Shown: positions 1-64,000 of the stretch, one piece after another | Layout: the number at the start of each line of letters is the position of its first letter | Numbering within the stretch: the stretch's first letter is position 1 | Origin: Candidatus Versatilivorator sp. | Lineage (GTDB): Bacteria; Acidobacteriota; Terriglobia; Versatilivoradales; Versatilivoraceae | Reading direction: 5' to 3' | Assembly: GCA_965207735.1 (NCBI GenBank) | Contig: OZ242296.1 | Coordinates: 896,001 to 960,000, forward strand | Length of the DNA: 64,000 nucleotides | The notes under the pieces: generated by a model | The model's input: the letters and a program-made list of their open reading frames with translations, nothing else | Database searches by the model: none | What the model was told of the DNA's origin: nothing | Made by a program: the position numbers and the translations under genes

Positions 1-1
1 C

Positions 2-2374
2 GAGACCTTCAGGGCCACCGACGAGAATCTGGAGTGGGCCCTGGATCTGGAAGCCGACCGGATGATCAATTCGTTCATCGCCAAGAAAGACCTGGACAGC
101 GAAATGACGGTGGTGCGCAACGAGTTTGAGCGCGGGGAGAACAATCCCTTTCGCATCCTGATGCAGCGCACCCTGGCCTCTGCATTTCTCTGGCACAACT
201 ACGGAAAGTCCACCATCGGCGCCCGCTCCGACATCGAGAACGTCTCCATTGACCGATTGAAAGCTTTCTATCGCAAGCACTACCAGCCCGACAATGCCGT
301 CCTGCTGGTGGCCGGAAAGTTCGAGGAGGCGCGCACTCTGGCCTTGATTGCCAAGAAATTCGGGCCCATTCCCCGACCCACCCGACAACTGCAGAAACCC
401 TATACTTCCGAGCCCACCCAGGACGGCGAACGCACGGTAACGCTGCGACGGGTGGGAGACGTGAAGATGCTGATGGCCGCCTACCACATTCCGGCGGGAT
501 CCCACCCCGACTTTGCCGCCCTGGACCTCCTGACCCACATCCTGGCCGATACGCCATCCGGCCGCTTGCACAAGACGCTGGTCGAAACCAAGAAGGCCAG
601 CCGAATCTACGGCTACAACTTTCAACTGCATGATCCGGGAGTTGTCATGATGGGCGCCGAAGTGCGCCAGGAGGATTCGCTGGAGGACACCCGCGCCGCC
701 TTCCTGAAGACCATCGACGAGATCATGAAGGAGCCTCCAACCTCGAAGGAGGTCGAGCGGGCGCGGACGCAGTTGCTCAAGAACATCGACCTGGCTCTCA
801 ACGATGTGAATCGAGTGGGATTAAGCCTGAGCGAATGGGTGGCCATGGGAGACTGGCGCCTCTTTTTCCTCCATCGGGATCGCATTCGAAAGGCAACCCC
901 CGAAGACGTGCACCAGGCGGCGGGCGCTTATCTGAAATCTTCCAACCGAACCCTGGGACTATTCATCCCCACCGAGGATCCGGACAGAGCCGAAGTCCCC
1001 CAACGCCCCGATGTGGCGGCCATGCTCAAGGACTATCGTGGGGACACCGCCGTTGCCGCCGGCGAGGCCTTCGATCCATCGCCCGGCAACATCGAGTCTC
1101 GAGTGCAGCGAATGACCATCGGGTCCAACCTGAAACTGGCGCTGCTCCCCAAGAAAACGCGCGGCAGCACGGTGGTCGCCAACCTAAGGCTTCACTTCGG
1201 CGACGAGAAAAGCCTGATGCACAAGAGCACCATCGCGGGATTGACCGGATCGATGCTCATGCGAGGCACCACCAGCCGGACCAGGCAGGAGATCCAGGAT
1301 GAATTGGACCGCCTCAAGGCGACGGGCCGGGTCTCGGGAGGGGCGACCGGCGCCTCCGCATCCGTGGAGACGATCAAGGAAAATCTTCCCGAAGTCCTGC
1401 GGCTGATCGGGGAGTTACTACGTCAACCTTCCTTCCCGTTGGGCGAGTTCGACACGCTCAAGGAGGAACGACTGGCCTCCATCGAGCAGCAGATGAGCAA
1501 TCCGCAGGCCATCGCCGCAAGCACCTTCTCGCGTCACGGCAACTCCTATCCCAAGGGGCACGTCCACTACTCCCCCACCTTTGACGAGCAAATCGCATCC
1601 ATCAAGACTACGACCCTGGAGGACCTGAAGGGCTTCCACAAGACCTTTTACGGTGCTTCCCATGGCGAAGTGGCCCTGTCGGGAGATTTCGAGCCGGAAG
1701 GCATCGTCGAAGTCCTGAAACAAATCTTTCCCGATTGGAACAGCCCCAGTGGTTACAAGAGGGTTGAAAACCCCTATCAGGAGATTCCCCCGGCCAACCG
1801 CTCGGTAGAAACACCCGACAAGGCCAACGCGGTATTCATCGCAGGACTGCCGCTTGCCGTCAGCGATAGCCACGCAGACTTTCCGGCCCTGGTGCTGGGC
1901 AACTACATGCTGGGCGGCGGATTCCTCAATTCGCGCCTGGCGGTGCGCATTCGCCAGAAAGAGGGGCTCAGCTACGGGGTACGCGCCTATCTGGAAGCAA
2001 GAGCCAAGGACGAGCACGGCTCCTTTACCACCTGGGCCATTGCGGCGCCGCAAAATATCGAGAAAGTGGAATCGGCCTTCCGGGAGGAGGTTGAGCGCGC
2101 CCTCAAGGACGGTTTCACCGCGGAGGAAATCGCGGCAGCCAAGTCGGGCTACCTGCAGTCCCGGCAGGTAAGCCGATCTCAGGACAGCCGCCTGGCGGGC
2201 ACCATGGCCAGCCGCCTATTTGAGGGCCGAACGCTGGCCTGGGATGAGGCATTCGAAAAAAAGATCGAATCCCTCAGCGGAGAACAGATCGTATCCGCCC
2301 TCAGACGCCACCTGGACCCTGCCAAGATGACGATCGTCAAGGCAGGCGACTTTGCCGCGGCCGACAAGCAGTAG
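2..2374 (+). CDS. M16 family zinc protease (PqqL/pitrilysin-like), 5'-truncated by the window edge
   Basis: Frame is open from base 2 (ETFRATDENLEWALDLEADRM...). Two M16/M16_C halves (VVRNEFE, FYRKHYQPDNAVL, SRLAVRIRQKEGLSYG). The HxxEH motif would lie upstream of the window. Confidence 0.9.
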   Translation, partial: ETFRATDENLEWALDLEADRMINSFIAKKDLDSEMTVVRNEFERGENNPFRILMQRTLASAFLWHNYGKSTIGARSDIENVSIDRLKAFYRKHYQPDNAVLLVAGKFEEARTLALIAKKFGPIPRPTRQLQKPYTSEPTQDGERTVTLRRVGDVKMLMAAYHIPAGSHPDFAALDLLTHILADTPSGRLHKTLVETKKASRIYGYNFQLHDPGVVMMGAEVRQEDSLEDTRAAFLKTIDEIMKEPPTSKEVERARTQLLKNIDLALNDVNRVGLSLSEWVAMGDWRLFFLHRDRIRKATPEDVHQAAGAYLKSSNRTLGLFIPTEDPDRAEVPQRPDVAAMLKDYRGDTAVAAGEAFDPSPGNIESRVQRMTIGSNLKLALLPKKTRGSTVVANLRLHFGDEKSLMHKSTIAGLTGSMLMRGTTSRTRQEIQDELDRLKATGRVSGGATGASASVETIKENLPEVLRLIGELLRQPSFPLGEFDTLKEERLASIEQQMSNPQAIAASTFSRHGNSYPKGHVHYSPTFDEQIASIKTTTLEDLKGFHKTFYGASHGEVALSGDFEPEGIVEVLKQIFPDWNSPSGYKRVENPYQEIPPANRSVETPDKANAVFIAGLPLAVSDSHADFPALVLGNYMLGGGFLNSRLAVRIRQKEGLSYGVRAYLEARAKDEHGSFTTWAIAAPQNIEKVESAFREEVERALKDGFTAEEIAAAKSGYLQSRQVSRSQDSRLAGTMASRLFEGRTLAWDEAFEKKIESLSGEQIVSALRRHLDPAKMTIVKAGDFAAADKQ

Positions 2375-2439
2375 GGCTCCTTGTCCAGGCCGGGGGGAGG
2401 CCGTCGGGGGTTTTCGGCGATCATCCGGGAGGTGGCGAC

Positions 2440-2730
2440 ATGCAATGCTGGAAATGCGGTACGACCATTGATCTCGATCCTCGTAGCAGGATCTCGAGAA
2501 ACGACAGTTGCGGCCATTGTCACAGCGACCTGCACGTCTGCAGGAACTGCAGATTCCACGACCCAACGGTCCACAATCAGTGCCGGGAGACCCAGGCCGA
2601 GTGGGTGAGTGACAGGGAGCGGGCCAACTTCTGCGATTACTTTGCACCCTCCCGAACAAGAGCGGGCGCCTCCCCCGGAAACGCCGCTCCGGACGCCAGG
2701 TCGGCCTTTGACAGCCTGTTCAAGAATTGA
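2440..2730 (+). CDS. small Cys-rich (zinc-ribbon-like) hypothetical protein
   Basis: RBS GGAGG before ATG; CWKC, CGHC and CRNC motifs plus further Cys; co-oriented with the protease. Confidence 0.75.
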   Translation: MQCWKCGTTIDLDPRSRISRNDSCGHCHSDLHVCRNCRFHDPTVHNQCRETQAEWVSDRERANFCDYFAPSRTRAGASPGNAAPDARSAFDSLFKN

Positions 2731-2871
2731 CCCGCATATTTGAAACAACGCCCGACGCCGCGGATCGCGAAACCGGTTCAAAGCCAACCATGAGTAGATG
2801 GTTTATCTACTCCCATATGATCCGCACCGCAATGGCAAGGGCCTGGCAAGACTCGTACTGGGCGCCAGACA

Positions 2872-3621
2872 ATGGAATGCCCCACGGCAATGACCGCGGT
2901 TAGTTCAACAGGGCGAAAGAATCGCCGGGCATGCGTATTGATCAGTGGCGGCCTGGACAGTTGCGTTCTGTTGGCCCATCTCGCCGAGCAAGGCTGGGAA
3001 CCGGCTCCTCTCTATGTCCAGGCCGGTCTGGTCTGGGAAAGCGTCGAGTTGCTATGGATCCGGAGGTTTCTGGCCCGCCTCAACCACTCCGGGCTCGAAC
3101 CCCTCAAGCAGGTCAGCCTTCCGGTCGAGGACACCTACCAGTCCCACTGGAGCACCACAGGCCAAGCTGTTCCGGGAGTTCATTCCGAGGACAGCGCTGT
3201 CTATCTTCCTGGTCGAAACCTCCTTCTCCTATCCAAGGCCGCAGTCTATTGCGCCCTTAACCGGATCGGCGTCATCGCTTTGGGGCTGTTGAAGGGAAAC
3301 CCCTTCCCCGACGCCACCCCGACCTTTCTTCGCGGCTTCGAGCATGTGGCCGCCGGCGCTCTTTCCCATCCATTGGAGATCGTGACCCCGTTCAGCAAAC
3401 TCTCGAAGGCAGAGGTGATCGATCTGGGCAAACAGCTTCCCCTGGAGTTGACCTTCTCCTGCATCCGTCCCGTCGGGGAAATACACTGCGGCGGCTGCAA
3501 CAAGTGCGCCGAGCGACGGCGCTCCTTCGCCAAGGCGGGGGTAAAGGACCGAACCGACTACCACCGGCTGCCCGGATTGGAACTCCAACCGGCCTCCTCC
3601 GTGGCCAATCATGCGGAATGA
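2872..3621 (+). CDS. queC: 7-cyano-7-deazaguanine synthase
   Basis: SGGLDS PP-loop, YLPGRN, and C-terminal TFSC-x8-CGGCNKC zinc site. Confidence 0.85.
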   Translation: MECPTAMTAVSSTGRKNRRACVLISGGLDSCVLLAHLAEQGWEPAPLYVQAGLVWESVELLWIRRFLARLNHSGLEPLKQVSLPVEDTYQSHWSTTGQAVPGVHSEDSAVYLPGRNLLLLSKAAVYCALNRIGVIALGLLKGNPFPDATPTFLRGFEHVAAGALSHPLEIVTPFSKLSKAEVIDLGKQLPLELTFSCIRPVGEIHCGGCNKCAERRRSFAKAGVKDRTDYHRLPGLELQPASSVANHAE

Positions 3622-3636
3622 AACCGACCCATTCGC

Positions 3637-5052
3637 TCAGGTGCCCTTGCCCAGCAACACGATGGGAATGGTTTTCAAGGCGATCTTGACGTCCAGCAGC
3701 AAGGACCAGTTGTCGATATACTGCAGGTCCAACTTCATCCACTCCTCGAAATCGATCTCGTTCCTGCCGCGAACCTGCCACAAGCAGGTGAGCCCCGGCT
3801 TCATCCGAAGCCTTCGACGCTGCCAGCGCTGGTAGTTTTCCACCTCTCTCGGAAGCGGTGGCCGCGGCCCCACGAAGGACATGTCTCCCTTCAGGATGTT
3901 GATGATCTGGGGCAGCTCATCCAGGCTGAACTTACGCAGCCATCGACCCACCGTAGTGCAGCGGGGATCGTTGCCGATCTTGAAGACCGGACCCGACATT
4001 TCGTTGAGATGTTGAAGTCCGCTTTGAGCCGCTTCGGCGTTTTCGACCATGGATCGGAACTTGTAGAAGACGAACTCTCTTCCACCCAGCCCACACCGAA
4101 CCTGTTTGAAGATAACCGGCCCCTTGGAGGTGGTCTTGATCAGCAGCGCGATCAAGCCGAACAGCGGTGCGGTCAGCATCAACAGAGCACAGGCCAGCCC
4201 CAGGTCGATGCCGTTCTTGACCAGAAGCAAGTAGTCGTTTTGGGGCGTGGTTGTGAAAGTCAGCAGCGGCAGATCCTGCAGGGCTTCCAGGTACACCTTG
4301 GAGGTCACGTGGGGGAAGAAGCTGAGCATGACTCGGGTCTTGACGCCTTCTTCCTCGCACAGGAGAAAGATCTCCTCCAGCCCTGCCAGGGCATCCTTGG
4401 ACACCACGAAAATGACTTCATCGACGGTGTGCCTCTTGATGGCTTCACCGAATTGGGAGAGTGGAATGCTGGGATAACTGCCCAGCCGAGAATCGGGCAA
4501 AGCATCGGTCGATTCCGGCACGATGCCGACCAGGTGATAGCCCCAGGTCTCAGCCTCCTCGAGCACGGCTGCGACCCGAGCTGCGCGGTCACCGCTGCCG
4601 ACGATCAGAAGATTACGGTCACCCGCCACCAGCCGGCCGAACCGGCTGATCCCCCTGGCGGCATAAATTCGGAAGGCCAGCAGGAAAAGGAAGTTGACCA
4701 GGACGAAGATCAGGATGAAGGGCCGGCTGATGAAATGGTACTTCAGCACGAAGATGGCGGCGCTGATGAGGACGCCGCCCACAAAGACCAGCAGAGCCGT
4801 TTCCTTGACCACCCCTAGACGATCCTCGCCCGAAGCGGCCTGCTGGTTGCGGAGCAGCAGGGACAACCCGTTCCACAGCAGAACCACCACCAACAGCAGG
4901 CCCAGGTAGTCGCGAAAGGGAAACAGTTCGCCGAAATAGGCCAGGGGCAGGGAGTCTCGAATCCCATAGGCCAGCAGAAATGAGACCACTGTGACTGCCG
5001 TCTCCACCAGGGCGTAAACCAGCCGGGCGATGCGATACTTCCGCTGCATCAT
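3637..5052 (-). CDS. polyprenyl-phosphate sugar-1-phosphate transferase (WcaJ/WbaP-like)
   Basis: N-terminal TMs, CoA-binding-like region, and bacterial sugar transferase domain (FYKFRSM, SLDELPQ, GDMSFVGPRP, KPGLTCLWQV). Confidence 0.92.
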   Translation of the reverse strand: MMQRKYRIARLVYALVETAVTVVSFLLAYGIRDSLPLAYFGELFPFRDYLGLLLVVVLLWNGLSLLLRNQQAASGEDRLGVVKETALLVFVGGVLISAAIFVLKYHFISRPFILIFVLVNFLFLLAFRIYAARGISRFGRLVAGDRNLLIVGSGDRAARVAAVLEEAETWGYHLVGIVPESTDALPDSRLGSYPSIPLSQFGEAIKRHTVDEVIFVVSKDALAGLEEIFLLCEEEGVKTRVMLSFFPHVTSKVYLEALQDLPLLTFTTTPQNDYLLLVKNGIDLGLACALLMLTAPLFGLIALLIKTTSKGPVIFKQVRCGLGGREFVFYKFRSMVENAEAAQSGLQHLNEMSGPVFKIGNDPRCTTVGRWLRKFSLDELPQIINILKGDMSFVGPRPPLPREVENYQRWQRRRLRMKPGLTCLWQVRGRNEIDFEEWMKLDLQYIDNWSLLLDVKIALKTIPIVLLGKGT

Positions 5053-5090
5053 GAGTCATCGCCTCCGAACGTCCTGGCGAGGAGTGCAGT

Positions 5091-6128
5091 TCAACGCACG
5101 ACGATTGCCGGGTGGCCGGATCCGGCCACCCGCCCGATCACGGCTGCTCTCGGGTAGTTTTGTCGCAGTTGGGCCAACAGCGGCTCCACTCTTTGCCGGG
5201 GAACCGACATCAGCATGCCGCCTGCCGTCTGGGGATCGAAAAGCAGGCTTATGAGATCGGAGTCCACCCCCTCCCGGAAGGCAACCCCCGAACCCACAAA
5301 TTCCCGGTTGGATTTGTCGCCGCTGGTCAGCATCTTTTGCCCTGCCAGTTCCATTGCCCCGTCCAGCAGCGGAACGCTTGCCGAATCGATCTCAAGGCTC
5401 GCCCGGCTGGACTGCGCCATCTCCCAAAGATGCCCCAGCAACCCGAAGCCGGTGATATCGGTCGCGCAACGGACGTGAAAGTCGCCCATCGCTCGCGCTG
5501 CCGCCTCTCCCGGCATCAACATGGTTTCCACCGCGGCCGCGGCAACCGAAGACTCTGCGGTTTGAAATTTTATCCCGGTTGAGATTACGCCGGTGCCAAT
5601 GGGCTTTGTCAAAACCAGGAGTTCGCCGGGGCCGGCGGCCGCGTTGGTAGCCACCTGGTCCGGATGGATGATGCCGGTCACGGCGTAGCCGAACATGATC
5701 TGTCGGTTGTCCACGCTGTGGCCACCCAGCAGAGTCACTTTGTGTTGGGACAGGACCTCCAGTCCTCCCCGCATCACCTCCGACAAGATGGCCCAGTCCA
5801 CGCCCTTCTTGGGAAAACAGGTTACCGAAAGAGCGGTGACCGGTGTCCCGGCCATGGCCCAGACGTCGCTGAGAGAGTTCAGGGCGGCAATACGCCCGAA
5901 GTCGAAGGGATCGTCGACGATCGGGGTAAAGAAATCCAGCGTCTGCACCAGGGCCAGATCGTCCTGGAGACGAAATACTCCGGCGTCATCGGCGGTGTCG
6001 AAGCCCACCAGGAGATTGGGATTACGGGGTTGTCGGGGTAGCCCACTCAACACTTGAATGAGCGCCTGTGGGGCGAGCTTGGAGGCTCAACCCGCACAGG
6101 AGACCATTTCTGTGAGTCGCTTGCGCAT
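5091..6128 (-). CDS. selD: selenide, water dikinase (selenophosphate synthetase), selenocysteine-containing form
   Basis: ATG at 6128 reads [16 protein letters not shown](6087-6089)-ASKLAPQAL, in frame with the listed ORF 5091-6053 ([33 protein letters not shown]). Confidence 0.93.
6041..6063 (-). promoter_or_regulatory. putative bacterial SECIS hairpin of selD
   Basis: mRNA GCUCAUUCAA-GUG-UUGAGUGGGC folds into a 10-bp stem with 2 G-U pairs and a G-U-containing loop starting 33 nt after the UGA. Confidence 0.65.
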
Positions 6129-6215
6129 TTGCGTCTCCGGTTCCGGTGAAAACATCAAAGCCGTCCTATTATGCCACGCATCGGCCCTGCGTTTGCGCGC
6201 ACGGGGAAAAGAGCT

Positions 6216-6843
6216 ATCCACGAAGGGCCACTAAGAACAACCAAGGGCCACGAAGGGGATGGAGAAAACTCAAGAGGGCTCCGCCCAAGCTCGGGAAGGC
6301 GTTTTGCGCGGGCGGAGCGTCCGCGCTCCCAGAGTCACTCCGCCCTTGAGGAAGAGTCGCAGAAGCCGTTTCCGGAACGACGCTACACACGCGCCCTTGA
6401 TCTCCACTCACGGGACGCCGAGTTTGCCCCCCTCCGGCTCGACTGCGGGCTCCGCCTTTTGGTAGTCACTCACGGGACGCCGAGCTTGCCCCCCTCCGGC
6501 TCGACAGCGGGCTCCGCCCTCTCGCCGACTCCCCCTCAAGGGGGGAGTGATACTTGAAGCCTGTAGAGGGCTTATTGCCTGATTGCTGGGCAGGATGTAA
6601 ACCATGTTCCCGGTCTACCGCATAAACTCCGTTCCCTCTTCATAGCACGGATATCACTCCCCCCTTGAGGGGGAGTCGCAGAAGTCGAGCCGAATGGCGA
6701 AGGCTGATGCGCAGGGGGGTTCGCACAAGGCGAGCCAAAGGCGAGATCTTGTGCGCCGTAGCGGTAACCGCCGGCGTGCGTCGGTTGCGGTGGGCGAGTC
6801 GCAGAAGCCGAGCCGAATGGCGAAGGCTGATGCGCAGGGGGGT
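6216..6843. repeat. mosaic of REP/MITE-like intergenic repeats
   Basis: ~52-bp direct repeat (6405-6456, 6467-6518); inverted 26-bp pair GACTCCCCCTCAAGGGGGGAGTGATA (6527-6552, 6652-6677) with a degenerate copy near 6336; ~48-bp direct repeat (6673-6720, 6796-6843); CCACGAAGGG units at 6216-6258. Confidence 0.85.
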
Positions 6844-6932
6844 GTACGCCAAGCTGTCGAACCCGGTTGTGGGTCGGGCTATTCAGGAAGGGAGCAGGAT
6901 TGTTCCCCGGGAGGGGTCAGTAAGGAAAAATT

Positions 6933-8033
6933 CTAGTTGTCGATGGCTTGGGCGTCCAGCCGGTCCAGGATTAATCGGCCCATCTCTCGGGTGCCCACCG
7001 AGCGGCCGCCGGCTGCCATCAGGTCGGCGGTTCGGTATCCCTCGTCCAGCACCGAGGCGATAGCCTTTTCGATGGCAGTGGCTTCCCGCTCCAAACCGAA
7101 GGAATACTTGAACATCATGGCTGTGGAGGCAATCATGGCGATGGGATTGGCCAGGTCCTTGCCGGCAATGTCGGGAGCCGTGCCGTGGACGGGTTCGTAG
7201 AGTCCGCTGCGGCCGCCCAGACTGGCCGAAGGCAACATTCCGATGGAGCCGGTCAGCATGGAGGCTTCATCGCTCAGGATGTCCCCGAACATGTTGGTGG
7301 TGACGATGACATCGAACTGTCCGGGGTCGGCAATCAACTGCATGGCGCAGTTATCGACCAGCATGTGGCTGAGTGAAACGTCGGAGAAGCTCCTGCCCAC
7401 CTCCGCAACCACCCGCCGCCACAGCTGCGACGATTCCAGGACGTTGGCCTTGTCGACGGAAGTCACCCGCCCATTTCTCTTTCGGGCCGCCTCGAATGCA
7501 ACCCTGGCGATCCGCTCGATCTCGGAAGTCCGATAGATCAGGGTATTGATTCCCACCTCCTGACCATTGCTCTTGGAGATGCCGCGGGGCTGACCGAAAT
7601 AGATGCCGCCGGTCAGTTCTCGCACGATCAAGAGATCGACCCCCTTGACAATCTCGGGTTTCAGGCTGGAGGCCCCTGCCAGCGTGGGGTAGACATGGGC
7701 CGGCCTGAGGTTGGCAAAGAGGCCCAAGCCGGCGCGTAGTCCCAGAATTCCCTTTTCCGGCTTGAGCTCGGGAGGGTTGTCATCCCACTGGGGACCTCCC
7801 ACGGCTCCCAGAAGGACGGCATGGCTCTGCTTGCAAAGGTCCAGGGTGGATTCGGGCAAAGGGACGCCGGTGGCATCCAGGGCGCCGCCCCCGGCCAGGG
7901 CTTCTTCCGTCCGGATGCGATGGCCGTACCCGGCCGCGATCTTGTCGATCACCCGCAAGGCCTGAGCCATGACCTCTTTCCCGATTCCGTCACCCGGGAT
8001 CACCGCGACCCGCTTCTCACCCTTCGATTCCAT
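6933..8033 (-). CDS. leuB: 3-isopropylmalate dehydrogenase
   Basis: [57 protein letters not shown]. Confidence 0.97.
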
Positions 8034-8066
8034 GGATTGTCCTTGCTGGCAGCCCTTCGAAAAGTC

Positions 8067-9629
8067 TCAGGCCTGGGGGACTGGAAGTGTTGGCTTGGCC
8101 TCCCGCCGGGCAGCTGCCGACTCCCTGGCGTGGATGGTCTTGTTGACGGCGTTGAGATAGGCGCGCGCGCTGGCGTCCACCAGGTCGGAGCTGGCTGCCT
8201 TGCCGCTGAAGGTCTTGCCCTCGAAATCCACGTGAATGAACACTTCTCCCACGGCATCCTTACCTTTGCTCACGGACCGTACCGAATAGTCCAGCAGGCG
8301 TCCGGGTACGCCGGTGATTCGATCGATGGTCCTGTAGATAGCCTCGATGGGCCCGTCGCCCAATGCCGTGTCAACGAAGAACTCGCCGTCTCTGCTCAAT
8401 CTGACGGTTGCCGAAGCCAGCACCTGATTGCCACCCGTGGCGTGGACATACTTCAGGTGGTAGCGCTCGGGAATCATTCGAATGCCATCGTGAATGATGG
8501 CCAACAAATCCTCGTCATAGATGTTCTTCTTCTTGTCCGCCAGCTTGGTAAACAGCATGTAGGCTCGGTCCAACTCCTTCTTGTCCAAAGGATAGCCGAG
8601 GTCCAGGTAGCGCTTGGATAACGCATGCCGTCCCGAGTGCTTTCCAAGCACCAAGTCGCTGGTCGGAACCCCGACGGACTGAGGAGTCATGATCTCGTAT
8701 GTCAAGGCCTGCTTGAGTACTCCATCCTGATGGATTCCCGCCTCGTGGGCGAAGGCATTCTTGCCCACCACCGCCTTGTTGGCCTGGACCATCATTCCCG
8801 TCAGGTTGGAGAGCAGGTGGCTGGTCTTGTATATCTCCTCCGCCTGAATTCCGGTGCAGAAACCGAGGTGCTCCCGGCGTACTCGAAGGGCCATCACGAT
8901 CTCCTCCAGGGAGGCGTTGCCGGCCCTTTCGCCAATTCCGTTGACGGTGCATTCCACCTGGCGGGCTCCGGCTCGAATGGCGGCCAGAGAGTTGGCCACG
9001 GCCAAACCCAGGTCGTTGTGGCAATGGCAGCTCAGGCGCGCCCTGCCGATATTGGGGACCTTTTCCCGCAAAACAGCGAAGATGCGCCCGAATTCCTCCG
9101 GAACGCAATACCCCACCGTATCGGGGATGTTGATGATGGTCGCCCCCTCGGCGATTGCCGCCTCCACAACCTGGCAGAGATAGTCCAGGTCGCTGCGCCC
9201 GGCGTCCTCGGCGGAGAACTCCACCTCGTCGCACAGAGACCTGGCCAACCGGACCGCCTTCACCGTGTTTTCCAGAACTTGATCGCGGGAACGTTTGAGC
9301 TTGAACTTCAGATGGATATCGGAGGTAGCGATGAAGGTGTGGATTCGCGGCTTGGCGGCAATGTCCAGAGCCTCCCAACACCGACGGATGTCTTTTTCCA
9401 TGGCCCTGGCCAGCCCGGCCACCGTCACCGAACGGATCTCCCTGGCGACCTGGCGCACCGATTCAAAATCGCCGTCAGAGGCGATGGGAAAGCCGGCTTC
9501 CATGACATCCACCCGGAGGGATTCCAACTGATGGGCCAGCTTCAGCTTCTCCTCCAGGTTCATGCTGCAACCGGGAGACTGTTCCCCGTCCCTCAAGGTC
9601 GTGTCGAAGATATGAATGGTGTCTTCCAT
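8067..9629 (-). CDS. leuA: 2-isopropylmalate synthase
   Basis: [37 protein letters not shown] and a C-terminal regulatory domain. Start placed at MEDTIHIFD. Confidence 0.96.
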
Positions 9630-9703
9630 CGATTTCCCCCTGGTCCTGCTCACCTGCGGAAGCCCCAAGCCGCGAGCTCCGCTCAAAGGGTTCAGGCCGT
9701 AAC

Positions 9704-10933
9704 CTAAACGGACCCGTTACCACATAGTTTGAGCTCAGCCGCCAGAACATTCAAGAAAAAGGACACGTCGGTCACAATTCCGATGGCCTGCTTGCTTCCC
9801 CGATTGCCCAGCTTCAGCGGCGTGGCCTCGTTGATATCCACGCATACGGTCTTGACGCTGCTCTTCAAAACGTTGCCTACGGCGATGCTGTGCAAGGTCG
9901 AGGCCAGCATCAGCACCACCGCTACGCCCTCCAGGGCATCGATGTACTGGCGTTGCGCCACCACGCAATCCGTAACCACGTCCACCAGGGGGCCGTCGTC
10001 GCGAATGGACCCGGCCAGGACCGTGCGAATGCCCAGCTTAACGCACTCGTACATCAGGCCCGAGGTCAGAACTCCCTGCTCAACCGCACTCTGGATGCCG
10101 CCTGCCCGATTGATCTCGTTGATGGCCCAGATGTGGTTGCGGTGCCCGCCGTCCACGGCCTTACCGCTCTCCTGGTGAATTCCCAGCGAGGTGTTCAAAA
10201 AGGCTTTTTCGATATCGTGAGCGGCAAAGGCGTTGCCGGTCAGCACCACGTCCACGTAGCCCATCCGGATCACTTCCTTCAAGTAGCCGTCCGCGCCCGA
10301 ATGGATCACCGCCGGACCCGGAACAATGGCGATCCGGTCTCCCGCTTTCTTGGCCGCGTCGATCTCCTTGGCAATCTGGGCGATCAGAATTCCCTTGTTG
10401 ATTTCGGCGCTGGCGTCGTTGGACATGAAATCGAACACCGAGTACTCACGGCTTCGCTCCTGCGGCTTGACTCGAATCCCCTGGCGTCCGGTGACGATGC
10501 GGTCTCCCGCCTTCACCCCACTGATCTTCTTGGTAATGGCCTCCTCGCCCGTCCAGACGATGACGGCATCCATCTTCTGGTTGACGACCGGCTGCCATTC
10601 TCCCCGGATCTTGATGAAGGTGTCGAAATTGGTGGTGGAATAGAATTCGCGGGGCAGGATGCCGTCCTGGTCGGCCGGGATCAGTCGGCAATCCTCGCGG
10701 TCGATGATGGCGCCGAAATTCTCCAGGGCAGCCAGGATGTCCTGCAGCTGCGGTTGACTCCCGGCCTTGACCATGAGCCAGGCGCGAGAAGGCTCGTGGT
10801 TGTTCTTTCCGATCTCGAACCGCAGGACCTCGAACTGACCCTCCATTTCGACGATCTTGTCGAAGGCGTACTTGAGTATCCCCGAATCGATCAGGTGGCC
10901 TTCAATCTCGATTTCTTCCTGGAACTGAACCAT
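9704..10933 (-). CDS. TIGR00300 family protein (LOR/SDH-like; homologous to the AgrE/ArgZ C-terminal ornithine cyclodeaminase region)
   Basis: [56 protein letters not shown]. Confidence 0.88.
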
Positions 10934-10941
10934 GAGCCGCC

Positions 10942-11943
10942 TCAGCCGCCGGACTGCTTCATCCAGCTCATCATGTCCCTCAACCCCTTGCCCACCTGCT
11001 CGATGGGATGTTCGGCCTCCCGGCGCCGATTGGCGTTCATGGAAGCCCGCCCGGACTGGTTCTCAAGGATGAATTCCCTGGCAAAATTGCCGTTGCAGAC
11101 ATTTTCCAGGATGTCCTGCATGGAATCCCGCACCGCCTGGTTGACGATCTGCGGCCCCCGGGTATAGTCGCCGTACTCGGCGGTGTCGCTGATGGAATAG
11201 CGCATGTAGGACAAGCCGCCTTGATACATGAGGTCCACGATTAACTTCATCTCGTGAAGACATTCAAAATAAGCCACTTCCGGTTGGTATCCAGCCTTGA
11301 TGAGAGTCTCGAATCCGGCCTTGACCAAGGCGGAAGTCCCGCCGCAGAGGACGGCCTGCTCACCGAATAGATCGGTCTCGGTCTCCTCCTTGAAGGTGGT
11401 CTCGATCACTCCGGCCCGGGCGGCGCCGATTCCCTTGGCATAGGCCAGCGCCACGTCCAGGGCATGGTTGGAAGCGTCTTGCTCGATGGCAACCAGGGCG
11501 GGGACGCCCGCTCCCTCCTGGTAGACCTGGCGGACCATGTGCCCGGGGCTCTTGGGAGCGATCATGGAGACATCCACCTCCGGCGGCGGCACGACCTGGC
11601 TGAAGTGAATGTTGAATCCGTGGCTGAACATCAGGGTCTTGCCGGCCGACAGGTGCGGCTTGATGGAGGCTTCGAACACCGCCCGCTGCGTCTGGTCGGG
11701 AACCAGGATCATGATCACCTGGGATTGGGCCGACGCCTCATCCACTGTCGCGACCTGGAGGCCTTCGCCCTCGGCCTTGGACCAGGAGCGGCTCCCCTCA
11801 TAGAGCCCCACCACCACTTCCAGACCGCTGTCTCTGAGATTCAGGGCATGGGCATGTCCTTGACTGCCGTAGCCGATGATGGCAATTTTCTTTTCCTTCA
11901 GGTGAGCCAGATCTGCATCTTCATCGTGATAAACTTTCGCCAT
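10942..11943 (-). CDS. ilvC: ketol-acid reductoisomerase
   Basis: [51 protein letters not shown]. Start placed at [12 protein letters not shown]. Confidence 0.97.
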
Positions 11944-12287
11944 TGACGCGTCCTCGCTTGGATATGGATTCGGTCCGGCAACAGGTTCGCGGGTTCTCGA
12001 TTCCCTGAACGGGGCAACTCCCATCCCGGCCCATGGATGCTGCCCATGTTACACCAAGGCATCGCCTGCCTTCAAAAAACTCGGTAGTGTCTCGGTAAGT
12101 CCGGGGTCAGGGTAGCGATGGGAGAATCGCATGGACTTCCGGGGCGCCATTCCGGCGGTGATTGGATTCCTCATCGTTTGTTACTACGAGGCCCTATTGG
12201 TGGAACTGATCCCATGGGTCTGGCACTAATTGATGGATCAGAAAGACCCGAAGCCCGAGAAAATCAACTGACCAGGCAGGTGCCACC

Positions 12288-14057
12288 TTGCAACCCTTCA
12301 CGCTCTCTCTGCTGGCCACTCTCCCCATCGTTGCGGTAGCCCTGCTGCTGGTGCTGCTGCGGTGGCCCGCCCGGCGAGCCATGCCCATCGCCTACCTGGT
12401 AACCGCCGCGCTGGGGCTGTTGGTGTGGCAGGTACCGGCGCGACAGTTGGCCGCGGCCACCATCAACGGCCTGGTGGTTGCCGCCACCCTGCTCTACATC
12501 ATCTTCGGAGCCATCCTGCTGCTCAACACGCTGAGGCGGAGCGGGGCCATTCAGGCCATCCGGAGCGGCTTCACCAACGTGACCCCCGATCGACGGATTC
12601 AGGTGGTGATTATCGCCTGGTTGTTCGGCACCTTCATCGAAGGCGCGGCCGGCTTCGGAACACCGGCAGCCATCGCCGTCCCCCTGCTGGTCGGACTGGG
12701 ATTTCCGGCCATGGGCGCGGTCATGGCGGGAATGATCATTCAGAGCACGCCCGTCTCTTTCGGGGCCGTGGGAACCCCCATCCTGATCGGGGTCAACAGC
12801 GGGCTGGCCGCCGATGCCTCCATTCAGGCCTTCGCCCTCCAGGCCGGATTCGCCGATTGGAACGGATTTCTCTCCGAAATCGGCTTCCGGGTAGCGCTGT
12901 TGCACACCGCCGCCGGGACCCTGGTGCCCCTGTTCGTGGTGGCGCTGACGACTCGCTTCTTCGGCAGGAACCGATCCTGGGCGGAGGGTTTGCGGGTATG
13001 GCCCTTTGCGCTCATGGCCGCCTTTGCCATGACCCTTCCCTATCTGTTGGTAGCCAGGTTTCTCGGTCCCGAGTTCCCCTCTCTGTTCGGCGGCCTTATG
13101 GGCCTGGTTCTGGTGATCCTAGCCGCCAAAAAGGGCATTTTCATGCCTCGACCCGAGGACCGTTGGGATTTCGATGCTCCCGAAAACTGGCCTGGCCACT
13201 GGACCGGATCGCTGCAACTCGAGGAGGAGCCACCGGCCGGCTCCATGGGACTGTTGAGAGCCTGGACCCCCTATCTGCTGGTGGGCCTGCTGCTGGTGCT
13301 CACGCGCCTGGGATTCCTTCCGTTCCTGGAATGGACCCGGGCCTGGACCCTCTCCTTCCCCAACATCCTGGACACCGCAATCTCGGCCCAAGTACAGCCC
13401 CTCTACCTGCCCGGAACCATTTTCCTGGTGGTCTCCGTGCTGACCTGCTGGGCTCACCGCTTGAGCCTCTCCCGATTCCGCGAGGTCTGGATCCAATCGG
13501 CCAGGACCACCGCGGCCGCCTCGGTAGCCCTCATCTTCACCGTCCCCATGGTGCAGGTATTCATCAACTCGGATGGAGGCGCTGCCGGCTACGACAAGAT
13601 GCCGATCGTGCTGGCTGCCGGCGTGGCCGCCCTGGCCCAGACCGCCTGGCCGATCTTCGCCCCGTTCATCGGTGGCCTGGGGGCTTTCGTGGCCGGCAGC
13701 AACACCGTCAGCAACATGATGTTCTCCCTGTTCCAGTTTGGAGTGGGGCAGCGCATCGGGGCCGATCCGGTCTGGATGGTGGCCCTGCAAGCGGTAGGCG
13801 GGGCCGCCGGCAACATGATCTGCGTGCACAACGTGGTGGCGGCTTCGGCGGTGGCCGGGCTGGTCGGCAAGGAAGGGGCCATCATTCGCCTGACCCTGCT
13901 TCCCTTCACCACCTACGCCCTGTTGGCGGGTGCTCTGGGTTATGCGATCGTGTGGCATTCCCGGCAAGGCTGGCTGAATCCGGGAACGTTCATCGTCCTA
14001 CTGATTGCGGGCGCCGTCGTGTGGCTGATCGCCGCCAGCCGGCGCCGTGCCGGGTAG
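12288..14057 (+). CDS. lctP: L-lactate permease (LctP family)
   Basis: DRRIQVVIIAWLFGTFIEGAAGFGTP, PVSFGAVGTP, GSNTVSN, GAAGNMI; many TM segments. Confidence 0.9.
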   Translation: MQPFTLSLLATLPIVAVALLLVLLRWPARRAMPIAYLVTAALGLLVWQVPARQLAAATINGLVVAATLLYIIFGAILLLNTLRRSGAIQAIRSGFTNVTPDRRIQVVIIAWLFGTFIEGAAGFGTPAAIAVPLLVGLGFPAMGAVMAGMIIQSTPVSFGAVGTPILIGVNSGLAADASIQAFALQAGFADWNGFLSEIGFRVALLHTAAGTLVPLFVVALTTRFFGRNRSWAEGLRVWPFALMAAFAMTLPYLLVARFLGPEFPSLFGGLMGLVLVILAAKKGIFMPRPEDRWDFDAPENWPGHWTGSLQLEEEPPAGSMGLLRAWTPYLLVGLLLVLTRLGFLPFLEWTRAWTLSFPNILDTAISAQVQPLYLPGTIFLVVSVLTCWAHRLSLSRFREVWIQSARTTAAASVALIFTVPMVQVFINSDGGAAGYDKMPIVLAAGVAALAQTAWPIFAPFIGGLGAFVAGSNTVSNMMFSLFQFGVGQRIGADPVWMVALQAVGGAAGNMICVHNVVAASAVAGLVGKEGAIIRLTLLPFTTYALLAGALGYAIVWHSRQGWLNPGTFIVLLIAGAVVWLIAASRRRAG

Positions 14058-14059
14058 GG

Positions 14060-15232
14060 TTACATACCGGCCAGGGCCTGTTCCATCAGGTCCATTCCGG
14101 TCACCAGGTTCTCCATGCTGGTGGCAAAGGAGATTCGGACGTGGCCTTCCATGCCGAAGGCTGAACCCGGGACCACGGCCACCCCCGATTGGCGTAGCAG
14201 CCAGGTCGAAAACTCCACCGAGTCCGCCACCTCCCTCCCGAAGTAACTGGAAACGTTGGGGAAGGCGTAGAAGGCTCCCCCCGGATTGGCGCAACTCAGT
14301 CCGGGCATCCCATTGAGCCGCTCCACCACGTAGCGCCGCCTGCGCTCGTACTCGGCAATCATCTGGGAAACCGATTCCTGGCTGCCGAGGATGGACTCCA
14401 GGGCCGCCTTCTGGGAAACCGAGGCCGGGTTGGCGCTATGACTCTGGACGTTGCTGACGCTCCTGGCGACTTCACGGGGAGCCACCAGGTACCCGATGCG
14501 CCATCCGGTCATGGCATAGGTCTTGGAAGCGGTGTTGACCACCAGGGAGACGTGCTTGGCGCGGTCGGCATACCGAGCCAGCGAGGTGTGCTTGTTTCCG
14601 TCAAAGACAAAAAATTCGTAGCACTCGTCAAAGATGATCATCAGATTCCGGTCCAGGGCCAGGTCCACGATCCGGTCCATCTCCTCGGCCGGAATGACCG
14701 CGCCGGTAGGATTATTGGGAGTGTTGACCACCATGGCTCGGGTGCGCGAGGTTACCTTGGCTTCCAGCGCCGATGCCTTGAGAACGAAGTCGTCCTCCTC
14801 CCGGGTCATGACCTCGACAGGAACCGCTCCAACCATCTTGAATTGCTCCGGAAAGGTCACCCAGTAGGGGACGGGAAGAAGCACCTCGTCCCCTTCCTCG
14901 AAAAGAGCGAAGGCCAGATTGAACAATGTGTGCTTGGCGCCGCAGGAGATCACCACCTCGGGCACGGAGTAGTCGACTCCATACTGGCGGTGGTACTTTT
15001 CCACCACGGCTTCCCGCAGATCCTTGATGCCGGGGGCCGAGGTGTAGCGAGTAAAGTTCTCATCGATGGCCCGGTGACCTACGCCCTTGATGTTGTCGGG
15101 TGTGTTGAAGTCCGGCTCACCGATGCTGAAGTCGACCACGCTGCGACCCTCGGAGCGCAGGCGGTTGGCCTCTTCCGATACCGCCATGGTCGGCGAGGGC
15201 GAAAGGCGTCCGACCCGTTTGGCTAGTTTCAT
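14060..15232 (-). CDS. class I/II PLP-dependent aminotransferase (aspartate aminotransferase-like)
   Basis: GEPDFNTP, NTPNNPTG, DECY, SKTYAMTGWRIG, GAFYAFP. Confidence 0.93.
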   Translation of the reverse strand: MKLAKRVGRLSPSPTMAVSEEANRLRSEGRSVVDFSIGEPDFNTPDNIKGVGHRAIDENFTRYTSAPGIKDLREAVVEKYHRQYGVDYSVPEVVISCGAKHTLFNLAFALFEEGDEVLLPVPYWVTFPEQFKMVGAVPVEVMTREEDDFVLKASALEAKVTSRTRAMVVNTPNNPTGAVIPAEEMDRIVDLALDRNLMIIFDECYEFFVFDGNKHTSLARYADRAKHVSLVVNTASKTYAMTGWRIGYLVAPREVARSVSNVQSHSANPASVSQKAALESILGSQESVSQMIAEYERRRRYVVERLNGMPGLSCANPGGAFYAFPNVSSYFGREVADSVEFSTWLLRQSGVAVVPGSAFGMEGHVRISFATSMENLVTGMDLMEQALAGM

Positions 15233-15426
15233 CGTTTCTCCCCGCGTCAATTCCAGTCATTTCAGGCTTCCAGCCGGGCTTCAGGCGGCCCCGGAGGAAG
15301 CAGAGTATATTGAGTTCCCAAAGTAAAGTAAAACCGTTCCGGCACCCGTCCCGTCAAGGCCCCAACACCCATTTGGGGGGGATGGCGAAGCGTCGGACGC
15401 CTACGCAAACCACGCCTACCTCCATG

Positions 15427-15514
15427 TGCTGTCGCCGCCTACGCGGCTCGACACTTACGCAACGCAATCCATGGGCTTACGCCCACGGCTACCTGCTGTC
15501 GCCGCTTTGCGGCT
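15427..15514. repeat. REP-like element
   Basis: Two copies of TGCTGTCGCCGC(CTAC/TTT)GCGGCT flanking the hairpin CCATGGGCTTACGCCCACGG. Confidence 0.65.
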
Positions 15515-15743
15515 TACTGGAACCCCGCGCTGGGGTGGGGGTAATATAATGGAAAATCTTATCCCCCGGCAGCGTTGTGGGTAAGGGAAGAGATCGGTGT
15601 GGGTGTGGTCGGGGATGACGCGCCCGCTTGGATGTCCCGCGAGATCAAGGCCATCTGCGCACCCATCATGGCAGGGGCAGCCGGTGCTTTTCGAGTTCGC
15701 AGCGCCGGCTCAGCGCCGTTCGCTTAAGCGCCGGCGGGCGCCG

Positions 15744-16061
15744 TCACGCGACCGCGCTGAGACCATTCTTCGCCACCAGCGTCAGCAGCTTCAACGACGC
15801 GCCCCGTGGCCTCTTCTCGCCACGTTCCCATTGGCTCACCAGGCCCGTGGTCACGTTGAGGTAGCGCGCGAACACCGCCTGACTCGCGTGCTCGCGAAGC
15901 CGAAGCTCGCGAATTTCCTGCGGCCTCATCTCCTCGACCGGTGTGAGACACATCTCGTCGAACGCTCTCATGGTCCGCTTTTTCATGACCCCCGCCTCGG
16001 TCAAACCAAGGGCCGTCTCGTGCGCAGCCGCCAAGGCCTCACTCTTGTAGCGCTTCGTCAT
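15744..16061 (-). CDS. XRE-family HTH protein (HigA-like antitoxin)
   Basis: AAHETALGL...TMRAFD...EIRELRLREHASQAVFARYLNVTTGLVSQWERGEKRPRG. Confidence 0.9.
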   Translation of the reverse strand: MTKRYKSEALAAAHETALGLTEAGVMKKRTMRAFDEMCLTPVEEMRPQEIRELRLREHASQAVFARYLNVTTGLVSQWERGEKRPRGASLKLLTLVAKNGLSAVA

Positions 16062-16211
16062 CGCATGTCACCTCGACGAGCGCAAACCGAGCCTCGACAA
16101 CGCATGACATCATGCCGATTCTATAACACCAAGTGAGGCAGTTGTCAATCCGTCCCGACATCCGTCCCGACGGTCTCCGCCGTTTTCGAGCCCTGTCGAC
16201 ACCCACCCCGG

Positions 16212-16955
16212 TCAACCGCCGTCCCGGCCGGAGTGGGTGTTGGCCCGGGCGTACCACTTCCACTGCCTCAGGATTCCCCGCAGAATTCGGATGTCGCGGT
16301 CATCCAGTGCAGCCCGCGCCAGCATTTGACGCAAGGTCATCATGATTTCCCGGGGATTCTGTTTCTTGAGGAACTGCATCTCCTTCAGGCATCCCTCCAG
16401 ATCTTGCGAAAAGGCCTCGATTTGACCCAGCTCCGCCAGCTCCCGGCCCTCTTTGGACGGGGACTCACACAATCCCTGCGAAAGCTCGTAGGCCAGGATG
16501 GCCACGGCATGGGCCAGATTGAGAGAGGGGAACCCGGGGTCGGTCGGAATCTTCACCTGCCAGTGGCAATGCTGCAGGTGTTCATTGGTCAGGCCCGTTC
16601 GTTCCGGCCCGAAGACGATGGCAACCTCGTGGCCGGGGGCCAGCCGCTTCAGCTCGGCTGCCATCTCCCGGGGCCTCAGCGACCGTTCGAACCATCTCGC
16701 CGGTCGGGAGCCGGTGGCCACACTCAGGTGAAAGGACTTCAGGGCCGAGTCCAGCCCATTGGTCCGCACGGCCGTTTCCAGCAAGTCGTGGGCGCCGCGG
16801 GCCCGCTGCCGCGCCTCCTCGGTCAGATCGGCCTGACAATCCACCAGGATGAGTCGTTTCAGGCCCATGTTCTTCATCACACGAGCCACCGAACCCAGGT
16901 TCCCCGGGGAACTGGTCTCCACCAGCACGATGGCAATGCGGCCGAGATCGAACAT
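16212..16955 (-). CDS. trmJ: tRNA C32/U32 2'-O-methyltransferase (TrmJ/LasT, SPOUT family)
   Basis: IVLVETSSPGNLGSVARVMKNMG, FGPERTGLTN, SLNLAHAV, ILRGIL. Confidence 0.85.
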   Translation of the reverse strand: MFDLGRIAIVLVETSSPGNLGSVARVMKNMGLKRLILVDCQADLTEEARQRARGAHDLLETAVRTNGLDSALKSFHLSVATGSRPARWFERSLRPREMAAELKRLAPGHEVAIVFGPERTGLTNEHLQHCHWQVKIPTDPGFPSLNLAHAVAILAYELSQGLCESPSKEGRELAELGQIEAFSQDLEGCLKEMQFLKKQNPREIMMTLRQMLARAALDDRDIRILRGILRQWKWYARANTHSGRDGG

Positions 16956-17057
16956 GGGCGGGACGCCGGCAATTCTAGCGGGAAGTGCCCTACAGGGTGA
17001 TGATGCGCGCTGCTTGCGTGAAACGCCTCCGTTTCTCAAACCCGGCAGGATCAGCCA

Positions 17058-17759
17058 CTATTCGGGTTGGGGCGCTCCTTCAGGTAGCAATTGTCCCTTT
17101 TCCAAATAGCGGATCTTGCTGGCGTGGCGGGCGGCATGGGGATCGTGGGTCACCATCAGGATGGTTTTCCCATGATCGCGGTTCAACCTGGAAAGGATGG
17201 TGAGGATCTCCTGGGCCGACTGGGCGTCCAGGTCTCCGGTAGGCTCATCGGCCAGGATGATGGAGGGATCGCTCACAATGGCCCGGGCGATGGCCACCCG
17301 TTGCTCCTGGCCGCCCGAGAGCTGGCGTGGATAGTGATCCATCCGGTCCGACAATCCAACCAGCCCCAGAGCGGTGGCGGCATGCTCGGCCCGCTCCTGC
17401 CGGCTGAGGCGGGTCAACAGCAGGGGAAGCTCCACGTTCTCTCGGGCTGTCAAGACGGGAATGAGGTTGAAGGTCTGAAAGATGAACCCGATGTTCTCGT
17501 TCCTCCAGTCCGCCATGGCCCGCTCCTTGAGCTGCAGGAGGTCTCGGCCCAGAACCTTGACCCAGCCCCGGGTGGGCCGGTCGATGGCGGCAATGATATA
17601 GAGCAAGGTGGACTTGCCCGACCCCGAGGGGCCCATGAACGCCACAAATTCTCCTCTTTGAACCGTCAGATGAACATCCTGCAAGGCGATGACCTGAAAG
17701 GCATCCCGCTGGAATTCCTTGTGCAGGTCAGTGGCCTCCACCACCAGATCGTTGACCAT
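17058..17759 (-). CDS. ABC transporter ATP-binding protein (LolD/MacB-like)
   Basis: [38 protein letters not shown]. Confidence 0.95.
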
Positions 17760-17787
17760 GCGTTCCCCTGTTTGACGAACAGCCTCG

Positions 17788-19167
17788 CTAATTCCCTGCC
17801 TTGCGCACCCGGTCTCCGTCCGCCAGGTTGCCGGGTGGACTCACGACGATCTCTTCCCCGCCGATCAGACCGTCACTGACGACTACACCCTCGGCGGTAA
17901 GGTCTCCAATCCGTACAGGGAGTTCCCTGACCCGGTCCTGCACAACCACCAGCACCGTCTTGCGGCCGTCCCGGTCGCGGACAGACGCGCTGGGCACGGT
18001 AATGCGGGAACCCGAAAGGACCCGGTCTCCGTTGGGTGGCTGGTCGGGAGCCAGGAAGGCGACCTGGGCATTCATTTCAGGCCTGAGGAAGGCGTCGGGA
18101 TCGACCACCTGGACCTTGACTTGCACGGTCGCCTTCTGACGGTTGGCCTCCGGTGAAATCTCGGCAATATAGCCCCGGTAGGACCGGTCCGGAAAGGCGT
18201 CGGTCCTGATGGCGGCCTGCTGCTTCATGGAGAGCCTGGAGAAGTCGTCCTGGCTGATGTCCAGTTCCACCTGAAGGTCATTCAGATCGGCCATGGTGAC
18301 CACGTAGCCCTTGGCCCCGCGCTCGCCCACAAAGCTGGTGGTGACAAACTCTCCCATCTCCACCGCCTTCTCCAGAATCGTCCCGGTGATCGGGGCTCGA
18401 ATCACCGTGGAGTCCAGGAAGGTCCGGCGAAGCGCCAACTCTCCCCGGGCCTGCTTGACCCGTCCCCTCATGGCCTCGATCTGCTCCTCCCGCGGACCCA
18501 ATCGCACCAGGTCGGCTTCCCTGGCCAGCGACTCCACCCTCGCCGACTCCGCTTCGAAGCGGGCCTGGGCGTTGTCCAGGTCCTGCCGGGGCAGCACTTC
18601 TTCCTCAAAGAGCTTTCTCACCCGTTCCAGGTTGATCCGGGCGTTCTTCAGATCGGCCTGGGCGCGGGCCAGGTTGGCGTTAGCCTTGGCGATCTCTTCG
18701 GGACGGGAGCCGGTTTCCAGCTCGCTCAGTTGGGCCAGCAAACTGGCCAATTGTCCCTCTGCCTGCTGAGCCTGAGCCCGATACTCGGCATCCTCCAACC
18801 TCACAAGAACCTGTCCCTGTTGGACCAGATCGCCTTTCTCGACGCCGATCCGGGCGACCTTTCCCACCACCTTGGCCGTCAACTGAATCTTGCGATGGGC
18901 CACGATGTACCCGGAGGCGTTCAGGATTATTCCGGGACCCTCGGATCCGGATTGCGCCCCCGCGACCACCCGGAAGACCTCCACTTCGATCTCCTGCCTG
19001 GAGAATCGGGTCGCGGTGACGGCTGCGCTCACCACCACCAGCAACACGATACCGGCAAGGATCCAGCGGGATGTCCAGCGCGAGGCGCCTTTCGAGGAAC
19101 GCCTGTGGCTCCTGTGGATTCTCAGGCTGTCGAGCTCCTGGTCCAGATTTTTCCCGGATTCAACCAC
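17788..19167 (-). CDS. efflux periplasmic adaptor subunit (HlyD/MacA-like)
   Basis: N-terminal TM, lipoyl halves ([19 protein letters not shown]), long coiled coil, LRPEMNA. Confidence 0.9.
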
Positions 19168-19170
19168 CGG

Positions 19171-20334
19171 CTACAACTCCCGCAGTGCACTGAGGATACT
19201 TTCCCTGGCGGCCCCTCGGGCCGGCAACAGTCCGCCCAGCAGCCCCATGATCGAGGCGAATCCGACACCCGCGGCCACGATGGCCGGGGAAAGTCGAAAA
19301 TCGAAACCGGTCTCACTGAAGGTGAGATTGTTGCCGATGCCGGACTCCAGGCCATGCAGCGGCAACACCAGCAGCACCCCGATCAACCCGCCCAGCAGGG
19401 AAAGCAGCAGCGACTCGATCATAAAGGCCAGCAGGATGCTGCCACCGGAAAAGCCCAGTACCCGCAGAGTGCCGATCTCCCGGGCCCGCCGCGCCACGGC
19501 GGCGTACATGGTGTTCATGGCGGCAAAGCAGCTTCCCACCGCCATGATGACAGCTACGAAGATGCCCAGAAACTTCACCGGCTCGGCCGAGTTGGTCTGC
19601 TCCAGATAGTAATCCACTTCCCTTTTGCCTTCCAGGTAAAGCCGCTGATCGTCGGCCACGGCGTTCTGGAGCGCCTGCAGGCTCACCGGATCGGAGGCGC
19701 GGACCAGGACCGAGGAAAGGACTTCCATGCGATTGGAGTCGGTGGCCAGTTGATTAAGACCGACCCAGATCTCGCTGTCGAAGGCGGTGTTGCCGGCGTC
19801 AAGAACACCGACCACGTTCCAGTCGCCGCGGCCGAAGCGCAGCCGGTCTCCCACCCCGGCGTTGACGTACCGCCTGGCGATCGACTTCCCCACCACCACT
19901 TCCCGTTGACCCGGCCGGAACCAGCGGCCCTCGATCAACTTCAGGTTGGACCGCATTCGGATTCCCATCGGAGGGAGGCCGCGGATGTTCACGTTGGCCC
20001 CGTCGGGACTGTTGTGACGCGGCAAATTGATGACAGTCACAATCTCAGGGGAAACCATCGGCTCCCCGTCCAGTTGCTGAATCCCCGGCTTGTTGCGGAT
20101 GCTGGACACGGCCTCGCGGTTGATCTGACTGACCAGCTCCGAGAGGGAGTTCTTCCTCATCACCAGCAGGTGAAGGGGATGTCCGGTGGCCTGGAGAGCC
20201 TTATCCAATCCTCCGACCAGTGCCAGAATTCCCAGCAGCACCGCCACCGTGAGCCCGATGCCCAGGGCGGTCATCAGGGTGGTGGTCTTGCGGACCGTCA
20301 GGTTCTTCAGGTTGTAGGAAAGAGGCAACGACAT
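19171..20334 (-). CDS. ABC transporter permease (MacB/FtsX family)
   Basis: N-terminal TM, periplasmic domain, and FtsX motif RAREIGTLRVLGF...PARGA. Confidence 0.9.
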   Translation of the reverse strand: MSLPLSYNLKNLTVRKTTTLMTALGIGLTVAVLLGILALVGGLDKALQATGHPLHLLVMRKNSLSELVSQINREAVSSIRNKPGIQQLDGEPMVSPEIVTVINLPRHNSPDGANVNIRGLPPMGIRMRSNLKLIEGRWFRPGQREVVVGKSIARRYVNAGVGDRLRFGRGDWNVVGVLDAGNTAFDSEIWVGLNQLATDSNRMEVLSSVLVRASDPVSLQALQNAVADDQRLYLEGKREVDYYLEQTNSAEPVKFLGIFVAVIMAVGSCFAAMNTMYAAVARRAREIGTLRVLGFSGGSILLAFMIESLLLSLLGGLIGVLLVLPLHGLESGIGNNLTFSETGFDFRLSPAIVAAGVGFASIMGLLGGLLPARGAARESILSALREL

Positions 20335-20489
20335 GTCGAGACTCAGGACTTCTCAACCAATTCAGTAATTGTGACCGCCGGGAGGAGCGCCATCCGACGA
20401 AGATGGCGCCAGACAAAGCGGTTCCATCGATTCAAGGCAAACTCTCTACTCCTCCTGCTGCCCGACCAACCGTTACGAAGCACCGCTTG

Positions 20490-21647
20490 TCACCCCGTAT
20501 GACGGAGGGCCGAAGTGATCGGCAGGCGGGTGGCTCCCAAGGCCGGGACCAGGGAGCTCAGGATGCCGATGGCCAGGGCAATGGAAAGACTTATCAGGAA
20601 CACCGGCGGCGAAAAAGACAGCCCGGAAAGCATGAGCTGCGACTGCCGCAACACTCCCGATGCCCCCCAGGCCAGGCCGCAACCCACCAGGCCCCCCGCC
20701 AGGGATATCAGGACGGCCTCGGCCACAATCATGGTCAGCACCCTTCCGGAGGTGAAACCCAGCGTCTTGAGTACCCCGATTTCGGTGATCCGCTCGCGCA
20801 CCGACATGCCCATGGTGTTGGCGGCCACCAGCAGGATGGTGAACACCAGTGCCCCGCAAATGCTGAGCAGGAACACCTTGACGTTGCCCAGCATGGAAAC
20901 GAAGCTCAACTGAAAGGCTCGCTCGGTCTCGGTCTTGGTCTGCCGCTCCGAATTTCGGAAAAGATCGTCGACCTGGCGCGCGATGCGCGGAACCGCCTCG
21001 GCGGAATCCGCCAGGATGCCGAAGGTTCCCACCATCCCGCGCCGGGACTGGGGCAGGCCCTCTTCCAGGTATTTCCGGTGAAAATACATCGCGAAGTCCT
21101 GGTTTTCGACATCGGCCGCGAAGATGGCCCGAATGGTCAATTCCAGGTCCACCGGATAGATATCCCCCTTGATGGTGACCCGCTGACCCAGCTTGAAGTT
21201 CAGCCGCTCTGCCAGGCTCTTGCCGACAGCCGCGGCCGTGCGTTCCGACTGGAAGGCCTTGAGCTGCTCGGGAGGCACAGTGAATTCCTTGTAAATCTCA
21301 AAGATCCTGTCCGGGTCGGTGGCAAACCGCGGGAAAAAATTCTCCGGCCGATTGTCGATATAGACCCCGCCGAACCACGAGCTTGGCACCAGCTCGCGCA
21401 CGCCGGGCACCTTGCGGATCTGCTGTTCATAGTATTCGGGAAGGGAGAAGGTCAGTGAGACCCGATTCCGGGTCACCAGTCGCAGGGCTTGCTCGGGAGG
21501 ACCCTCCTGGTGGTAGAAGGCGTGATAGACCGAGAGAAGTACTCCCAGGAGAAACAGGGAAATACTGATGCTGGCAACCGTCAGCAGCGTTCGGCGCCGG
21601 TTGCGCAGCGCATTCTTCAGAGCCAGGCCCAGGGTATCCCGGAACAC
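20490..21647 (-). CDS. ABC transporter permease (MacB/FtsX family)
   Basis: KNALRNRRRTLLT; VRERITEIGVLKTLGF. Confidence 0.9.
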   Translation of the reverse strand: MFRDTLGLALKNALRNRRRTLLTVASISISLFLLGVLLSVYHAFYHQEGPPEQALRLVTRNRVSLTFSLPEYYEQQIRKVPGVRELVPSSWFGGVYIDNRPENFFPRFATDPDRIFEIYKEFTVPPEQLKAFQSERTAAAVGKSLAERLNFKLGQRVTIKGDIYPVDLELTIRAIFAADVENQDFAMYFHRKYLEEGLPQSRRGMVGTFGILADSAEAVPRIARQVDDLFRNSERQTKTETERAFQLSFVSMLGNVKVFLLSICGALVFTILLVAANTMGMSVRERITEIGVLKTLGFTSGRVLTMIVAEAVLISLAGGLVGCGLAWGASGVLRQSQLMLSGLSFSPPVFLISLSIALAIGILSSLVPALGATRLPITSALRHTG

Positions 21648-21744
21648 GGAGAATCTCGCTTCCCGCAGGGAGACAGCAGCATCCCCTGCTGATTGTCAGA
21701 CTAGCACAACTCGCGCAGGCTCGGGCAAAGCGCCCTCGATGTCC

Positions 21745-21954
21745 CTACCCGGTCCCCGTACCATCCTGCCGGTCCCTTCCCCGGGAGTCTCCTCCCAAGG
21801 GACTGGAACATCCCCGGCAATGGGTTCTTCGCCGCGCATTCAGGATCCCGCAGCTCCGGCAGCGGTTGTACATGAAGTGGGTGAACCATTGGGTCAGGAG
21901 GGCGCTCCCACCCAGGATCAACACCGCCAGTAGGACATTGAGGGCTGTTTCCAT
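21745..21954 (-). CDS. small membrane protein with zinc-ribbon motif
   Basis: N-terminal TM followed by CRSC-x10-CRGC; co-oriented with its neighbours. Confidence 0.6.
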   Translation of the reverse strand: METALNVLLAVLILGGSALLTQWFTHFMYNRCRSCGILNARRRTHCRGCSSPLGGDSRGRDRQDGTGTG

Positions 21955-22031
21955 GACAGCAGCACACTGAGAATGGCGCCAGCTCAGGAGGGGTCCAGGC
22001 AGCCCTTGCCGCCAGACGCGGGCGGGGCGCG

Positions 22032-23249
22032 CTAACCGGACCGTGTTGCCTCGTCTTCCTCCACCCTGCCAGGTCTAAAGAAGAAGGCAAACAGCACCAG
22101 AACCACCGCTGCCGCCACCGCCGGCACCAGCCAGATTTCCCCCCAATGATGCTGCACAGCACCGTCCCCACCCAGAAAACTGTAATGCTGCACCACCAGA
22201 CCGGAGACCCTGGCGCCGACGAACATGCCCAGACCCAGCGTGACCAGGGCAATGAACCCCTGGGCCGCGGCCCGCACCCGGATGGGGGCCTTGCGGTCCA
22301 CGTAGACTTGGCCGGCCACGAAAAAGAAATCGTAGCAGATGCCGTGCAGGAGAATGCCGCCCAGCAACATCCACAGGTGCTCGCTGCCGTCACCCCAGGA
22401 AAACAGTAGATAGCGGGCCACCCAGGCAGCCATACCGATCAGCAAAGTCCTCTTGAGTCCCACCCGGGTCAGAAAGAAGGGCATGGCCAGCATGAAGAGA
22501 ATTTCGGATCCCTGCCCCAGGGTCATTTTGCTGGCGGCCTGGCTGACGCCGATCTCATTGAGGAACAGGTTGGTGAAGGTGTAGTAGAACTGCAGCGGAA
22601 TACAGAGCAGAAAGGATCCCGCCACGAAGACGGCAAAGGAGCGTTCCCGCATCAGGCCCAGGGCATCCAGCCCCAGCAGTCCCCTGAGGCTGAAGGGCTG
22701 GCCGCCTCCCTTGGGAGGGGTGTGTGGAAGCAGCAGGCAGTAGAAACCCATCAGGACCGACGCGGCGGCGGCAATTTGCAGCGGCACGGCGCCGGCCTCC
22801 AGGTGCAACCGTCCCACCAACAGGCCGGCGGCGATCCACCCGATGGTTCCCAGCACTCTCACCCTGGGAAACTCCCGTTCCGGACTCTGCATGTGGTGAA
22901 AGGACAGGGAGTTGGTGAGCGCAAGGGTCGGCATGTAGCACAGGGTGTAGATCAACAGAACCGGAAAGAGGTGGCTGAAGTCTTCCAGATTGGACGCCCA
23001 GTACAGCAGGCACCCGCCCAGCAGGTGCAGTCCCGCCAGTACTTTTTCCGAGGCAAAGAAACGGTCGGCCACCAGCCCCATGAAAAATGGAGAGATCATG
23101 GCCGCGATGGCCGTGGTGGCATAGGCCCAGCCGATCTGGCTGTCGCTGAAGCCAAGGGTCCGGCTCAGATAGGTGACCAGCGTGACGTACCAGGCTCCCC
23201 AGATGAAATACTGCAGGAACATCATGGCCGAAAGCTTCAGGCGAACCAT
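22032..23249 (-). CDS. nucleoside:H+ symporter (NupG/XapB family MFS)
   Basis: [40 protein letters not shown]. Confidence 0.92.
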
Positions 23250-23252
23250 TCC

Positions 23253-24716
23253 TTAACCCTCTTGTTCATTCTCTACCCAGGACGTCCCAGACAGGCGGGT
23301 CACGGTCCGGCCCTGCCCGAGAGCCACCATGACATCAAAGATTCCCGGAGCGACCGCCTGCCCGGTCAGCAGCGCCCGGGCCGCGTTGATGAGCAGACCC
23401 GCCTTCACCCCCTTTTCGGCGGCAAAGGTGCGCAGGGCCGATTCCGTCTCCTCCAGTCCGAAGGCGGGCAGCGATTCCAGACGCGCGGCCAGCTCGGGCA
23501 TCAGAACCGGCAGGGTTTCATCCTTGAGGAATTTACGGCGAGCCTTGTCCTCGATTGCGAAGTCATCGGTAAAGAAGGCTCTCCCCTGAGTGGTGAAGTC
23601 GGACACCATGCGGACGCGCTTCTTGAGCAGATCGACCACCGTCAGCATCCAGGCCCTATCGGAGGAGTCGAGCGCCTCTTTCCAAAGCTCCTCCCTTTCA
23701 AGCTCGGTCCTGATCAGAGGGAAAAGCCTCTCGGCCGGAGCATTGCGCAGATACTGGCTGTTGAACCAGGCTAGCTTTTCCAGGTCGAAGACGGCGTTGC
23801 TCTTGTTCACACCCTCCAGGGAGAACTGGCGGATCAAGTCATTGGTGGACAGGCTCTCCGTCTCGCTTTTCGGCGACCAGCCCAGTAGCGCCAGAAAGTT
23901 GCAGAAGGGGTCCGGAAGGTAGCCCTGATCCCGATAGGTGGTCACGGCGGTGGCCCCGTGTCGCTTGCTGAGCCTGGTCCGGTCGGGGCCCAGAATCAGC
24001 GGCAGGTGCGCAAAAACGGGGACCGACCGATCCAGGGCCCTGTAAAGGAGGATCTGCTTGGAAGTGTTCGAGATGTGGTCGGCGCCACGGATGACGTGGC
24101 CGATCTTCATGTCCAGATCGTCCAGCACCACACCCAGGTGGTAGGTGGGCATGCCGTCGGACCGAACCAGCACGAAGTCCTCGATCTGATCCGTCCGATG
24201 AACAATCCGCCCGAAGACCCGGTCCTCGAATACAACCTCTCCGTCGCGGGGTCCCTTGAAGCGCACCACGCTGGGCAGACCGCGGCTGTGCCCCTCGCTT
24301 ACCCGCTCGGGCGACAGTCCCCGACAAGTGCCGTCATACTTCCAGGGTTTTCCGGCAGCGGCCGCCGCTTGGCGCTTGGCCGCCAACTCGGCTGTCGAAC
24401 AAAAACAGCGGTAGGCCTTGTCGGCGCTCAAGAGTTGATCCGCCGCCTGGCGGTAGCGGTCCAGTCGTTCCGACTGCAGGAATGGGCCCTCGTCCCAGTC
24501 AAGGCCTAGCCACCGGAGAGCGCCCAGAATATCTTCCACCATCTCCGGGCTGGATCGCTCCCGGTCGGTGTCCTCGATTCGGAGGATGAAACGCCCGCCC
24601 TGACCTCGTGCAAACAGCCAGTTGAACAGTGCGGTGCGCGCCCCGCCCACGTGCAGGGACCCGGTGGGGGAAGGCGCAAAGCGTACTCTCACGCCCGGCA
24701 AACCAGGATCCTCCAT
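23253..24716 (-). CDS. gltX: glutamate--tRNA ligase
   Basis: RFAPSPTGSLHVGG, LRIEDTD, HVIRGADH, RLSKRHG, and anticodon-binding C-terminus. Confidence 0.96.
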   Translation of the reverse strand: MEDPGLPGVRVRFAPSPTGSLHVGGARTALFNWLFARGQGGRFILRIEDTDRERSSPEMVEDILGALRWLGLDWDEGPFLQSERLDRYRQAADQLLSADKAYRCFCSTAELAAKRQAAAAAGKPWKYDGTCRGLSPERVSEGHSRGLPSVVRFKGPRDGEVVFEDRVFGRIVHRTDQIEDFVLVRSDGMPTYHLGVVLDDLDMKIGHVIRGADHISNTSKQILLYRALDRSVPVFAHLPLILGPDRTRLSKRHGATAVTTYRDQGYLPDPFCNFLALLGWSPKSETESLSTNDLIRQFSLEGVNKSNAVFDLEKLAWFNSQYLRNAPAERLFPLIRTELEREELWKEALDSSDRAWMLTVVDLLKKRVRMVSDFTTQGRAFFTDDFAIEDKARRKFLKDETLPVLMPELAARLESLPAFGLEETESALRTFAAEKGVKAGLLINAARALLTGQAVAPGIFDVMVALGQGRTVTRLSGTSWVENEQEG

Positions 24717-24842
24717 GTAATAGTGCCCATCGGGAAAGAGGTCGGCCCCGTCCCTGCCGTGCAGATAATCCGAGAGTGAAACAGCGAATCTCTATGGCCT
24801 GTCGGGAACGAGAACGCTGTCCCGTTAGACCGGTTTACTTCT

Positions 24843-25050
24843 TATTGAACATGGATGCACAGGATAGACAGGAAAAACAGCACGAGGCGCTACGCCACAG
24901 GCAGCAGATCTGCTCGATGATCGCGTGCGTATTGGAAGTGATCCATGAGCCTGGGAGCGGGTTTTGGGAAATCCGTGTTGGGACAGAGGCGATGGTTGAA
25001 TTCAAGACAGTGAAACCACCGCCAAATTAACCTGTTCATCCATGTCAATA
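24843..25050 (+). mobile_element. internally deleted GxxExxY-family element flanked by imperfect inverted repeats
   Basis: IRs TATTGAACATGGATGCACAGG (24843-24863) and CCTGTTCATCCATGTCAATA (25031-25050). The internal 59-aa ORF (24851-25030) has LEVIHEPGSGFWE joined to VEFKTVK. Confidence 0.6.
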
Positions 25051-25222
25051 AACCAACTACCCATGCTTGACTCCAAACTGGTTTCCCGCGACTCGGCACA
25101 AGGTATTGTTTCAAACAAGTGCGGCCCCCGCCCTGGTGTGCGGATCATACATAGAGTGAAACAATCGGAAATCGACCATCCCGTCGCGACCTTGGTACCC
25201 CGTCGCGGTTAACCTCAACGCC

Positions 25223-25262
25223 TTAGTGTCCCTTCGTCGTTCTTCGTGCCCCTTCGTGGATT
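25223..25262 (-). repeat. CCACGAAGGG-type short periodic repeat
   Basis: Reverse complement AATCCACGAAGGGGCACGAAGAACGACGAAGGGACACTAA resembles ATCCACGAAGGGCCACTAAGAACAACCAAGGGCCACGAA at 6216. Confidence 0.65.
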
Positions 25263-25346
25263 CCTCTTTTTCTTTTGTCTTTTGTCGTTTTTTTCAGACA
25301 AGATAGCCGGAATCCATGGGATTCGGCGATCCGATTCCAGGATTGC

Positions 25347-25865
25347 CTAAACGGCGTCCTTGGCGGCCGCCAGCGCCGCCTCGTAGTCGGGATGGGAGGC
25401 GATTTCCTTGACATACTCCACGTGGCGGATGCTACCGCCGCCATCGACCACGAAAATGGCCCGGCTGTTCAGCCGAAGCTCCTTGACCAGGGTGCCGTAG
25501 CTGGCTGCAAAGGACATCTCCCGGTGATCCGATAGTGTCTGGACCTGATCCGCCTCGGCCGCCCCGCACCAGCGCTTTTGGGCGAACGGCAGATCGGCCG
25601 AAACGGTCAGCACCACCACATCGTCGCCCAAACCGGAGGCTTCCTGGTTGAATCTCCGGCTCTGCTGGTCACAGACCGGGGTATCCAGCGAGGGGACCAC
25701 GCTGATGAGGCGCACTTTGCCGGCCGAATCGGACAGCCCTACGGGTTTGAGGTCGCTCGAGAGCAGCGTAAAGTCGGGGGCTGAGTCGCCCGCCTTCAAC
25801 TCCGGCCCGATCAGCGTCAATGGATTTCCTAGAAATGTTGTGGCTCCAGCTCGTTCCTGCGCCAT
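25347..25865 (-). CDS. tpx: thiol peroxidase
   Basis: VPSLDTPVC, SADLPFAQKRWC, HPDYEAAL. Confidence 0.95.
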   Translation of the reverse strand: MAQERAGATTFLGNPLTLIGPELKAGDSAPDFTLLSSDLKPVGLSDSAGKVRLISVVPSLDTPVCDQQSRRFNQEASGLGDDVVVLTVSADLPFAQKRWCGAAEADQVQTLSDHREMSFAASYGTLVKELRLNSRAIFVVDGGGSIRHVEYVKEIASHPDYEAALAAAKDAV

Positions 25866-25981
25866 GTCTTCGTTCCTCCTTGGATCGATAGTGTCTTTTC
25901 CGCCTATTGAAACTCGAATTCATCGGGCCGGCCGACCCGTTCCCTGCTCCACCTGCATCCGGCAAAGGCGCAGCCAACCGG

Positions 25982-27937
25982 CTAGCCCTCTTCGTACTGG
26001 CTCTTCAGATTGGCCACCACGGTGGCGTCGGCCAGGGTGGTGGTATCTCCCAGTGCCCGCCCCTCGGCGATGTCCCGCAGCAAACGCCGCATGATCTTGC
26101 CGCTTCGGGTCTTGGGCAACTCGGCCGTAAAGTAGACGCTCTGCGGCCGGGCAATGGGTCCGATTTTCCGGACCACGTGCTTCTTCAACTCGTCTACCTT
26201 GCCGGCGCTCCCCTCTGCGCCTTCCTTCAGGGTCACGAAGGCAGCAATGGCCTCCCCTTTGATATCGTCCTTCTTGCCGATCACCGCCGCCTCGGCCACC
26301 TCCTGATGGTCCACCAGGGCGCTCTCCACTTCCATGGTGCTCAAGCGGTGCCCCGAGATATTCATGACGTCATCCACCCGGCCCAACAGCCAGAAGTAGC
26401 CTTCTTCGTCCCGCTTGCAACCGTCCCCGGCAAAATAGACGTTCTTGCCGAAGCGCCGCCAATAGGTTTCCTCATACCTCTTAGCGTCTCCGTAGATGGT
26501 GCGCGCCATGGAGGGCCAGGGAGACTTGAGCACCAGGTAACCGCCTCCCCCAAGGGGAACGCTTTGACCGGCCTCGTCCACCACGTCGGCGTTGATGCCC
26601 GGAAGGGGGAAAGTGGCCGAGCCCGGCTTGGTGGTGGTTAGCCCCGGCAGAGGCGAAATCATGATGGACCCGGTTTCGGTCTGCCACCAGGTGTCCACGA
26701 TGGGGCAGCGCCCCTGTCCGATCTTTTCGTGGTACCACATCCAGGCCTCGGGGTTGATGGGCTCCCCCACCGAGCCCAGAAGGCGCAGGGTGGACAGGTC
26801 GTGCTTTGCCGGATAGGCCTCGCCCCACTTCATGACTGCCCGGATGGCCGTGGGAGCCGTGTAGAAGACGTTCACGCCATACTTGGCCACCATGGCCCAC
26901 CAGCGGTCCTTGTCCGGCCAGTCGGGCGAGCCCTCGTAGAGGACCCCGGTGGTTCCGTTGGCCAAGGGGCCGTAAACGATGTAGCTGTGCCCGGTCACCC
27001 AGCCGATGTCGGCCGAGCACCAGTAGACGTCCTCTTCCTTGGCGTCGAACACCCATTTGTGAGTGAGGGAAGCCCCCAGCAGGTAGCCTGCGGTGGTGTG
27101 CAGGATGCCCTTGGGCTTGGCCGTGGTCCCGGAGGTGTAGAGGATGAACAGCGGGTCCTCCGAGTCCATGGGCTCGGGCTCACAGTAGGCCGGGACATGC
27201 TCCACCGCCCGGTGCCACCACACGTCCCGGGATTCGTCCACTTCCACCGGAGCCGCATCCCCGATTCTGCGGACCATCACCACCTTCTCGACACAGGGGC
27301 AGTCCTCGAGGGCCGCGTCCACGTTTCGCTTGAGTGGAACAATCTGCCCGCGGCGATAACTTCCGTCGGCCGTGATCACCAGCTTGGACTGAGCATCGTT
27401 GATCCGGTCTCGCAGCGACTCGGCGCTGAACCCCCCGAAGACCACGCTGTGGGGGGCGCCGATTCGGGCGCAGGCCAGCAGGGCTATGGGCAGTTCCGGG
27501 ATCATGGGCATGTAGATGGTGACCCGGTCGCCCTTCCGCACCCCCAGCCGCTTCATGGCGTTGGCGAACCGGTTGACCTCCCGGTAGAGGTCGGCAAAGG
27601 TCAGCACGCGCTCCTCGCCGGGTTCTCCCTCCCAGATGAAGGCGGCCTTGTTGCGCCTCCAACCCCGAACGTGCCGGTCCAGGCAGTTGACGGACACATT
27701 TAACTTACCCCCGACAAACCATTGAGCTATAGGGGGGTTCCAGTCCAACACGCGATCCCACTTCCTCATCCACTCCAGGCTCTCGGCAGCTTGTGCCCAG
27801 TAGGCCTCGGGGTCCTCGGCGGCTCGTTGGTAAATGTCCGGATCGGCCGCATTGGCGTTTCGAGAGCACTCCTCCGAAGGCGGAAAGAGGCGCTCTTCGT
27901 CCAGCAGGGCTTCAATGGGTTGATCGGAGCGATTCAT
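25982..27937 (-). CDS. acs: acetate--CoA ligase
   Basis: [42 protein letters not shown]. Confidence 0.96.
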
Positions 27938-28091
27938 CAGACCCCCTCGTGGTTACGCAGCCAATCCACAGCCTGAACACAGGGGCGCTATTATACACGG
28001 CAGCCATTCAGCCGTTAACGCCAATTTCCCATCCCGGCGGCCGACATTCCCAGGCGCCGCGCGCCACCGCAGCCGGCCTGGCGCAAAGGAT

Positions 28092-29309
28092 TCAGACCTT
28101 CCCCGACAGCGGGTCCAGGCCCCGCAAATAGTCGGAAAGGATCTCTGCTTCCCCGGCGCCGGCTCCCCAGACCACGTTTTCCTCCACCCGGATGCCGCCC
28201 ACCGGAACGCCGGCTTCCCGCCAATAGAGTCCCGGCTCGATCGAGGTCACCTGCCCGGGCAATACCGGCCGGTGTTGGCCGGGACCCAGGGTGGGACGGT
28301 CCTCGTGGTAGGCGAAGCCAAGACCATGCCCCAGAAAATGGGTGATTCCCTGCTCGAATCCAGCCTCCCGCATGGCCTGCCAGGAGGCCTGGCAGAGTTG
28401 CTCTCCCGTGCTCTGCCCCGGAACATAGCTGGCGATTGCCGCCGTCTGGGCATCCAGGACAGCCTGGTGCAGCCTCTCAAGCAATCGCGTGGGCTCGCCG
28501 ACCACGGCGGCTCTCGTGATGTCGGCCCAGTACCCCTCGGCGTGGGCGCCAAGCTCCAGCAGCACCGGGTCGCCTGGCTGCAGTCGCCTGGCGGTGGGAT
28601 GGTTGGAAAGGGTGTCGGCGATCACGGTGCGTTCGGGACCGGAGGTAATCTGCGGCATCTCGCAAAAAACGTAGTCGATTCCCAGCGAGGCCGCCTTCCT
28701 GAGGACGGCGCAATGCACCTCGGTGGCCAAGTCTATTTCTCGCATGCCCGAATCAACCAGTTGATAGAACGCCTGCGCCCCCGCTCGCACCACCTGGTGA
28801 GCCTGCTTGAGCTTGCCGATCTCCCTGGAGGTCTTGACCGACTTGAGCTGGTTGATGCGGTCCCCGGCGTCCTCGACCATGGGGAAAATGGAGGACAGCG
28901 CCGCCCGAACCCGGTCATAGGTCAAGCACTCCGAGGGCATCTTGTTGGGGCAGTAGTGGTGCACCTCAAGATGGACCCCGACCTTTTCGATTCCCCGCCC
29001 CGACCGTTGGGTCCGAAGCCACTCGATGACGGCCTGGTCGGGGTCCACCTGGCAGTCCCGCTTACACCAGTCGAAACAGTCGATGCAGCCGGCCCAGCTC
29101 TCCTCGGCCACGAAGGCCTCCCGCCACCAGGGGGTCAGCAGTCGAACGCAACCGTCCCGATCCACCAGGACGGCGACGTGGGTACTGGCCGGCAACATGC
29201 CGGTGGCCATCAGAATGTCGTCGGGATAGAGCAGCAGCAGGGCGTCCAGCTGCCCCTCGGCCAGGGACTGCCGAATCTGGTTCAGTCGTTCTTCGTCGGG
29301 CAAGGCCAT
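28092..29309 (-). CDS. M24 family metallopeptidase (Xaa-Pro peptidase-like)
   Basis: Creatinase-like N-domain, GYWADITR, GHGLG, SIEPG, GGIRVEE. Confidence 0.85.
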   Translation of the reverse strand: MALPDEERLNQIRQSLAEGQLDALLLLYPDDILMATGMLPASTHVAVLVDRDGCVRLLTPWWREAFVAEESWAGCIDCFDWCKRDCQVDPDQAVIEWLRTQRSGRGIEKVGVHLEVHHYCPNKMPSECLTYDRVRAALSSIFPMVEDAGDRINQLKSVKTSREIGKLKQAHQVVRAGAQAFYQLVDSGMREIDLATEVHCAVLRKAASLGIDYVFCEMPQITSGPERTVIADTLSNHPTARRLQPGDPVLLELGAHAEGYWADITRAAVVGEPTRLLERLHQAVLDAQTAAIASYVPGQSTGEQLCQASWQAMREAGFEQGITHFLGHGLGFAYHEDRPTLGPGQHRPVLPGQVTSIEPGLYWREAGVPVGGIRVEENVVWGAGAGEAEILSDYLRGLDPLSGKV

Positions 29310-29682
29310 GGTTTCGATCCCGTTGAGCCCCGGGTTTCCGGCCAGAATTCCATTGAGGTTGCGCCAGCGCCGTGGCCGAAACGAATCTCCTGGCGGCAGG
29401 CACAGGCGATGCAGAAGGATGATCGCAACGGTCCTTCCGCCCGTCTCAGGCGGCTATCCACTATAGCGACAAGAGAGAAGATGGGTCAACGGACCGGCAG
29501 CCGGCCCCTTTGCTTCCGAACGCTACCGGGGCTACGGCAATCCCCGACTTGCCGCCACGTAGCGTGCCGCCCCGTCATGCCTGCCAGGGTTGCCAATTCC
29601 CGAAAAGTCGGTACCATGGAATGGATCATTCCCTCAGCCGCCAAACCGAGGGCTTGCCTTCCGTTCCTGCAAGGGTGACGTC

Positions 29683-30081
29683 ATGCGATACCTGGTCACG
29701 GCACGACTCAAGGCAAACAGAGAATGTTCTCTGCTCGAGGCCATCGAGGACAAATCCCTGGGGCGAGGATCGGTAGCCGGAGGCGAGTATCTTCGAAACA
29801 TGGAAGAGGCGCGCAGAACGGCTGACGGTCGGGTCCGCTGGGTCGAGGTCTGCTTCTGCCCGACTCCCTTGCAAGAAGAACGTCCCTACTGGGAGGAGTA
29901 TTTCGACCTGGAGCGGGTCCAGGACGCCCACGACCGCAACCGCTGCAGGGACCTGAACGGCCAGGAGCCTTGGGCCTGTACCGACTGTGACTGCACGGAA
30001 GGGTTGGAGAAGAAGCTGGAATCTAAAGGTCAACCATTTCTGAAGCAGTTGACGCCCCAGGACGAAGACGAGCCAGCCTGA
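29683..30081 (+). CDS. conserved Cys-containing hypothetical protein
   Basis: Start MRYLVTARLK; WVEVCFCPTPL, PYWEEYF, WACTDCDC. Confidence 0.7.
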   Translation: MRYLVTARLKANRECSLLEAIEDKSLGRGSVAGGEYLRNMEEARRTADGRVRWVEVCFCPTPLQEERPYWEEYFDLERVQDAHDRNRCRDLNGQEPWACTDCDCTEGLEKKLESKGQPFLKQLTPQDEDEPA

Positions 30082-30312
30082 CAAAGCCCATCGATTCCCA
30101 ATTCCAAGTTCGACTCCAATGACAGATGCCAGGCCCGAATGGCAGAATACCTCGGGACTGATGGCTTTTCGGAAAGACCAGCTACCACGGCTCCTACCTA
30201 AACTTGTGGCGAGGTGCCAGGTTCAATACCAAACAGGAATTGACTTGTGCCCCTAAACTACTCTGAGACACTCTGGACGGCGTCCCTTGAGAAAAGGGGA
30301 CATTAGCCCATC

Positions 30313-31155
30313 ATGGACTCCTTGCTCGCCGTCAAAATCGTTGCAGCTCTATTGATCCTTGCGGTCGGCATTGCCGGTGGCATCATCCCAGTGCTGGCAG
30401 CTCGTCAACATGGAAGCCACAGATTCCTGTCTCTTGGCAACTCCCTGGCGGGCGGCATCTTTCTCGGTGTCGGGTTCATCCATCTGCTGCCGGAAGCGAG
30501 TGAGGCATTCGAGGAAACTTTCGAGTATCCGCTGGCACCGCTGCTGGCGGCAGTGGGCGTCGGACTGCTGCTGCTGATAGACCGGGTTCTGTTCGAAGCA
30601 TACACGCGACCCGGTCAGAACAAGGGAACGCGTCAGCCGATCTATCCCCTGGTTCTTCTCGTAGTTCTTTCGATCCACTCCATTATCGCAGGCACTGCCC
30701 TCGGCCTGGAGGCCGAAGTAGCCACATCGGTGCTCGTTATGCTGGGCATCCTGTTCCACAAGGGTTCGGCTGCCTTCGCCCTGATGGTCAGCGCACACAC
30801 TTCCGGCGCCGACAGGAGAAGTCTCCAGACGGTCTTGACGATTTTCGTGGTGATGACGCCATTGGGGATCGTGCTTGGGACAGTGGCCTCGAACCTTCTC
30901 GCAGGCCAGGCCGCATTGCTTATTGAAGGTGCTTTCAACGCTTTGGCGGCGGGTACGTTCATCTATATCGCGATTCTGGATGTCATCAATGCAGAAATGT
31001 CCAGGATCGACGATCGTGTCGCGCGTTTCATACGCAGCACTCTGGCCGGGACGGATGATGTCCCAATGCCGACGAAGGACACTGACCGCATCTTCAAATT
31101 TGTTCTGGTGCTTGTCGGCCTTGCCGGTATGGCGGTTCTGGGAATATGGGTGTAG
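30313..31155 (+). CDS. ZIP family divalent metal (Zn) transporter
   Basis: GGIFLGVGFIHLLPEA, LSIHSIIAG, HKGSAAF, AAGTFIYI; about 8 TMs. Confidence 0.88.
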   Translation: MDSLLAVKIVAALLILAVGIAGGIIPVLAARQHGSHRFLSLGNSLAGGIFLGVGFIHLLPEASEAFEETFEYPLAPLLAAVGVGLLLLIDRVLFEAYTRPGQNKGTRQPIYPLVLLVVLSIHSIIAGTALGLEAEVATSVLVMLGILFHKGSAAFALMVSAHTSGADRRSLQTVLTIFVVMTPLGIVLGTVASNLLAGQAALLIEGAFNALAAGTFIYIAILDVINAEMSRIDDRVARFIRSTLAGTDDVPMPTKDTDRIFKFVLVLVGLAGMAVLGIWV

Positions 31156-31243
31156 CCGGCTCCCAATTGGGCTGAGCGCTTCGGTAAGGTCGCCCCGGAG
31201 CCTCCGCTTATTCCCCGCCTGCGCCGGATCCCGGCTGAAATTC

Positions 31244-33724
31244 TCAAAAGAATCGCATGGTATAGGTCAAGCGCACACCCCGGCCAATCTCGGGGGCCAG
31301 GTCCTTGATGAATGAGGAATGGTTGCGGTAGAGCCGGTCGCTCAGATTGAAGACCCTGACCGAGAACTGATGAGCCAGGTGCTGCTGGGCGAAGGTGTAA
31401 GAGGCCTTCAGGTTCATCACGGCGTATCCGGGCGTGCGGGTCTCGCCGGTAAAGGTCTGGTGCTGCTGTGCGGCTACAATCAACTCTGGAGAGACCCGGA
31501 AGCCCAGGTGGTTGAAGTCGAACCCCAGCTTGCCCCGAAGCGGAGGAATTCTTGGTAGCGGTGTATTGAGGTCGGTCTCCTGGGCGTCCACGTAGTCGGT
31601 GCCGAGGTTGAGCCAGAGCTTGGGATTCAGGTTGATCCCGAGGTTGGCTTCGGTTCCCAGGAAGCGGGCATTGAGCTGAGTGAATTCAATCACCGGCAAC
31701 CCATCCTCGACTATTCCGGGAGCAAAGGGAAAGATGAAGTTGTCGAAGTTGTAGTAGAAAAGGTTGAGTTCTCCTCTCAGCTTCGGACTGTTGTGGCGCA
31801 GGGACATTTCGATGCCGTCGCCCGTTTCGGGGCGAAGGGCCGGGTCGCCTATCTCGAAAGACAGCGTCCCGGCATGGGGACCGTAGTTGTAGAGTTCCTC
31901 CAGGGACGGAGCCCGAAAGGAGTGGGAGTAGTTGATGACCAGGGCTCCTCCGCTCCAGGTGTCCACCTGCAGGCCGGCTGACGCCGATGCTCCGGTAAAG
32001 GTGCGATTTACGGCCTCGGGGATTTCCTCGCCTTCTTCCGCTTCATGGTCCGCCTCTTCCTGGCCGCTCTCGTCGTCGGCATGGCCTCCCCCGCGCTCGG
32101 CAAAACCCGGCCGGTAGCGCTGCGTCTCCAGCCTGCCGCCGAACTGGAACCTGGCGGCTTCGAATTCCAGTTCCTCAAGGACGTAGAGGGCAAAGCCGGT
32201 CTGATCGATCGGGGGCGACAGCGCTTCCTCCCCGACTGCCGAGTATTCTCGATCCAGGCCCCAGAAGCCGAAGCGGCCGCTCAACGGTCCAATCTTTTTC
32301 TGCTCGAAGACTCCCCGATAGACGAATTCCTGTTGGTCGAACGTCGTGCCGACAACTTGTTCCCCGTTCTCGAAGAACTCGATCTCCTTGTGATTCCAGT
32401 CAGTCAAGCTCATTTTCAGAACAAATTCGTCTATTGCCGTCCCCAGGTCCCTCAATCCCCCGGTGAAACGGACGTTCCGGCGCCGTGAGTCGAGAAGGAT
32501 ACGGTCGATCTCCTCCTCGCCGTGATCCTCGCCTTCCTCGCCGTGGTCCTCACCCTCTTCGTCGTGATCCTCGCCTTCCTCGTCGTCATCCTCGCCCTCT
32601 TCGTCGTGATGCTCGCCTTCTTCGTCGTGGTCTTCGCCCTCTTCGTCGTGGTCCTCGTCCCCATGGCCCTCTTCGCCATGGTGTCCGTGAAACTCCTGAA
32701 CGAAGGGTACGCCGTAGGCGCCGTCGTCGAATTTGGCTTCGACACTGAAGAAAATCTTGTCCCCGTACCAGCCCAGACCCGCTCCGCCATTTCTGAGTTG
32801 AGAGCGTGAATTGTAGATCTGCCCCTGTTCCGCCGCCCTGTAGTCACCGGTTCGAACACCCCCACCGCGTCCCCAGATCATCCAGTTGCCGGTTCCAAAC
32901 TCCAGACCGGCGCTGCCCCCACCCAAGGCGTTGGCGGTGCCGCCCGATCCGGACACGAATCCGCGAAACCCCTGGTGCGCATGGCGGTGAGCTTCGTGGT
33001 GACGACTGATGGCATTGACCGTGCCGCCCATGGCGTTTCCGCTGTAGAGCAGGGTCGCCGGTCCCTTGACGATCTCCAGCCGCTCCAGCTGCGCGGGATT
33101 GATCATCTCGCCATGGTCGCCGGACTGGGACGAAAGCGTACCTGTCCGGATGCCGTCTTCCATGATCAGCACGCGGTCCCCGTCAAAACCGCGCACGATC
33201 GGCCGGGCGGGGCCCGGTCCGAAGCTGCGCTTGGCAATCCCGGTGCCGACTCTGTGGTCCAGCATTTCCCCGAGAGAGATATCGGTCGATTGACCCAGTT
33301 CATGGGGCCCGATCGATTCCACGCTCTGGAAGGATTCAAATGTCGTCTCCCGCTTTTCCGATCCCGTGACCGTGACCTCATACTGGGGGGGAGCCAATAC
33401 CAGTCGAAAATCGGCCTCGACCGTTTGACCGGCCTCGATGGTCACCGTTGCGGAGGCTTCAGTAAAAAGGCTGTCGAGATGAGCTTCAACCGTATATCTG
33501 CCGGGAGCCACTTGTTGGAACCTGTAACTTCCATCGTCCCGGCTGAGAGTGATCCGGCCCAGTTCCACAATGGTCACGCTGACGCCGTGCAGCGGTTCCC
33601 CGCCGGCTTCCAAAGAGACGCGGCCCTTCAGGCTGCCGTCCGATTGGGCGACTGCGACTGGTTGGGCCGCCAGAGACAGCGCAGCCAACCAGAGGAGTGA
33701 AAGCAACCGGATTCCAATGTGCAT
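31244..33724 (-). CDS. TonB-dependent receptor, ZnuD-like, with N-terminal carboxypeptidase-regulatory-like domain
   Basis: Signal peptide; plug motifs RPIVRGFDGDRV, DHG, KGPATLLY; RAPSLEELY..GPH; PLPRIPP; C-terminal F; His/acidic loops. Confidence 0.9.
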   Translation of the reverse strand: MHIGIRLLSLLWLAALSLAAQPVAVAQSDGSLKGRVSLEAGGEPLHGVSVTIVELGRITLSRDDGSYRFQQVAPGRYTVEAHLDSLFTEASATVTIEAGQTVEADFRLVLAPPQYEVTVTGSEKRETTFESFQSVESIGPHELGQSTDISLGEMLDHRVGTGIAKRSFGPGPARPIVRGFDGDRVLIMEDGIRTGTLSSQSGDHGEMINPAQLERLEIVKGPATLLYSGNAMGGTVNAISRHHEAHRHAHQGFRGFVSGSGGTANALGGGSAGLEFGTGNWMIWGRGGGVRTGDYRAAEQGQIYNSRSQLRNGGAGLGWYGDKIFFSVEAKFDDGAYGVPFVQEFHGHHGEEGHGDEDHDEEGEDHDEEGEHHDEEGEDDDEEGEDHDEEGEDHGEEGEDHGEEEIDRILLDSRRRNVRFTGGLRDLGTAIDEFVLKMSLTDWNHKEIEFFENGEQVVGTTFDQQEFVYRGVFEQKKIGPLSGRFGFWGLDREYSAVGEEALSPPIDQTGFALYVLEELEFEAARFQFGGRLETQRYRPGFAERGGGHADDESGQEEADHEAEEGEEIPEAVNRTFTGASASAGLQVDTWSGGALVINYSHSFRAPSLEELYNYGPHAGTLSFEIGDPALRPETGDGIEMSLRHNSPKLRGELNLFYYNFDNFIFPFAPGIVEDGLPVIEFTQLNARFLGTEANLGINLNPKLWLNLGTDYVDAQETDLNTPLPRIPPLRGKLGFDFNHLGFRVSPELIVAAQQHQTFTGETRTPGYAVMNLKASYTFAQQHLAHQFSVRVFNLSDRLYRNHSSFIKDLAPEIGRGVRLTYTMRFF
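32511..32689 (-). repeat. 21-bp tandem repeat encoding (HDEEGED)n
   Basis: About 8 imperfect heptapeptide units inside the TonB receptor. Confidence 0.85.
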
Positions 33725-34086
33725 GATGCCCTCCGAAGATAGCCGTGCCGAGTGCCAGCTTAATTGCCGAATCCGTTCTGCAGCCACTGGAATGTCAGGG
33801 GCGGGATATATGTTCGGATAAGCGGGATAAGAATCCGATCGAGCGGGACCGGTGACGACCACATAACAGTTGACGTGCTCCGTCTGTCCGGGTAATCTGC
33901 TCAGCAACGCGTTGCGGAGTATTTACCGCACAGCCCAAGAAGATATGTGGACAATCCGCTTGGTTATTAGTGGGCACACTGGCCGCGCCCGGCTGCACGA
34001 CCCCCACTCCGGGTAATTCGCGGACGGGTTGAGGGGCCGTATCGGCCTCAGTTGGGAGATTCCAATTGGCTGTGGGATCCTTGAGC

Positions 34087-36489
34087 ATGTTGGCTGCATT
34101 CTTCGACTTCCTCTGGTCGTCCTTTCTCTTGTTAGCGCCCATGCTGCTGTTGGGGCTCTTTCTTTCGGGCCTCATTCACGTCTTTATTTCGCGTAAAGCT
34201 ATTCTCCGGTGGCTCCGTGACGACAGCCTGAAGTCGGTAACCACCAGTGCGGCCATCGGCGTGCCGGTCCCGCTGTGCAGTTGCTCGGTCGTGCCCGTGG
34301 TCGCCGAGATGCGGAAGAAAGGAGCGTCCCGCTCCTCCTGCATGTCGTTCCTGATCACTGCCCCGGAAACAGGCGCGGACTCGATCCTGGTCACCAACGC
34401 CTTCTTTGGATTGGTGGCGGCAATAGTCCGGCCCATCATCAGCTTCGTCACTGCGACCGTCGCCGGCATTTTTTGCATCGGTCTCATCAGAGACGATCGC
34501 GACGCGAAAGTGAGTGGTCACGGCCACGATCATGACCACGACCACGATCATGACCATGACCACGGTTCCCACGAGCCGCTCACGCCCGGCCAGGACGACT
34601 GCTATATCAGCTTTTCTCAATTGAAAGGCGCTATGGGGCGCTGGATGAGGGGAATCGCTACGGCGGCCGGGCGGGCGGTGGGCAGGTGGAAGTCCACATC
34701 CTGGGTCAAGCCGGAGTTCTATCGCGATCAGGCGCTGGCTGACGAGCCATCCGCCGACAGGTCGCAGGTCGATGCGCCCGCGGATGACCGGATGCCGAGC
34801 TTCAAGACGATCGTCAGGCATATCTTTCGCTACGGTTTCGTCGAAATCGCCGACGACATTCTCTTCGCGCTGCTCGTCGGGGTGGCCTTGGGGGGAGTGC
34901 TCTTTCTGGTGATTCCGAGCGATCTGATGTCGAACGAGTACGCCCGCTGGATGTCCTACCCCATCATGGTTCTGGTGGGAGTTCCGCTCTACATTTGCGC
35001 ATCGGCAAGCACCCCGATCGCCGCCGCGCTGGTCGCCAAGGGTTTCAGTCCGGGAGCGGCCCTGATTTTTCTCATGACGGGTCCGGCGACCAACACGGGC
35101 ACTATCGCGATCATCACAAGCCAGTTCGGCGCGCGTTTCGCGACCATCTACGTCTCGGCCGTGATCGTAGTGACCGTCATCGTGGGTATCTTGATTGATA
35201 TTCTGCTTCTGGCCACAGGCATGACCATCCCCGTGTACCTGGGGGCCTCGGACTCGCCGGCCATATTGTTGCTGCAATGGGGAGGCGCCTTGGGCCTCAT
35301 CGCCCTGATCATCTGGCGATTCCGGGCCGGCGCCTTGCGAAGCGGCTGGGAGGATCTGATGGTCAACATCCGGCCTCTGTCCAGGGGCTGGAGACAGGCG
35401 TGGGAACGTCTGACCCGAGGCCGGTCCCTCCGCGGCGCCATCACTCCGACCACTCCGGCGGGCAGGGGTCTCTCCGTTGTGGTCCTTGCCCTTTTCCTCG
35501 GCAGCGGCTTCACCTCCGTGCCTCCGGGAGAGGTCGGCTACGGTCGCCTGTTGGGCAAGGTTGTCTGGAGGGACCTGGAGCCGGGACTGCACTACCTTGT
35601 CCCCTGGCCCTTCGTTCAGGTCGATAAATGGCCGGTCCGGGAAGTGAAGTCGCTCATGGCCGGCGACGCCCACGAATACGTTTCCGGCGATCTGAACCTG
35701 ATTTCTCTCGTGGTCAATGTGCAATATCGGGTGAAGGACCCTTACCTCTACCATTACCGGATAAGCGACGCCCAGAGAATCGTCAAGGACGGCGTCAGGG
35801 ACCATGTGCGCTCCTTCGTATCCGCCCGAGATATGGATCAGCTCCTCAATGTTCATCGCGCAGCCTTGGAGGAGAGCGTCAACGAATTGTTCCAAAGCGA
35901 GCATCTGTCGCATCCGGAAGCGCAAGCCTTGGCGTTCGAGAGCGTCGAACTGGTGAAGGTGAACCTGTCGGCCATCAGTCCCGTACCCGAGGCCATGAGC
36001 GCGTTCCGGGAGGTATCGAGCGCGCAAGAGGACAAAGCTCGCATCATCACCAATGCGCAGCGGCTCCTGGTGTCTCTGATTCCCCAGGCGCACGGTAATG
36101 CCGACTACGAGGTGAAACAGGCCGCCGGCGAGGCGCACCGGAGAGTGAAGACGTCCGGGGCTGAGGCCGGTGCGATCCAGCGGGTGGCCGCGGCCATCCG
36201 AAGTGCTCCGAATGTGCTACGGAATATGCTGTGGCGGGAAAAACTGGAAACCGCACTGTCCGATAAACCCAAGATCATTGTGCCCAACAGACGTAGTCTG
36301 GATAAGGTTTCCTTGTGGAAGGGAAGATCGGCGGGGTCGGGCGCCAAAGCCCGTCATGTCGGCGCCGACAGGAACGCTGCAGACGGCGGGATGAGGGATG
36401 GCGCCAAGAGCGCCGGCCCGAAGAATTCGAAGAAGCCGGCCGACCCGCCCAAGGAATCAACAGCCAATCAGCCGGGAGAAAAAAAGTGA
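34087..36489 (+). CDS. DUF318/SO_0444-family metal permease fused to a C-terminal HflK-like SPFH domain
   Basis: PLCSCSVVP, PETGADS, (HD)n tract, PLYICASASTP, GPATN; then TM + GFTSVPPGEVG..PGLHY..PWP..SGDLNLI..VQYRV..AFREVSSAQED. Confidence 0.85.
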   Translation: MLAAFFDFLWSSFLLLAPMLLLGLFLSGLIHVFISRKAILRWLRDDSLKSVTTSAAIGVPVPLCSCSVVPVVAEMRKKGASRSSCMSFLITAPETGADSILVTNAFFGLVAAIVRPIISFVTATVAGIFCIGLIRDDRDAKVSGHGHDHDHDHDHDHDHGSHEPLTPGQDDCYISFSQLKGAMGRWMRGIATAAGRAVGRWKSTSWVKPEFYRDQALADEPSADRSQVDAPADDRMPSFKTIVRHIFRYGFVEIADDILFALLVGVALGGVLFLVIPSDLMSNEYARWMSYPIMVLVGVPLYICASASTPIAAALVAKGFSPGAALIFLMTGPATNTGTIAIITSQFGARFATIYVSAVIVVTVIVGILIDILLLATGMTIPVYLGASDSPAILLLQWGGALGLIALIIWRFRAGALRSGWEDLMVNIRPLSRGWRQAWERLTRGRSLRGAITPTTPAGRGLSVVVLALFLGSGFTSVPPGEVGYGRLLGKVVWRDLEPGLHYLVPWPFVQVDKWPVREVKSLMAGDAHEYVSGDLNLISLVVNVQYRVKDPYLYHYRISDAQRIVKDGVRDHVRSFVSARDMDQLLNVHRAALEESVNELFQSEHLSHPEAQALAFESVELVKVNLSAISPVPEAMSAFREVSSAQEDKARIITNAQRLLVSLIPQAHGNADYEVKQAAGEAHRRVKTSGAEAGAIQRVAAAIRSAPNVLRNMLWREKLETALSDKPKIIVPNRRSLDKVSLWKGRSAGSGAKARHVGADRNAADGGMRDGAKSAGPKNSKKPADPPKESTANQPGEKK

Positions 36490-37382
36490 TGACCTTGAAG
36501 GCAAAAAGAGTCGCCGCAACCATTGCCGTGATTGCTTTTGGCGTCGTTGCCTACGATGCCCACTACATCATCGACGAAACGCAGCAGGGGGTGCTGACCC
36601 ACTTCGGCAGGATTTCTCCTCCCGTCAAACAGCCCGGTCTCCACCTCAAGTGGCCCTGGCCCATCTCCAAGGTATACAAGGTTGATCGCCGCATTCATGT
36701 TCTCACCGACCTCACCCAGGAATTGATTACGGAAGACCAGAAGAGCGTTCTGATCAACGGGTATCTGCAATGGCGGGTCCAGGATCCCATCCTCTTCGTC
36801 GAGGCGATCCGAACCGCCCAGAGCGCCACCGAGCGGCTGAGGAATCTGTACACCTCGAGCAGCGGCATCGTCATCAGCAACGAGGCCCGGGACGCCTTTA
36901 TCAGTCTGGGCCTGGAACACGAAGATCTGACCAAGGCCGCCAGGGAGATTGTCGGCCTCATTGCGCCCATCGCAAGCGAGAACTACGGTATCGAGGTGAC
37001 CGGGGGCGGAATCGTCGAATACACCTTGCCGCTGGAGAACCGGCCAAGCGTGATTCAGCGAATGATCTCGGAGCGCGCCCGCATCGCCGCCCGCTATCGC
37101 AGTGAAGGGGAAGAGATGGCGATCCGCGTCGAGGCACGGGCCATCAACGAGCACGAAAAGCTCATGGCCGATGCCCACGCGGAAGCAACCGCCATTCTTG
37201 GCGATGCGGAAGCCGAAGCGATGCAGTTGCTCGGCAAGGCCTATCGACAGGATCCGGAGTTCTACAAGTTCATCCGCGCTCTCGACAGCTACGATCTGAT
37301 CATCGACAAGAACACTACCCTCATGCTGCCGGCGGATAACGAGTTGTTCAAGTATCTCGACAGCAGGCAAGTACCCAGATAG
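36489..37382 (+). CDS. HflC-like SPFH protein
   Basis: ATG overlaps the upstream TGA; THFGR, PGLHLKWPWP, RMISER..AARYRSEGEE, AYRQDPEFYKFIRALDSY. Confidence 0.88.
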   Translation: MTLKAKRVAATIAVIAFGVVAYDAHYIIDETQQGVLTHFGRISPPVKQPGLHLKWPWPISKVYKVDRRIHVLTDLTQELITEDQKSVLINGYLQWRVQDPILFVEAIRTAQSATERLRNLYTSSSGIVISNEARDAFISLGLEHEDLTKAAREIVGLIAPIASENYGIEVTGGGIVEYTLPLENRPSVIQRMISERARIAARYRSEGEEMAIRVEARAINEHEKLMADAHAEATAILGDAEAEAMQLLGKAYRQDPEFYKFIRALDSYDLIIDKNTTLMLPADNELFKYLDSRQVPR

Positions 37383-37396
37383 TTCGGGTTCGGCTA

Positions 37397-38692
37397 ATGA
37401 ACGGACAACAATCAACTCCGACAAGCACGCGAGTCATATACGCCGTATTTGACTTTTACGGGTTGCACCGCACCCAGATTCTTGCGGGCCTCGCCGCGGT
37501 GGTCTTGATCTGCCTGCTGGCCACCGGCTTCTACATCGTCAAGAAGGAGGAGCAGGGCCTGCGCACCCGCTTCGGGCGAGTGGTCGATGCGGAAGTCGGT
37601 CCGGGAATCGGATACCGCATCCCCCTCATCGAACGGATGCACATCCGCAAGGTCAAGAGAATCGTCGGATACCGGATAGCCAGCAGGGACAGCGATACGA
37701 TCAACTTCACGGTCCTGTCCGGAGACACCAACCTTCTCGAAGTCGATGTGGCCATTCAGTACAGAATTGGCAACCTCAGGCAGTTCCTGTTTGCGAGCAC
37801 CGACCCCCAGACTTTGCTCACCATGCTCGTTCGCGAGGAACTGATCAACATTCTCGGGCAGCACTTTATCGACTTGATCTTCACTTCGAATCGCAATCTC
37901 ATTCAGCAGCATCTGATCGACGCCGTGATCGGGCGCCTCGAATCTCTGGATGTCGGCATGGAGCTCATCACGCTGAAAATCGTCAATGTGCGACCGATCC
38001 CGGAGACCCGTGATGCGTTCCGGGATGTCAACGATGCCATCGCCGAACGCGAGCAGGCCGTGAGCGGAGCAAATCGCAGGAGAGAACAGTTGATCGCTCG
38101 CAGCAAGGGGCAGGCTGAAGCGTTGATAATGAACGCCAAGGCGAGCGCCCGGGAACGGATTGTTCAGGCGCGAAGCAGCGCCGGCGTCTTCAGGGCGCTG
38201 CTGGCTGAATATCGGAAGCAGCCGCAGTCTGTGGCCATCACGCGTTACTGGCAACGCATGCGAGCGATCTTTACCGAGGCAAGCCTGGCGATGGTGAACC
38301 CGGGCCGGCCATCCACCATCGACATCAACATGATTGACGGCGCACCGGGATTCACCCCGGCCCAGATGTTGTTGCAAGCGCCGCCTACGGATTCTGCAGC
38401 TCTCGAGGGGCGGCTGCCCGGTTCGACGGTGGCGCCGGACATTCACACGCTGGAAAACATCGGGAAGGACAAACTCCTGCTGGAAGGACAGTTTCATAGA
38501 GAACGCACTGAGCGCGACCATCAAAAGGGAGCCAACCCCCGGTCGCTCATATTCGATACGCCGTCCATATTCTCCCATCGGCACATAAGGCCTCGCGGAG
38601 GGATTGTCAGGCAGCAGGAGAGCCAGAAGCCGATGGTGGAGTCGATGGCTGAGGAAGGCGCGGAGAAAGACAAGCCTGCGAAGGGGAAATAG
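37397..38692 (+). CDS. HflK-like SPFH protein with long C-terminal extension
   Basis: TM + GFYIV..EQG..RFG, GPG, SGDTNLL, QYRI, DAFRDVNDA, A.G.A helical repeats. Confidence 0.85.
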   Translation: MNGQQSTPTSTRVIYAVFDFYGLHRTQILAGLAAVVLICLLATGFYIVKKEEQGLRTRFGRVVDAEVGPGIGYRIPLIERMHIRKVKRIVGYRIASRDSDTINFTVLSGDTNLLEVDVAIQYRIGNLRQFLFASTDPQTLLTMLVREELINILGQHFIDLIFTSNRNLIQQHLIDAVIGRLESLDVGMELITLKIVNVRPIPETRDAFRDVNDAIAEREQAVSGANRRREQLIARSKGQAEALIMNAKASARERIVQARSSAGVFRALLAEYRKQPQSVAITRYWQRMRAIFTEASLAMVNPGRPSTIDINMIDGAPGFTPAQMLLQAPPTDSAALEGRLPGSTVAPDIHTLENIGKDKLLLEGQFHRERTERDHQKGANPRSLIFDTPSIFSHRHIRPRGGIVRQQESQKPMVESMAEEGAEKDKPAKGK

Positions 38693-38693
38693 C

Positions 38694-39884
38694 ATGACCG
38701 AATGTCTGCTCCGGAAATGTCGATCAGCGCCGTTGCTGGTATTACCGTTGCTGTTGGCACCCTGGCCTTCGATGGCGGCCGACGGCGTCTACGCGGACAA
38801 AATCGTCTTTGGACAGAGCGCCTGTCTATCGGGGCCCAACAGGGATCTGGGGCGCCATTACCGGGCAGGTATCCTGGTGGCCTTCGGGGAACGGAACGCT
38901 CTCGGGGGGATCGACGGCAGGTCTCTGGAACTGATCACGCGCGACGACGGCTACGAGCCGGGCCAGGCAGCGGCGAACGCGCAGAGATTCGTCGCCGAGG
39001 ACGATGTGTTGGCCGTCATCGGCGGGGTGGGAACGCCTACCTCGAGGCGGATCGCTCCAGTGCTGCGAGCGGCCAAGATTCCGTTTGTGGGACACATTAC
39101 GGGCGCCGGCTTTCTGCGCGATGCCGGGCAGTATCCGAATGTCGTCAATCTGAGGGCGAGTTATCAGGACGAAATCCGCATGCTGGTAAACCACACCGTT
39201 GGCCACCACGGCAAGAGACGGTTCGGCATCATCTACCAGGACGATGCCTTCGGTCGATCGGGGCTGAAGGGCTACAAGGTGGCGCTCGACGAGCACGGTC
39301 TTCCCCTGCTGGCGAAAGCGGCCTTTTCGCGCAATACCCATGCCGTCCATGCCAGCCTCTTCTCCCTGGCCAAGGCCGATCTGGATGTGATTCTGGTCGT
39401 CGGAACCTACACCACCAATGCAGATATCATCAACTTGGCAAAGAGCCTGGGACACGACTACATCATGGCCAACCTGTCTTTCGTCCTGTCCTATGAATTG
39501 AAGAAGAGAATCGAGGTGCCGGGCAGCCGAATCGTGGTAACCGAGGTCGTGCCTGACGTGAACGACCCGAATAGTCGAGTCGTTCAGAGTTTTCGGCGCG
39601 CCCTTCGAGCGTCAGGCGGACGAACGGTAAAATCCGAAATGCCCGCGATCAACGAGGTATCTCTGGAAGGCTATATACTTGGCCGCTTTGTCATCGCCGT
39701 GCTGGAACGCATGGACGGGGAGTGGACGCGAGAGCGCTTTCTGGATCGGGCTTTGCAATCCGGCCCCGTGGACATTGATGACTGGAAGGTTGAATTCAAG
39801 CCGGGGACGAACACCGGATCGAGCTACGTCAGGTTGACCGTGTTCAATGGCCACGATTCCCACGAGAGGAGAGAGGGTCCTTGA
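38694..39884 (+). CDS. periplasmic substrate-binding protein (LIV/type I family)
   Basis: Signal peptide, FGQSACLSGP, DDGYEP, VGTPT, RASYQDE, YQDDAFG. Confidence 0.85.
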   Translation: MTECLLRKCRSAPLLVLPLLLAPWPSMAADGVYADKIVFGQSACLSGPNRDLGRHYRAGILVAFGERNALGGIDGRSLELITRDDGYEPGQAAANAQRFVAEDDVLAVIGGVGTPTSRRIAPVLRAAKIPFVGHITGAGFLRDAGQYPNVVNLRASYQDEIRMLVNHTVGHHGKRRFGIIYQDDAFGRSGLKGYKVALDEHGLPLLAKAAFSRNTHAVHASLFSLAKADLDVILVVGTYTTNADIINLAKSLGHDYIMANLSFVLSYELKKRIEVPGSRIVVTEVVPDVNDPNSRVVQSFRRALRASGGRTVKSEMPAINEVSLEGYILGRFVIAVLERMDGEWTRERFLDRALQSGPVDIDDWKVEFKPGTNTGSSYVRLTVFNGHDSHERREGP

Positions 39885-40372
39885 AAAAGGTAGACGAGTT
39901 CACCACCGAAGAGGTCGGCGAGGAATGGCTGCGCGAGCTCTACAAGGTTGTCGCTATGCGCCGTGGCACCATGTTCCGGTTGATTACCGAATCGACGCGC
40001 ATGTTGCTTTACGGAAACGCCGGCGGCGCGGCCTTGGTGGTCGGATTCATGAGAGAGCCTTCAGGAAGCCCCGAGAATACGGTGTACCACTGGTTTTCCC
40101 TGCTGACCCTGGTCGTGTTCGGGTTCGGAATCCTGGCCTCGGCCCTGACCATGGTGCTGGTGACTCTGGTCTCGGTGAAGGAGGCCCACGGGGCGGAAAC
40201 CGGATTGAAGGAGTTTGTCGACGGCGATTTGGATCGGACACGGGTGCTGTTTAAAGTTGCGGGCCAGACCTTTCGCCTCGCCGATTTCGCCACGGTGTCC
40301 GGCACCGTCAGCGCCATGAGCTTCATGCTCGGCGGATTGAGCAGCATCGTCCTGCTGACCCTGTTCTTCTAG
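39881..40372 (+). CDS. hypothetical membrane protein (about 3 TMs)
   Basis: TTG start overlaps the upstream TGA, with RBS GAGGG; hydrophobic segments. Confidence 0.65.
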   Translation: MKKVDEFTTEEVGEEWLRELYKVVAMRRGTMFRLITESTRMLLYGNAGGAALVVGFMREPSGSPENTVYHWFSLLTLVVFGFGILASALTMVLVTLVSVKEAHGAETGLKEFVDGDLDRTRVLFKVAGQTFRLADFATVSGTVSAMSFMLGGLSSIVLLTLFF

Positions 40373-40397
40373 CCCTCCCTAGAACCGGACCATCACC

Positions 40398-40997
40398 ATG
40401 CTTCAGCTTGCCGGTTCGCTCCTCGCCCCGGTTGCAGGCGCCTTGCTGTACGGGTGGTTGCACAACCGGCCCTATGGCGTGCGCCTCGTTGACGGCTTCA
40501 TGTATGTAGCGGTGCCGGCACTCGTCCTGTGGCAAGTCGTTCCGCACGCCTGGGCCAGTCACGGCCTACTGGCCATTGGGGTCATCGTCCTGGGCATAGT
40601 CACACCCGCTCTCATCGAGCGCCTCTCTCACAAGCTTGCTCCGCACACCGACAACCTGGCTCTCCTGGCCGGGTTGTCGGGGCTGTCGCTGCACGCGTTT
40701 CTGGAGGGAGCGGCGCTCGTTTCAAAAGCGCTTCATATCGGACTCGCCGTGATTCTGCACCGGATTCCGGTCGGCCTGACGGTCTGGTGGTTGTTACGTC
40801 CCCGTCACGGCTTCAGGGGAGCTTCACTGGGAATTGCGGCGATCCTCGTGGCCACGGTCGCCGGTTACGCTGCCGGCGCCCGTTTCTTCGGGGACGGTCA
40901 TAGCGGTGCAGGGCTCTATCAGGCGTTTGTCGGCGGATCGCTTCTGCACGTGGTGTTTCACCAGAGCCGCCGCGACCATAGTCACGAGCACGACTAG
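40398..40997 (+). CDS. short ZIP-like membrane protein with His-rich tail
   Basis: LSLHAFLEG and LHRIPVG resemble ZIP TM4/TM5; C-terminus DHSHEHD. Confidence 0.7.
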   Translation: MLQLAGSLLAPVAGALLYGWLHNRPYGVRLVDGFMYVAVPALVLWQVVPHAWASHGLLAIGVIVLGIVTPALIERLSHKLAPHTDNLALLAGLSGLSLHAFLEGAALVSKALHIGLAVILHRIPVGLTVWWLLRPRHGFRGASLGIAAILVATVAGYAAGARFFGDGHSGAGLYQAFVGGSLLHVVFHQSRRDHSHEHD

Positions 40998-41002
40998 CGA
41001 GG

Positions 41003-41347
41003 CTATAAAGAGGCCAGAGCGCTCCAGCGCGAGTTGCGGATCAGCATGACCTGATCGAAGCCGCTGACGCGAAAAACCTCGTGGATGTTGTCCTTCATGG
41101 AGCACAAGATGAACTTGCCCTGTTTCGACTGAAACTGTTTGGCAGCTACCAGAATCACACGCATTCCCGCACTGCTGACAAATTTGAGCCGGCTGAAGTC
41201 GATAATCAGGTTCTGTTCACCGTTCCTGATGTGATCCATTACCAGTGATTCAAACGAGTCCGCATTCGGGCCGTACAAGCGGTTGACAGGGATCAGAACC
41301 AACACCCCGGATTCTCGCTCCTCGATTACTTCAATATCAGTGATCAT
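41003..41347 (-). CDS. STAS domain protein (anti-sigma factor antagonist)
   Basis: LIIDFSRLKFVSSAGMRV...VFRVSGFD. Start placed at MITDIEV. Confidence 0.85.
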   Translation of the reverse strand: MITDIEVIEERESGVLVLIPVNRLYGPNADSFESLVMDHIRNGEQNLIIDFSRLKFVSSAGMRVILVAAKQFQSKQGKFILCSMKDNIHEVFRVSGFDQVMLIRNSRWSALASL

Positions 41348-41465
41348 TGTGGCACCTGAATGTCGGCCTGCCCCCAGTCGTCTCGGACGGGCTGATGGTT
41401 CCTGTACGCCATGAATTTGCAGAAGGGTAAAGTATCCACGATCAATTTGTCCAGGGCGATTTGCA

Positions 41466-44400
41466 TCACGCCTCATCGTCGCTTTCGAGCCAGCGATACA
41501 GCGATGGAAGCACGAAAAGCGTCAGCAGAGTCGAGGTTACCAGTCCACCGATGACGACCGTCGCCAAGGGACTCTGCACCTCGGCACCCGCACTGGTCGA
41601 CAAGGCCATGGGAACGAATCCGAGACTGGCGACCAGTGCCGTCATCAGGACCGGCCTCATGCGGCGCTCGGCGCCCTGACGCACCGCCTCGTCCACCGTC
41701 ATACCCTGCTTTCTGAGGTCGAGAAAGTAGGAAACCATCACGACGCCGTTCAGCACCGCAACGCCGAAGAGCGCGATGAAGCCGACGCCGGCTGAGATGC
41801 TGAGAGGCAGTCCGCGCAGGAACAGCGCCAGGATGCCTCCGGTGGCCGCCAGCGGGATGTTGAAGTAGATGAGCATTGCCGGCTTGGCCGCCTTGAAGGC
41901 CGTATAGAGCAATAGAAAGATCAGGAAGAGTGCAATCGGCACGACCAGGGCCAAGCGTTTGGTGGCCCGCTCCATGTTCTCGAACTGTCCACCGTATTCC
42001 ACGGAATAGCCGGGTGGCAGATCGACTCCGCCGGCAACCGCCGCCCGCACATCTGTGGCGAAACTGCCGAGATCGCGGCCGCGCACGTTGGCTTCGACTG
42101 TAATTCTCCGCTGGATCTGCTCCCGGCTAATCTGAGCCGGGCCCTCCTCGGTCCAGATCTCGGCGAGTTGCGACAGCGGGATCATGGCGCCGCCAGGATC
42201 AGACACCCGGATCGATCGGATCTGCTCGATATTGTTGCGGGCCTCGGGCACGAACCTCGCCCGCAAGGGGAAGCGAGCCTGTCCCTCGAGCACCTCGCCG
42301 AGCGTCGTTCCTCCCATCGTCTCGACCACGGCCAGTACGTCGGCGACATTGATGCCATAACGAGCCACCGCTGCACGATCGATCCGTACACGCAGAAAAG
42401 GCAGTCCGGACGTCTGTTCCGCCTTGACGTCGGCGGCGCCGGGAACGCCGGCCACCACCCGCCGCACCTCGTCCCCGATGCGTCGTAACTCGTCGAGGTC
42501 GGGACCGTATACGGTGACCGCCAAGTCGGAACGGACACCAGCGATCATCTCCTGCATGCGCAATTCGATGGGTTGCGAGTAGCTGAAGATGTTGCCGGGC
42601 ACCCGATGCTCGAGCGCACGGTTGATCTCCTCGATCAGGCCTTCCTTGGTATCGGCCGTTTCCCAGTTACTGTCGTCGGTCAGGATCGCATAGATGTCGC
42701 TGGTCTCAACCCCCATCGGGTCGGTGGGGATCTCGGCTTGACCGGTCCGAGAAACCACCGTCACAACCTCGGGGAATTCCAGCAGCGTCTTCTCGATGAG
42801 TGTCGTGCTCTTGGTTGACTCCGAGAGCGCTACGCTTGGGAGACGCCAAGCCTGAACCGCAATGGCGCCCTCGTTGAGCTTGGGCAGGAACTCCGTGCCC
42901 ATGAAGGGGACCAACAGGAGCGAAGCGGCAAAGACGAGCGCCGCTCCGGCTCCGGCCAGGCGCGGATACGACAGAACCCTGTCGAGCAGCGGTCGGTACA
43001 GCCTCAGCAGCCAGGCCACCAGGCGGGGGGTCTTGTGTGGGATTCGCTTCCGAAACACCATCAGGGAGAGCACCGGCATCAGCGTCAGAGCCAACACCAG
43101 TGAAGCCACCAGAGCGAAGACCACGGTCAGGGCCATTGGCCGGAACATCTTTCCTTCGATTCCCTGCAGGACCATGATGGGCAGGTAGACGATGATGATG
43201 ATCATCACCGCAAAGAACACCGGGCGCGCCACTTCGCGACCTGCCCAGCCCACCACCTCACCACGTATCTGTCCATTTCGCGCCTGGCTCAGGCGCCGAA
43301 CGATGTTCTCGACCATGACAACCGATCCGTCGACGATCAGCCCGAAGTCGATTGCGCCCAGGCTCATCAAGTTGCCGGAAAGCCCTGCCTGTACCATTCC
43401 GGTAAAGGCGAACAGCATCGATAACGGAATCACCGAGGCGACGATCAATCCTCCGCGCAGGTTGCCCAGAAACAGCAGGAGCACGGCGATCACCAGCAGG
43501 CCCCCTTCCACCAGGTTCTGCTGCACGGTGGCTATGGTCCGCCGGACCAGATCGGTTCGGTCGTAGAAGGTTTCGATTTCAACGCCTGGAGGCAATGTCG
43601 GTTTGATGCGCGCCAACTCCTCGTCCACCTTTCGAGCAACGACGCGCGGGTTCTCGCCCATCAGCATCATGACGACGCCGGTCACCACCTCGCCTCTACC
43701 GTCTCGAGTCACGGCGCCCTGCCGGACCATGGGCGCGAAGGCGGCTTTGCCGATATTGCGAATGAAGATGGGAGTACCGTCCTCGACGGCCGTGACCACG
43801 ATATTGTCGATGTCCTCAAGGGAGTCGATCAGGCCCTCGCCGCGAATGACGTACTGCTCCTGGGAGCGTTCGATGTAAGCGCCTCCCGCATTCGCGTTGT
43901 TCTCTCGAAGCGCGTCGAAGACCATTTCGAGCGAAACGTTGTGGGCAACCAGGCGATTGGGATCGAGCTGCACCTCATAGGTTTTGAGCTCGCCACCGTA
44001 GGAATTCACCTCGACCACGCCCGGTACCGACTGCAGCTTGAACCCGATCTCCCAGTCGAGGATGCTGCGCAACTCCATTGGGGTATACCCTTCGCCACGA
44101 ACCTCGAACTGGTAGATCTCACCCAACCCGGTGCTGATCGGACCCATTGAGGGTGTGCCGTAGCCCTCCGGAATCAACTCGCGGGCCTCGGGCAGCCGCT
44201 CCATTACGAGCCGGCGTGCGAAGTAGAGGTCGATCGACTCTTCGAAATAGATGTAGACCGACGAGAGTCCGAACCGCGAAACCGATCGGATCTTGGTGAT
44301 GCCGGGAAGGCCGCTCATTGCGGTTTCGACTGGAAAGGTGACAAACTGCTCGACCTCCACCGGCCCGAGCCCGGGCGTCTGGGTCAAAACCGCCACCTGG

Positions 44401-44531
44401 TTTGGAGTCACGTCGGGCACCGCATCGATCGGCAACTGGAACATCGAGTAGACGCCGAAGCCGGCAGCCAACAGGGTGAACGCCAGGATGAGAAACCGAT
44501 TGCGGAGGGAGAAATCGATGAGGCGATGCAT
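41466..44531 (-). CDS. czcA: CusA/CzcA heavy-metal RND efflux transporter
   Basis: LPIDAVPD, NLMSLGAIDFGLIVDG, GFIALFGVAVLNG, RPVLMTA. Confidence 0.93.
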   Translation of the reverse strand: MHRLIDFSLRNRFLILAFTLLAAGFGVYSMFQLPIDAVPDVTPNQVAVLTQTPGLGPVEVEQFVTFPVETAMSGLPGITKIRSVSRFGLSSVYIYFEESIDLYFARRLVMERLPEARELIPEGYGTPSMGPISTGLGEIYQFEVRGEGYTPMELRSILDWEIGFKLQSVPGVVEVNSYGGELKTYEVQLDPNRLVAHNVSLEMVFDALRENNANAGGAYIERSQEQYVIRGEGLIDSLEDIDNIVVTAVEDGTPIFIRNIGKAAFAPMVRQGAVTRDGRGEVVTGVVMMLMGENPRVVARKVDEELARIKPTLPPGVEIETFYDRTDLVRRTIATVQQNLVEGGLLVIAVLLLFLGNLRGGLIVASVIPLSMLFAFTGMVQAGLSGNLMSLGAIDFGLIVDGSVVMVENIVRRLSQARNGQIRGEVVGWAGREVARPVFFAVMIIIIVYLPIMVLQGIEGKMFRPMALTVVFALVASLVLALTLMPVLSLMVFRKRIPHKTPRLVAWLLRLYRPLLDRVLSYPRLAGAGAALVFAASLLLVPFMGTEFLPKLNEGAIAVQAWRLPSVALSESTKSTTLIEKTLLEFPEVVTVVSRTGQAEIPTDPMGVETSDIYAILTDDSNWETADTKEGLIEEINRALEHRVPGNIFSYSQPIELRMQEMIAGVRSDLAVTVYGPDLDELRRIGDEVRRVVAGVPGAADVKAEQTSGLPFLRVRIDRAAVARYGINVADVLAVVETMGGTTLGEVLEGQARFPLRARFVPEARNNIEQIRSIRVSDPGGAMIPLSQLAEIWTEEGPAQISREQIQRRITVEANVRGRDLGSFATDVRAAVAGGVDLPPGYSVEYGGQFENMERATKRLALVVPIALFLIFLLLYTAFKAAKPAMLIYFNIPLAATGGILALFLRGLPLSISAGVGFIALFGVAVLNGVVMVSYFLDLRKQGMTVDEAVRQGAERRMRPVLMTALVASLGFVPMALSTSAGAEVQSPLATVVIGGLVTSTLLTLFVLPSLYRWLESDDEA

Positions 44532-44695
44532 GTTAGTGCGAGTGGCCGATCCGCACGTGATCGATCGGCAATTGGAACATTGAATGCACTCCGAACTCGG
44601 AAGCCACTACCGTGAACGCCAGGATGCGATACCGATTGTGGCGGGAGGAATCGACGAGGGAATTCATGTTAGTGCGAATGACCGATTCGCTCGTG
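44424..44695. repeat. diverged 136-bp tandem duplication of the czcB/czcA junction
   Basis: 44424-44559 versus 44560-44695; both contain ATCGATCGGCAA...GTGAACGCCAGGATG...CATGTTAGTGCGA. Confidence 0.9.
44533..44667 (-). CDS. 44-aa chimeric mini-ORF (CzcA N-terminus + CzcB C-terminus)
   Basis: MNSLVDSSRHNRYRILAFTVVASEFGVHSMFQLPIDHVRIGHSH*, with TAA-C-ATG junctions on both sides. Confidence 0.55.
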   Translation of the reverse strand: MNSLVDSSRHNRYRILAFTVVASEFGVHSMFQLPIDHVRIGHSH

Positions 44696-46018
44696 AAGCA
44701 ACGCGGTTTTCAAATAGAAGCTGCCGGTCGACACGATCGTTTCGCCCGGCTTCAGGCCGCTGACCACCTCAACCTGACCGCCGGCCGTCGAACCGAGCGT
44801 CACGTCGCGGCGCTCAAAGGCGGTCGGTCCTGTCCGCGCGAAGACAACTGACTGCCCGTCAATCTGTTGAACCGCATCCACGGGAGCCACCAGCGTGGAA
44901 ACCTTCTCATTTGTAGGGATGGAAACTCTGGTGAACATGCCGAGCTTCAGCGCCTTGTCGGGATTCTTGACGACACAGCGCACGTGAGCGGCGCGCGTGC
45001 TCATTTCGATGGTGTCCGAGATGTAGGTGATGCGGCCGGTGAACACCCGGTCCGGATAGGCATCGACCTGAATCGTGACTTCGGCGTCCGTTGGGAGGCG
45101 GCCCAGGTCGGGCTCGTAGACATCGGCGAGAACCCAAACCGTTGACATGTTGGTAATCGTCAGCAGCTCGCGGCCAGGATCGACCAGGTCGCCCACTGCC
45201 ACACCGAACTCCGTCACGGTCCCCGCGAAGGGTGCGCGAAGCACATTGAGCGACATTTCGCGGTGTCGTTCCGCGGCCGCCCGCATCTCGTCGGCACTAC
45301 CGCTCGGGGCGACTTCCGAAAGGTCTTCGTCCGTCAGTCCGAAGCGATGTATCCGCTCCTCGATTCTGCTCACCTCCGCCTGGTTGCTGACCAGGCCGGC
45401 CCGGGCCTGCTCGAACTCCGACCGGCGCAGATCGAGGGTCTGCTGAGAGATCGCCTCAAGGCCGATCAATTGCTCTGCCCGTTGCAAGCTCCGTTGCAAG
45501 ACCTCTAGGTCGGCCTCGGCCTGGCGTCGAGCCGCTACCGCCGCCCGGTATTCCCCGATGTGGTCTCCAAGCGCGATGTTGTCGTAATGCACGAGCACTT
45601 GTCCCGCTCGCACGCGGTCGCCAAGGCTGACGTCGACTTGCTTGACGACCCCCTCCGCCAACGGCCGCAGGCGCACCACTCGTGAGATGACGGGCGTGAC
45701 CAGACCGGTCACGTTCATCGGTACGGGATGGGCACGGCGCTCCGCGGCTGCAACCTGCATGCCGGCGTTCTGCTGGGCCTCCAGGGGAATCTCCAGCGAA
45801 CCATCGGCCTCGTCTCCGGCGTGCTCTTCACCGTCATGGGTCTCGCCGGCGTGTTCCTCCTCAGCGTGGTCTTCCCCATGGTGAGCCCCATTGTTTCCCG
45901 TCTCCAGGCAGGCTGAACCTGCCGCGGCTCCCAAGCAGATCGCCAGCCAGACGAGCACTGCACCCAGCCCGCCTTGCCGGCGCAGTCTGTGACGCAGTCG
46001 GTGACGCGGTCCATGCAT
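44669..46018 (-). CDS. czcB: heavy-metal RND periplasmic adaptor (CzcB-like)
   Basis: His/Glu-rich N-terminus, LRAPFAG, VWVLADVYE, LKLGMF, C-terminal GHSH. Confidence 0.88.
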   Translation of the reverse strand: MHGPRHRLRHRLRRQGGLGAVLVWLAICLGAAAGSACLETGNNGAHHGEDHAEEEHAGETHDGEEHAGDEADGSLEIPLEAQQNAGMQVAAAERRAHPVPMNVTGLVTPVISRVVRLRPLAEGVVKQVDVSLGDRVRAGQVLVHYDNIALGDHIGEYRAAVAARRQAEADLEVLQRSLQRAEQLIGLEAISQQTLDLRRSEFEQARAGLVSNQAEVSRIEERIHRFGLTDEDLSEVAPSGSADEMRAAAERHREMSLNVLRAPFAGTVTEFGVAVGDLVDPGRELLTITNMSTVWVLADVYEPDLGRLPTDAEVTIQVDAYPDRVFTGRITYISDTIEMSTRAAHVRCVVKNPDKALKLGMFTRVSIPTNEKVSTLVAPVDAVQQIDGQSVVFARTGPTAFERRDVTLGSTAGGQVEVVSGLKPGETIVSTGSFYLKTALLHERIGHSH

Positions 46019-46043
46019 TTGCAATCGCTCCCTCGGAGCCGGG

Positions 46044-47351
46044 TCAGGGTTTTCCCGTCGGCCGGATGCCGACGGCCGCCGCCATCTCTATCAGGCTGAT
46101 GCGCAGGTCGTAGAGAGCCTGGTTGCGCACCTGCTGAGTTACGATGAATTCGCGCTGCACATCCAGGAAATCGATCAGCGCGGTCTCGCCAAGGTGGTAG
46201 GAGGCCTGGATCAGGTCATGCAATTCCCTTGAGCTGCGAAGATACTCCTGGTCAATATAGCGGACCCGCTTCGCACTGCTGTCGACGGCGTTGGCCGCCA
46301 TCTGCAACTCGGTGTCGACCGCCAACTTTTCCGCCCTCTCCAGTGCCTGGGCTCGGCGTCGTTCGGCAAAGGCCCGCTGTACTCCAGCGGGATTCAGACT
46401 GCCGAATAACGGAATCGGGATGCTGACTTCGAAATCCATGGCGTGCTCGCCGAAATCCCGGCGGTAGCCCCAGGCGAAAGTGACATTTGGAGCACGCATC
46501 GCGTGTTGCAGCTCCATCTCGGCTTCAGCGCGTTCGCGGGCATGGCGAGCGGCCTGCAGATCCGGCCGGATTGAGGCAGCGTCCTTCCGCAACGAATTCA
46601 ATTCAGCCGTGACGCCCTCACCCGTGGCGATCAGTCCACCGTCCGGACTTCGGAGTGGAGACGGCTCCAGCGGATCTATCGCTTCGAGCTGTTGCCGCAG
46701 GTCGGCTGCTCCGAGCAGATTCAGCAACACCACGCGTGCGTCGCTCATCGCCAGTTCCGTTGTCAGGACCTCATCGAAGAAATGGAGGCGCTCCACCTGC
46801 AGCCGGCGGAGCTCCGTGCCTGCCACTTCACCCACCTTGAACCTGGCCTCGGTCAAGGCGATGACACGCTCAATATCCTTGAGCGCCGCTTCCGCCGTGG
46901 TCTGATTGGCTTGGGCGAGTGCAAGCTGGAAGTATGCCTTGCTTACTTCGAGCTGCAGACGTCGAAGTTCATCGGCAACTTCCGAGCGCGCCACCCCGAT
47001 ACCGGCGTCAGCTGCTTTCATGCGGTGCCCACGACGGCCGGCGGTCTCGATCTCCTGCTCCATTCGGACGATCAAGGCCTGGCCGTTCAGGAATGAGGGA
47101 ACGTTGGGCCCAAAGATCGAATACTCCTCGCCTTCCACTGCAATTTCGGGGTTCGGCCGGCTGGCCGCCTCGCGCGCATCCGCCTCCGCGATCTCAACCA
47201 GGTTTCGGGCGGCGCGGAAATTGGCGTTGGCCACCTCGGCGATGCGCAGGGCATCGGCAAGCGTCAACCTTTCCGGGATCTCCGTATCCTGCCCCGATGC
47301 CGGAATATAAAGCAGGAACAGGGCACAGAAGAACAGCGTGGCGAACCTCAT
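46044..47351 (-). CDS. czcC: TolC/CzcC-family outer membrane efflux protein
   Basis: Signal peptide, RPNP, QEIETAGRR, RPDLQAAR, YHLGE..LIDFLD. Confidence 0.85.
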   Translation of the reverse strand: MRFATLFFCALFLLYIPASGQDTEIPERLTLADALRIAEVANANFRAARNLVEIAEADAREAASRPNPEIAVEGEEYSIFGPNVPSFLNGQALIVRMEQEIETAGRRGHRMKAADAGIGVARSEVADELRRLQLEVSKAYFQLALAQANQTTAEAALKDIERVIALTEARFKVGEVAGTELRRLQVERLHFFDEVLTTELAMSDARVVLLNLLGAADLRQQLEAIDPLEPSPLRSPDGGLIATGEGVTAELNSLRKDAASIRPDLQAARHARERAEAEMELQHAMRAPNVTFAWGYRRDFGEHAMDFEVSIPIPLFGSLNPAGVQRAFAERRRAQALERAEKLAVDTELQMAANAVDSSAKRVRYIDQEYLRSSRELHDLIQASYHLGETALIDFLDVQREFIVTQQVRNQALYDLRISLIEMAAAVGIRPTGKP

Positions 47352-47644
47352 CGGACTAAAAAAGGGGATGGGGTCGTGGATAAGCAATTCTATGTCAAGT
47401 CGCAGCCGGTGCTCCGGAGCCCGCCTCGGAGTCTTGCACAAGGGGATCTCCGGCGGAATACGGCAGTTCGTGTCGTCGAAGGCTGAACAGCTGCGATCTC
47501 CTTGAAATCACTTTATTTGGAAGCAATTCAGAGTACGAAGTATATCATAGGCTCGTAGGAAGTCGGTCGGAGACAAACCGGGGTCCGGCTTTCAACCGCT
47601 GCCACGCTGTTCCCCCAAGGCAAATTCTCACATCTGAGGCACAC

Positions 47645-48793
47645 ATGGAACCAACGCAACTGAAAATCGTCCGGTCAAGGCTTGTCCCCTGGCTAATCGT
47701 CATCGTGTCGTTATACGTGCTGCTTGTGGCGGTTGACGTGATCGGCAAGGGCTTTCGTCAAGAATTCGGTGGTGCGGAGGGCGCCGAATCTCTGTTCATG
47801 TTTGCAACGAACCCGTTCATCGGATTGGTACTCGGCATACTGGCCACCTCATTGATCCAATCTTCCAGCACCGTTACATCCATCATCGTCGCTCTTGTAG
47901 CGGGTGGATTGCCCATTGCAACGGCAATTCCAATGATAATGGGCGCCAACGTGGGAACGACAGTCACCAATACCATAGTCAGTTTCGGTCATGTGAATCG
48001 GCCGGGGGAATTCAGAAACGCGTTTGCAGCCGCCACTGTACACGACTTTTTCAATCTGCTGAGTATCCTGATATTCCTGCCCTTGGAACTCGCGTTCGGT
48101 TTTCTTGAAAAACTGAGCGGCGCTCTAACCCATGTCATCGAGAACATGGGGACTGTTGATGCTTCGGGCAAGGGCATAGTGAAAATCGTGGTCGGTGCCG
48201 GTACTGGTTTTGTAGAGTCGTTGACGTCTTCGCTGCCCGACCTGTGGGCGGGTCTGGTTTTAATTGGTGTGGGAATCCTGCTCATTCTGCTGTCGATCAC
48301 CTATCTTGGAAGCGCGCTCAAAACCGTCTTCGTGGGCAGGTCCCGAAGCTTTCTGCAGGCAGCCGTCGGAAAGGGTCCGGTGACCGGCATACTTTCCGGC
48401 ACCGTGGTTACAGTGCTGGTGCAATCGTCCTCGACTACCACAAGCATCATTGTGCCCTTGGCGGGTAGCGGCATGATCGGTCTGCGTCATGTCTACCCGT
48501 TCACGCTGGGGGCCAACATCGGAACCACAGTCACTGCGCTTATAGCTGCGACGGCGATTACGGGCGCTACTCATGCCATTGCGCACCAGATCGCCATTGC
48601 GCACTTTCTTTACAATCTGCTGGGCGTAGTCGTCATTTACAGTATTCCTTGGCTGCGGCTGATTCCGACAGCGGGAGCCGAGTGGATCGCACGGCTGGGG
48701 AGTGAGCGCAAAGGATTGGCCGTCGCTTATATGCTCTCTGTATTTTTCGGCGTTCCGGGACTGCTCGTATTGTTCAAGACCTGGCTGTCCTGA
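47645..48793 (+). CDS. Na+/phosphate symporter (NptA/SLC34-like)
   Basis: Two QSSS repeats; MGANVGTTVT and LGANIGTTVT. Confidence 0.9.
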   Translation: MEPTQLKIVRSRLVPWLIVIVSLYVLLVAVDVIGKGFRQEFGGAEGAESLFMFATNPFIGLVLGILATSLIQSSSTVTSIIVALVAGGLPIATAIPMIMGANVGTTVTNTIVSFGHVNRPGEFRNAFAAATVHDFFNLLSILIFLPLELAFGFLEKLSGALTHVIENMGTVDASGKGIVKIVVGAGTGFVESLTSSLPDLWAGLVLIGVGILLILLSITYLGSALKTVFVGRSRSFLQAAVGKGPVTGILSGTVVTVLVQSSSTTTSIIVPLAGSGMIGLRHVYPFTLGANIGTTVTALIAATAITGATHAIAHQIAIAHFLYNLLGVVVIYSIPWLRLIPTAGAEWIARLGSERKGLAVAYMLSVFFGVPGLLVLFKTWLS

Positions 48794-48809
48794 AGTACCA
48801 GGGGTCAAT

Positions 48810-49568
48810 CGGCACCGGCAATATGGGCCTTGCCGATCCTCATCCACGAGCGCTTCCGGTAGCCGGTAGCTGCGTATCACGCTGCCATGCCAGCTTGTCG
48901 AAAGCAGCGTCGACCCGTCCGACCATAGCCCCGACGGGTCGGTGTCCCAACCTGCGGCGACGATGTCCCTCCCAGGCTGCCGCTCGCCGCCCGACAGACG
49001 ATAGGCGTAGATCTGCTCTGCCCAATCCGCAACCCACATTGTCTCCCCGTCCGACCACAGGCCCACCGGCTCCTCATTCGCCGAGAGCGCCACGTCCCGC
49101 ATGTTGAGCCGCGAGCCATCCGACAGCCGATGCGCCCGCAGCTTCCCCTCAAGCCCTGCCGCCCATACCGTGTCCCCGTCCGACCACGTCCCCATCTCCT
49201 GCCGGCAGTATCCGGAACGTCCAGGGCAGGTTTGATCCCTACACCAGCCGCTTCGCACGCCGGACCGTTCCTGCTGTCACCTCAAAGGCGTCGTCGCGCA
49301 GCGTCCTGAAGCCAACCGGAAACTCCTCGCTGAAGCGTAGCTCGAACTCGAACGCATTCTCGCCGTCATGCGTCACCGGCATGTCCAAGAACTCTGCCGT
49401 CAAGGGCGTGACCGTGGCCCGCTGAATCGTCAACGATACCGTGTCGATAGCCGTACCGTTGTAGCTTGCTGCAACCGAAACGGTCTCGTCGCCTTCGGTG
49501 TCGGAATCCGCCGTTGCAGCGATGGTCGAGGAGTCGTTGTCTGAAGTCACTGTTCGAATCAGAAGCAC
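48810..49568 (-). pseudogene. fragments of a large repetitive surface protein
   Basis: Two broken frames: an Ig-like piece (PLTAEFLDMPVTHDGENAFEFELRFSEE) and three G(L/T)WSDGxT beta-propeller-like repeats. No credible start or signal peptide. Confidence 0.65.
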
Positions 49569-49718
49569 TCATGCCGCTCATAAGGATGTGGGGCTTCCCG
49601 GCATCTTCAGCCCCCATAGCTCTTGCGTGTTGATGGTGACCGTCTTGCTCTGTGCCCTCGGGACAAGAAGAAGGCAACACGGGGTAACTACCTTCGATAA
49701 CAGAGTCCTGCAGGTCCC

Positions 49719-52700
49719 CTACTCCCTCGCCGGCAGGTAGGCTCCATCCCCGCTCCTCTCTCCAGGCGCCCTGCCGTCGTTTACCACTCCGTAGGCCAGG
49801 AACGGGTTCTCTCCCGACACCTTCTCGATCCGGATATACCCCTGACGGGTCTCCGGGTTGGCTCTCAGCAGGATGCCGTCGATCTGATGCCAGCCCCGGG
49901 CCGGGATCGGCTTGGTCACCACCGTATCCGCCAGCATTCCCGTCTCCCCGTTGTAGATCTCCAGGTGGAAGACGCTCTCGCTGCCGTCCACCTCCCCCGT
50001 GTTGACCAGCGCCAGGTTGCTCCGGTTCTCCTCGTTCTGCTGCAATCCCTCCACCCAGGCCTCCTCGGTGAAACCCTCACCCTGCGGCACCGCGTTGTAG
50101 AAGACGCTGTATTGCCCGCCCCCTCCCTTTGAACCCGTTCTGGCTCCGATCACAATCCCGCTCAGGTCTCCCTCTTCGGCCACCACGAACAACGGTCCCA
50201 GGTAAAAGCCCCGGCTCGTGCCCAGCCCCGCCACTCCCTGGCGCCGCAACTCCTCCACCACCTCGGGCACGATCTCCTGCTCGCCCCCTTCCAGCTCCAT
50301 GCTGAAAGCAACCGTCTTGTCGTCGGTCTTGACTTGCTCGCCCGCAAACTCGAATTCCAGCCTCCTGGGCTGCTGGGAGAAGTTCGTCACCGTCAGCTCG
50401 CTCCTGAACTCCCCGGTCTCCACAATTACGGGCAAGGTCTGTCGGGTTGTCCCCGTCAGTGAACTGGCCGTCACCGGAAAGACGAACGACCCGTCCGAGT
50501 TGGCCTGGTCGTTGATCACCCCGTAGGCGTAGAAGGGCGCCTCTCCCTCCACCCGCTCCACCTTCACGTAGCCGTTCTCCACACTCCCCAGCAGCCCCGA
50601 GTACTGGTGAAACCCTCCCGGCTCCAGCGTTACATCGTCCAGCTCCCGGGGGCTGGTGTCGGATGCCTCGCCCGAGTAGACCGTGGTCTTGAGCGTGATC
50701 GCACCCTCTTCTGAGGTCCCCATGTTCTGGAAGGCCACGTTCGAGCGGTCCTGGCTGTTCTGTCTGAGGCCGCACAGATAGACCGGTTCGTCAAAGCCTT
50801 CTTCCTCCGCCACCCCAAGGTAGGCCAGCCCCGCCCTTCCCTCAGGCACCAGCGTCGTGGTCCGCACCACCGCCTCCACCTCGGACTTCACTGCGACCTC
50901 CACTCTCAATGTCCCGATCCGGTTCCCGGTTGCGGGGATCGGTACCCCCAGACCCCTCAGATAGTCCAGGGCGTCGGTCTCGATCTTCTGCCGACCTGCG
51001 TCGAGCCGGTCGGTGGCCGTGCCGCTTCCCCCACCTGCATCCGCCGTGTAGATGTAGTGGAGGGTGGCCTCTTCCATCCCCCGGTTGGTCAGCGTCAGCT
51101 CCGAGGTGAAAAAGGAGTTGTTCCGCCCCGCCGAGGACAGGATCACCGGAACGAACGGCGACCCCGTCGTCAGCCGGAAGCTCCCTTCGGCCACCTCCCC
51201 CTCCCCGCAGTCATAGACGAACCTGCCCTCTCCCAACTCGGTGAAGGTCAGCGAAACTTCACAGGAACTCCCGTCATCGTAGTCCAGCCCCAGCCTTCCC
51301 TTGCGCGGACCTGTCCTCTCATAGGTGTAGGCGCCCGTTCGGGAAGCGCCCTCGGTCCTGGTCGCAGTTTGCTCTCCGCCCGACTCCATCTGCTCGAACC
51401 GGTTGTCCTCTCCGAACCGCAGCTCAAGGCTGCCGGCGGGCTCCTCCCCACCCGTGAGCCGTAACCTCAACCGTCTGCCCTCCAGGTCCTCCCCGGTGAA
51501 GTGAGAAGGATCGTCCGGGTCGGGCTCCTCTGCCTCCGTCCTCCCTTCTCCCGGCTGCGACCACTCACCCCTCCCCTCTTCATTCACGGCCCTCACCTCC
51601 ACCCGGTAGAGCCTCTCCTCCTCCAGGCCCGTCAGCGTCAACCTCAGTCCCGTCCCCTCGTGCCCTCCATCCCGGTAGCCTTCCTCCCCCTCCTCCCGGT
51701 AGCGCACCTCATAGCCGGTGATCTCAGGCCCCCGGTTCTCAGGCTCGGACCAGCTCACCGTCAGGCTGTCCGTGCCCTCAGCTCTCACCTCCGGCGCCGC
51801 CACCGCCCCCGGCGGCTCCTCCTCGTCACTCACCCGCACCCGTATGGCCCTCTGTCTCCTCCGCTCCCTCTCCCCCTCCCCGCTCCTCGCCTCCACCACC
51901 ACCACGTATTCGTTGTCTCCCGCTCCGCTTGCCGGGTCGGTGCCGGCCGCATCGGCAGGCCTCTCATAGTCCGGCGCCTCCGTGAAGCTCAGCTCTCCCG
52001 TTTCCTCAACTACCGTAAACAGCGCTGCGTCCGCTCCCCCCGCGATCCCGTAGCCGGCAACCTCGTCCCCCTCGTCGGAGTCCACCGCTTCCAGCCGCAC
52101 TACCTTCGTCTGGTTCTCCACCACCTCGAACTGCCCCGGGCTGGTGATCTCAGGCAGCCGGTTCAGCTCGCTCAGCCGGAAGCTCCCCTGTCCCTGCAAC
52201 GCGCCCCCGCAGCGGTAGCTGTAGCTGCCTGCTCCCACTCCGCCGAAGCTCATCCGCAGTTCGCACGTCTCCCCCCCGTCGTAGTCCAGGCTCAGCTCTC
52301 CCGTCGTCCGGCTGGTGTAGCGGTACCGGTAGCTCCCCATGCGGGTCGCCGTCACTTCCCCCGCTGCATCCAGCTCCCTCTCCTCAAACCGCAGACCCCC
52401 TCCAAACCTCACCTTCAGACTCCGCCGGCTTCCTCCAAACGGCGTCCACTCCAATCCGGCCTCTCCACCCTCCAGGTCCTCCGCCCGGAAGTTGGACCGA
52501 TAGGCCGGATCCAGCGGCATCACCACCTCCACCGCCTCCGACACTCGCCCGTTGCCGATCTGGTTGACCGCCCGCAGCTCAAAGACATAGACCGTCCCGT
52601 TGCCAAGGTTACTAACCGTGTATCCGGTGGCGTTGACCTCGCCGGGAGCGCTGTCTTCGATCCGGACCCACTCGCCAAACGCTTCCCGCCCGTCCTTCAA

Positions 52701-55007
52701 CCGGTACTCAAAGCGCTGGATGGGAGAACCCCCGTCGCTTTCCGGCGGGCTCCACTCCAGCCGCACTGCCCCGTCGCCGGGTGTCGCCGTCAGGACTGCC
52801 GGCGCCTCCGGAGGAAACAGCAGGCCCCCCCCACCACCGCCTCGTGGCGGTGGGGGTGGCGGCGGTGGCGGAGGGGGTGGTGGGGGTGGCGTGGCCATCA
52901 CCGTCTCAGCCCCGCCCTTTCCCAGGGCATTGACCGCACGCACCTCAAAGACATACTCCCGGCCATTGATCAGGCCTCCCACCGTCACCCCATTCGACCC
53001 CGCTCCAACACTCTCCCACTCGCTCCATGCCTCACTAGTGGGCGCGTACCGGTACTCATAGCAGAGGATAGCCGAGCCTCCGTTATTAGACGGCCGGTTC
53101 CAGCTCAACCTTACCGACCCGCTGCCGGGACTCGCCCGCAGGCCGATGGAAGAAATCGCCTCGGGCGCCGACGGCGGTGACACCCGCACCTCCATCCAAA
53201 CAACTCCAGCTGCCTCAAGATCGTCTTTATCCCGAATGCCGCCCGTGTCCGGCACCTTGTAGGTGAGCCCCACCGTCTCGCCGCTGGTCCGCGCCTCCGT
53301 CAGCGTCAACTGCACGTCGTTCCCGTTCACCGCAACCTCCTCCACCTGCGCTGATTTGTATCCTGGTTTTACGACAACCGTAAACGCGCTTGCGGGCGGG
53401 ACGGCGTCGGCGTCCAGCTCCTCATCAAAGCTCAGCTTCACCTGGCAGCAAATCGCTTCGAGCCGGACTGGGGTCGGTCCGGTGTTGCCCGATTCGCGCG
53501 CAGTCAGTGCAGCCTGTACGGCGGTGCCGAATGCTTCGTTTTCCTCCTCCCCGAACACGATCACCGGCGAGTCGGAAATTTGCCTGCCCCGAGAGATCGC
53601 GCGGGAGGACAGTGCATGGTAGTCGAGGCGTGCCGCCATTTCGTCGACCTTGACTGTTTCGGTCTCCGCGAGGTTCGTGGTTTCGTACGGATCCTCGGCG
53701 ATGTTAAAAAGCCGCAGTTCTCCGGACACCCACTGGCTGGTGTGCGCGATCCGTTCGATCAGCTTCCAGTCGCCCTGGCGTAGCACGAAGGCCGAATGCA
53801 CCAGCTCGGTTCGCGGGCTCTCCGCGCCATTGGCGATGGCGGCCCAGGCATCCAGTCCATCGAGCGGCAGGCCGTCGGTGGTGGATGCCCCGGCCAATCC
53901 GGCGAACGTGGGGAACACGTCCACCGCGTGCAGCAGCGCATCGCTTTGGGTACCCGCCGGGATCTCGCCGGGCCAGCGAGCGACGGCAGGCACCCGGATG
54001 CCGCCCTCGAAATACGTAGCCTTTTGGCCCCGGTACGGGCTCTGGCCCGCGGTACGGGCCTCCGGGGCGTCTCCGTTGTCGCTCAGGAACATGACCAGGG
54101 TGTTGTCCAGCACACCCTTTTCCTCGAGCGCGGCGAGCACCAAGCCGATCGCGTCATCCATTGCCTTGAGCATCGCGCGCTGCTTGTATTTCAGACCGCT
54201 GAAGAGGTCCAGATACTCCTGTGGCGCTTCATGGGGGGCATGCACCGCGTTGAACGGCAGGTAGAGAAAGAACGGACTCGCGCCATCGTGGCGCCCGATC
54301 AGTTGGGCCGCTTCGTCCGCCAGCAGGAAGCTCGAGTAGCCGGACTCCACAACGGGCCGTCCGTTGCGGTGCCAGTCGAGAACCTGGCGGTCGTGCGCGG
54401 CCCGGGTGTGCTTGAAGGACCTGAGTTTACCCGTATACATCCCGTAGTGATGATCGAATCCGCGCTGCAGGGGCAGGTGCTCCGTGAGCCATTGCCCGAG
54501 GTGCCACTTGCCGACGATCCAGGTCGCGTAGCCAACGTCGCCCAGGGACTCGGCGATCGTGCGCTCGTCCAGGAGCAACCCACCAGTCATCTCCGGATGG
54601 GGGATCGTATCCACGCCGTTCTTCCACGAGTAGCGACCCGTGAGCAGGGCCGCCCGGGTCGGGGCGCACTGCGGCTGGACGTAAAACTGGGTGAGTTTGA
54701 CGCCTTCGTCGGCGATGCGGTCGATGTTGGGAGTCGATACCTCAGTGCCCCCGTTGAAGCCGGGCTGGCCCCAGCCCAGGTCGTCGGCGACGATGAGGAC
54801 AATGTTGGGCCGCGCGGTCGCCTCTGAGTCTTCAGCCTGGGAAACGGCCCGTTCGGGCGTCCCGAAGGCTATTGCGGCCGCGAGGGCCGCAATAGCCAAT
54901 TTGCCGACCGCAGAGCGATGCGCGCTGAGCAGGCCACTAATCGCGTGAAACCCGCGGAGCACAGGATCGCTGTCGGTCTCCCAGCACCCTGCCGGCACGC
55001 TCAACAT
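49719..55007 (-). CDS. large secreted multidomain protein: arylsulfatase + SwmB-like repeat + FN3 x3 + cadherin-like + uncharacterised C-terminal domains
   Basis: PNIVLIVADDLG, CAPTRAALLTGR, GKWHLG; LSFDEELD..PPASAFTV; FN3 (LSWNRP..YEYRY..FEVRAVN); P15 linker; PDYE cadherin motif. Start codon uncertain. Confidence 0.85.
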   Translation of the reverse strand: MLSVPAGCWETDSDPVLRGFHAISGLLSAHRSAVGKLAIAALAAAIAFGTPERAVSQAEDSEATARPNIVLIVADDLGWGQPGFNGGTEVSTPNIDRIADEGVKLTQFYVQPQCAPTRAALLTGRYSWKNGVDTIPHPEMTGGLLLDERTIAESLGDVGYATWIVGKWHLGQWLTEHLPLQRGFDHHYGMYTGKLRSFKHTRAAHDRQVLDWHRNGRPVVESGYSSFLLADEAAQLIGRHDGASPFFLYLPFNAVHAPHEAPQEYLDLFSGLKYKQRAMLKAMDDAIGLVLAALEEKGVLDNTLVMFLSDNGDAPEARTAGQSPYRGQKATYFEGGIRVPAVARWPGEIPAGTQSDALLHAVDVFPTFAGLAGASTTDGLPLDGLDAWAAIANGAESPRTELVHSAFVLRQGDWKLIERIAHTSQWVSGELRLFNIAEDPYETTNLAETETVKVDEMAARLDYHALSSRAISRGRQISDSPVIVFGEEENEAFGTAVQAALTARESGNTGPTPVRLEAICCQVKLSFDEELDADAVPPASAFTVVVKPGYKSAQVEEVAVNGNDVQLTLTEARTSGETVGLTYKVPDTGGIRDKDDLEAAGVVWMEVRVSPPSAPEAISSIGLRASPGSGSVRLSWNRPSNNGGSAILCYEYRYAPTSEAWSEWESVGAGSNGVTVGGLINGREYVFEVRAVNALGKGGAETVMATPPPPPPPPPPPPPPPRGGGGGGLLFPPEAPAVLTATPGDGAVRLEWSPPESDGGSPIQRFEYRLKDGREAFGEWVRIEDSAPGEVNATGYTVSNLGNGTVYVFELRAVNQIGNGRVSEAVEVVMPLDPAYRSNFRAEDLEGGEAGLEWTPFGGSRRSLKVRFGGGLRFEERELDAAGEVTATRMGSYRYRYTSRTTGELSLDYDGGETCELRMSFGGVGAGSYSYRCGGALQGQGSFRLSELNRLPEITSPGQFEVVENQTKVVRLEAVDSDEGDEVAGYGIAGGADAALFTVVEETGELSFTEAPDYERPADAAGTDPASGAGDNEYVVVVEARSGEGERERRRQRAIRVRVSDEEEPPGAVAAPEVRAEGTDSLTVSWSEPENRGPEITGYEVRYREEGEEGYRDGGHEGTGLRLTLTGLEEERLYRVEVRAVNEEGRGEWSQPGEGRTEAEEPDPDDPSHFTGEDLEGRRLRLRLTGGEEPAGSLELRFGEDNRFEQMESGGEQTATRTEGASRTGAYTYERTGPRKGRLGLDYDDGSSCEVSLTFTELGEGRFVYDCGEGEVAEGSFRLTTGSPFVPVILSSAGRNNSFFTSELTLTNRGMEEATLHYIYTADAGGGSGTATDRLDAGRQKIETDALDYLRGLGVPIPATGNRIGTLRVEVAVKSEVEAVVRTTTLVPEGRAGLAYLGVAEEEGFDEPVYLCGLRQNSQDRSNVAFQNMGTSEEGAITLKTTVYSGEASDTSPRELDDVTLEPGGFHQYSGLLGSVENGYVKVERVEGEAPFYAYGVINDQANSDGSFVFPVTASSLTGTTRQTLPVIVETGEFRSELTVTNFSQQPRRLEFEFAGEQVKTDDKTVAFSMELEGGEQEIVPEVVEELRRQGVAGLGTSRGFYLGPLFVVAEEGDLSGIVIGARTGSKGGGGQYSVFYNAVPQGEGFTEEAWVEGLQQNEENRSNLALVNTGEVDGSESVFHLEIYNGETGMLADTVVTKPIPARGWHQIDGILLRANPETRQGYIRIEKVSGENPFLAYGVVNDGRAPGERSGDGAYLPARE

Positions 55008-55456
55008 CGCGCCTCACTTCCCAATTGCACGACGTGCTTGGCCTGCCCAGAACGGACGAACGGAACTCGCCACGCCGCGCATGTCCCGCCACCGCGTACC
55101 TTTCCGCTAGCACCTTGAAAGAACTCCCTGAGGGGATTCCGTTCGGAGCGTCAGCCGCATGGAAGACGCCAACTGCCACCGACGCCTAGCGACGGTGAAA
55201 CGTCGCGAATTACCCCCAAACGCTGGAACACCGCAGGAAATCTTGAGGCGCCTTTGGACCACGCAGGCGACACAATATCCATGCCAAATACTCTAAAAGA
55301 TTGTGCATGAGAAGTGCGTGAGATTATGGTTTAATAAATGATATTATGATGATCATTCGGACAGACACGCCGTCGTGACCGTGGAGATTCGGAACATTGT
55401 GCGGGGTGTACACCGAGGCGTTGCGCTGATCCAGCGCATAAAAGGAGCGTGAGCTG

Positions 55457-57388
55457 TTGACCACTCATAACAAACGCGAGTGTGATGAAGTAGCCGGGCG
55501 CTATGATCGGGAGAACGCTTCGGCACCGCATATCGGCGAGAGCCCCGGTATTGAAACAGCCCCTGGCGATGAGATGGAAGGCGATCGCGTGCGGGCTTGT
55601 CTCGATTCTCTTGTGGAGACCTCGCCGGTCGGTGTCGTGATATTCGATGCCGAATCCGGCAACGTGTTCTGGATCAACCACGAAGCCAAACGCATCGTCG
55701 AAGGACTTCGCACGGCTGGACGCACGGCCGTGCAGATGCTTGAGGTGATCACGTGGCGGCGCGCCGACGGACGTGCTTTCGACCTCGCGGAGTCTTCTCT
55801 AACTGACGCGCTGGCTAACGCCGAGACGGTGCGCGGTGAGGAGGTGCTGGTCGAGGCCCCTGACGGACGCAAGGTCACGATGCTGGTCAATGCGACGCCG
55901 GTGCATTCCGCAGACGGGGCGCTCGTTTCGGTAGTCGTCACGATGCAGGACCTGGCGCCCATCCAGGAACTGGAACGCTTGCGCTCCGAGTTCCTGAGCA
56001 TGGTGAGCCATGAGCTGCGTGCGCCACTTACCTCGATTAAGGGTTCGATCGTCACGCTACTGGAGACCAACTCGGACCTGGATCCGGCGGAGATGCGCGA
56101 ATTCTTCCGCATCATCGCTGATCAAGCGGATCACATGCGCGGTCTCATCAGCGATCTGCTTGATGCCGGGCGTATCGACGCGGGCACGCTCTCGGTGGCG
56201 CCCGAGCCTACGGAGTTCGCGGCCTTGGTGGACCGGGCGCGGAACACTTTCTTGTCAGGCGGCGGGCGGCACACAGTGCTCATCGACCTATCGGTGCCGC
56301 TGCCCCGCGTCATGGCCGACCGGCGGCGCATCGTGCAGGTGCTGAACAATCTCTTCGCCAACGCCGCGCGGCATGCCCCCGAGTCCTCCCCGATTCGCCT
56401 CGCCGTCCGGCGTGACGGCGTACACATTGAAGTCTCGGTCTCAGACGAGGGCAGCGGCGTGGCACCCGAGCAGCTGTCGCAACTGTTCCAGAAGTACACG
56501 GGAACGGGCGACGCCGGGCGCGGGCTTGGGGAAACGGGCCTCGGCCTGTCGATCTGCAAGGGGCTGGTGGAAGCGCATGGTGGGCGCATCTGGGCCGAGA
56601 GCGGCGGTGTCGGACAGGGGACGCGGTTGACTTTTACACTGCCGTTGGCCGAAGAGGGGCTCACAGGGTTCGGGAGCCTCCCAAGTCCGCCCCGTGAAGA
56701 ATCGAGCGAGACGCGAATCCTGGTGGTTGACGATGACCCGCAGACGCTGCGCTACGTGCGCGACGCCCTCTCGGACGCCGGCTACGTTCCTCTCGTGACC
56801 GGTGACCATCGGGAGCTCGCCCGCGTCATCAAGACGGAGAGGCCACAGTTGGTCGTGCTCGACTTGATACTGCCCGAAGCCGACGGCATAGAGCTGATGG
56901 AAAGCGTCCCGGAACTCGCTGACCTCCCGGTCATCTTCATCTCCGCATACAGGCGGGACGAGACCATAGCGCGTGCGCTCGAGGCCGGCGCCGCCGACTA
57001 CATTGTCAAGCCTTTCTCGGCAACGGAGCTAACGGCACGAATCCGCGCAGCATTGCGACGCCGGGCTGAGCCTAGCTCCTTCGTCCTGGGCAAACTGGCC
57101 ATCGGCTACGATGAGCGACAGGTGAGATTGGCCGGGCGCGTGGTCAAACTGACCGCCTCCGAGTACGATCTCTTGCGTGTACTCTCGCTTAACGCGGGAC
57201 GCATCATGGAGTACAAATCCTTGCTGCGCCAAGTCTCCGGAAAGGGCGACGCTAGCGCCGGCAAGGCTGCTCTGCGAACCCTCGTCAAGAGCCTCCGGCG
57301 CAAGTTGAATGATGACGCAACCGACCCAGCCTATATCCTCAACGAGCGCGACGTCGGCTACCGCATGCCACGACCCGACACTTCGTGA
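55457..57388 (+). CDS. hybrid PAS-histidine kinase-receiver-winged-helix regulator
   Basis: PAS; SHELRAPLTSI (H-box), NLFANA, DEGSG, GLGLSIC; ILVVDDD..LDL..KPF; LTASEYDLL..LRRKL..GYR. Confidence 0.88.
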   Translation: MTTHNKRECDEVAGRYDRENASAPHIGESPGIETAPGDEMEGDRVRACLDSLVETSPVGVVIFDAESGNVFWINHEAKRIVEGLRTAGRTAVQMLEVITWRRADGRAFDLAESSLTDALANAETVRGEEVLVEAPDGRKVTMLVNATPVHSADGALVSVVVTMQDLAPIQELERLRSEFLSMVSHELRAPLTSIKGSIVTLLETNSDLDPAEMREFFRIIADQADHMRGLISDLLDAGRIDAGTLSVAPEPTEFAALVDRARNTFLSGGGRHTVLIDLSVPLPRVMADRRRIVQVLNNLFANAARHAPESSPIRLAVRRDGVHIEVSVSDEGSGVAPEQLSQLFQKYTGTGDAGRGLGETGLGLSICKGLVEAHGGRIWAESGGVGQGTRLTFTLPLAEEGLTGFGSLPSPPREESSETRILVVDDDPQTLRYVRDALSDAGYVPLVTGDHRELARVIKTERPQLVVLDLILPEADGIELMESVPELADLPVIFISAYRRDETIARALEAGAADYIVKPFSATELTARIRAALRRRAEPSSFVLGKLAIGYDERQVRLAGRVVKLTASEYDLLRVLSLNAGRIMEYKSLLRQVSGKGDASAGKAALRTLVKSLRRKLNDDATDPAYILNERDVGYRMPRPDTS

Positions 57389-57632
57389 AGGGTGTCGGCG
57401 GTGCAGCAACATCCCGGACTGATCAACGCCAAATTCGGCAAACCTACGTAATGCGGTTTCGCTCACAAGTCAGTAGTGTCTGACCACCACTCCAACTCAA
57501 AATGCACGAAATCAGAAAGACTGAGGAAGCTTTGGAGTGTTATCGGCGTAACAGGTGGGGGACCATATGGGGGATCAGTTGCGGCAAAATGAACAATATA
57601 TTATTGATAATAATATATTTATATCGAATGTC

Positions 57633-57726
57633 TGGCGGAGAGGGCGGGATTCGAACCCGCGTGGGAGCGACTAACCCCCTAACCGCTTTCGAGGCGGCCC
57701 CGTTATGACCACTTCGGTACCTCTCC
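57633..57726 (-). tRNA. tRNA-Ser(CGA)
   Basis: GGAGAGG/CCTCTCC acceptor stem, G73-CCA, anticodon arm GCCGC-CT-CGA-AA-GCGGT, long variable arm, GGTTCGAATCC. Confidence 0.95.
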
Positions 57727-57763
57727 GCGTGATTGGTCTATGTTTCGACTGCCCGGAACGGCG

Positions 57764-58231
57764 CTAGCGGCGAAGCCGGAAGAACTCCTGCAGCAGCCTC
57801 ACCGCCTGGACTTCCCCGACTCCCGACACGACCTCCACCCGGTGGTTGACCGATTCCGATTCAAACAGCCGGAGTTGGGAGTCGACGGCGCCGGCCTTGG
57901 GGTCTCTGGCGCCGTAGACCAGACGTTGGACCCGCGCCCAAACCAGGCTGCCGGCACACATGGCACAAGGTTCCAAGGTGCAATAAATTGTTGCCGAAGT
58001 CAAACGGTAATTCCCCATCCGCCTGGCAGCCTGCCGCAGGGCCAGGATCTCGGCGTGGGCCGTGGGGTCCGATCGGGCGAGGCTTTGGTTGTAGCCCCGG
58101 CCCACCACTTTGCCATCCACCACCACCACCGCTCCCACCGGGACCTCCTCCAGCGAGAAGGCCCTTTGGGCCAGGCGCAATGCCATTTTCATGAACGGAT
58201 CGGTTACAGGTGGGTCCGGATGGCTCAACAA
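57764..58231 (-). CDS. tadA: tRNA adenosine(34) deaminase
   Basis: [35 protein letters not shown]. Confidence 0.93.
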
Positions 58232-58352
58232 GATTCCTCAAGCGGGACTTGGAGTCGTTTGCAACATCCGCCGGCCGCACTCCCCTGCGCAGCCGATGCG
58301 GTTGCCGCACAGTCCGAAGGACCGCCGGGGAATTCTTCTGCACTGGCCAGTT

Positions 58353-59102
58353 TCAATCGCAAGGCAACTGGTAGGCCAATCTGCGTGTCTTGCGGGTCTT
58401 GAGGTCTCGCACGGACTCGCAGACCAGGAACTCGGATTGCGGAATGTCGGGGCTCGTAGGGCACTTGATCCTGCGTCCCTCCGAGATGAGCCCGGGCCGG
58501 GACGCGGCCCTCAGGCTTCCGTCCGTTCCGATCACCAGATAGGCTTTCACGTCCAGGGTTTGGCCAGAGCAGAGCGGCTGCGGGTCCCAGCTCACCCAGA
58601 CCGAATCTCCTTGAACCGCCCGAACCGGCGCGTTCAAGGGGACATCCCAGCGGGCAATGACCTTGCCCTTCTTGTTGAATTCCAGCACCCAGTCGGGCAG
58701 CAGCCATTCCGACAGGCCGTAGCTCCCAAGATCCTTGACAAATACCTGGACGAACCTTCCGCAGGGATGGGCCTGAAGGCGACCTGCCGCTCCCGACCGC
58801 CTCAGCCGCTCACGGACACCCGATTGAAGGGCTCCGCTGCCTTCCTGAGCCAGCATGAACCGGAGCGGGATTCCCTGCTCTTGCCGATACGCTTCCAACT
58901 GTTCGCCGGCGATCCGTCGGACCAGGAACCCCAGCAGAAAGCGGTCCCAAACCAGGGCTTTTTGCCGCATGGGACCGAAGACCGTTGTTTCCTCGCCTTC
59001 GGGGACCTCAAAACAGCCCGTCTGCCTCGGTGTCGGCGGAGGCGAGGACGGAAACGCCAGTCCGGACAGCAGCAGCACGACCAGCATGACACCGGTGATC
59101 AT
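58353..59102 (-). CDS. hypothetical secreted protein
   Basis: Hydrophobic signal-like N-terminus and co-oriented with neighbours; no recognised domain. Confidence 0.5.
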   Translation of the reverse strand: MITGVMLVVLLLSGLAFPSSPPPTPRQTGCFEVPEGEETTVFGPMRQKALVWDRFLLGFLVRRIAGEQLEAYRQEQGIPLRFMLAQEGSGALQSGVRERLRRSGAAGRLQAHPCGRFVQVFVKDLGSYGLSEWLLPDWVLEFNKKGKVIARWDVPLNAPVRAVQGDSVWVSWDPQPLCSGQTLDVKAYLVIGTDGSLRAASRPGLISEGRRIKCPTSPDIPQSEFLVCESVRDLKTRKTRRLAYQLPCD

Positions 59103-59141
59103 GACAGACCGAGGAATGCGAGGAAGTGAGACGGCAGAGCC

Positions 59142-60503
59142 TTAACCCATCTCTTCCCTGACCACTCGGGCCAGATAGATCGAGGCGGGAGGCATCTTGC
59201 CCGGCCAGAGCCCGCCGCCTATGTACTGATGGCTGTCTGTGGTGATTGAGTGGGAATAATAGACCACCAGCAAGTCGCCATTGGCGTCCTCGATCATGCC
59301 CGGATAGGAACAGTCTCCCCAACTGGGCAAGGTAACCGCCTGGGTCAGGGCTCCGGTCCGATCCTCCAGGGTCCACATGCGCGTCCCGTAGCGCTGTGCT
59401 TTATGAGGATAGTCAGCGCGGTGCGGGTGAACCTGCTCGGTCTCCCCGTCGATATAGCGGCCGGCGACTATCCATCGATCCCTGGCCCAGCGCACCGCCG
59501 GGGCTTGAATCATTCGATCCAGGGGCAGGCGCCGCCAGCTCCGATAGGGCGGATGGCTGAGGTATGCGATGGCATGCCGACTCCCCGGCCTGGCTCCCGG
59601 ATGCAACCTGGAGGAAGCGCCCTTGCGGCTCACCGCCAGGATTCGGCCATCCGGGGCGAAGTCGAAGTCGCTCTCGTCGTTGTCTTCGGCGGCGATATCG
59701 CTGACCTTGTTCCACCCCAAACCGTCTGCCGAATTGAAAAGCGAGGCGCTCTCGAACATCTCGAAGGTGTCGGCATGCGGAATCATGCTCTCCAGTTCCG
59801 GCGAAAAGGACCACTCCTGTCCATGGCAACGGTAGCCGATAATATAGTGGCGCCCCTTGAAGGTCTGAGGTCGCCACACACGCCAGCTCGGGTCCAGCAA
59901 AGGCTCAGGATCCTCAAAGTGACGGCCGTCCTCGGAGTAGCTGACCCCGGTACGGAAGGAGGTATTGTGGTGGCCGACCCACCGTTCGAAGCTCTCCTCC
60001 GATCCCTTCAGGCTCAGCCAGCGGCGCTTGAGATCGGCCTTTCGTTGCGGGCTGACGTCCGTGTCTCCTTCGGTATAGAAATAGAAGACCAGAATCAGCC
60101 GATCTTCGAGAGGCAGAAATTTCGGGCACACGGTGGTGCGGGTGGTGTTCTCCAGGACTCCCCACTCCCCTGCAGACTTGTGAAGCACCGTTTCCCAGTT
60201 GAGGCCGTCGGCCGAAGAGAGCACCAAGAGACCGTGGCCTCCGCCGTGGTTCTTGCCGCCTGAGTTGAAGGCCACATAATAGCGGTCCCGCCAGCGACAG
60301 ATGTCGGGCCAGGCGTTGTGGGTGCCGTCTCCATGGATCTCCCGCACGCTGACCCAGCGGTATTGAACCCCCGGGGAGGGTTTGGCGGGCCGCGACCCGC
60401 CAGGGAGAGCCCATGCTCCCGAAGCTCCGGCCAGGCTCACTCCCAGCCCGGCGCCGAATGTCCTCAAGAAGCCTCGACGATCTGCCAGTTTCCACTCGTT
60501 CAT
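59142..60503 (-). CDS. Tat-exported exo-alpha-sialidase-like (BNR/Asp-box) protein
   Basis: DRRGFL Tat motif; HNAWPD; Asp-boxes SADGLNW, SEDGRHF, SADGLGW; GDCSYPG. Confidence 0.75.
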   Translation of the reverse strand: MNEWKLADRRGFLRTFGAGLGVSLAGASGAWALPGGSRPAKPSPGVQYRWVSVREIHGDGTHNAWPDICRWRDRYYVAFNSGGKNHGGGHGLLVLSSADGLNWETVLHKSAGEWGVLENTTRTTVCPKFLPLEDRLILVFYFYTEGDTDVSPQRKADLKRRWLSLKGSEESFERWVGHHNTSFRTGVSYSEDGRHFEDPEPLLDPSWRVWRPQTFKGRHYIIGYRCHGQEWSFSPELESMIPHADTFEMFESASLFNSADGLGWNKVSDIAAEDNDESDFDFAPDGRILAVSRKGASSRLHPGARPGSRHAIAYLSHPPYRSWRRLPLDRMIQAPAVRWARDRWIVAGRYIDGETEQVHPHRADYPHKAQRYGTRMWTLEDRTGALTQAVTLPSWGDCSYPGMIEDANGDLLVVYYSHSITTDSHQYIGGGLWPGKMPPASIYLARVVREEMG

Positions 60504-60678
60504 CGATTCCGACCTCCGTTTAACGCCATTGTCGCCTCCGGACGGTATCCGCTGATCCCCGGGGTCCACCTATCGAAAGCGCCCAAAAGGCCAACCTCGA
60601 GACCCCTGTTGGCCACATGGACGCGACCGCCCAGGCAGACAAGGCAAGCCATCTTCCATTGAGCGAGAGATGAGAGAG

Positions 60679-60755
60679 TGGTACGCCCGGCAAGATTCGA
60701 ACTTGCGACCTTTGGTTTCGTAGACCAACGCTCTATCCAACTGAGCTACGGGCGC
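60679..60755 (-). tRNA. tRNA-Arg(ACG)
   Basis: GCGCCCGTAGCTCAGTTGGATAGAGC; TTGGT-CT-ACG-AA-ACCAA; GTTCGAAT; ACCA end. Confidence 0.96.
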
Positions 60756-60941
60756 TCCGCGTGAGGACCGGTTTGGCGAGATCGTCTTTCATCAGACGAT
60801 CCCCATCTTGTAACATATCTGCCCCGGCCGGATCAAATCGCGGCCGGCGCCGGTAACAGCAGGTCTTTGCCACGGCCCAGGCCATCCGGAGTCTCCGGGC
60901 ACACTCATTTCAACCCGTCTTCAGCACTCTGGGAGGTAACA

Positions 60942-61787
60942 ATGCCTGAAAAATTCATACTGGCCGGGGTGCAGATGGACCCCACCCTGATGGACAAGGA
61001 GGCCAATCTTGCCGGGATGATCGATTCGGTGGAGCAAGCTGTCGCCAAGCAGGCCCGACTGGTGGTTTTCCCGGAATGCGCCCTGACGGGGTACTGTTTC
61101 GAGAACCTGCAGGAAGCCCTTCCCTACGCCGAATCCATTCCCGGGCCCTCCACTCAACTCCTGGCAGGTCTCTGCCGCCGGACCCGGGTCTACCTGGTTC
61201 TGGGAATGCTGGAGAAAGACGGTGACCGCTGTTTCAATGCGGCAGCCCTGATTGGACCGGAGGGAGTGGTGGGCAAATACCGCAAGGTGCACCTGCCTTT
61301 TCTGGGCGTGGACCGGTTCGTGGACTCAGGAGATCTCGGTTTCGCGGTTCACGAGACCCGCCTGGGACGCATCGGGCTCAACATCTGCTACGACGGATCC
61401 TTTCCGGAGAGCGCGCGCACGATGGCACTCCAGGGAGCCGACATGATTCTGCTTCCAACCAATTGGCCCAAGGGGGCGGAGCAGTTCGCCGAGTTTCTGG
61501 TGAACGCCAGGGGCCTGGAAAACCACGTGTTTTCGGTGGCGGTCAATCGGGTAGGCCGGGAGCGGGGATTCCGCTTCATCGGCAGAAGCCGAATCGCCGA
61601 CCCCTCGGGCAGGACGTTGGCTCTGGCCAGCGCCGATGGCGAGGAGGTTATCTTCGCCGAAATCGATCCCTCGACAGCCCGCGACAAGCACATCACCCGT
61701 GTACCCGGCAAACACGAAATCAACCGCTTCAAGGACCGCCGGCCCCGGTATTACGGCAAGATCGTAGAAGCGTCCGACTCGGACTGA
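60942..61787 (+). CDS. carbon-nitrogen hydrolase (nitrilase superfamily)
   Basis: Catalytic triad in FPECALTGY, YRKVHLP and ICYD. Confidence 0.92.
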   Translation: MPEKFILAGVQMDPTLMDKEANLAGMIDSVEQAVAKQARLVVFPECALTGYCFENLQEALPYAESIPGPSTQLLAGLCRRTRVYLVLGMLEKDGDRCFNAAALIGPEGVVGKYRKVHLPFLGVDRFVDSGDLGFAVHETRLGRIGLNICYDGSFPESARTMALQGADMILLPTNWPKGAEQFAEFLVNARGLENHVFSVAVNRVGRERGFRFIGRSRIADPSGRTLALASADGEEVIFAEIDPSTARDKHITRVPGKHEINRFKDRRPRYYGKIVEASDSD

Positions 61788-63298
61788 GGGGTCGACCCGG
61801 TTTGAGGAGCCGCCCCGGACTGGGGGATCGGCCCGGGCTGCCAGGGGACGGCGCCGGCCTTTTGGATTCGCAGTCGCAGTGCCCGGGAGAGCCTGGAGAC
61901 CGTTCCAGGATCCTGTTCGGCCAAGTCGTGTACCTCCAGCGGATCCGCCCTCAGGTTGAACAGCTTGAAGGGTTCGAAGGGTGAGTTCTGCAGCAGCTTC
62001 CAGTGACCCTGGCGGACGGCATAGTAATCCTGACCCTGATGGAGTCGTCCCCCCTCCCGGCGAACCCAATGCAGCGTCCGCTCCATCGGCGGCGCCATCT
62101 GACCCACCAAGGTTCTGAACAGGGATACCCCGTCAATCTCCGACTCGATCGTCAGGCCCGCTACCGTGCAGATCGTGGGGAAGAGATCCATGGTCAGCGC
62201 CACCCGGTTGGATGAAGTGCCGGGCCGGACCTTGCCCGGCCAGACCGCCACCATGGGCACTCGAATCCCGCCTTCGTACATCTCCCGCTTTCCGCCCCGC
62301 TGGTCCCCGCAGTTGGCTTCCGCCCGCAGGTCCCCGCCGTTGTCGCTGGTAAACAGAACCAGGGTCCGGGTGTCCTGACCGGCCTCCTGCAATGCCTCCA
62401 TCACCTTCCCGATTCCCGCGTCCAGATGCTCGATCAGGGCCGCCAACCGGGCCCGCTTTTGGCTCAGTCCCCCTCCCCGCTGCCTGACTCGCTCCAGGTA
62501 GGAAGGCGGCGGTTGAGCCGGCACATGGGGGGCATTGTAGGAAAGAAGGAGGAAAAAGGGCTGGTCGCCGGCGCTCCGCTCCTTCAGGTAGTCGATGGCC
62601 CATTGGGTGAAGAGGTCGGTGGCATGGCCGTCCGGCTCGATGGTTTCTGCATTGAAGCGCATGTGGTTCACGCCGCGGCGGGTGTGAAGGAAGTAGTCGT
62701 CCATCCGGTCGGCCAGGAACCCTTGGAAGCGGTGGAATCCCCGCTCGTTGGGGAGATTGGGCGATTCCAGGCCCAAATGCCACTTGCCGATCAAGGCGGT
62801 GTGGTAACCCGCCTGTTGCAGCAGCGCGGGGAGCAGAGCCGCCTCCGGGCTCAGGTAGCCCCAATTTCTCTCCGGCTCGGGCCGAATGGTTCCCGGAACT
62901 CCTACCAGGTCGGGATACCTCCCGGTCAACAGTGACGCCCGAGTGGGGGCGCCCACCGTCGAGTTGGCGTAGAAACGCTTGAAGGACATGCCCGACTCGA
63001 CCAGGGCGTCGATGTGGGGGGTCTGCAAGTCCTCCGCTCCCGAACTGGACAAATCCCCATAGCCCAGATCGTCTACCAGGATCAGTAGGACGTTCGGCGG
63101 TCGAGGGGGCTCCTCTTCTTCGGCTTCCGCGGCCTCTTCCCCCTCTTCAGCTCCTTCAGTATCTTCAGTATCTTCAGTATCCTCACCCTCGTGAGCCTGC
63201 TGAGTCTCCTCCGGCGGGTCTTCCTGCCGGGAAGCCCGGAGTTCGGAACCCCAGTGAAGCGTCCCCAGGGCAAGCGCCAACGCAAGTAGGATCCTCAT
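61751..63298 (-). CDS. sulfatase-like protein with catalytic Cys replaced by Gly
   Basis: Signal peptide, acidic linker, PNVLLILVDDLG, STVGAPTRASLLTGR, GKWHLG, SDNGG, YEGGIRVP. Confidence 0.88.
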   Translation of the reverse strand: MRILLALALALGTLHWGSELRASRQEDPPEETQQAHEGEDTEDTEDTEGAEEGEEAAEAEEEEPPRPPNVLLILVDDLGYGDLSSSGAEDLQTPHIDALVESGMSFKRFYANSTVGAPTRASLLTGRYPDLVGVPGTIRPEPERNWGYLSPEAALLPALLQQAGYHTALIGKWHLGLESPNLPNERGFHRFQGFLADRMDDYFLHTRRGVNHMRFNAETIEPDGHATDLFTQWAIDYLKERSAGDQPFFLLLSYNAPHVPAQPPPSYLERVRQRGGGLSQKRARLAALIEHLDAGIGKVMEALQEAGQDTRTLVLFTSDNGGDLRAEANCGDQRGGKREMYEGGIRVPMVAVWPGKVRPGTSSNRVALTMDLFPTICTVAGLTIESEIDGVSLFRTLVGQMAPPMERTLHWVRREGGRLHQGQDYYAVRQGHWKLLQNSPFEPFKLFNLRADPLEVHDLAEQDPGTVSRLSRALRLRIQKAGAVPWQPGPIPQSGAAPQTGSTPQSESDASTILP

Positions 63299-63456
63299 CG
63301 AAATGCCGCACCCCCAACGCCGCCCGTCCGAGTCGATGCCCAATCCGGGAATAGCGCCGATTGAGCCCGCCTCCCGGCTGATTCGGAATGGATTTGCAAC
63401 CAAAACCCGCTACAATAACCCCCACGCCAAGCAAGCGCCCACCCCAAGGTGAGTTC

Positions 63457-64000
63457 GTGAACTACCGCTATCGATACGCCACCAGCTCCGTCTCCTTTGG
63501 GGGCCCCCTGACACCCACGGTGAAACGCATCATCATAGCCTGCGTGGTGGTGTTTGTGATGCAGGTCCTTTCGGGTGGTCTGGGCGGACCCATCACCGCC
63601 CTGTTCAGCCTCACCCCGTCGATGGTGATCGGCAGTCTCTACCTCTGGCAGTTGTTTACCTACATCTTCCTGCACGGCGGCCCCTTTCATCTTGCGATCA
63701 ATATGCTGATCCTGTTCATGTTCGGTTGCGAACTGGAACGTTACTGGGGAAGGCGCCAGTTCTGGCGATACTTCCTGGTGACCGGGATCGGCGCCGGCAT
63801 CTGCATCACGCTGTTCAACTTCTTTTCCTATCAAGGATCGACCTTGGGGGCTTCGGGAGCCATCTATGGCGTCCTGCTGGCCTACGGCTTGAGCTTTCCC
63901 GACCGCATCATCCACGTGATGCTGTTTTTCCCGCTTCCGGCCAAATACGCCGTGATGGTCTTCGGGGGCATTGCCTTTCTTTCAAGCCTGTCCGGAAGCG
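63457..64000 (+). CDS. rhomboid family intramembrane serine protease (3'-truncated by the window edge)
   Basis: Manual translation from GTG 63457: WQLFTYIFLHGG..HLAINM..ELERYWG..GASGAIYGVL. Confidence 0.88.
   Translation, partial: MNYRYRYATSSVSFGGPLTPTVKRIIIACVVVFVMQVLSGGLGGPITALFSLTPSMVIGSLYLWQLFTYIFLHGGPFHLAINMLILFMFGCELERYWGRRQFWRYFLVTGIGAGICITLFNFFSYQGSTLGASGAIYGVLLAYGLSFPDRIIHVMLFFPLPAKYAVMVFGGIAFLSSLSGS

Follow-up and report, generated by a model that had tools for sequence, protein, structure and literature searches.

In E. coli, HflK and HflC form a cage around the protease FtsH (PDB 7vhp, 7wi3, 9cz1, 9cz2), and both chains consist of an anchor helix, an SPFH domain and a coiled coil. 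According to the accessible parts of the reports, the system combines a K and a C type, K ending in a C-terminal tail (PMC12048511, PMC13220708, PMC12005517) that sits within the cage (PMC12005517), and it acts with FtsH and influences the stability of membrane proteins (PMC12005517, PMC13220708). The cassette described here shares this architecture, the K and C types and the tailed K, but it has three SPFH genes instead of two, one of them fused to a transporter. It differs further in its separate clades, its His-bearing tail, its added binding protein and membrane protein and its patchy distribution across phyla.

The P. aeruginosa operon PA2434-PA2439 likewise holds three HflK/C-like genes and a metal transporter, the P1B ATPase HmtA, which in the published accounts available is a separate, unfused protein, whereas the transporter of our cassette is fused. 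This operon is reported to be patchy and horizontally spread (PMC4542158, PMC8531726, PMC11761036, PMC13086221). What is it responding to? The genes PA2437-39, beside that of the Zn/Cu importer HmtA, are up 9-14-fold in a znuA mutant (PMC4542158), their proteins increase under zinc depletion (PMC11761036), and PMC8531726 records Zur binding at the PA2439 promoter and, for hmtA mRNA, no repression by zinc. We liken PA2437-39 to the cassette by operon layout only. PaFlo5-7 of strain PA14 presumably correspond to PA2437-39; their triple knockout is published, and the accessible portions of the four papers just cited mention no metal test.

Three further systems offer partial parallels. The permease of our cassette passes the cut-offs of both families that define the SO_0444/ArsP_1 (DUF318) permeases (NF033936, PF03773) and has their CSC and Y-x-C motifs, but is joined to an SPFH domain; a Shewanella relative (arsP/DUF318) is highlighted, in the part of the source available, as a zinc-stress efflux gene (10.1101/072470). 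In mycobacterial PacL-CtpC a metal-binding membrane partner likewise organises a metal pump (PMC9374683, PMC13043812), and PacL proteins scaffold P1B pumps (PMC9374683), but PacL1 has a cytoplasmic Gln/Ala-repeat region, and the accessible text neither describes it as SPFH nor mentions a fusion. Stomatin cups with solute carriers are also SPFH rings fencing a transporter-holding membrane patch; unlike the cassette they are eukaryotic, cytosolic homo-16-mers with many non-covalent cargoes, as far as the available text goes (PMC13724742). Our literature search found no earlier account of transporter-SPFH fusions.

A permease fused to an HflK-like protein

The locus lies in a 64,000-nt stretch of the genome of Candidatus Versatilivorator sp. 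(contig OZ242296.1), here called the window (Table 1). A preliminary description of this DNA had read one ORF as a permease joined to a transmembrane helix and an HflK-like SPFH domain, and profile searches agree: the stop-free frame matches PF03773 (ArsP_1) at aa 3-371 (E 2e-44, score 152 against a cut-off of 32) and PF01145 at aa 477-658 (E 1.5e-15), and it scores 318 bits with NF033936 (SO_0444; cut-off 300). The CSC and YICA motifs and the His/Asp loop named there are all present. The K1 part scores 126.7 with the HflK profile TIGR01933, below its cut-off of 159.4. A PF01145 domain (SPFH/Band 7 superfamily) behind a membrane anchor is found in K1, HflC and K2 alike. The linker is basic (median 9 K/R versus 3 D/E in 36 homologues) and therefore likely cytoplasmic, which by the positive-inside rule would place the SPFH domain in the periplasm. 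The AlphaFold prediction of the fusion was too poor to use (pLDDT 49, pTM 0.31).

But is the fusion genuine? Single contigs from 4/4 runs, belonging to four studies, cross the permease-SPFH junction in frame; the only indels they show, a +1 and a -1 that cancel out, lie in the C-terminal tail. Both Pfam domains occur in one chain in 117/120 best homologues. An assembly or frameshift artefact, the concern raised at the outset, is thereby ruled out, and we give it practically no chance.

Table 1. Features of the cassette and its surroundings (window positions).
Feature	Position	Strand	Remarks
ZIP transporter	30313..31155	+	PF02535; neighbour
His-rich TonB-dependent receptor	31244..33724	-	divergent; neighbour
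Fusion gene, 800 aa	34087..36489	+	single stop-free frame; ArsP/SO_0444-family permease, basic linker, anchor helix, HflK-like SPFH/coiled coil (K1)
Permease domain, aa 1-410	34087..35316	+	profile matches, invariant motifs
CSC motif, aa 64-66	34276..34284		invariant
His/Asp-repeat loop, aa 145-162	34519..34572	+	length varies among homologues
YICA motif, aa 302-305	34990..35001		invariant
Basic linker and K1 anchor helix (aa 461-479)	35317..35523	+	
K1, HflK-like SPFH and coiled-coil region, aa 477-736	35515..36294	+	profile matches
HflC of triad-specific clade, 297 aa	36489..37382	+	TIGR01932 157.5, cut-off 134.4
K2 (HflK2), second HflK-like protein, 431 aa	37397..38692	+	TIGR01933 144.2, below cut-off 159.4
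K2 tail motif H350, D358, H367, E372, H375, D387, H394	38444..38578	+	all invariant, 19 sequences
Type-1 periplasmic binding protein	38694..39884	+	PF13458; core part
163-aa membrane protein	39881..40372	+	core part; 76% mean column identity
Short His-tailed ZIP-like protein, 199 aa	40398..40997	+	not core
czcCBA-type heavy-metal RND efflux genes	41466..47351	-	TIGR00914 1213 bits; neighbours

The cassette and its local neighbours

The coordinates bear out the tight spacing described before: the HflC start overlaps the fusion stop (TGATG), 14 nt separate HflC from K2 and 1 nt separates K2 from the binding protein, whose gene overlaps that of the membrane protein by 4 nt. These five genes (fusion, HflC, HflK2, binding protein and 163-aa membrane protein) are the core, found at 35/39 fused loci. 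In the PDB, K2 matches E. coli HflK best (E 2e-27), and some K2 homologues narrowly exceed the TIGR01933 cut-off. With four histidines that are invariant across 19 sequences, the K2 tail is a candidate metal site. The operon holds no ABC permease for the binding protein. The membrane protein has no Pfam match, its best 120 homologues have neither a Pfam family nor an informative name, and an ESM Atlas match to PycTM (0.80) lies below the lead threshold.

The His-tailed protein had been called ZIP-like. This holds as far as a possible likeness in motifs read by eye and in the ESM Atlas (0.92; 25/30 matches in the PF02535 set) goes; Pfam, NCBIfam and a local ZIP profile (PF02535) gave no match, BLAST shows no similarity to the window's own ZIP, and sequences like it were found only at same-genus loci. 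Its slot holds a Pfam-positive ZIP in 23/35 full cassettes. Profile matches confirm the divergent TonB receptor, which we take to be ZnuD-like, and the converging czcCBA genes; a STAS gene sits between the cassette operon and czcA. The His-tailed gene, the receptor and czcCBA do not belong to the core and are counted as local neighbours. As previously noted, the window has no ftsH: the sole ftsH match of the genome is at C1:3.11 Mb, outside it.

A dedicated HflC lineage

Phylogeny upholds the suggestion that the SPFH chains are distinct from housekeeping HflK/HflC. In the HflC tree (IQ-TREE), 20 triad HflC separate from 21 canonical ones with support 100/98, and the triad clade keeps a support of 97 under a mixture model and of 99 once the longest pair is removed. 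In the HflK tree, the 16 canonical HflK form a clade (95/91) containing no K1 or K2. Against the triad HflC clade, FastTree places the long-branched Burkholderia/Klebsiella HflC outside it. The trees were built without P. aeruginosa sequences, for which two plasmid loci of PA2434-39 layout (L146/L147) stand in; their HflC falls inside the triad clade in IQ-TREE and outside it in FastTree. L023, first called HflC, clustered with the QmcA-like outgroup and was left out of later trees; G180 (L185), which stops at a contig edge, was also left out.

Loci of the triad HflC clade carry the first HflK as a fusion with one of three transporters: ArsP permease, P1B ATPase or CDF. To test this blind, we chose 17 loci by HflC score alone: nine were placed in the triad clade (100/96) and all nine have a transporter-K1 fusion (ArsP 2, P1B 4, CDF 3), whereas the eight outside it are plain K-C pairs with fusion in 0/8. 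Leave-one-out runs showed that the HflC score alone overlooks long-branched triad types, so clade membership was judged by tree. Transport motifs are intact in the 5/5 CDF, 9/9 ATPase and 5/5 distant ArsP fusions checked. A dedicated HflC lineage is shared by three unrelated fused metal transporters. The wider metal-transport SPFH module that the preliminary description suggested is real, and broader, with ArsP, P1B ATPase and CDF filling one fused slot. It departs from a canonical two-gene operon of free-standing hflK-hflC in having three genes, the first fused, and its own HflC clade; likewise K1 and K2 both score below the TIGR01933 cut-off and fall outside the canonical HflK clade. A plasmid search with the ATPase fusion as query returned no records at 80% coverage, and among the matches listed for 120 drawn Pseudomonadota genomes (E 1e-24, where divergent types are undetectable) there was no clear triad.

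Coexistence with hflKC and loss of the putative cage genes

Could the cassette be a displaced housekeeping hflKC, with the fusion incidental? The closed source genome has no two-gene hflKC, and its other four SPFH genes are stomatin/QmcA/prohibitin-like, as read from sequence and neighbours, which would fit. But an HflK-like match is entirely absent from 11/13 congeners, a separate hflKC accompanies the cassette in 12/22 cassette genomes, and the separate clade with three unrelated metal transporters in one slot speaks against displacement, which we consider very unlikely. Genomes have repeatedly shed the block of K1, HflC, K2, binding protein and membrane protein but kept the permease, so the cage is accessory. 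These natural losses end at about aa 430-440; the stand-alone permeases are close relatives (about 62-78% identity) that most likely arose by cage loss.

Does the ring work with FtsH? The FtsH-contact positions R141/E142/R185 are too variable to discriminate, canonical K having R/K in 12/21, E in 1/21 and R/K in 13/21, respectively; at these positions the window's K1 reads K, S, K and its K2 reads V, G, T. K1 has Lys at the R141 position in 15/15 sequences (the window's K1 also at R185), and K2 has no basic residue at the R141 or R185 positions in 15/15. Instead of being a metal chamber, the ring might serve as a scaffold or in quality control: it would hold the transporter in clusters and keep it stable, or bring in FtsH for its removal upon a change of metal status. 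The basic residue kept in K1, a source genome with ftsH and no other hflKC, the dispensability of the cage, the scaffolding of mycobacterial P1B pumps by PacL and the action of canonical HflK/C with FtsH on membrane-protein stability are all in keeping with this. However, it explains neither the invariant K2-tail histidines nor why the binding protein and the membrane protein are lost together with the cage, and it sits poorly with the separate hflKC in 12/22 genomes and with the missing basic residues of K2. We regard it as improbable, though not negligibly so.

Metal-gene neighbours and the direction of transport

The homologues are tied to metal genes, as had been supposed: further metal genes lie within ~9 kb at 34/39 fused loci versus 0/18 canonical loci. 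The neighbours of the 39 fused loci belong mostly to uptake families (ZIP 25, ZnuA 7, ZnuB 7, TonB receptor 3), with CzcA at 13 and an HMA-type P1B ATPase at 6; many loci are akin, and such counts overstate independence. Unfused permeases have metal neighbours equally often (25/27), so the linkage is the permease's and not specific to the cage, and with the same profiles only 3/11 other triads have further metal genes. CDF variants adjoin feoAB and DtxR, surroundings that may point to Fe/Mn.

The regulatory regions gave no common signal: no palindrome was common to several lineages in 69 upstream regions, the top ones being common to at most six loci, each set from one lineage, and a 12-bp palindrome at 33904 is altered in both congeners. 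ZnuA is found in 0/14 genus genomes, with the cassette present or absent, which makes complementarity uninformative; ZIP occurs in 8/14, five of these without the cassette.

SO_0444, CDF and P1B folds are mostly exporters. Is the flux then outward? The same cage could receive metal pumped into its chamber, where it would be detoxified or handed on to metalloproteins, periplasmic or exported ones, with none escaping into the bulk periplasm. The Cu/Zn efflux label of NF033936 (SO_0444), CzcA near 13/39 loci, SCO/PCuAC genes in the vicinity of L077 and L186 and, in L212 and L223, a metallophosphoesterase immediately behind the triad favour this reading, and induction by starvation would also be compatible with delivery to clients. 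Against it, uptake families make up the most frequent neighbours (ZIP 25, ZnuA/B 7 of 39), the window's cassette has no conserved client gene and HmtA is described as an importer, in the available part of that report (PMC4542158). Outward flux seems to us unlikely, yet a serious contender.

Proposed mechanism

We favour, at somewhat less than even confidence, a model in which the fused permease sits in a periplasmic cage of three SPFH proteins that holds zinc near it, as optional help under scarcity and likely without FtsH. K1, HflC and K2, encoded side by side, would likely form a periplasm-facing cage surrounding the permease. Extending the E. coli structure to the cassette suggests a ring of about 24 subunits in which every second one is HflC and the others are K1 or K2; this would fix several permeases at a single patch of membrane and place the K2 tail inside the chamber, where it would bind metal. 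The cage would keep zinc close to the permease. That the metal is zinc, that it flows inward and that the binding protein and small membrane protein are cage partners are guesses.

The triad HflC clade, the canonical HflK clade free of K1 and K2, the 9/9 versus 0/8 split of the fusion, the intact transport motifs, the metal genes at 34/39 fused versus 0/18 canonical loci, mostly of uptake type, the E. coli HflK tail within its cage and hflKC coexisting in 12/22 genomes argue for this model, as may, by analogy and from the partial accounts at hand, the zinc-starvation induction of PA2437-39. Several observations argue against it: the efflux label of NF033936, the Shewanella relative highlighted for zinc-stress efflux, CzcA at 13/39 and HMA-type P1B at 6/39 loci, the K1 lysine at the R141 position (15/15), the lack of a shared regulator box, the CDF variants near feoAB/DtxR, and metal linkage in 25/27 unfused permeases and only 3/11 other triads. 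CDFs, moreover, usually export. The hmtA mRNA, not zinc-repressed in the accessible part of PMC8531726, also counts against it. More tentatively, and on the whole doubtfully, the cassettes might represent a distinct class of bacterial metal chamber in the periplasm, an SPFH cage of three subunit types with a swappable transporter (ArsP, P1B ATPase or CDF) and, in this cassette, a His lining; it would maintain a metal pool apart from the bulk periplasm, for feeding or loading clients.

It is still to be learned how SPFH cages act on the membrane proteins inside them, and HflK/C, which serves as the bacterial model, is linked to a protease. In this cassette the fusion gene itself names the cage client, and a single scaffold lineage carries metal transporters of three unrelated families. 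For the P. aeruginosa operon, whose three SPFH genes are zinc-regulated and so far unexplained, the cassette also suggests a function that can be tested. Natural pairs with and without the cage occur at the same chromosomal site in sister genomes, so that one transporter could be compared directly in the presence and absence of its ring.

A conserved cassette around a fused permease

Is the junction between the ArsP/SO_0444 permease and the HflK-like SPFH domain (K1) genuine? Single contigs cross it in frame in four of four runs from four studies, which leaves an artefact next to no probability, and both Pfam domains (permease and SPFH) occur in 117 of the best 120 of 728 homologues matched. 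The genes, gaps and motifs of the preliminary description were all recovered on re-analysis of the window sequence, and the 800-aa frame scores above the threshold of the SO_0444 family (318 versus 300 bits). Because the linker preceding the anchor helix is basic (median 9 K/R versus 3 D/E in 36 homologues), the SPFH part would be periplasmic by the positive-inside rule. Only motifs and Atlas features liken the His-tailed 199-aa gene to ZIP.

A GTDB scan covering 39 of 64 parts, with the best 80 of 629 matches kept, gave 68 loci: 38 fused, 27 with a permease lacking K1 and 3 partial. The order fusion, HflC, second HflK-like protein (K2), type-1 periplasmic binding protein and membrane protein is kept in 35 of 39 fused loci (window included), 23 of these 35 having a Pfam-positive ZIP directly 3'; three of the other four are cut by contig ends and one is truncated. 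Wherever the sequence is long enough, 53 metagenome loci have the same gene order. The fusion module is real and conserved. Because fused loci span Terriglobia, Bryobacterales, Latescibacterota, Gemmatimonadota, Opitutales, Spirochaetia, Dadabacteria, Binatia, Alpha- and Gammaproteobacteria at 61–83% identity, their distribution points to horizontal spread. Two of 13 congeners carry the cassette; a fusion profile at E 1e-10 had no match in the other 11.

Features with coordinates in the window and at related loci
Location	Coordinates	Feature	Remark
Window	31244-33724	His/Glu-rich TonB receptor	Close paralogue in next row
Own genome, G000 C1	3135235-3137850	Paralogue of this receptor	
Window	33904-33915	Perfect 12-bp palindrome between divergent genes	Pattern six times in genome; not kept in two congeners
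Window	34087..36489 (+)	Permease–K1 fusion, 800 aa	PF01145 at aa 477-658
Window	39881-40372	163-aa membrane protein	Invariant H70, E101, E106; GNxGG helix motif
Window	41003-41347	STAS-domain gene	Flanks czcCBA
Window	47645-48793	Na/Pi cotransporter	Flanks czcCBA; also near 6/39 fused loci
Window	49719-55007	1762-aa protein	By eye, presumably arylsulfatase-like N-terminus, fibronectin-like repeats, proline run
Plasmid locus L146	5109-6815	Long first HflK	5-6 N-terminal membrane helices; no Pfam family
Plasmid locus L147	4919-6814	Long first HflK	As L146
L212	572-9844	CDF-K1 triad	Between feoA/feoB and DtxR-type regulator; metallophosphoesterase directly downstream
L223	1689-11052	CDF-K1 triad	As L212
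L020	6718-7172	Conserved 150-170 aa membrane-anchored protein 3' of ATPase-type triad	Also at L178, L179, L187, L188

The cage block as an accessory

The same chromosomal site occurs with and without the cage block (the cassette minus the permease) in L096/L117/L126 versus L081/L082, in L105 and kin versus L121 and L099, in L129 and kin versus L145, and in L109/L120 versus L125. In a permease tree of 74 rows with a fused outgroup, unfused forms lie interspersed with fused ones and the starred branches force at least six changes between the two, four unfused rows lying near the long-branch root. Unfused permeases end at differing points within the linker, and scraps of K1, K2, binding protein or membrane protein are left at several of their loci. 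Repeated loss of the cage block from fused ancestors is the simplest reading of these sequences; the cage is an accessory to the permease. The binding and membrane proteins were mostly lost together with it, except that L091 retains the whole membrane protein gene and L087 and L125 part of it. No part of the cassette is better conserved than this membrane protein (76%); it has 365 homologues and matched no family. Beside eight unfused permeases (L083, L089, L090, L098, L101, L103, L104, L119) stand a TonB receptor and one or two proteins of ~168 aa that are rich in His and lack a Pfam match, in some cases together with a COG0523-type gene and a further copy of the permease.

Does the linkage to metal genes belong to the permease or to the cage? 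By profiles of Pfam-checked neighbour families plus CzcA BLAST, within about 9 kb, other metal genes lie near 34/39 fused loci, 25/27 unfused loci, 3/11 other triads (K1, HflC, K2) and, with the same profiles and distance, 0/18 canonical hflKC loci (12 in cassette genomes, 6 in genomes whose permease is unfused), counts that carry no formal statistic since the profiles were built from these same loci and many loci are kin. At the 39 fused loci the neighbours are ZIP (25), CzcA (13), ZnuA (7), ZnuB (7), P1B (6), CDF (3) and TonB receptor (3). Since unfused loci do as well on this count, the linkage is a property of the permease and not of the cage.

Relation to housekeeping HflK/HflC

We call two-gene K–C pairs canonical; to our knowledge, FtsH binding by such pairs is known only for E. 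coli. The proposed comparison with housekeeping HflC placed 20 triad HflC in one clade against 21 canonical ones (100/98; 97 under LG+C20; 99 once the longest pair is dropped), with 8 of 15 close window-type HflC left out as redundant. This clade is nested inside canonical HflC diversity, and in a FastTree of all 131 SPFH rows two Burkholderia/Klebsiella HflC fall outside it. All 16 canonical HflK rows fall into one clade (95/91) that contains no K1 or K2; the tree does not resolve K1 and K2 themselves. For a blind test, some 550 genomes from three further groups were searched with a profile built on 10 triad HflC, and 17 of 91 matches were picked (14 at 329–373 bits, 3 boundary cases at 327–328), leaving out those above 390 bits, taken as window-type or training rows, and the remaining lower ones. 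Nine of the 17 fell inside the triad clade (100/96), all from loci with a Pfam-confirmed transporter–K1 fusion; all eight outsiders are plain K–C pairs.

Could the operon simply be a displaced hflKC? A separate canonical hflK was found in 12 of 22 cassette genomes but not in the window's own, a single closed contig (100% complete) with seven SPFH genes, three of them in this cassette; the other four, read by eye, look stomatin/QmcA/prohibitin-like. Displacement is very improbable. The same genome has one Fur-family match; ZnuA had no match in any of 14 genus genomes, this one included, and ZIP none in 6 of those 14. No ftsH lies in the window, as described, the single copy being 2.2 Mb away.

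Excerpts of one study report that R141, E142 and R185 mutations weaken FtsH pull-down (PMC13220708). Canonical HflK keep these positions poorly (R/K in 12/21, E in 1/21 and R/K in 13/21, respectively); at positions this variable even there, all 15 window-type K1 carry Lys at 141 and 2/15, including the window's own, R/K at 185, and window-type K2 has a basic residue at neither. A scaffold, or quality control linked to FtsH, is an unlikely alternative to a zinc-holding cage.

A wider family of transporter fusions

The hflK-hflC-hflK clusters with P-type ATPases named in the preliminary description do exist: one genome of the same family encodes a P1B ATPase–K1 fusion followed by HflC and K2, and an ATPase domain is present in all 120 homologues listed for that K1. 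When 150 other genomes of the phylum (three unpublished ones counting in the denominator only) were searched for HflK without regard to transporters, at least seven long-K1 plus K2 pairs emerged, with 28 further weak matches outside the list. All seven are transporter fusions (ATPase 2, ArsP 4, CDF 1), L179 and L181 being assigned by similarity only. An Aquibium oceanicum plasmid has CDF-K1, HflC and K2 adjoining a heavy-metal ATPase, and plasmids of Klebsiella aerogenes and Burkholderia ubonensis have a long K-C-K with a free P1B ATPase. Transport motifs are intact in 19 of 19 proteins checked.

The HflC of plasmid loci L146/L147 groups with CDF-type triads (100/98), so their first HflK may be a decayed CDF. 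At L184, genes for DtxR and a TonB receptor precede the triad, and the CDF-type variants (L212, L223, L184) may handle Fe or Mn. The 150–170 aa protein, without Pfam match in the one protein scanned, is a candidate fourth part specific to the ATPase variant. Two different triads share one genome in G062, G069 and G074; on G062:C84, two ArsP-type cassettes (L095, L186) converge around znuA/znuC/znuB/znuA genes.

How do published relatives behave? Excerpts of P. aeruginosa reports describe PA2437-39, three HflK/C-like genes beside hmtA, as up 9–14-fold in a znuA mutant (PMC4542158), their proteins as increased under zinc depletion (PMC11761036), and the PA2439 promoter as bound by Zur, with hmtA mRNA not repressed by zinc (PMC8531726). 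Deleting a three-SPFH operon of PA14 lowered biofilm by about 20% and weakened virulence towards wax-moth larvae, in a study whose main text lacks 'ATPase', 'copper' and 'hmtA' (PMC13086221); from its layout we infer that this operon is PA2437-39 and kin of the cassette. In the open PubMed Central and bioRxiv literature, no title or abstract start found described a transporter–HflK fusion.

A zinc-holding cage?

Excerpts describe E. coli HflK/C as 24 alternating subunits (PMC12048511) with the HflK tail inside the cage (PMC12005517). If the cassette proteins assembled likewise, HflC and either K1 or K2 would take turns around a ring that would pin several permeases at one membrane patch, the K2 tail lying inside the chamber. 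Across 19 sequences, four histidines and three acids of this tail are invariant; the motif turned up in window-type loci alone, and these also have the binding and membrane proteins. On these residues and the E. coli analogy we tentatively favour, at a little under an even chance, a cage that would keep zinc beside the permease when zinc is scarce. Flux direction is its weakest step: export is suggested by the SO_0444 family label and by neighbours of the czc, CDF and P1B types, uptake by the ZIP and Znu neighbours and the P. aeruginosa data. Outward flux, or delivery of metal to clients, is a less likely reading. The genomic case for the module is strong; the proposed zinc-holding mechanism is drawn by analogy with E. 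coli HflK/C. We class this operon as a new form of the HflK/HflC cage that stands outside the canonical HflKC system.
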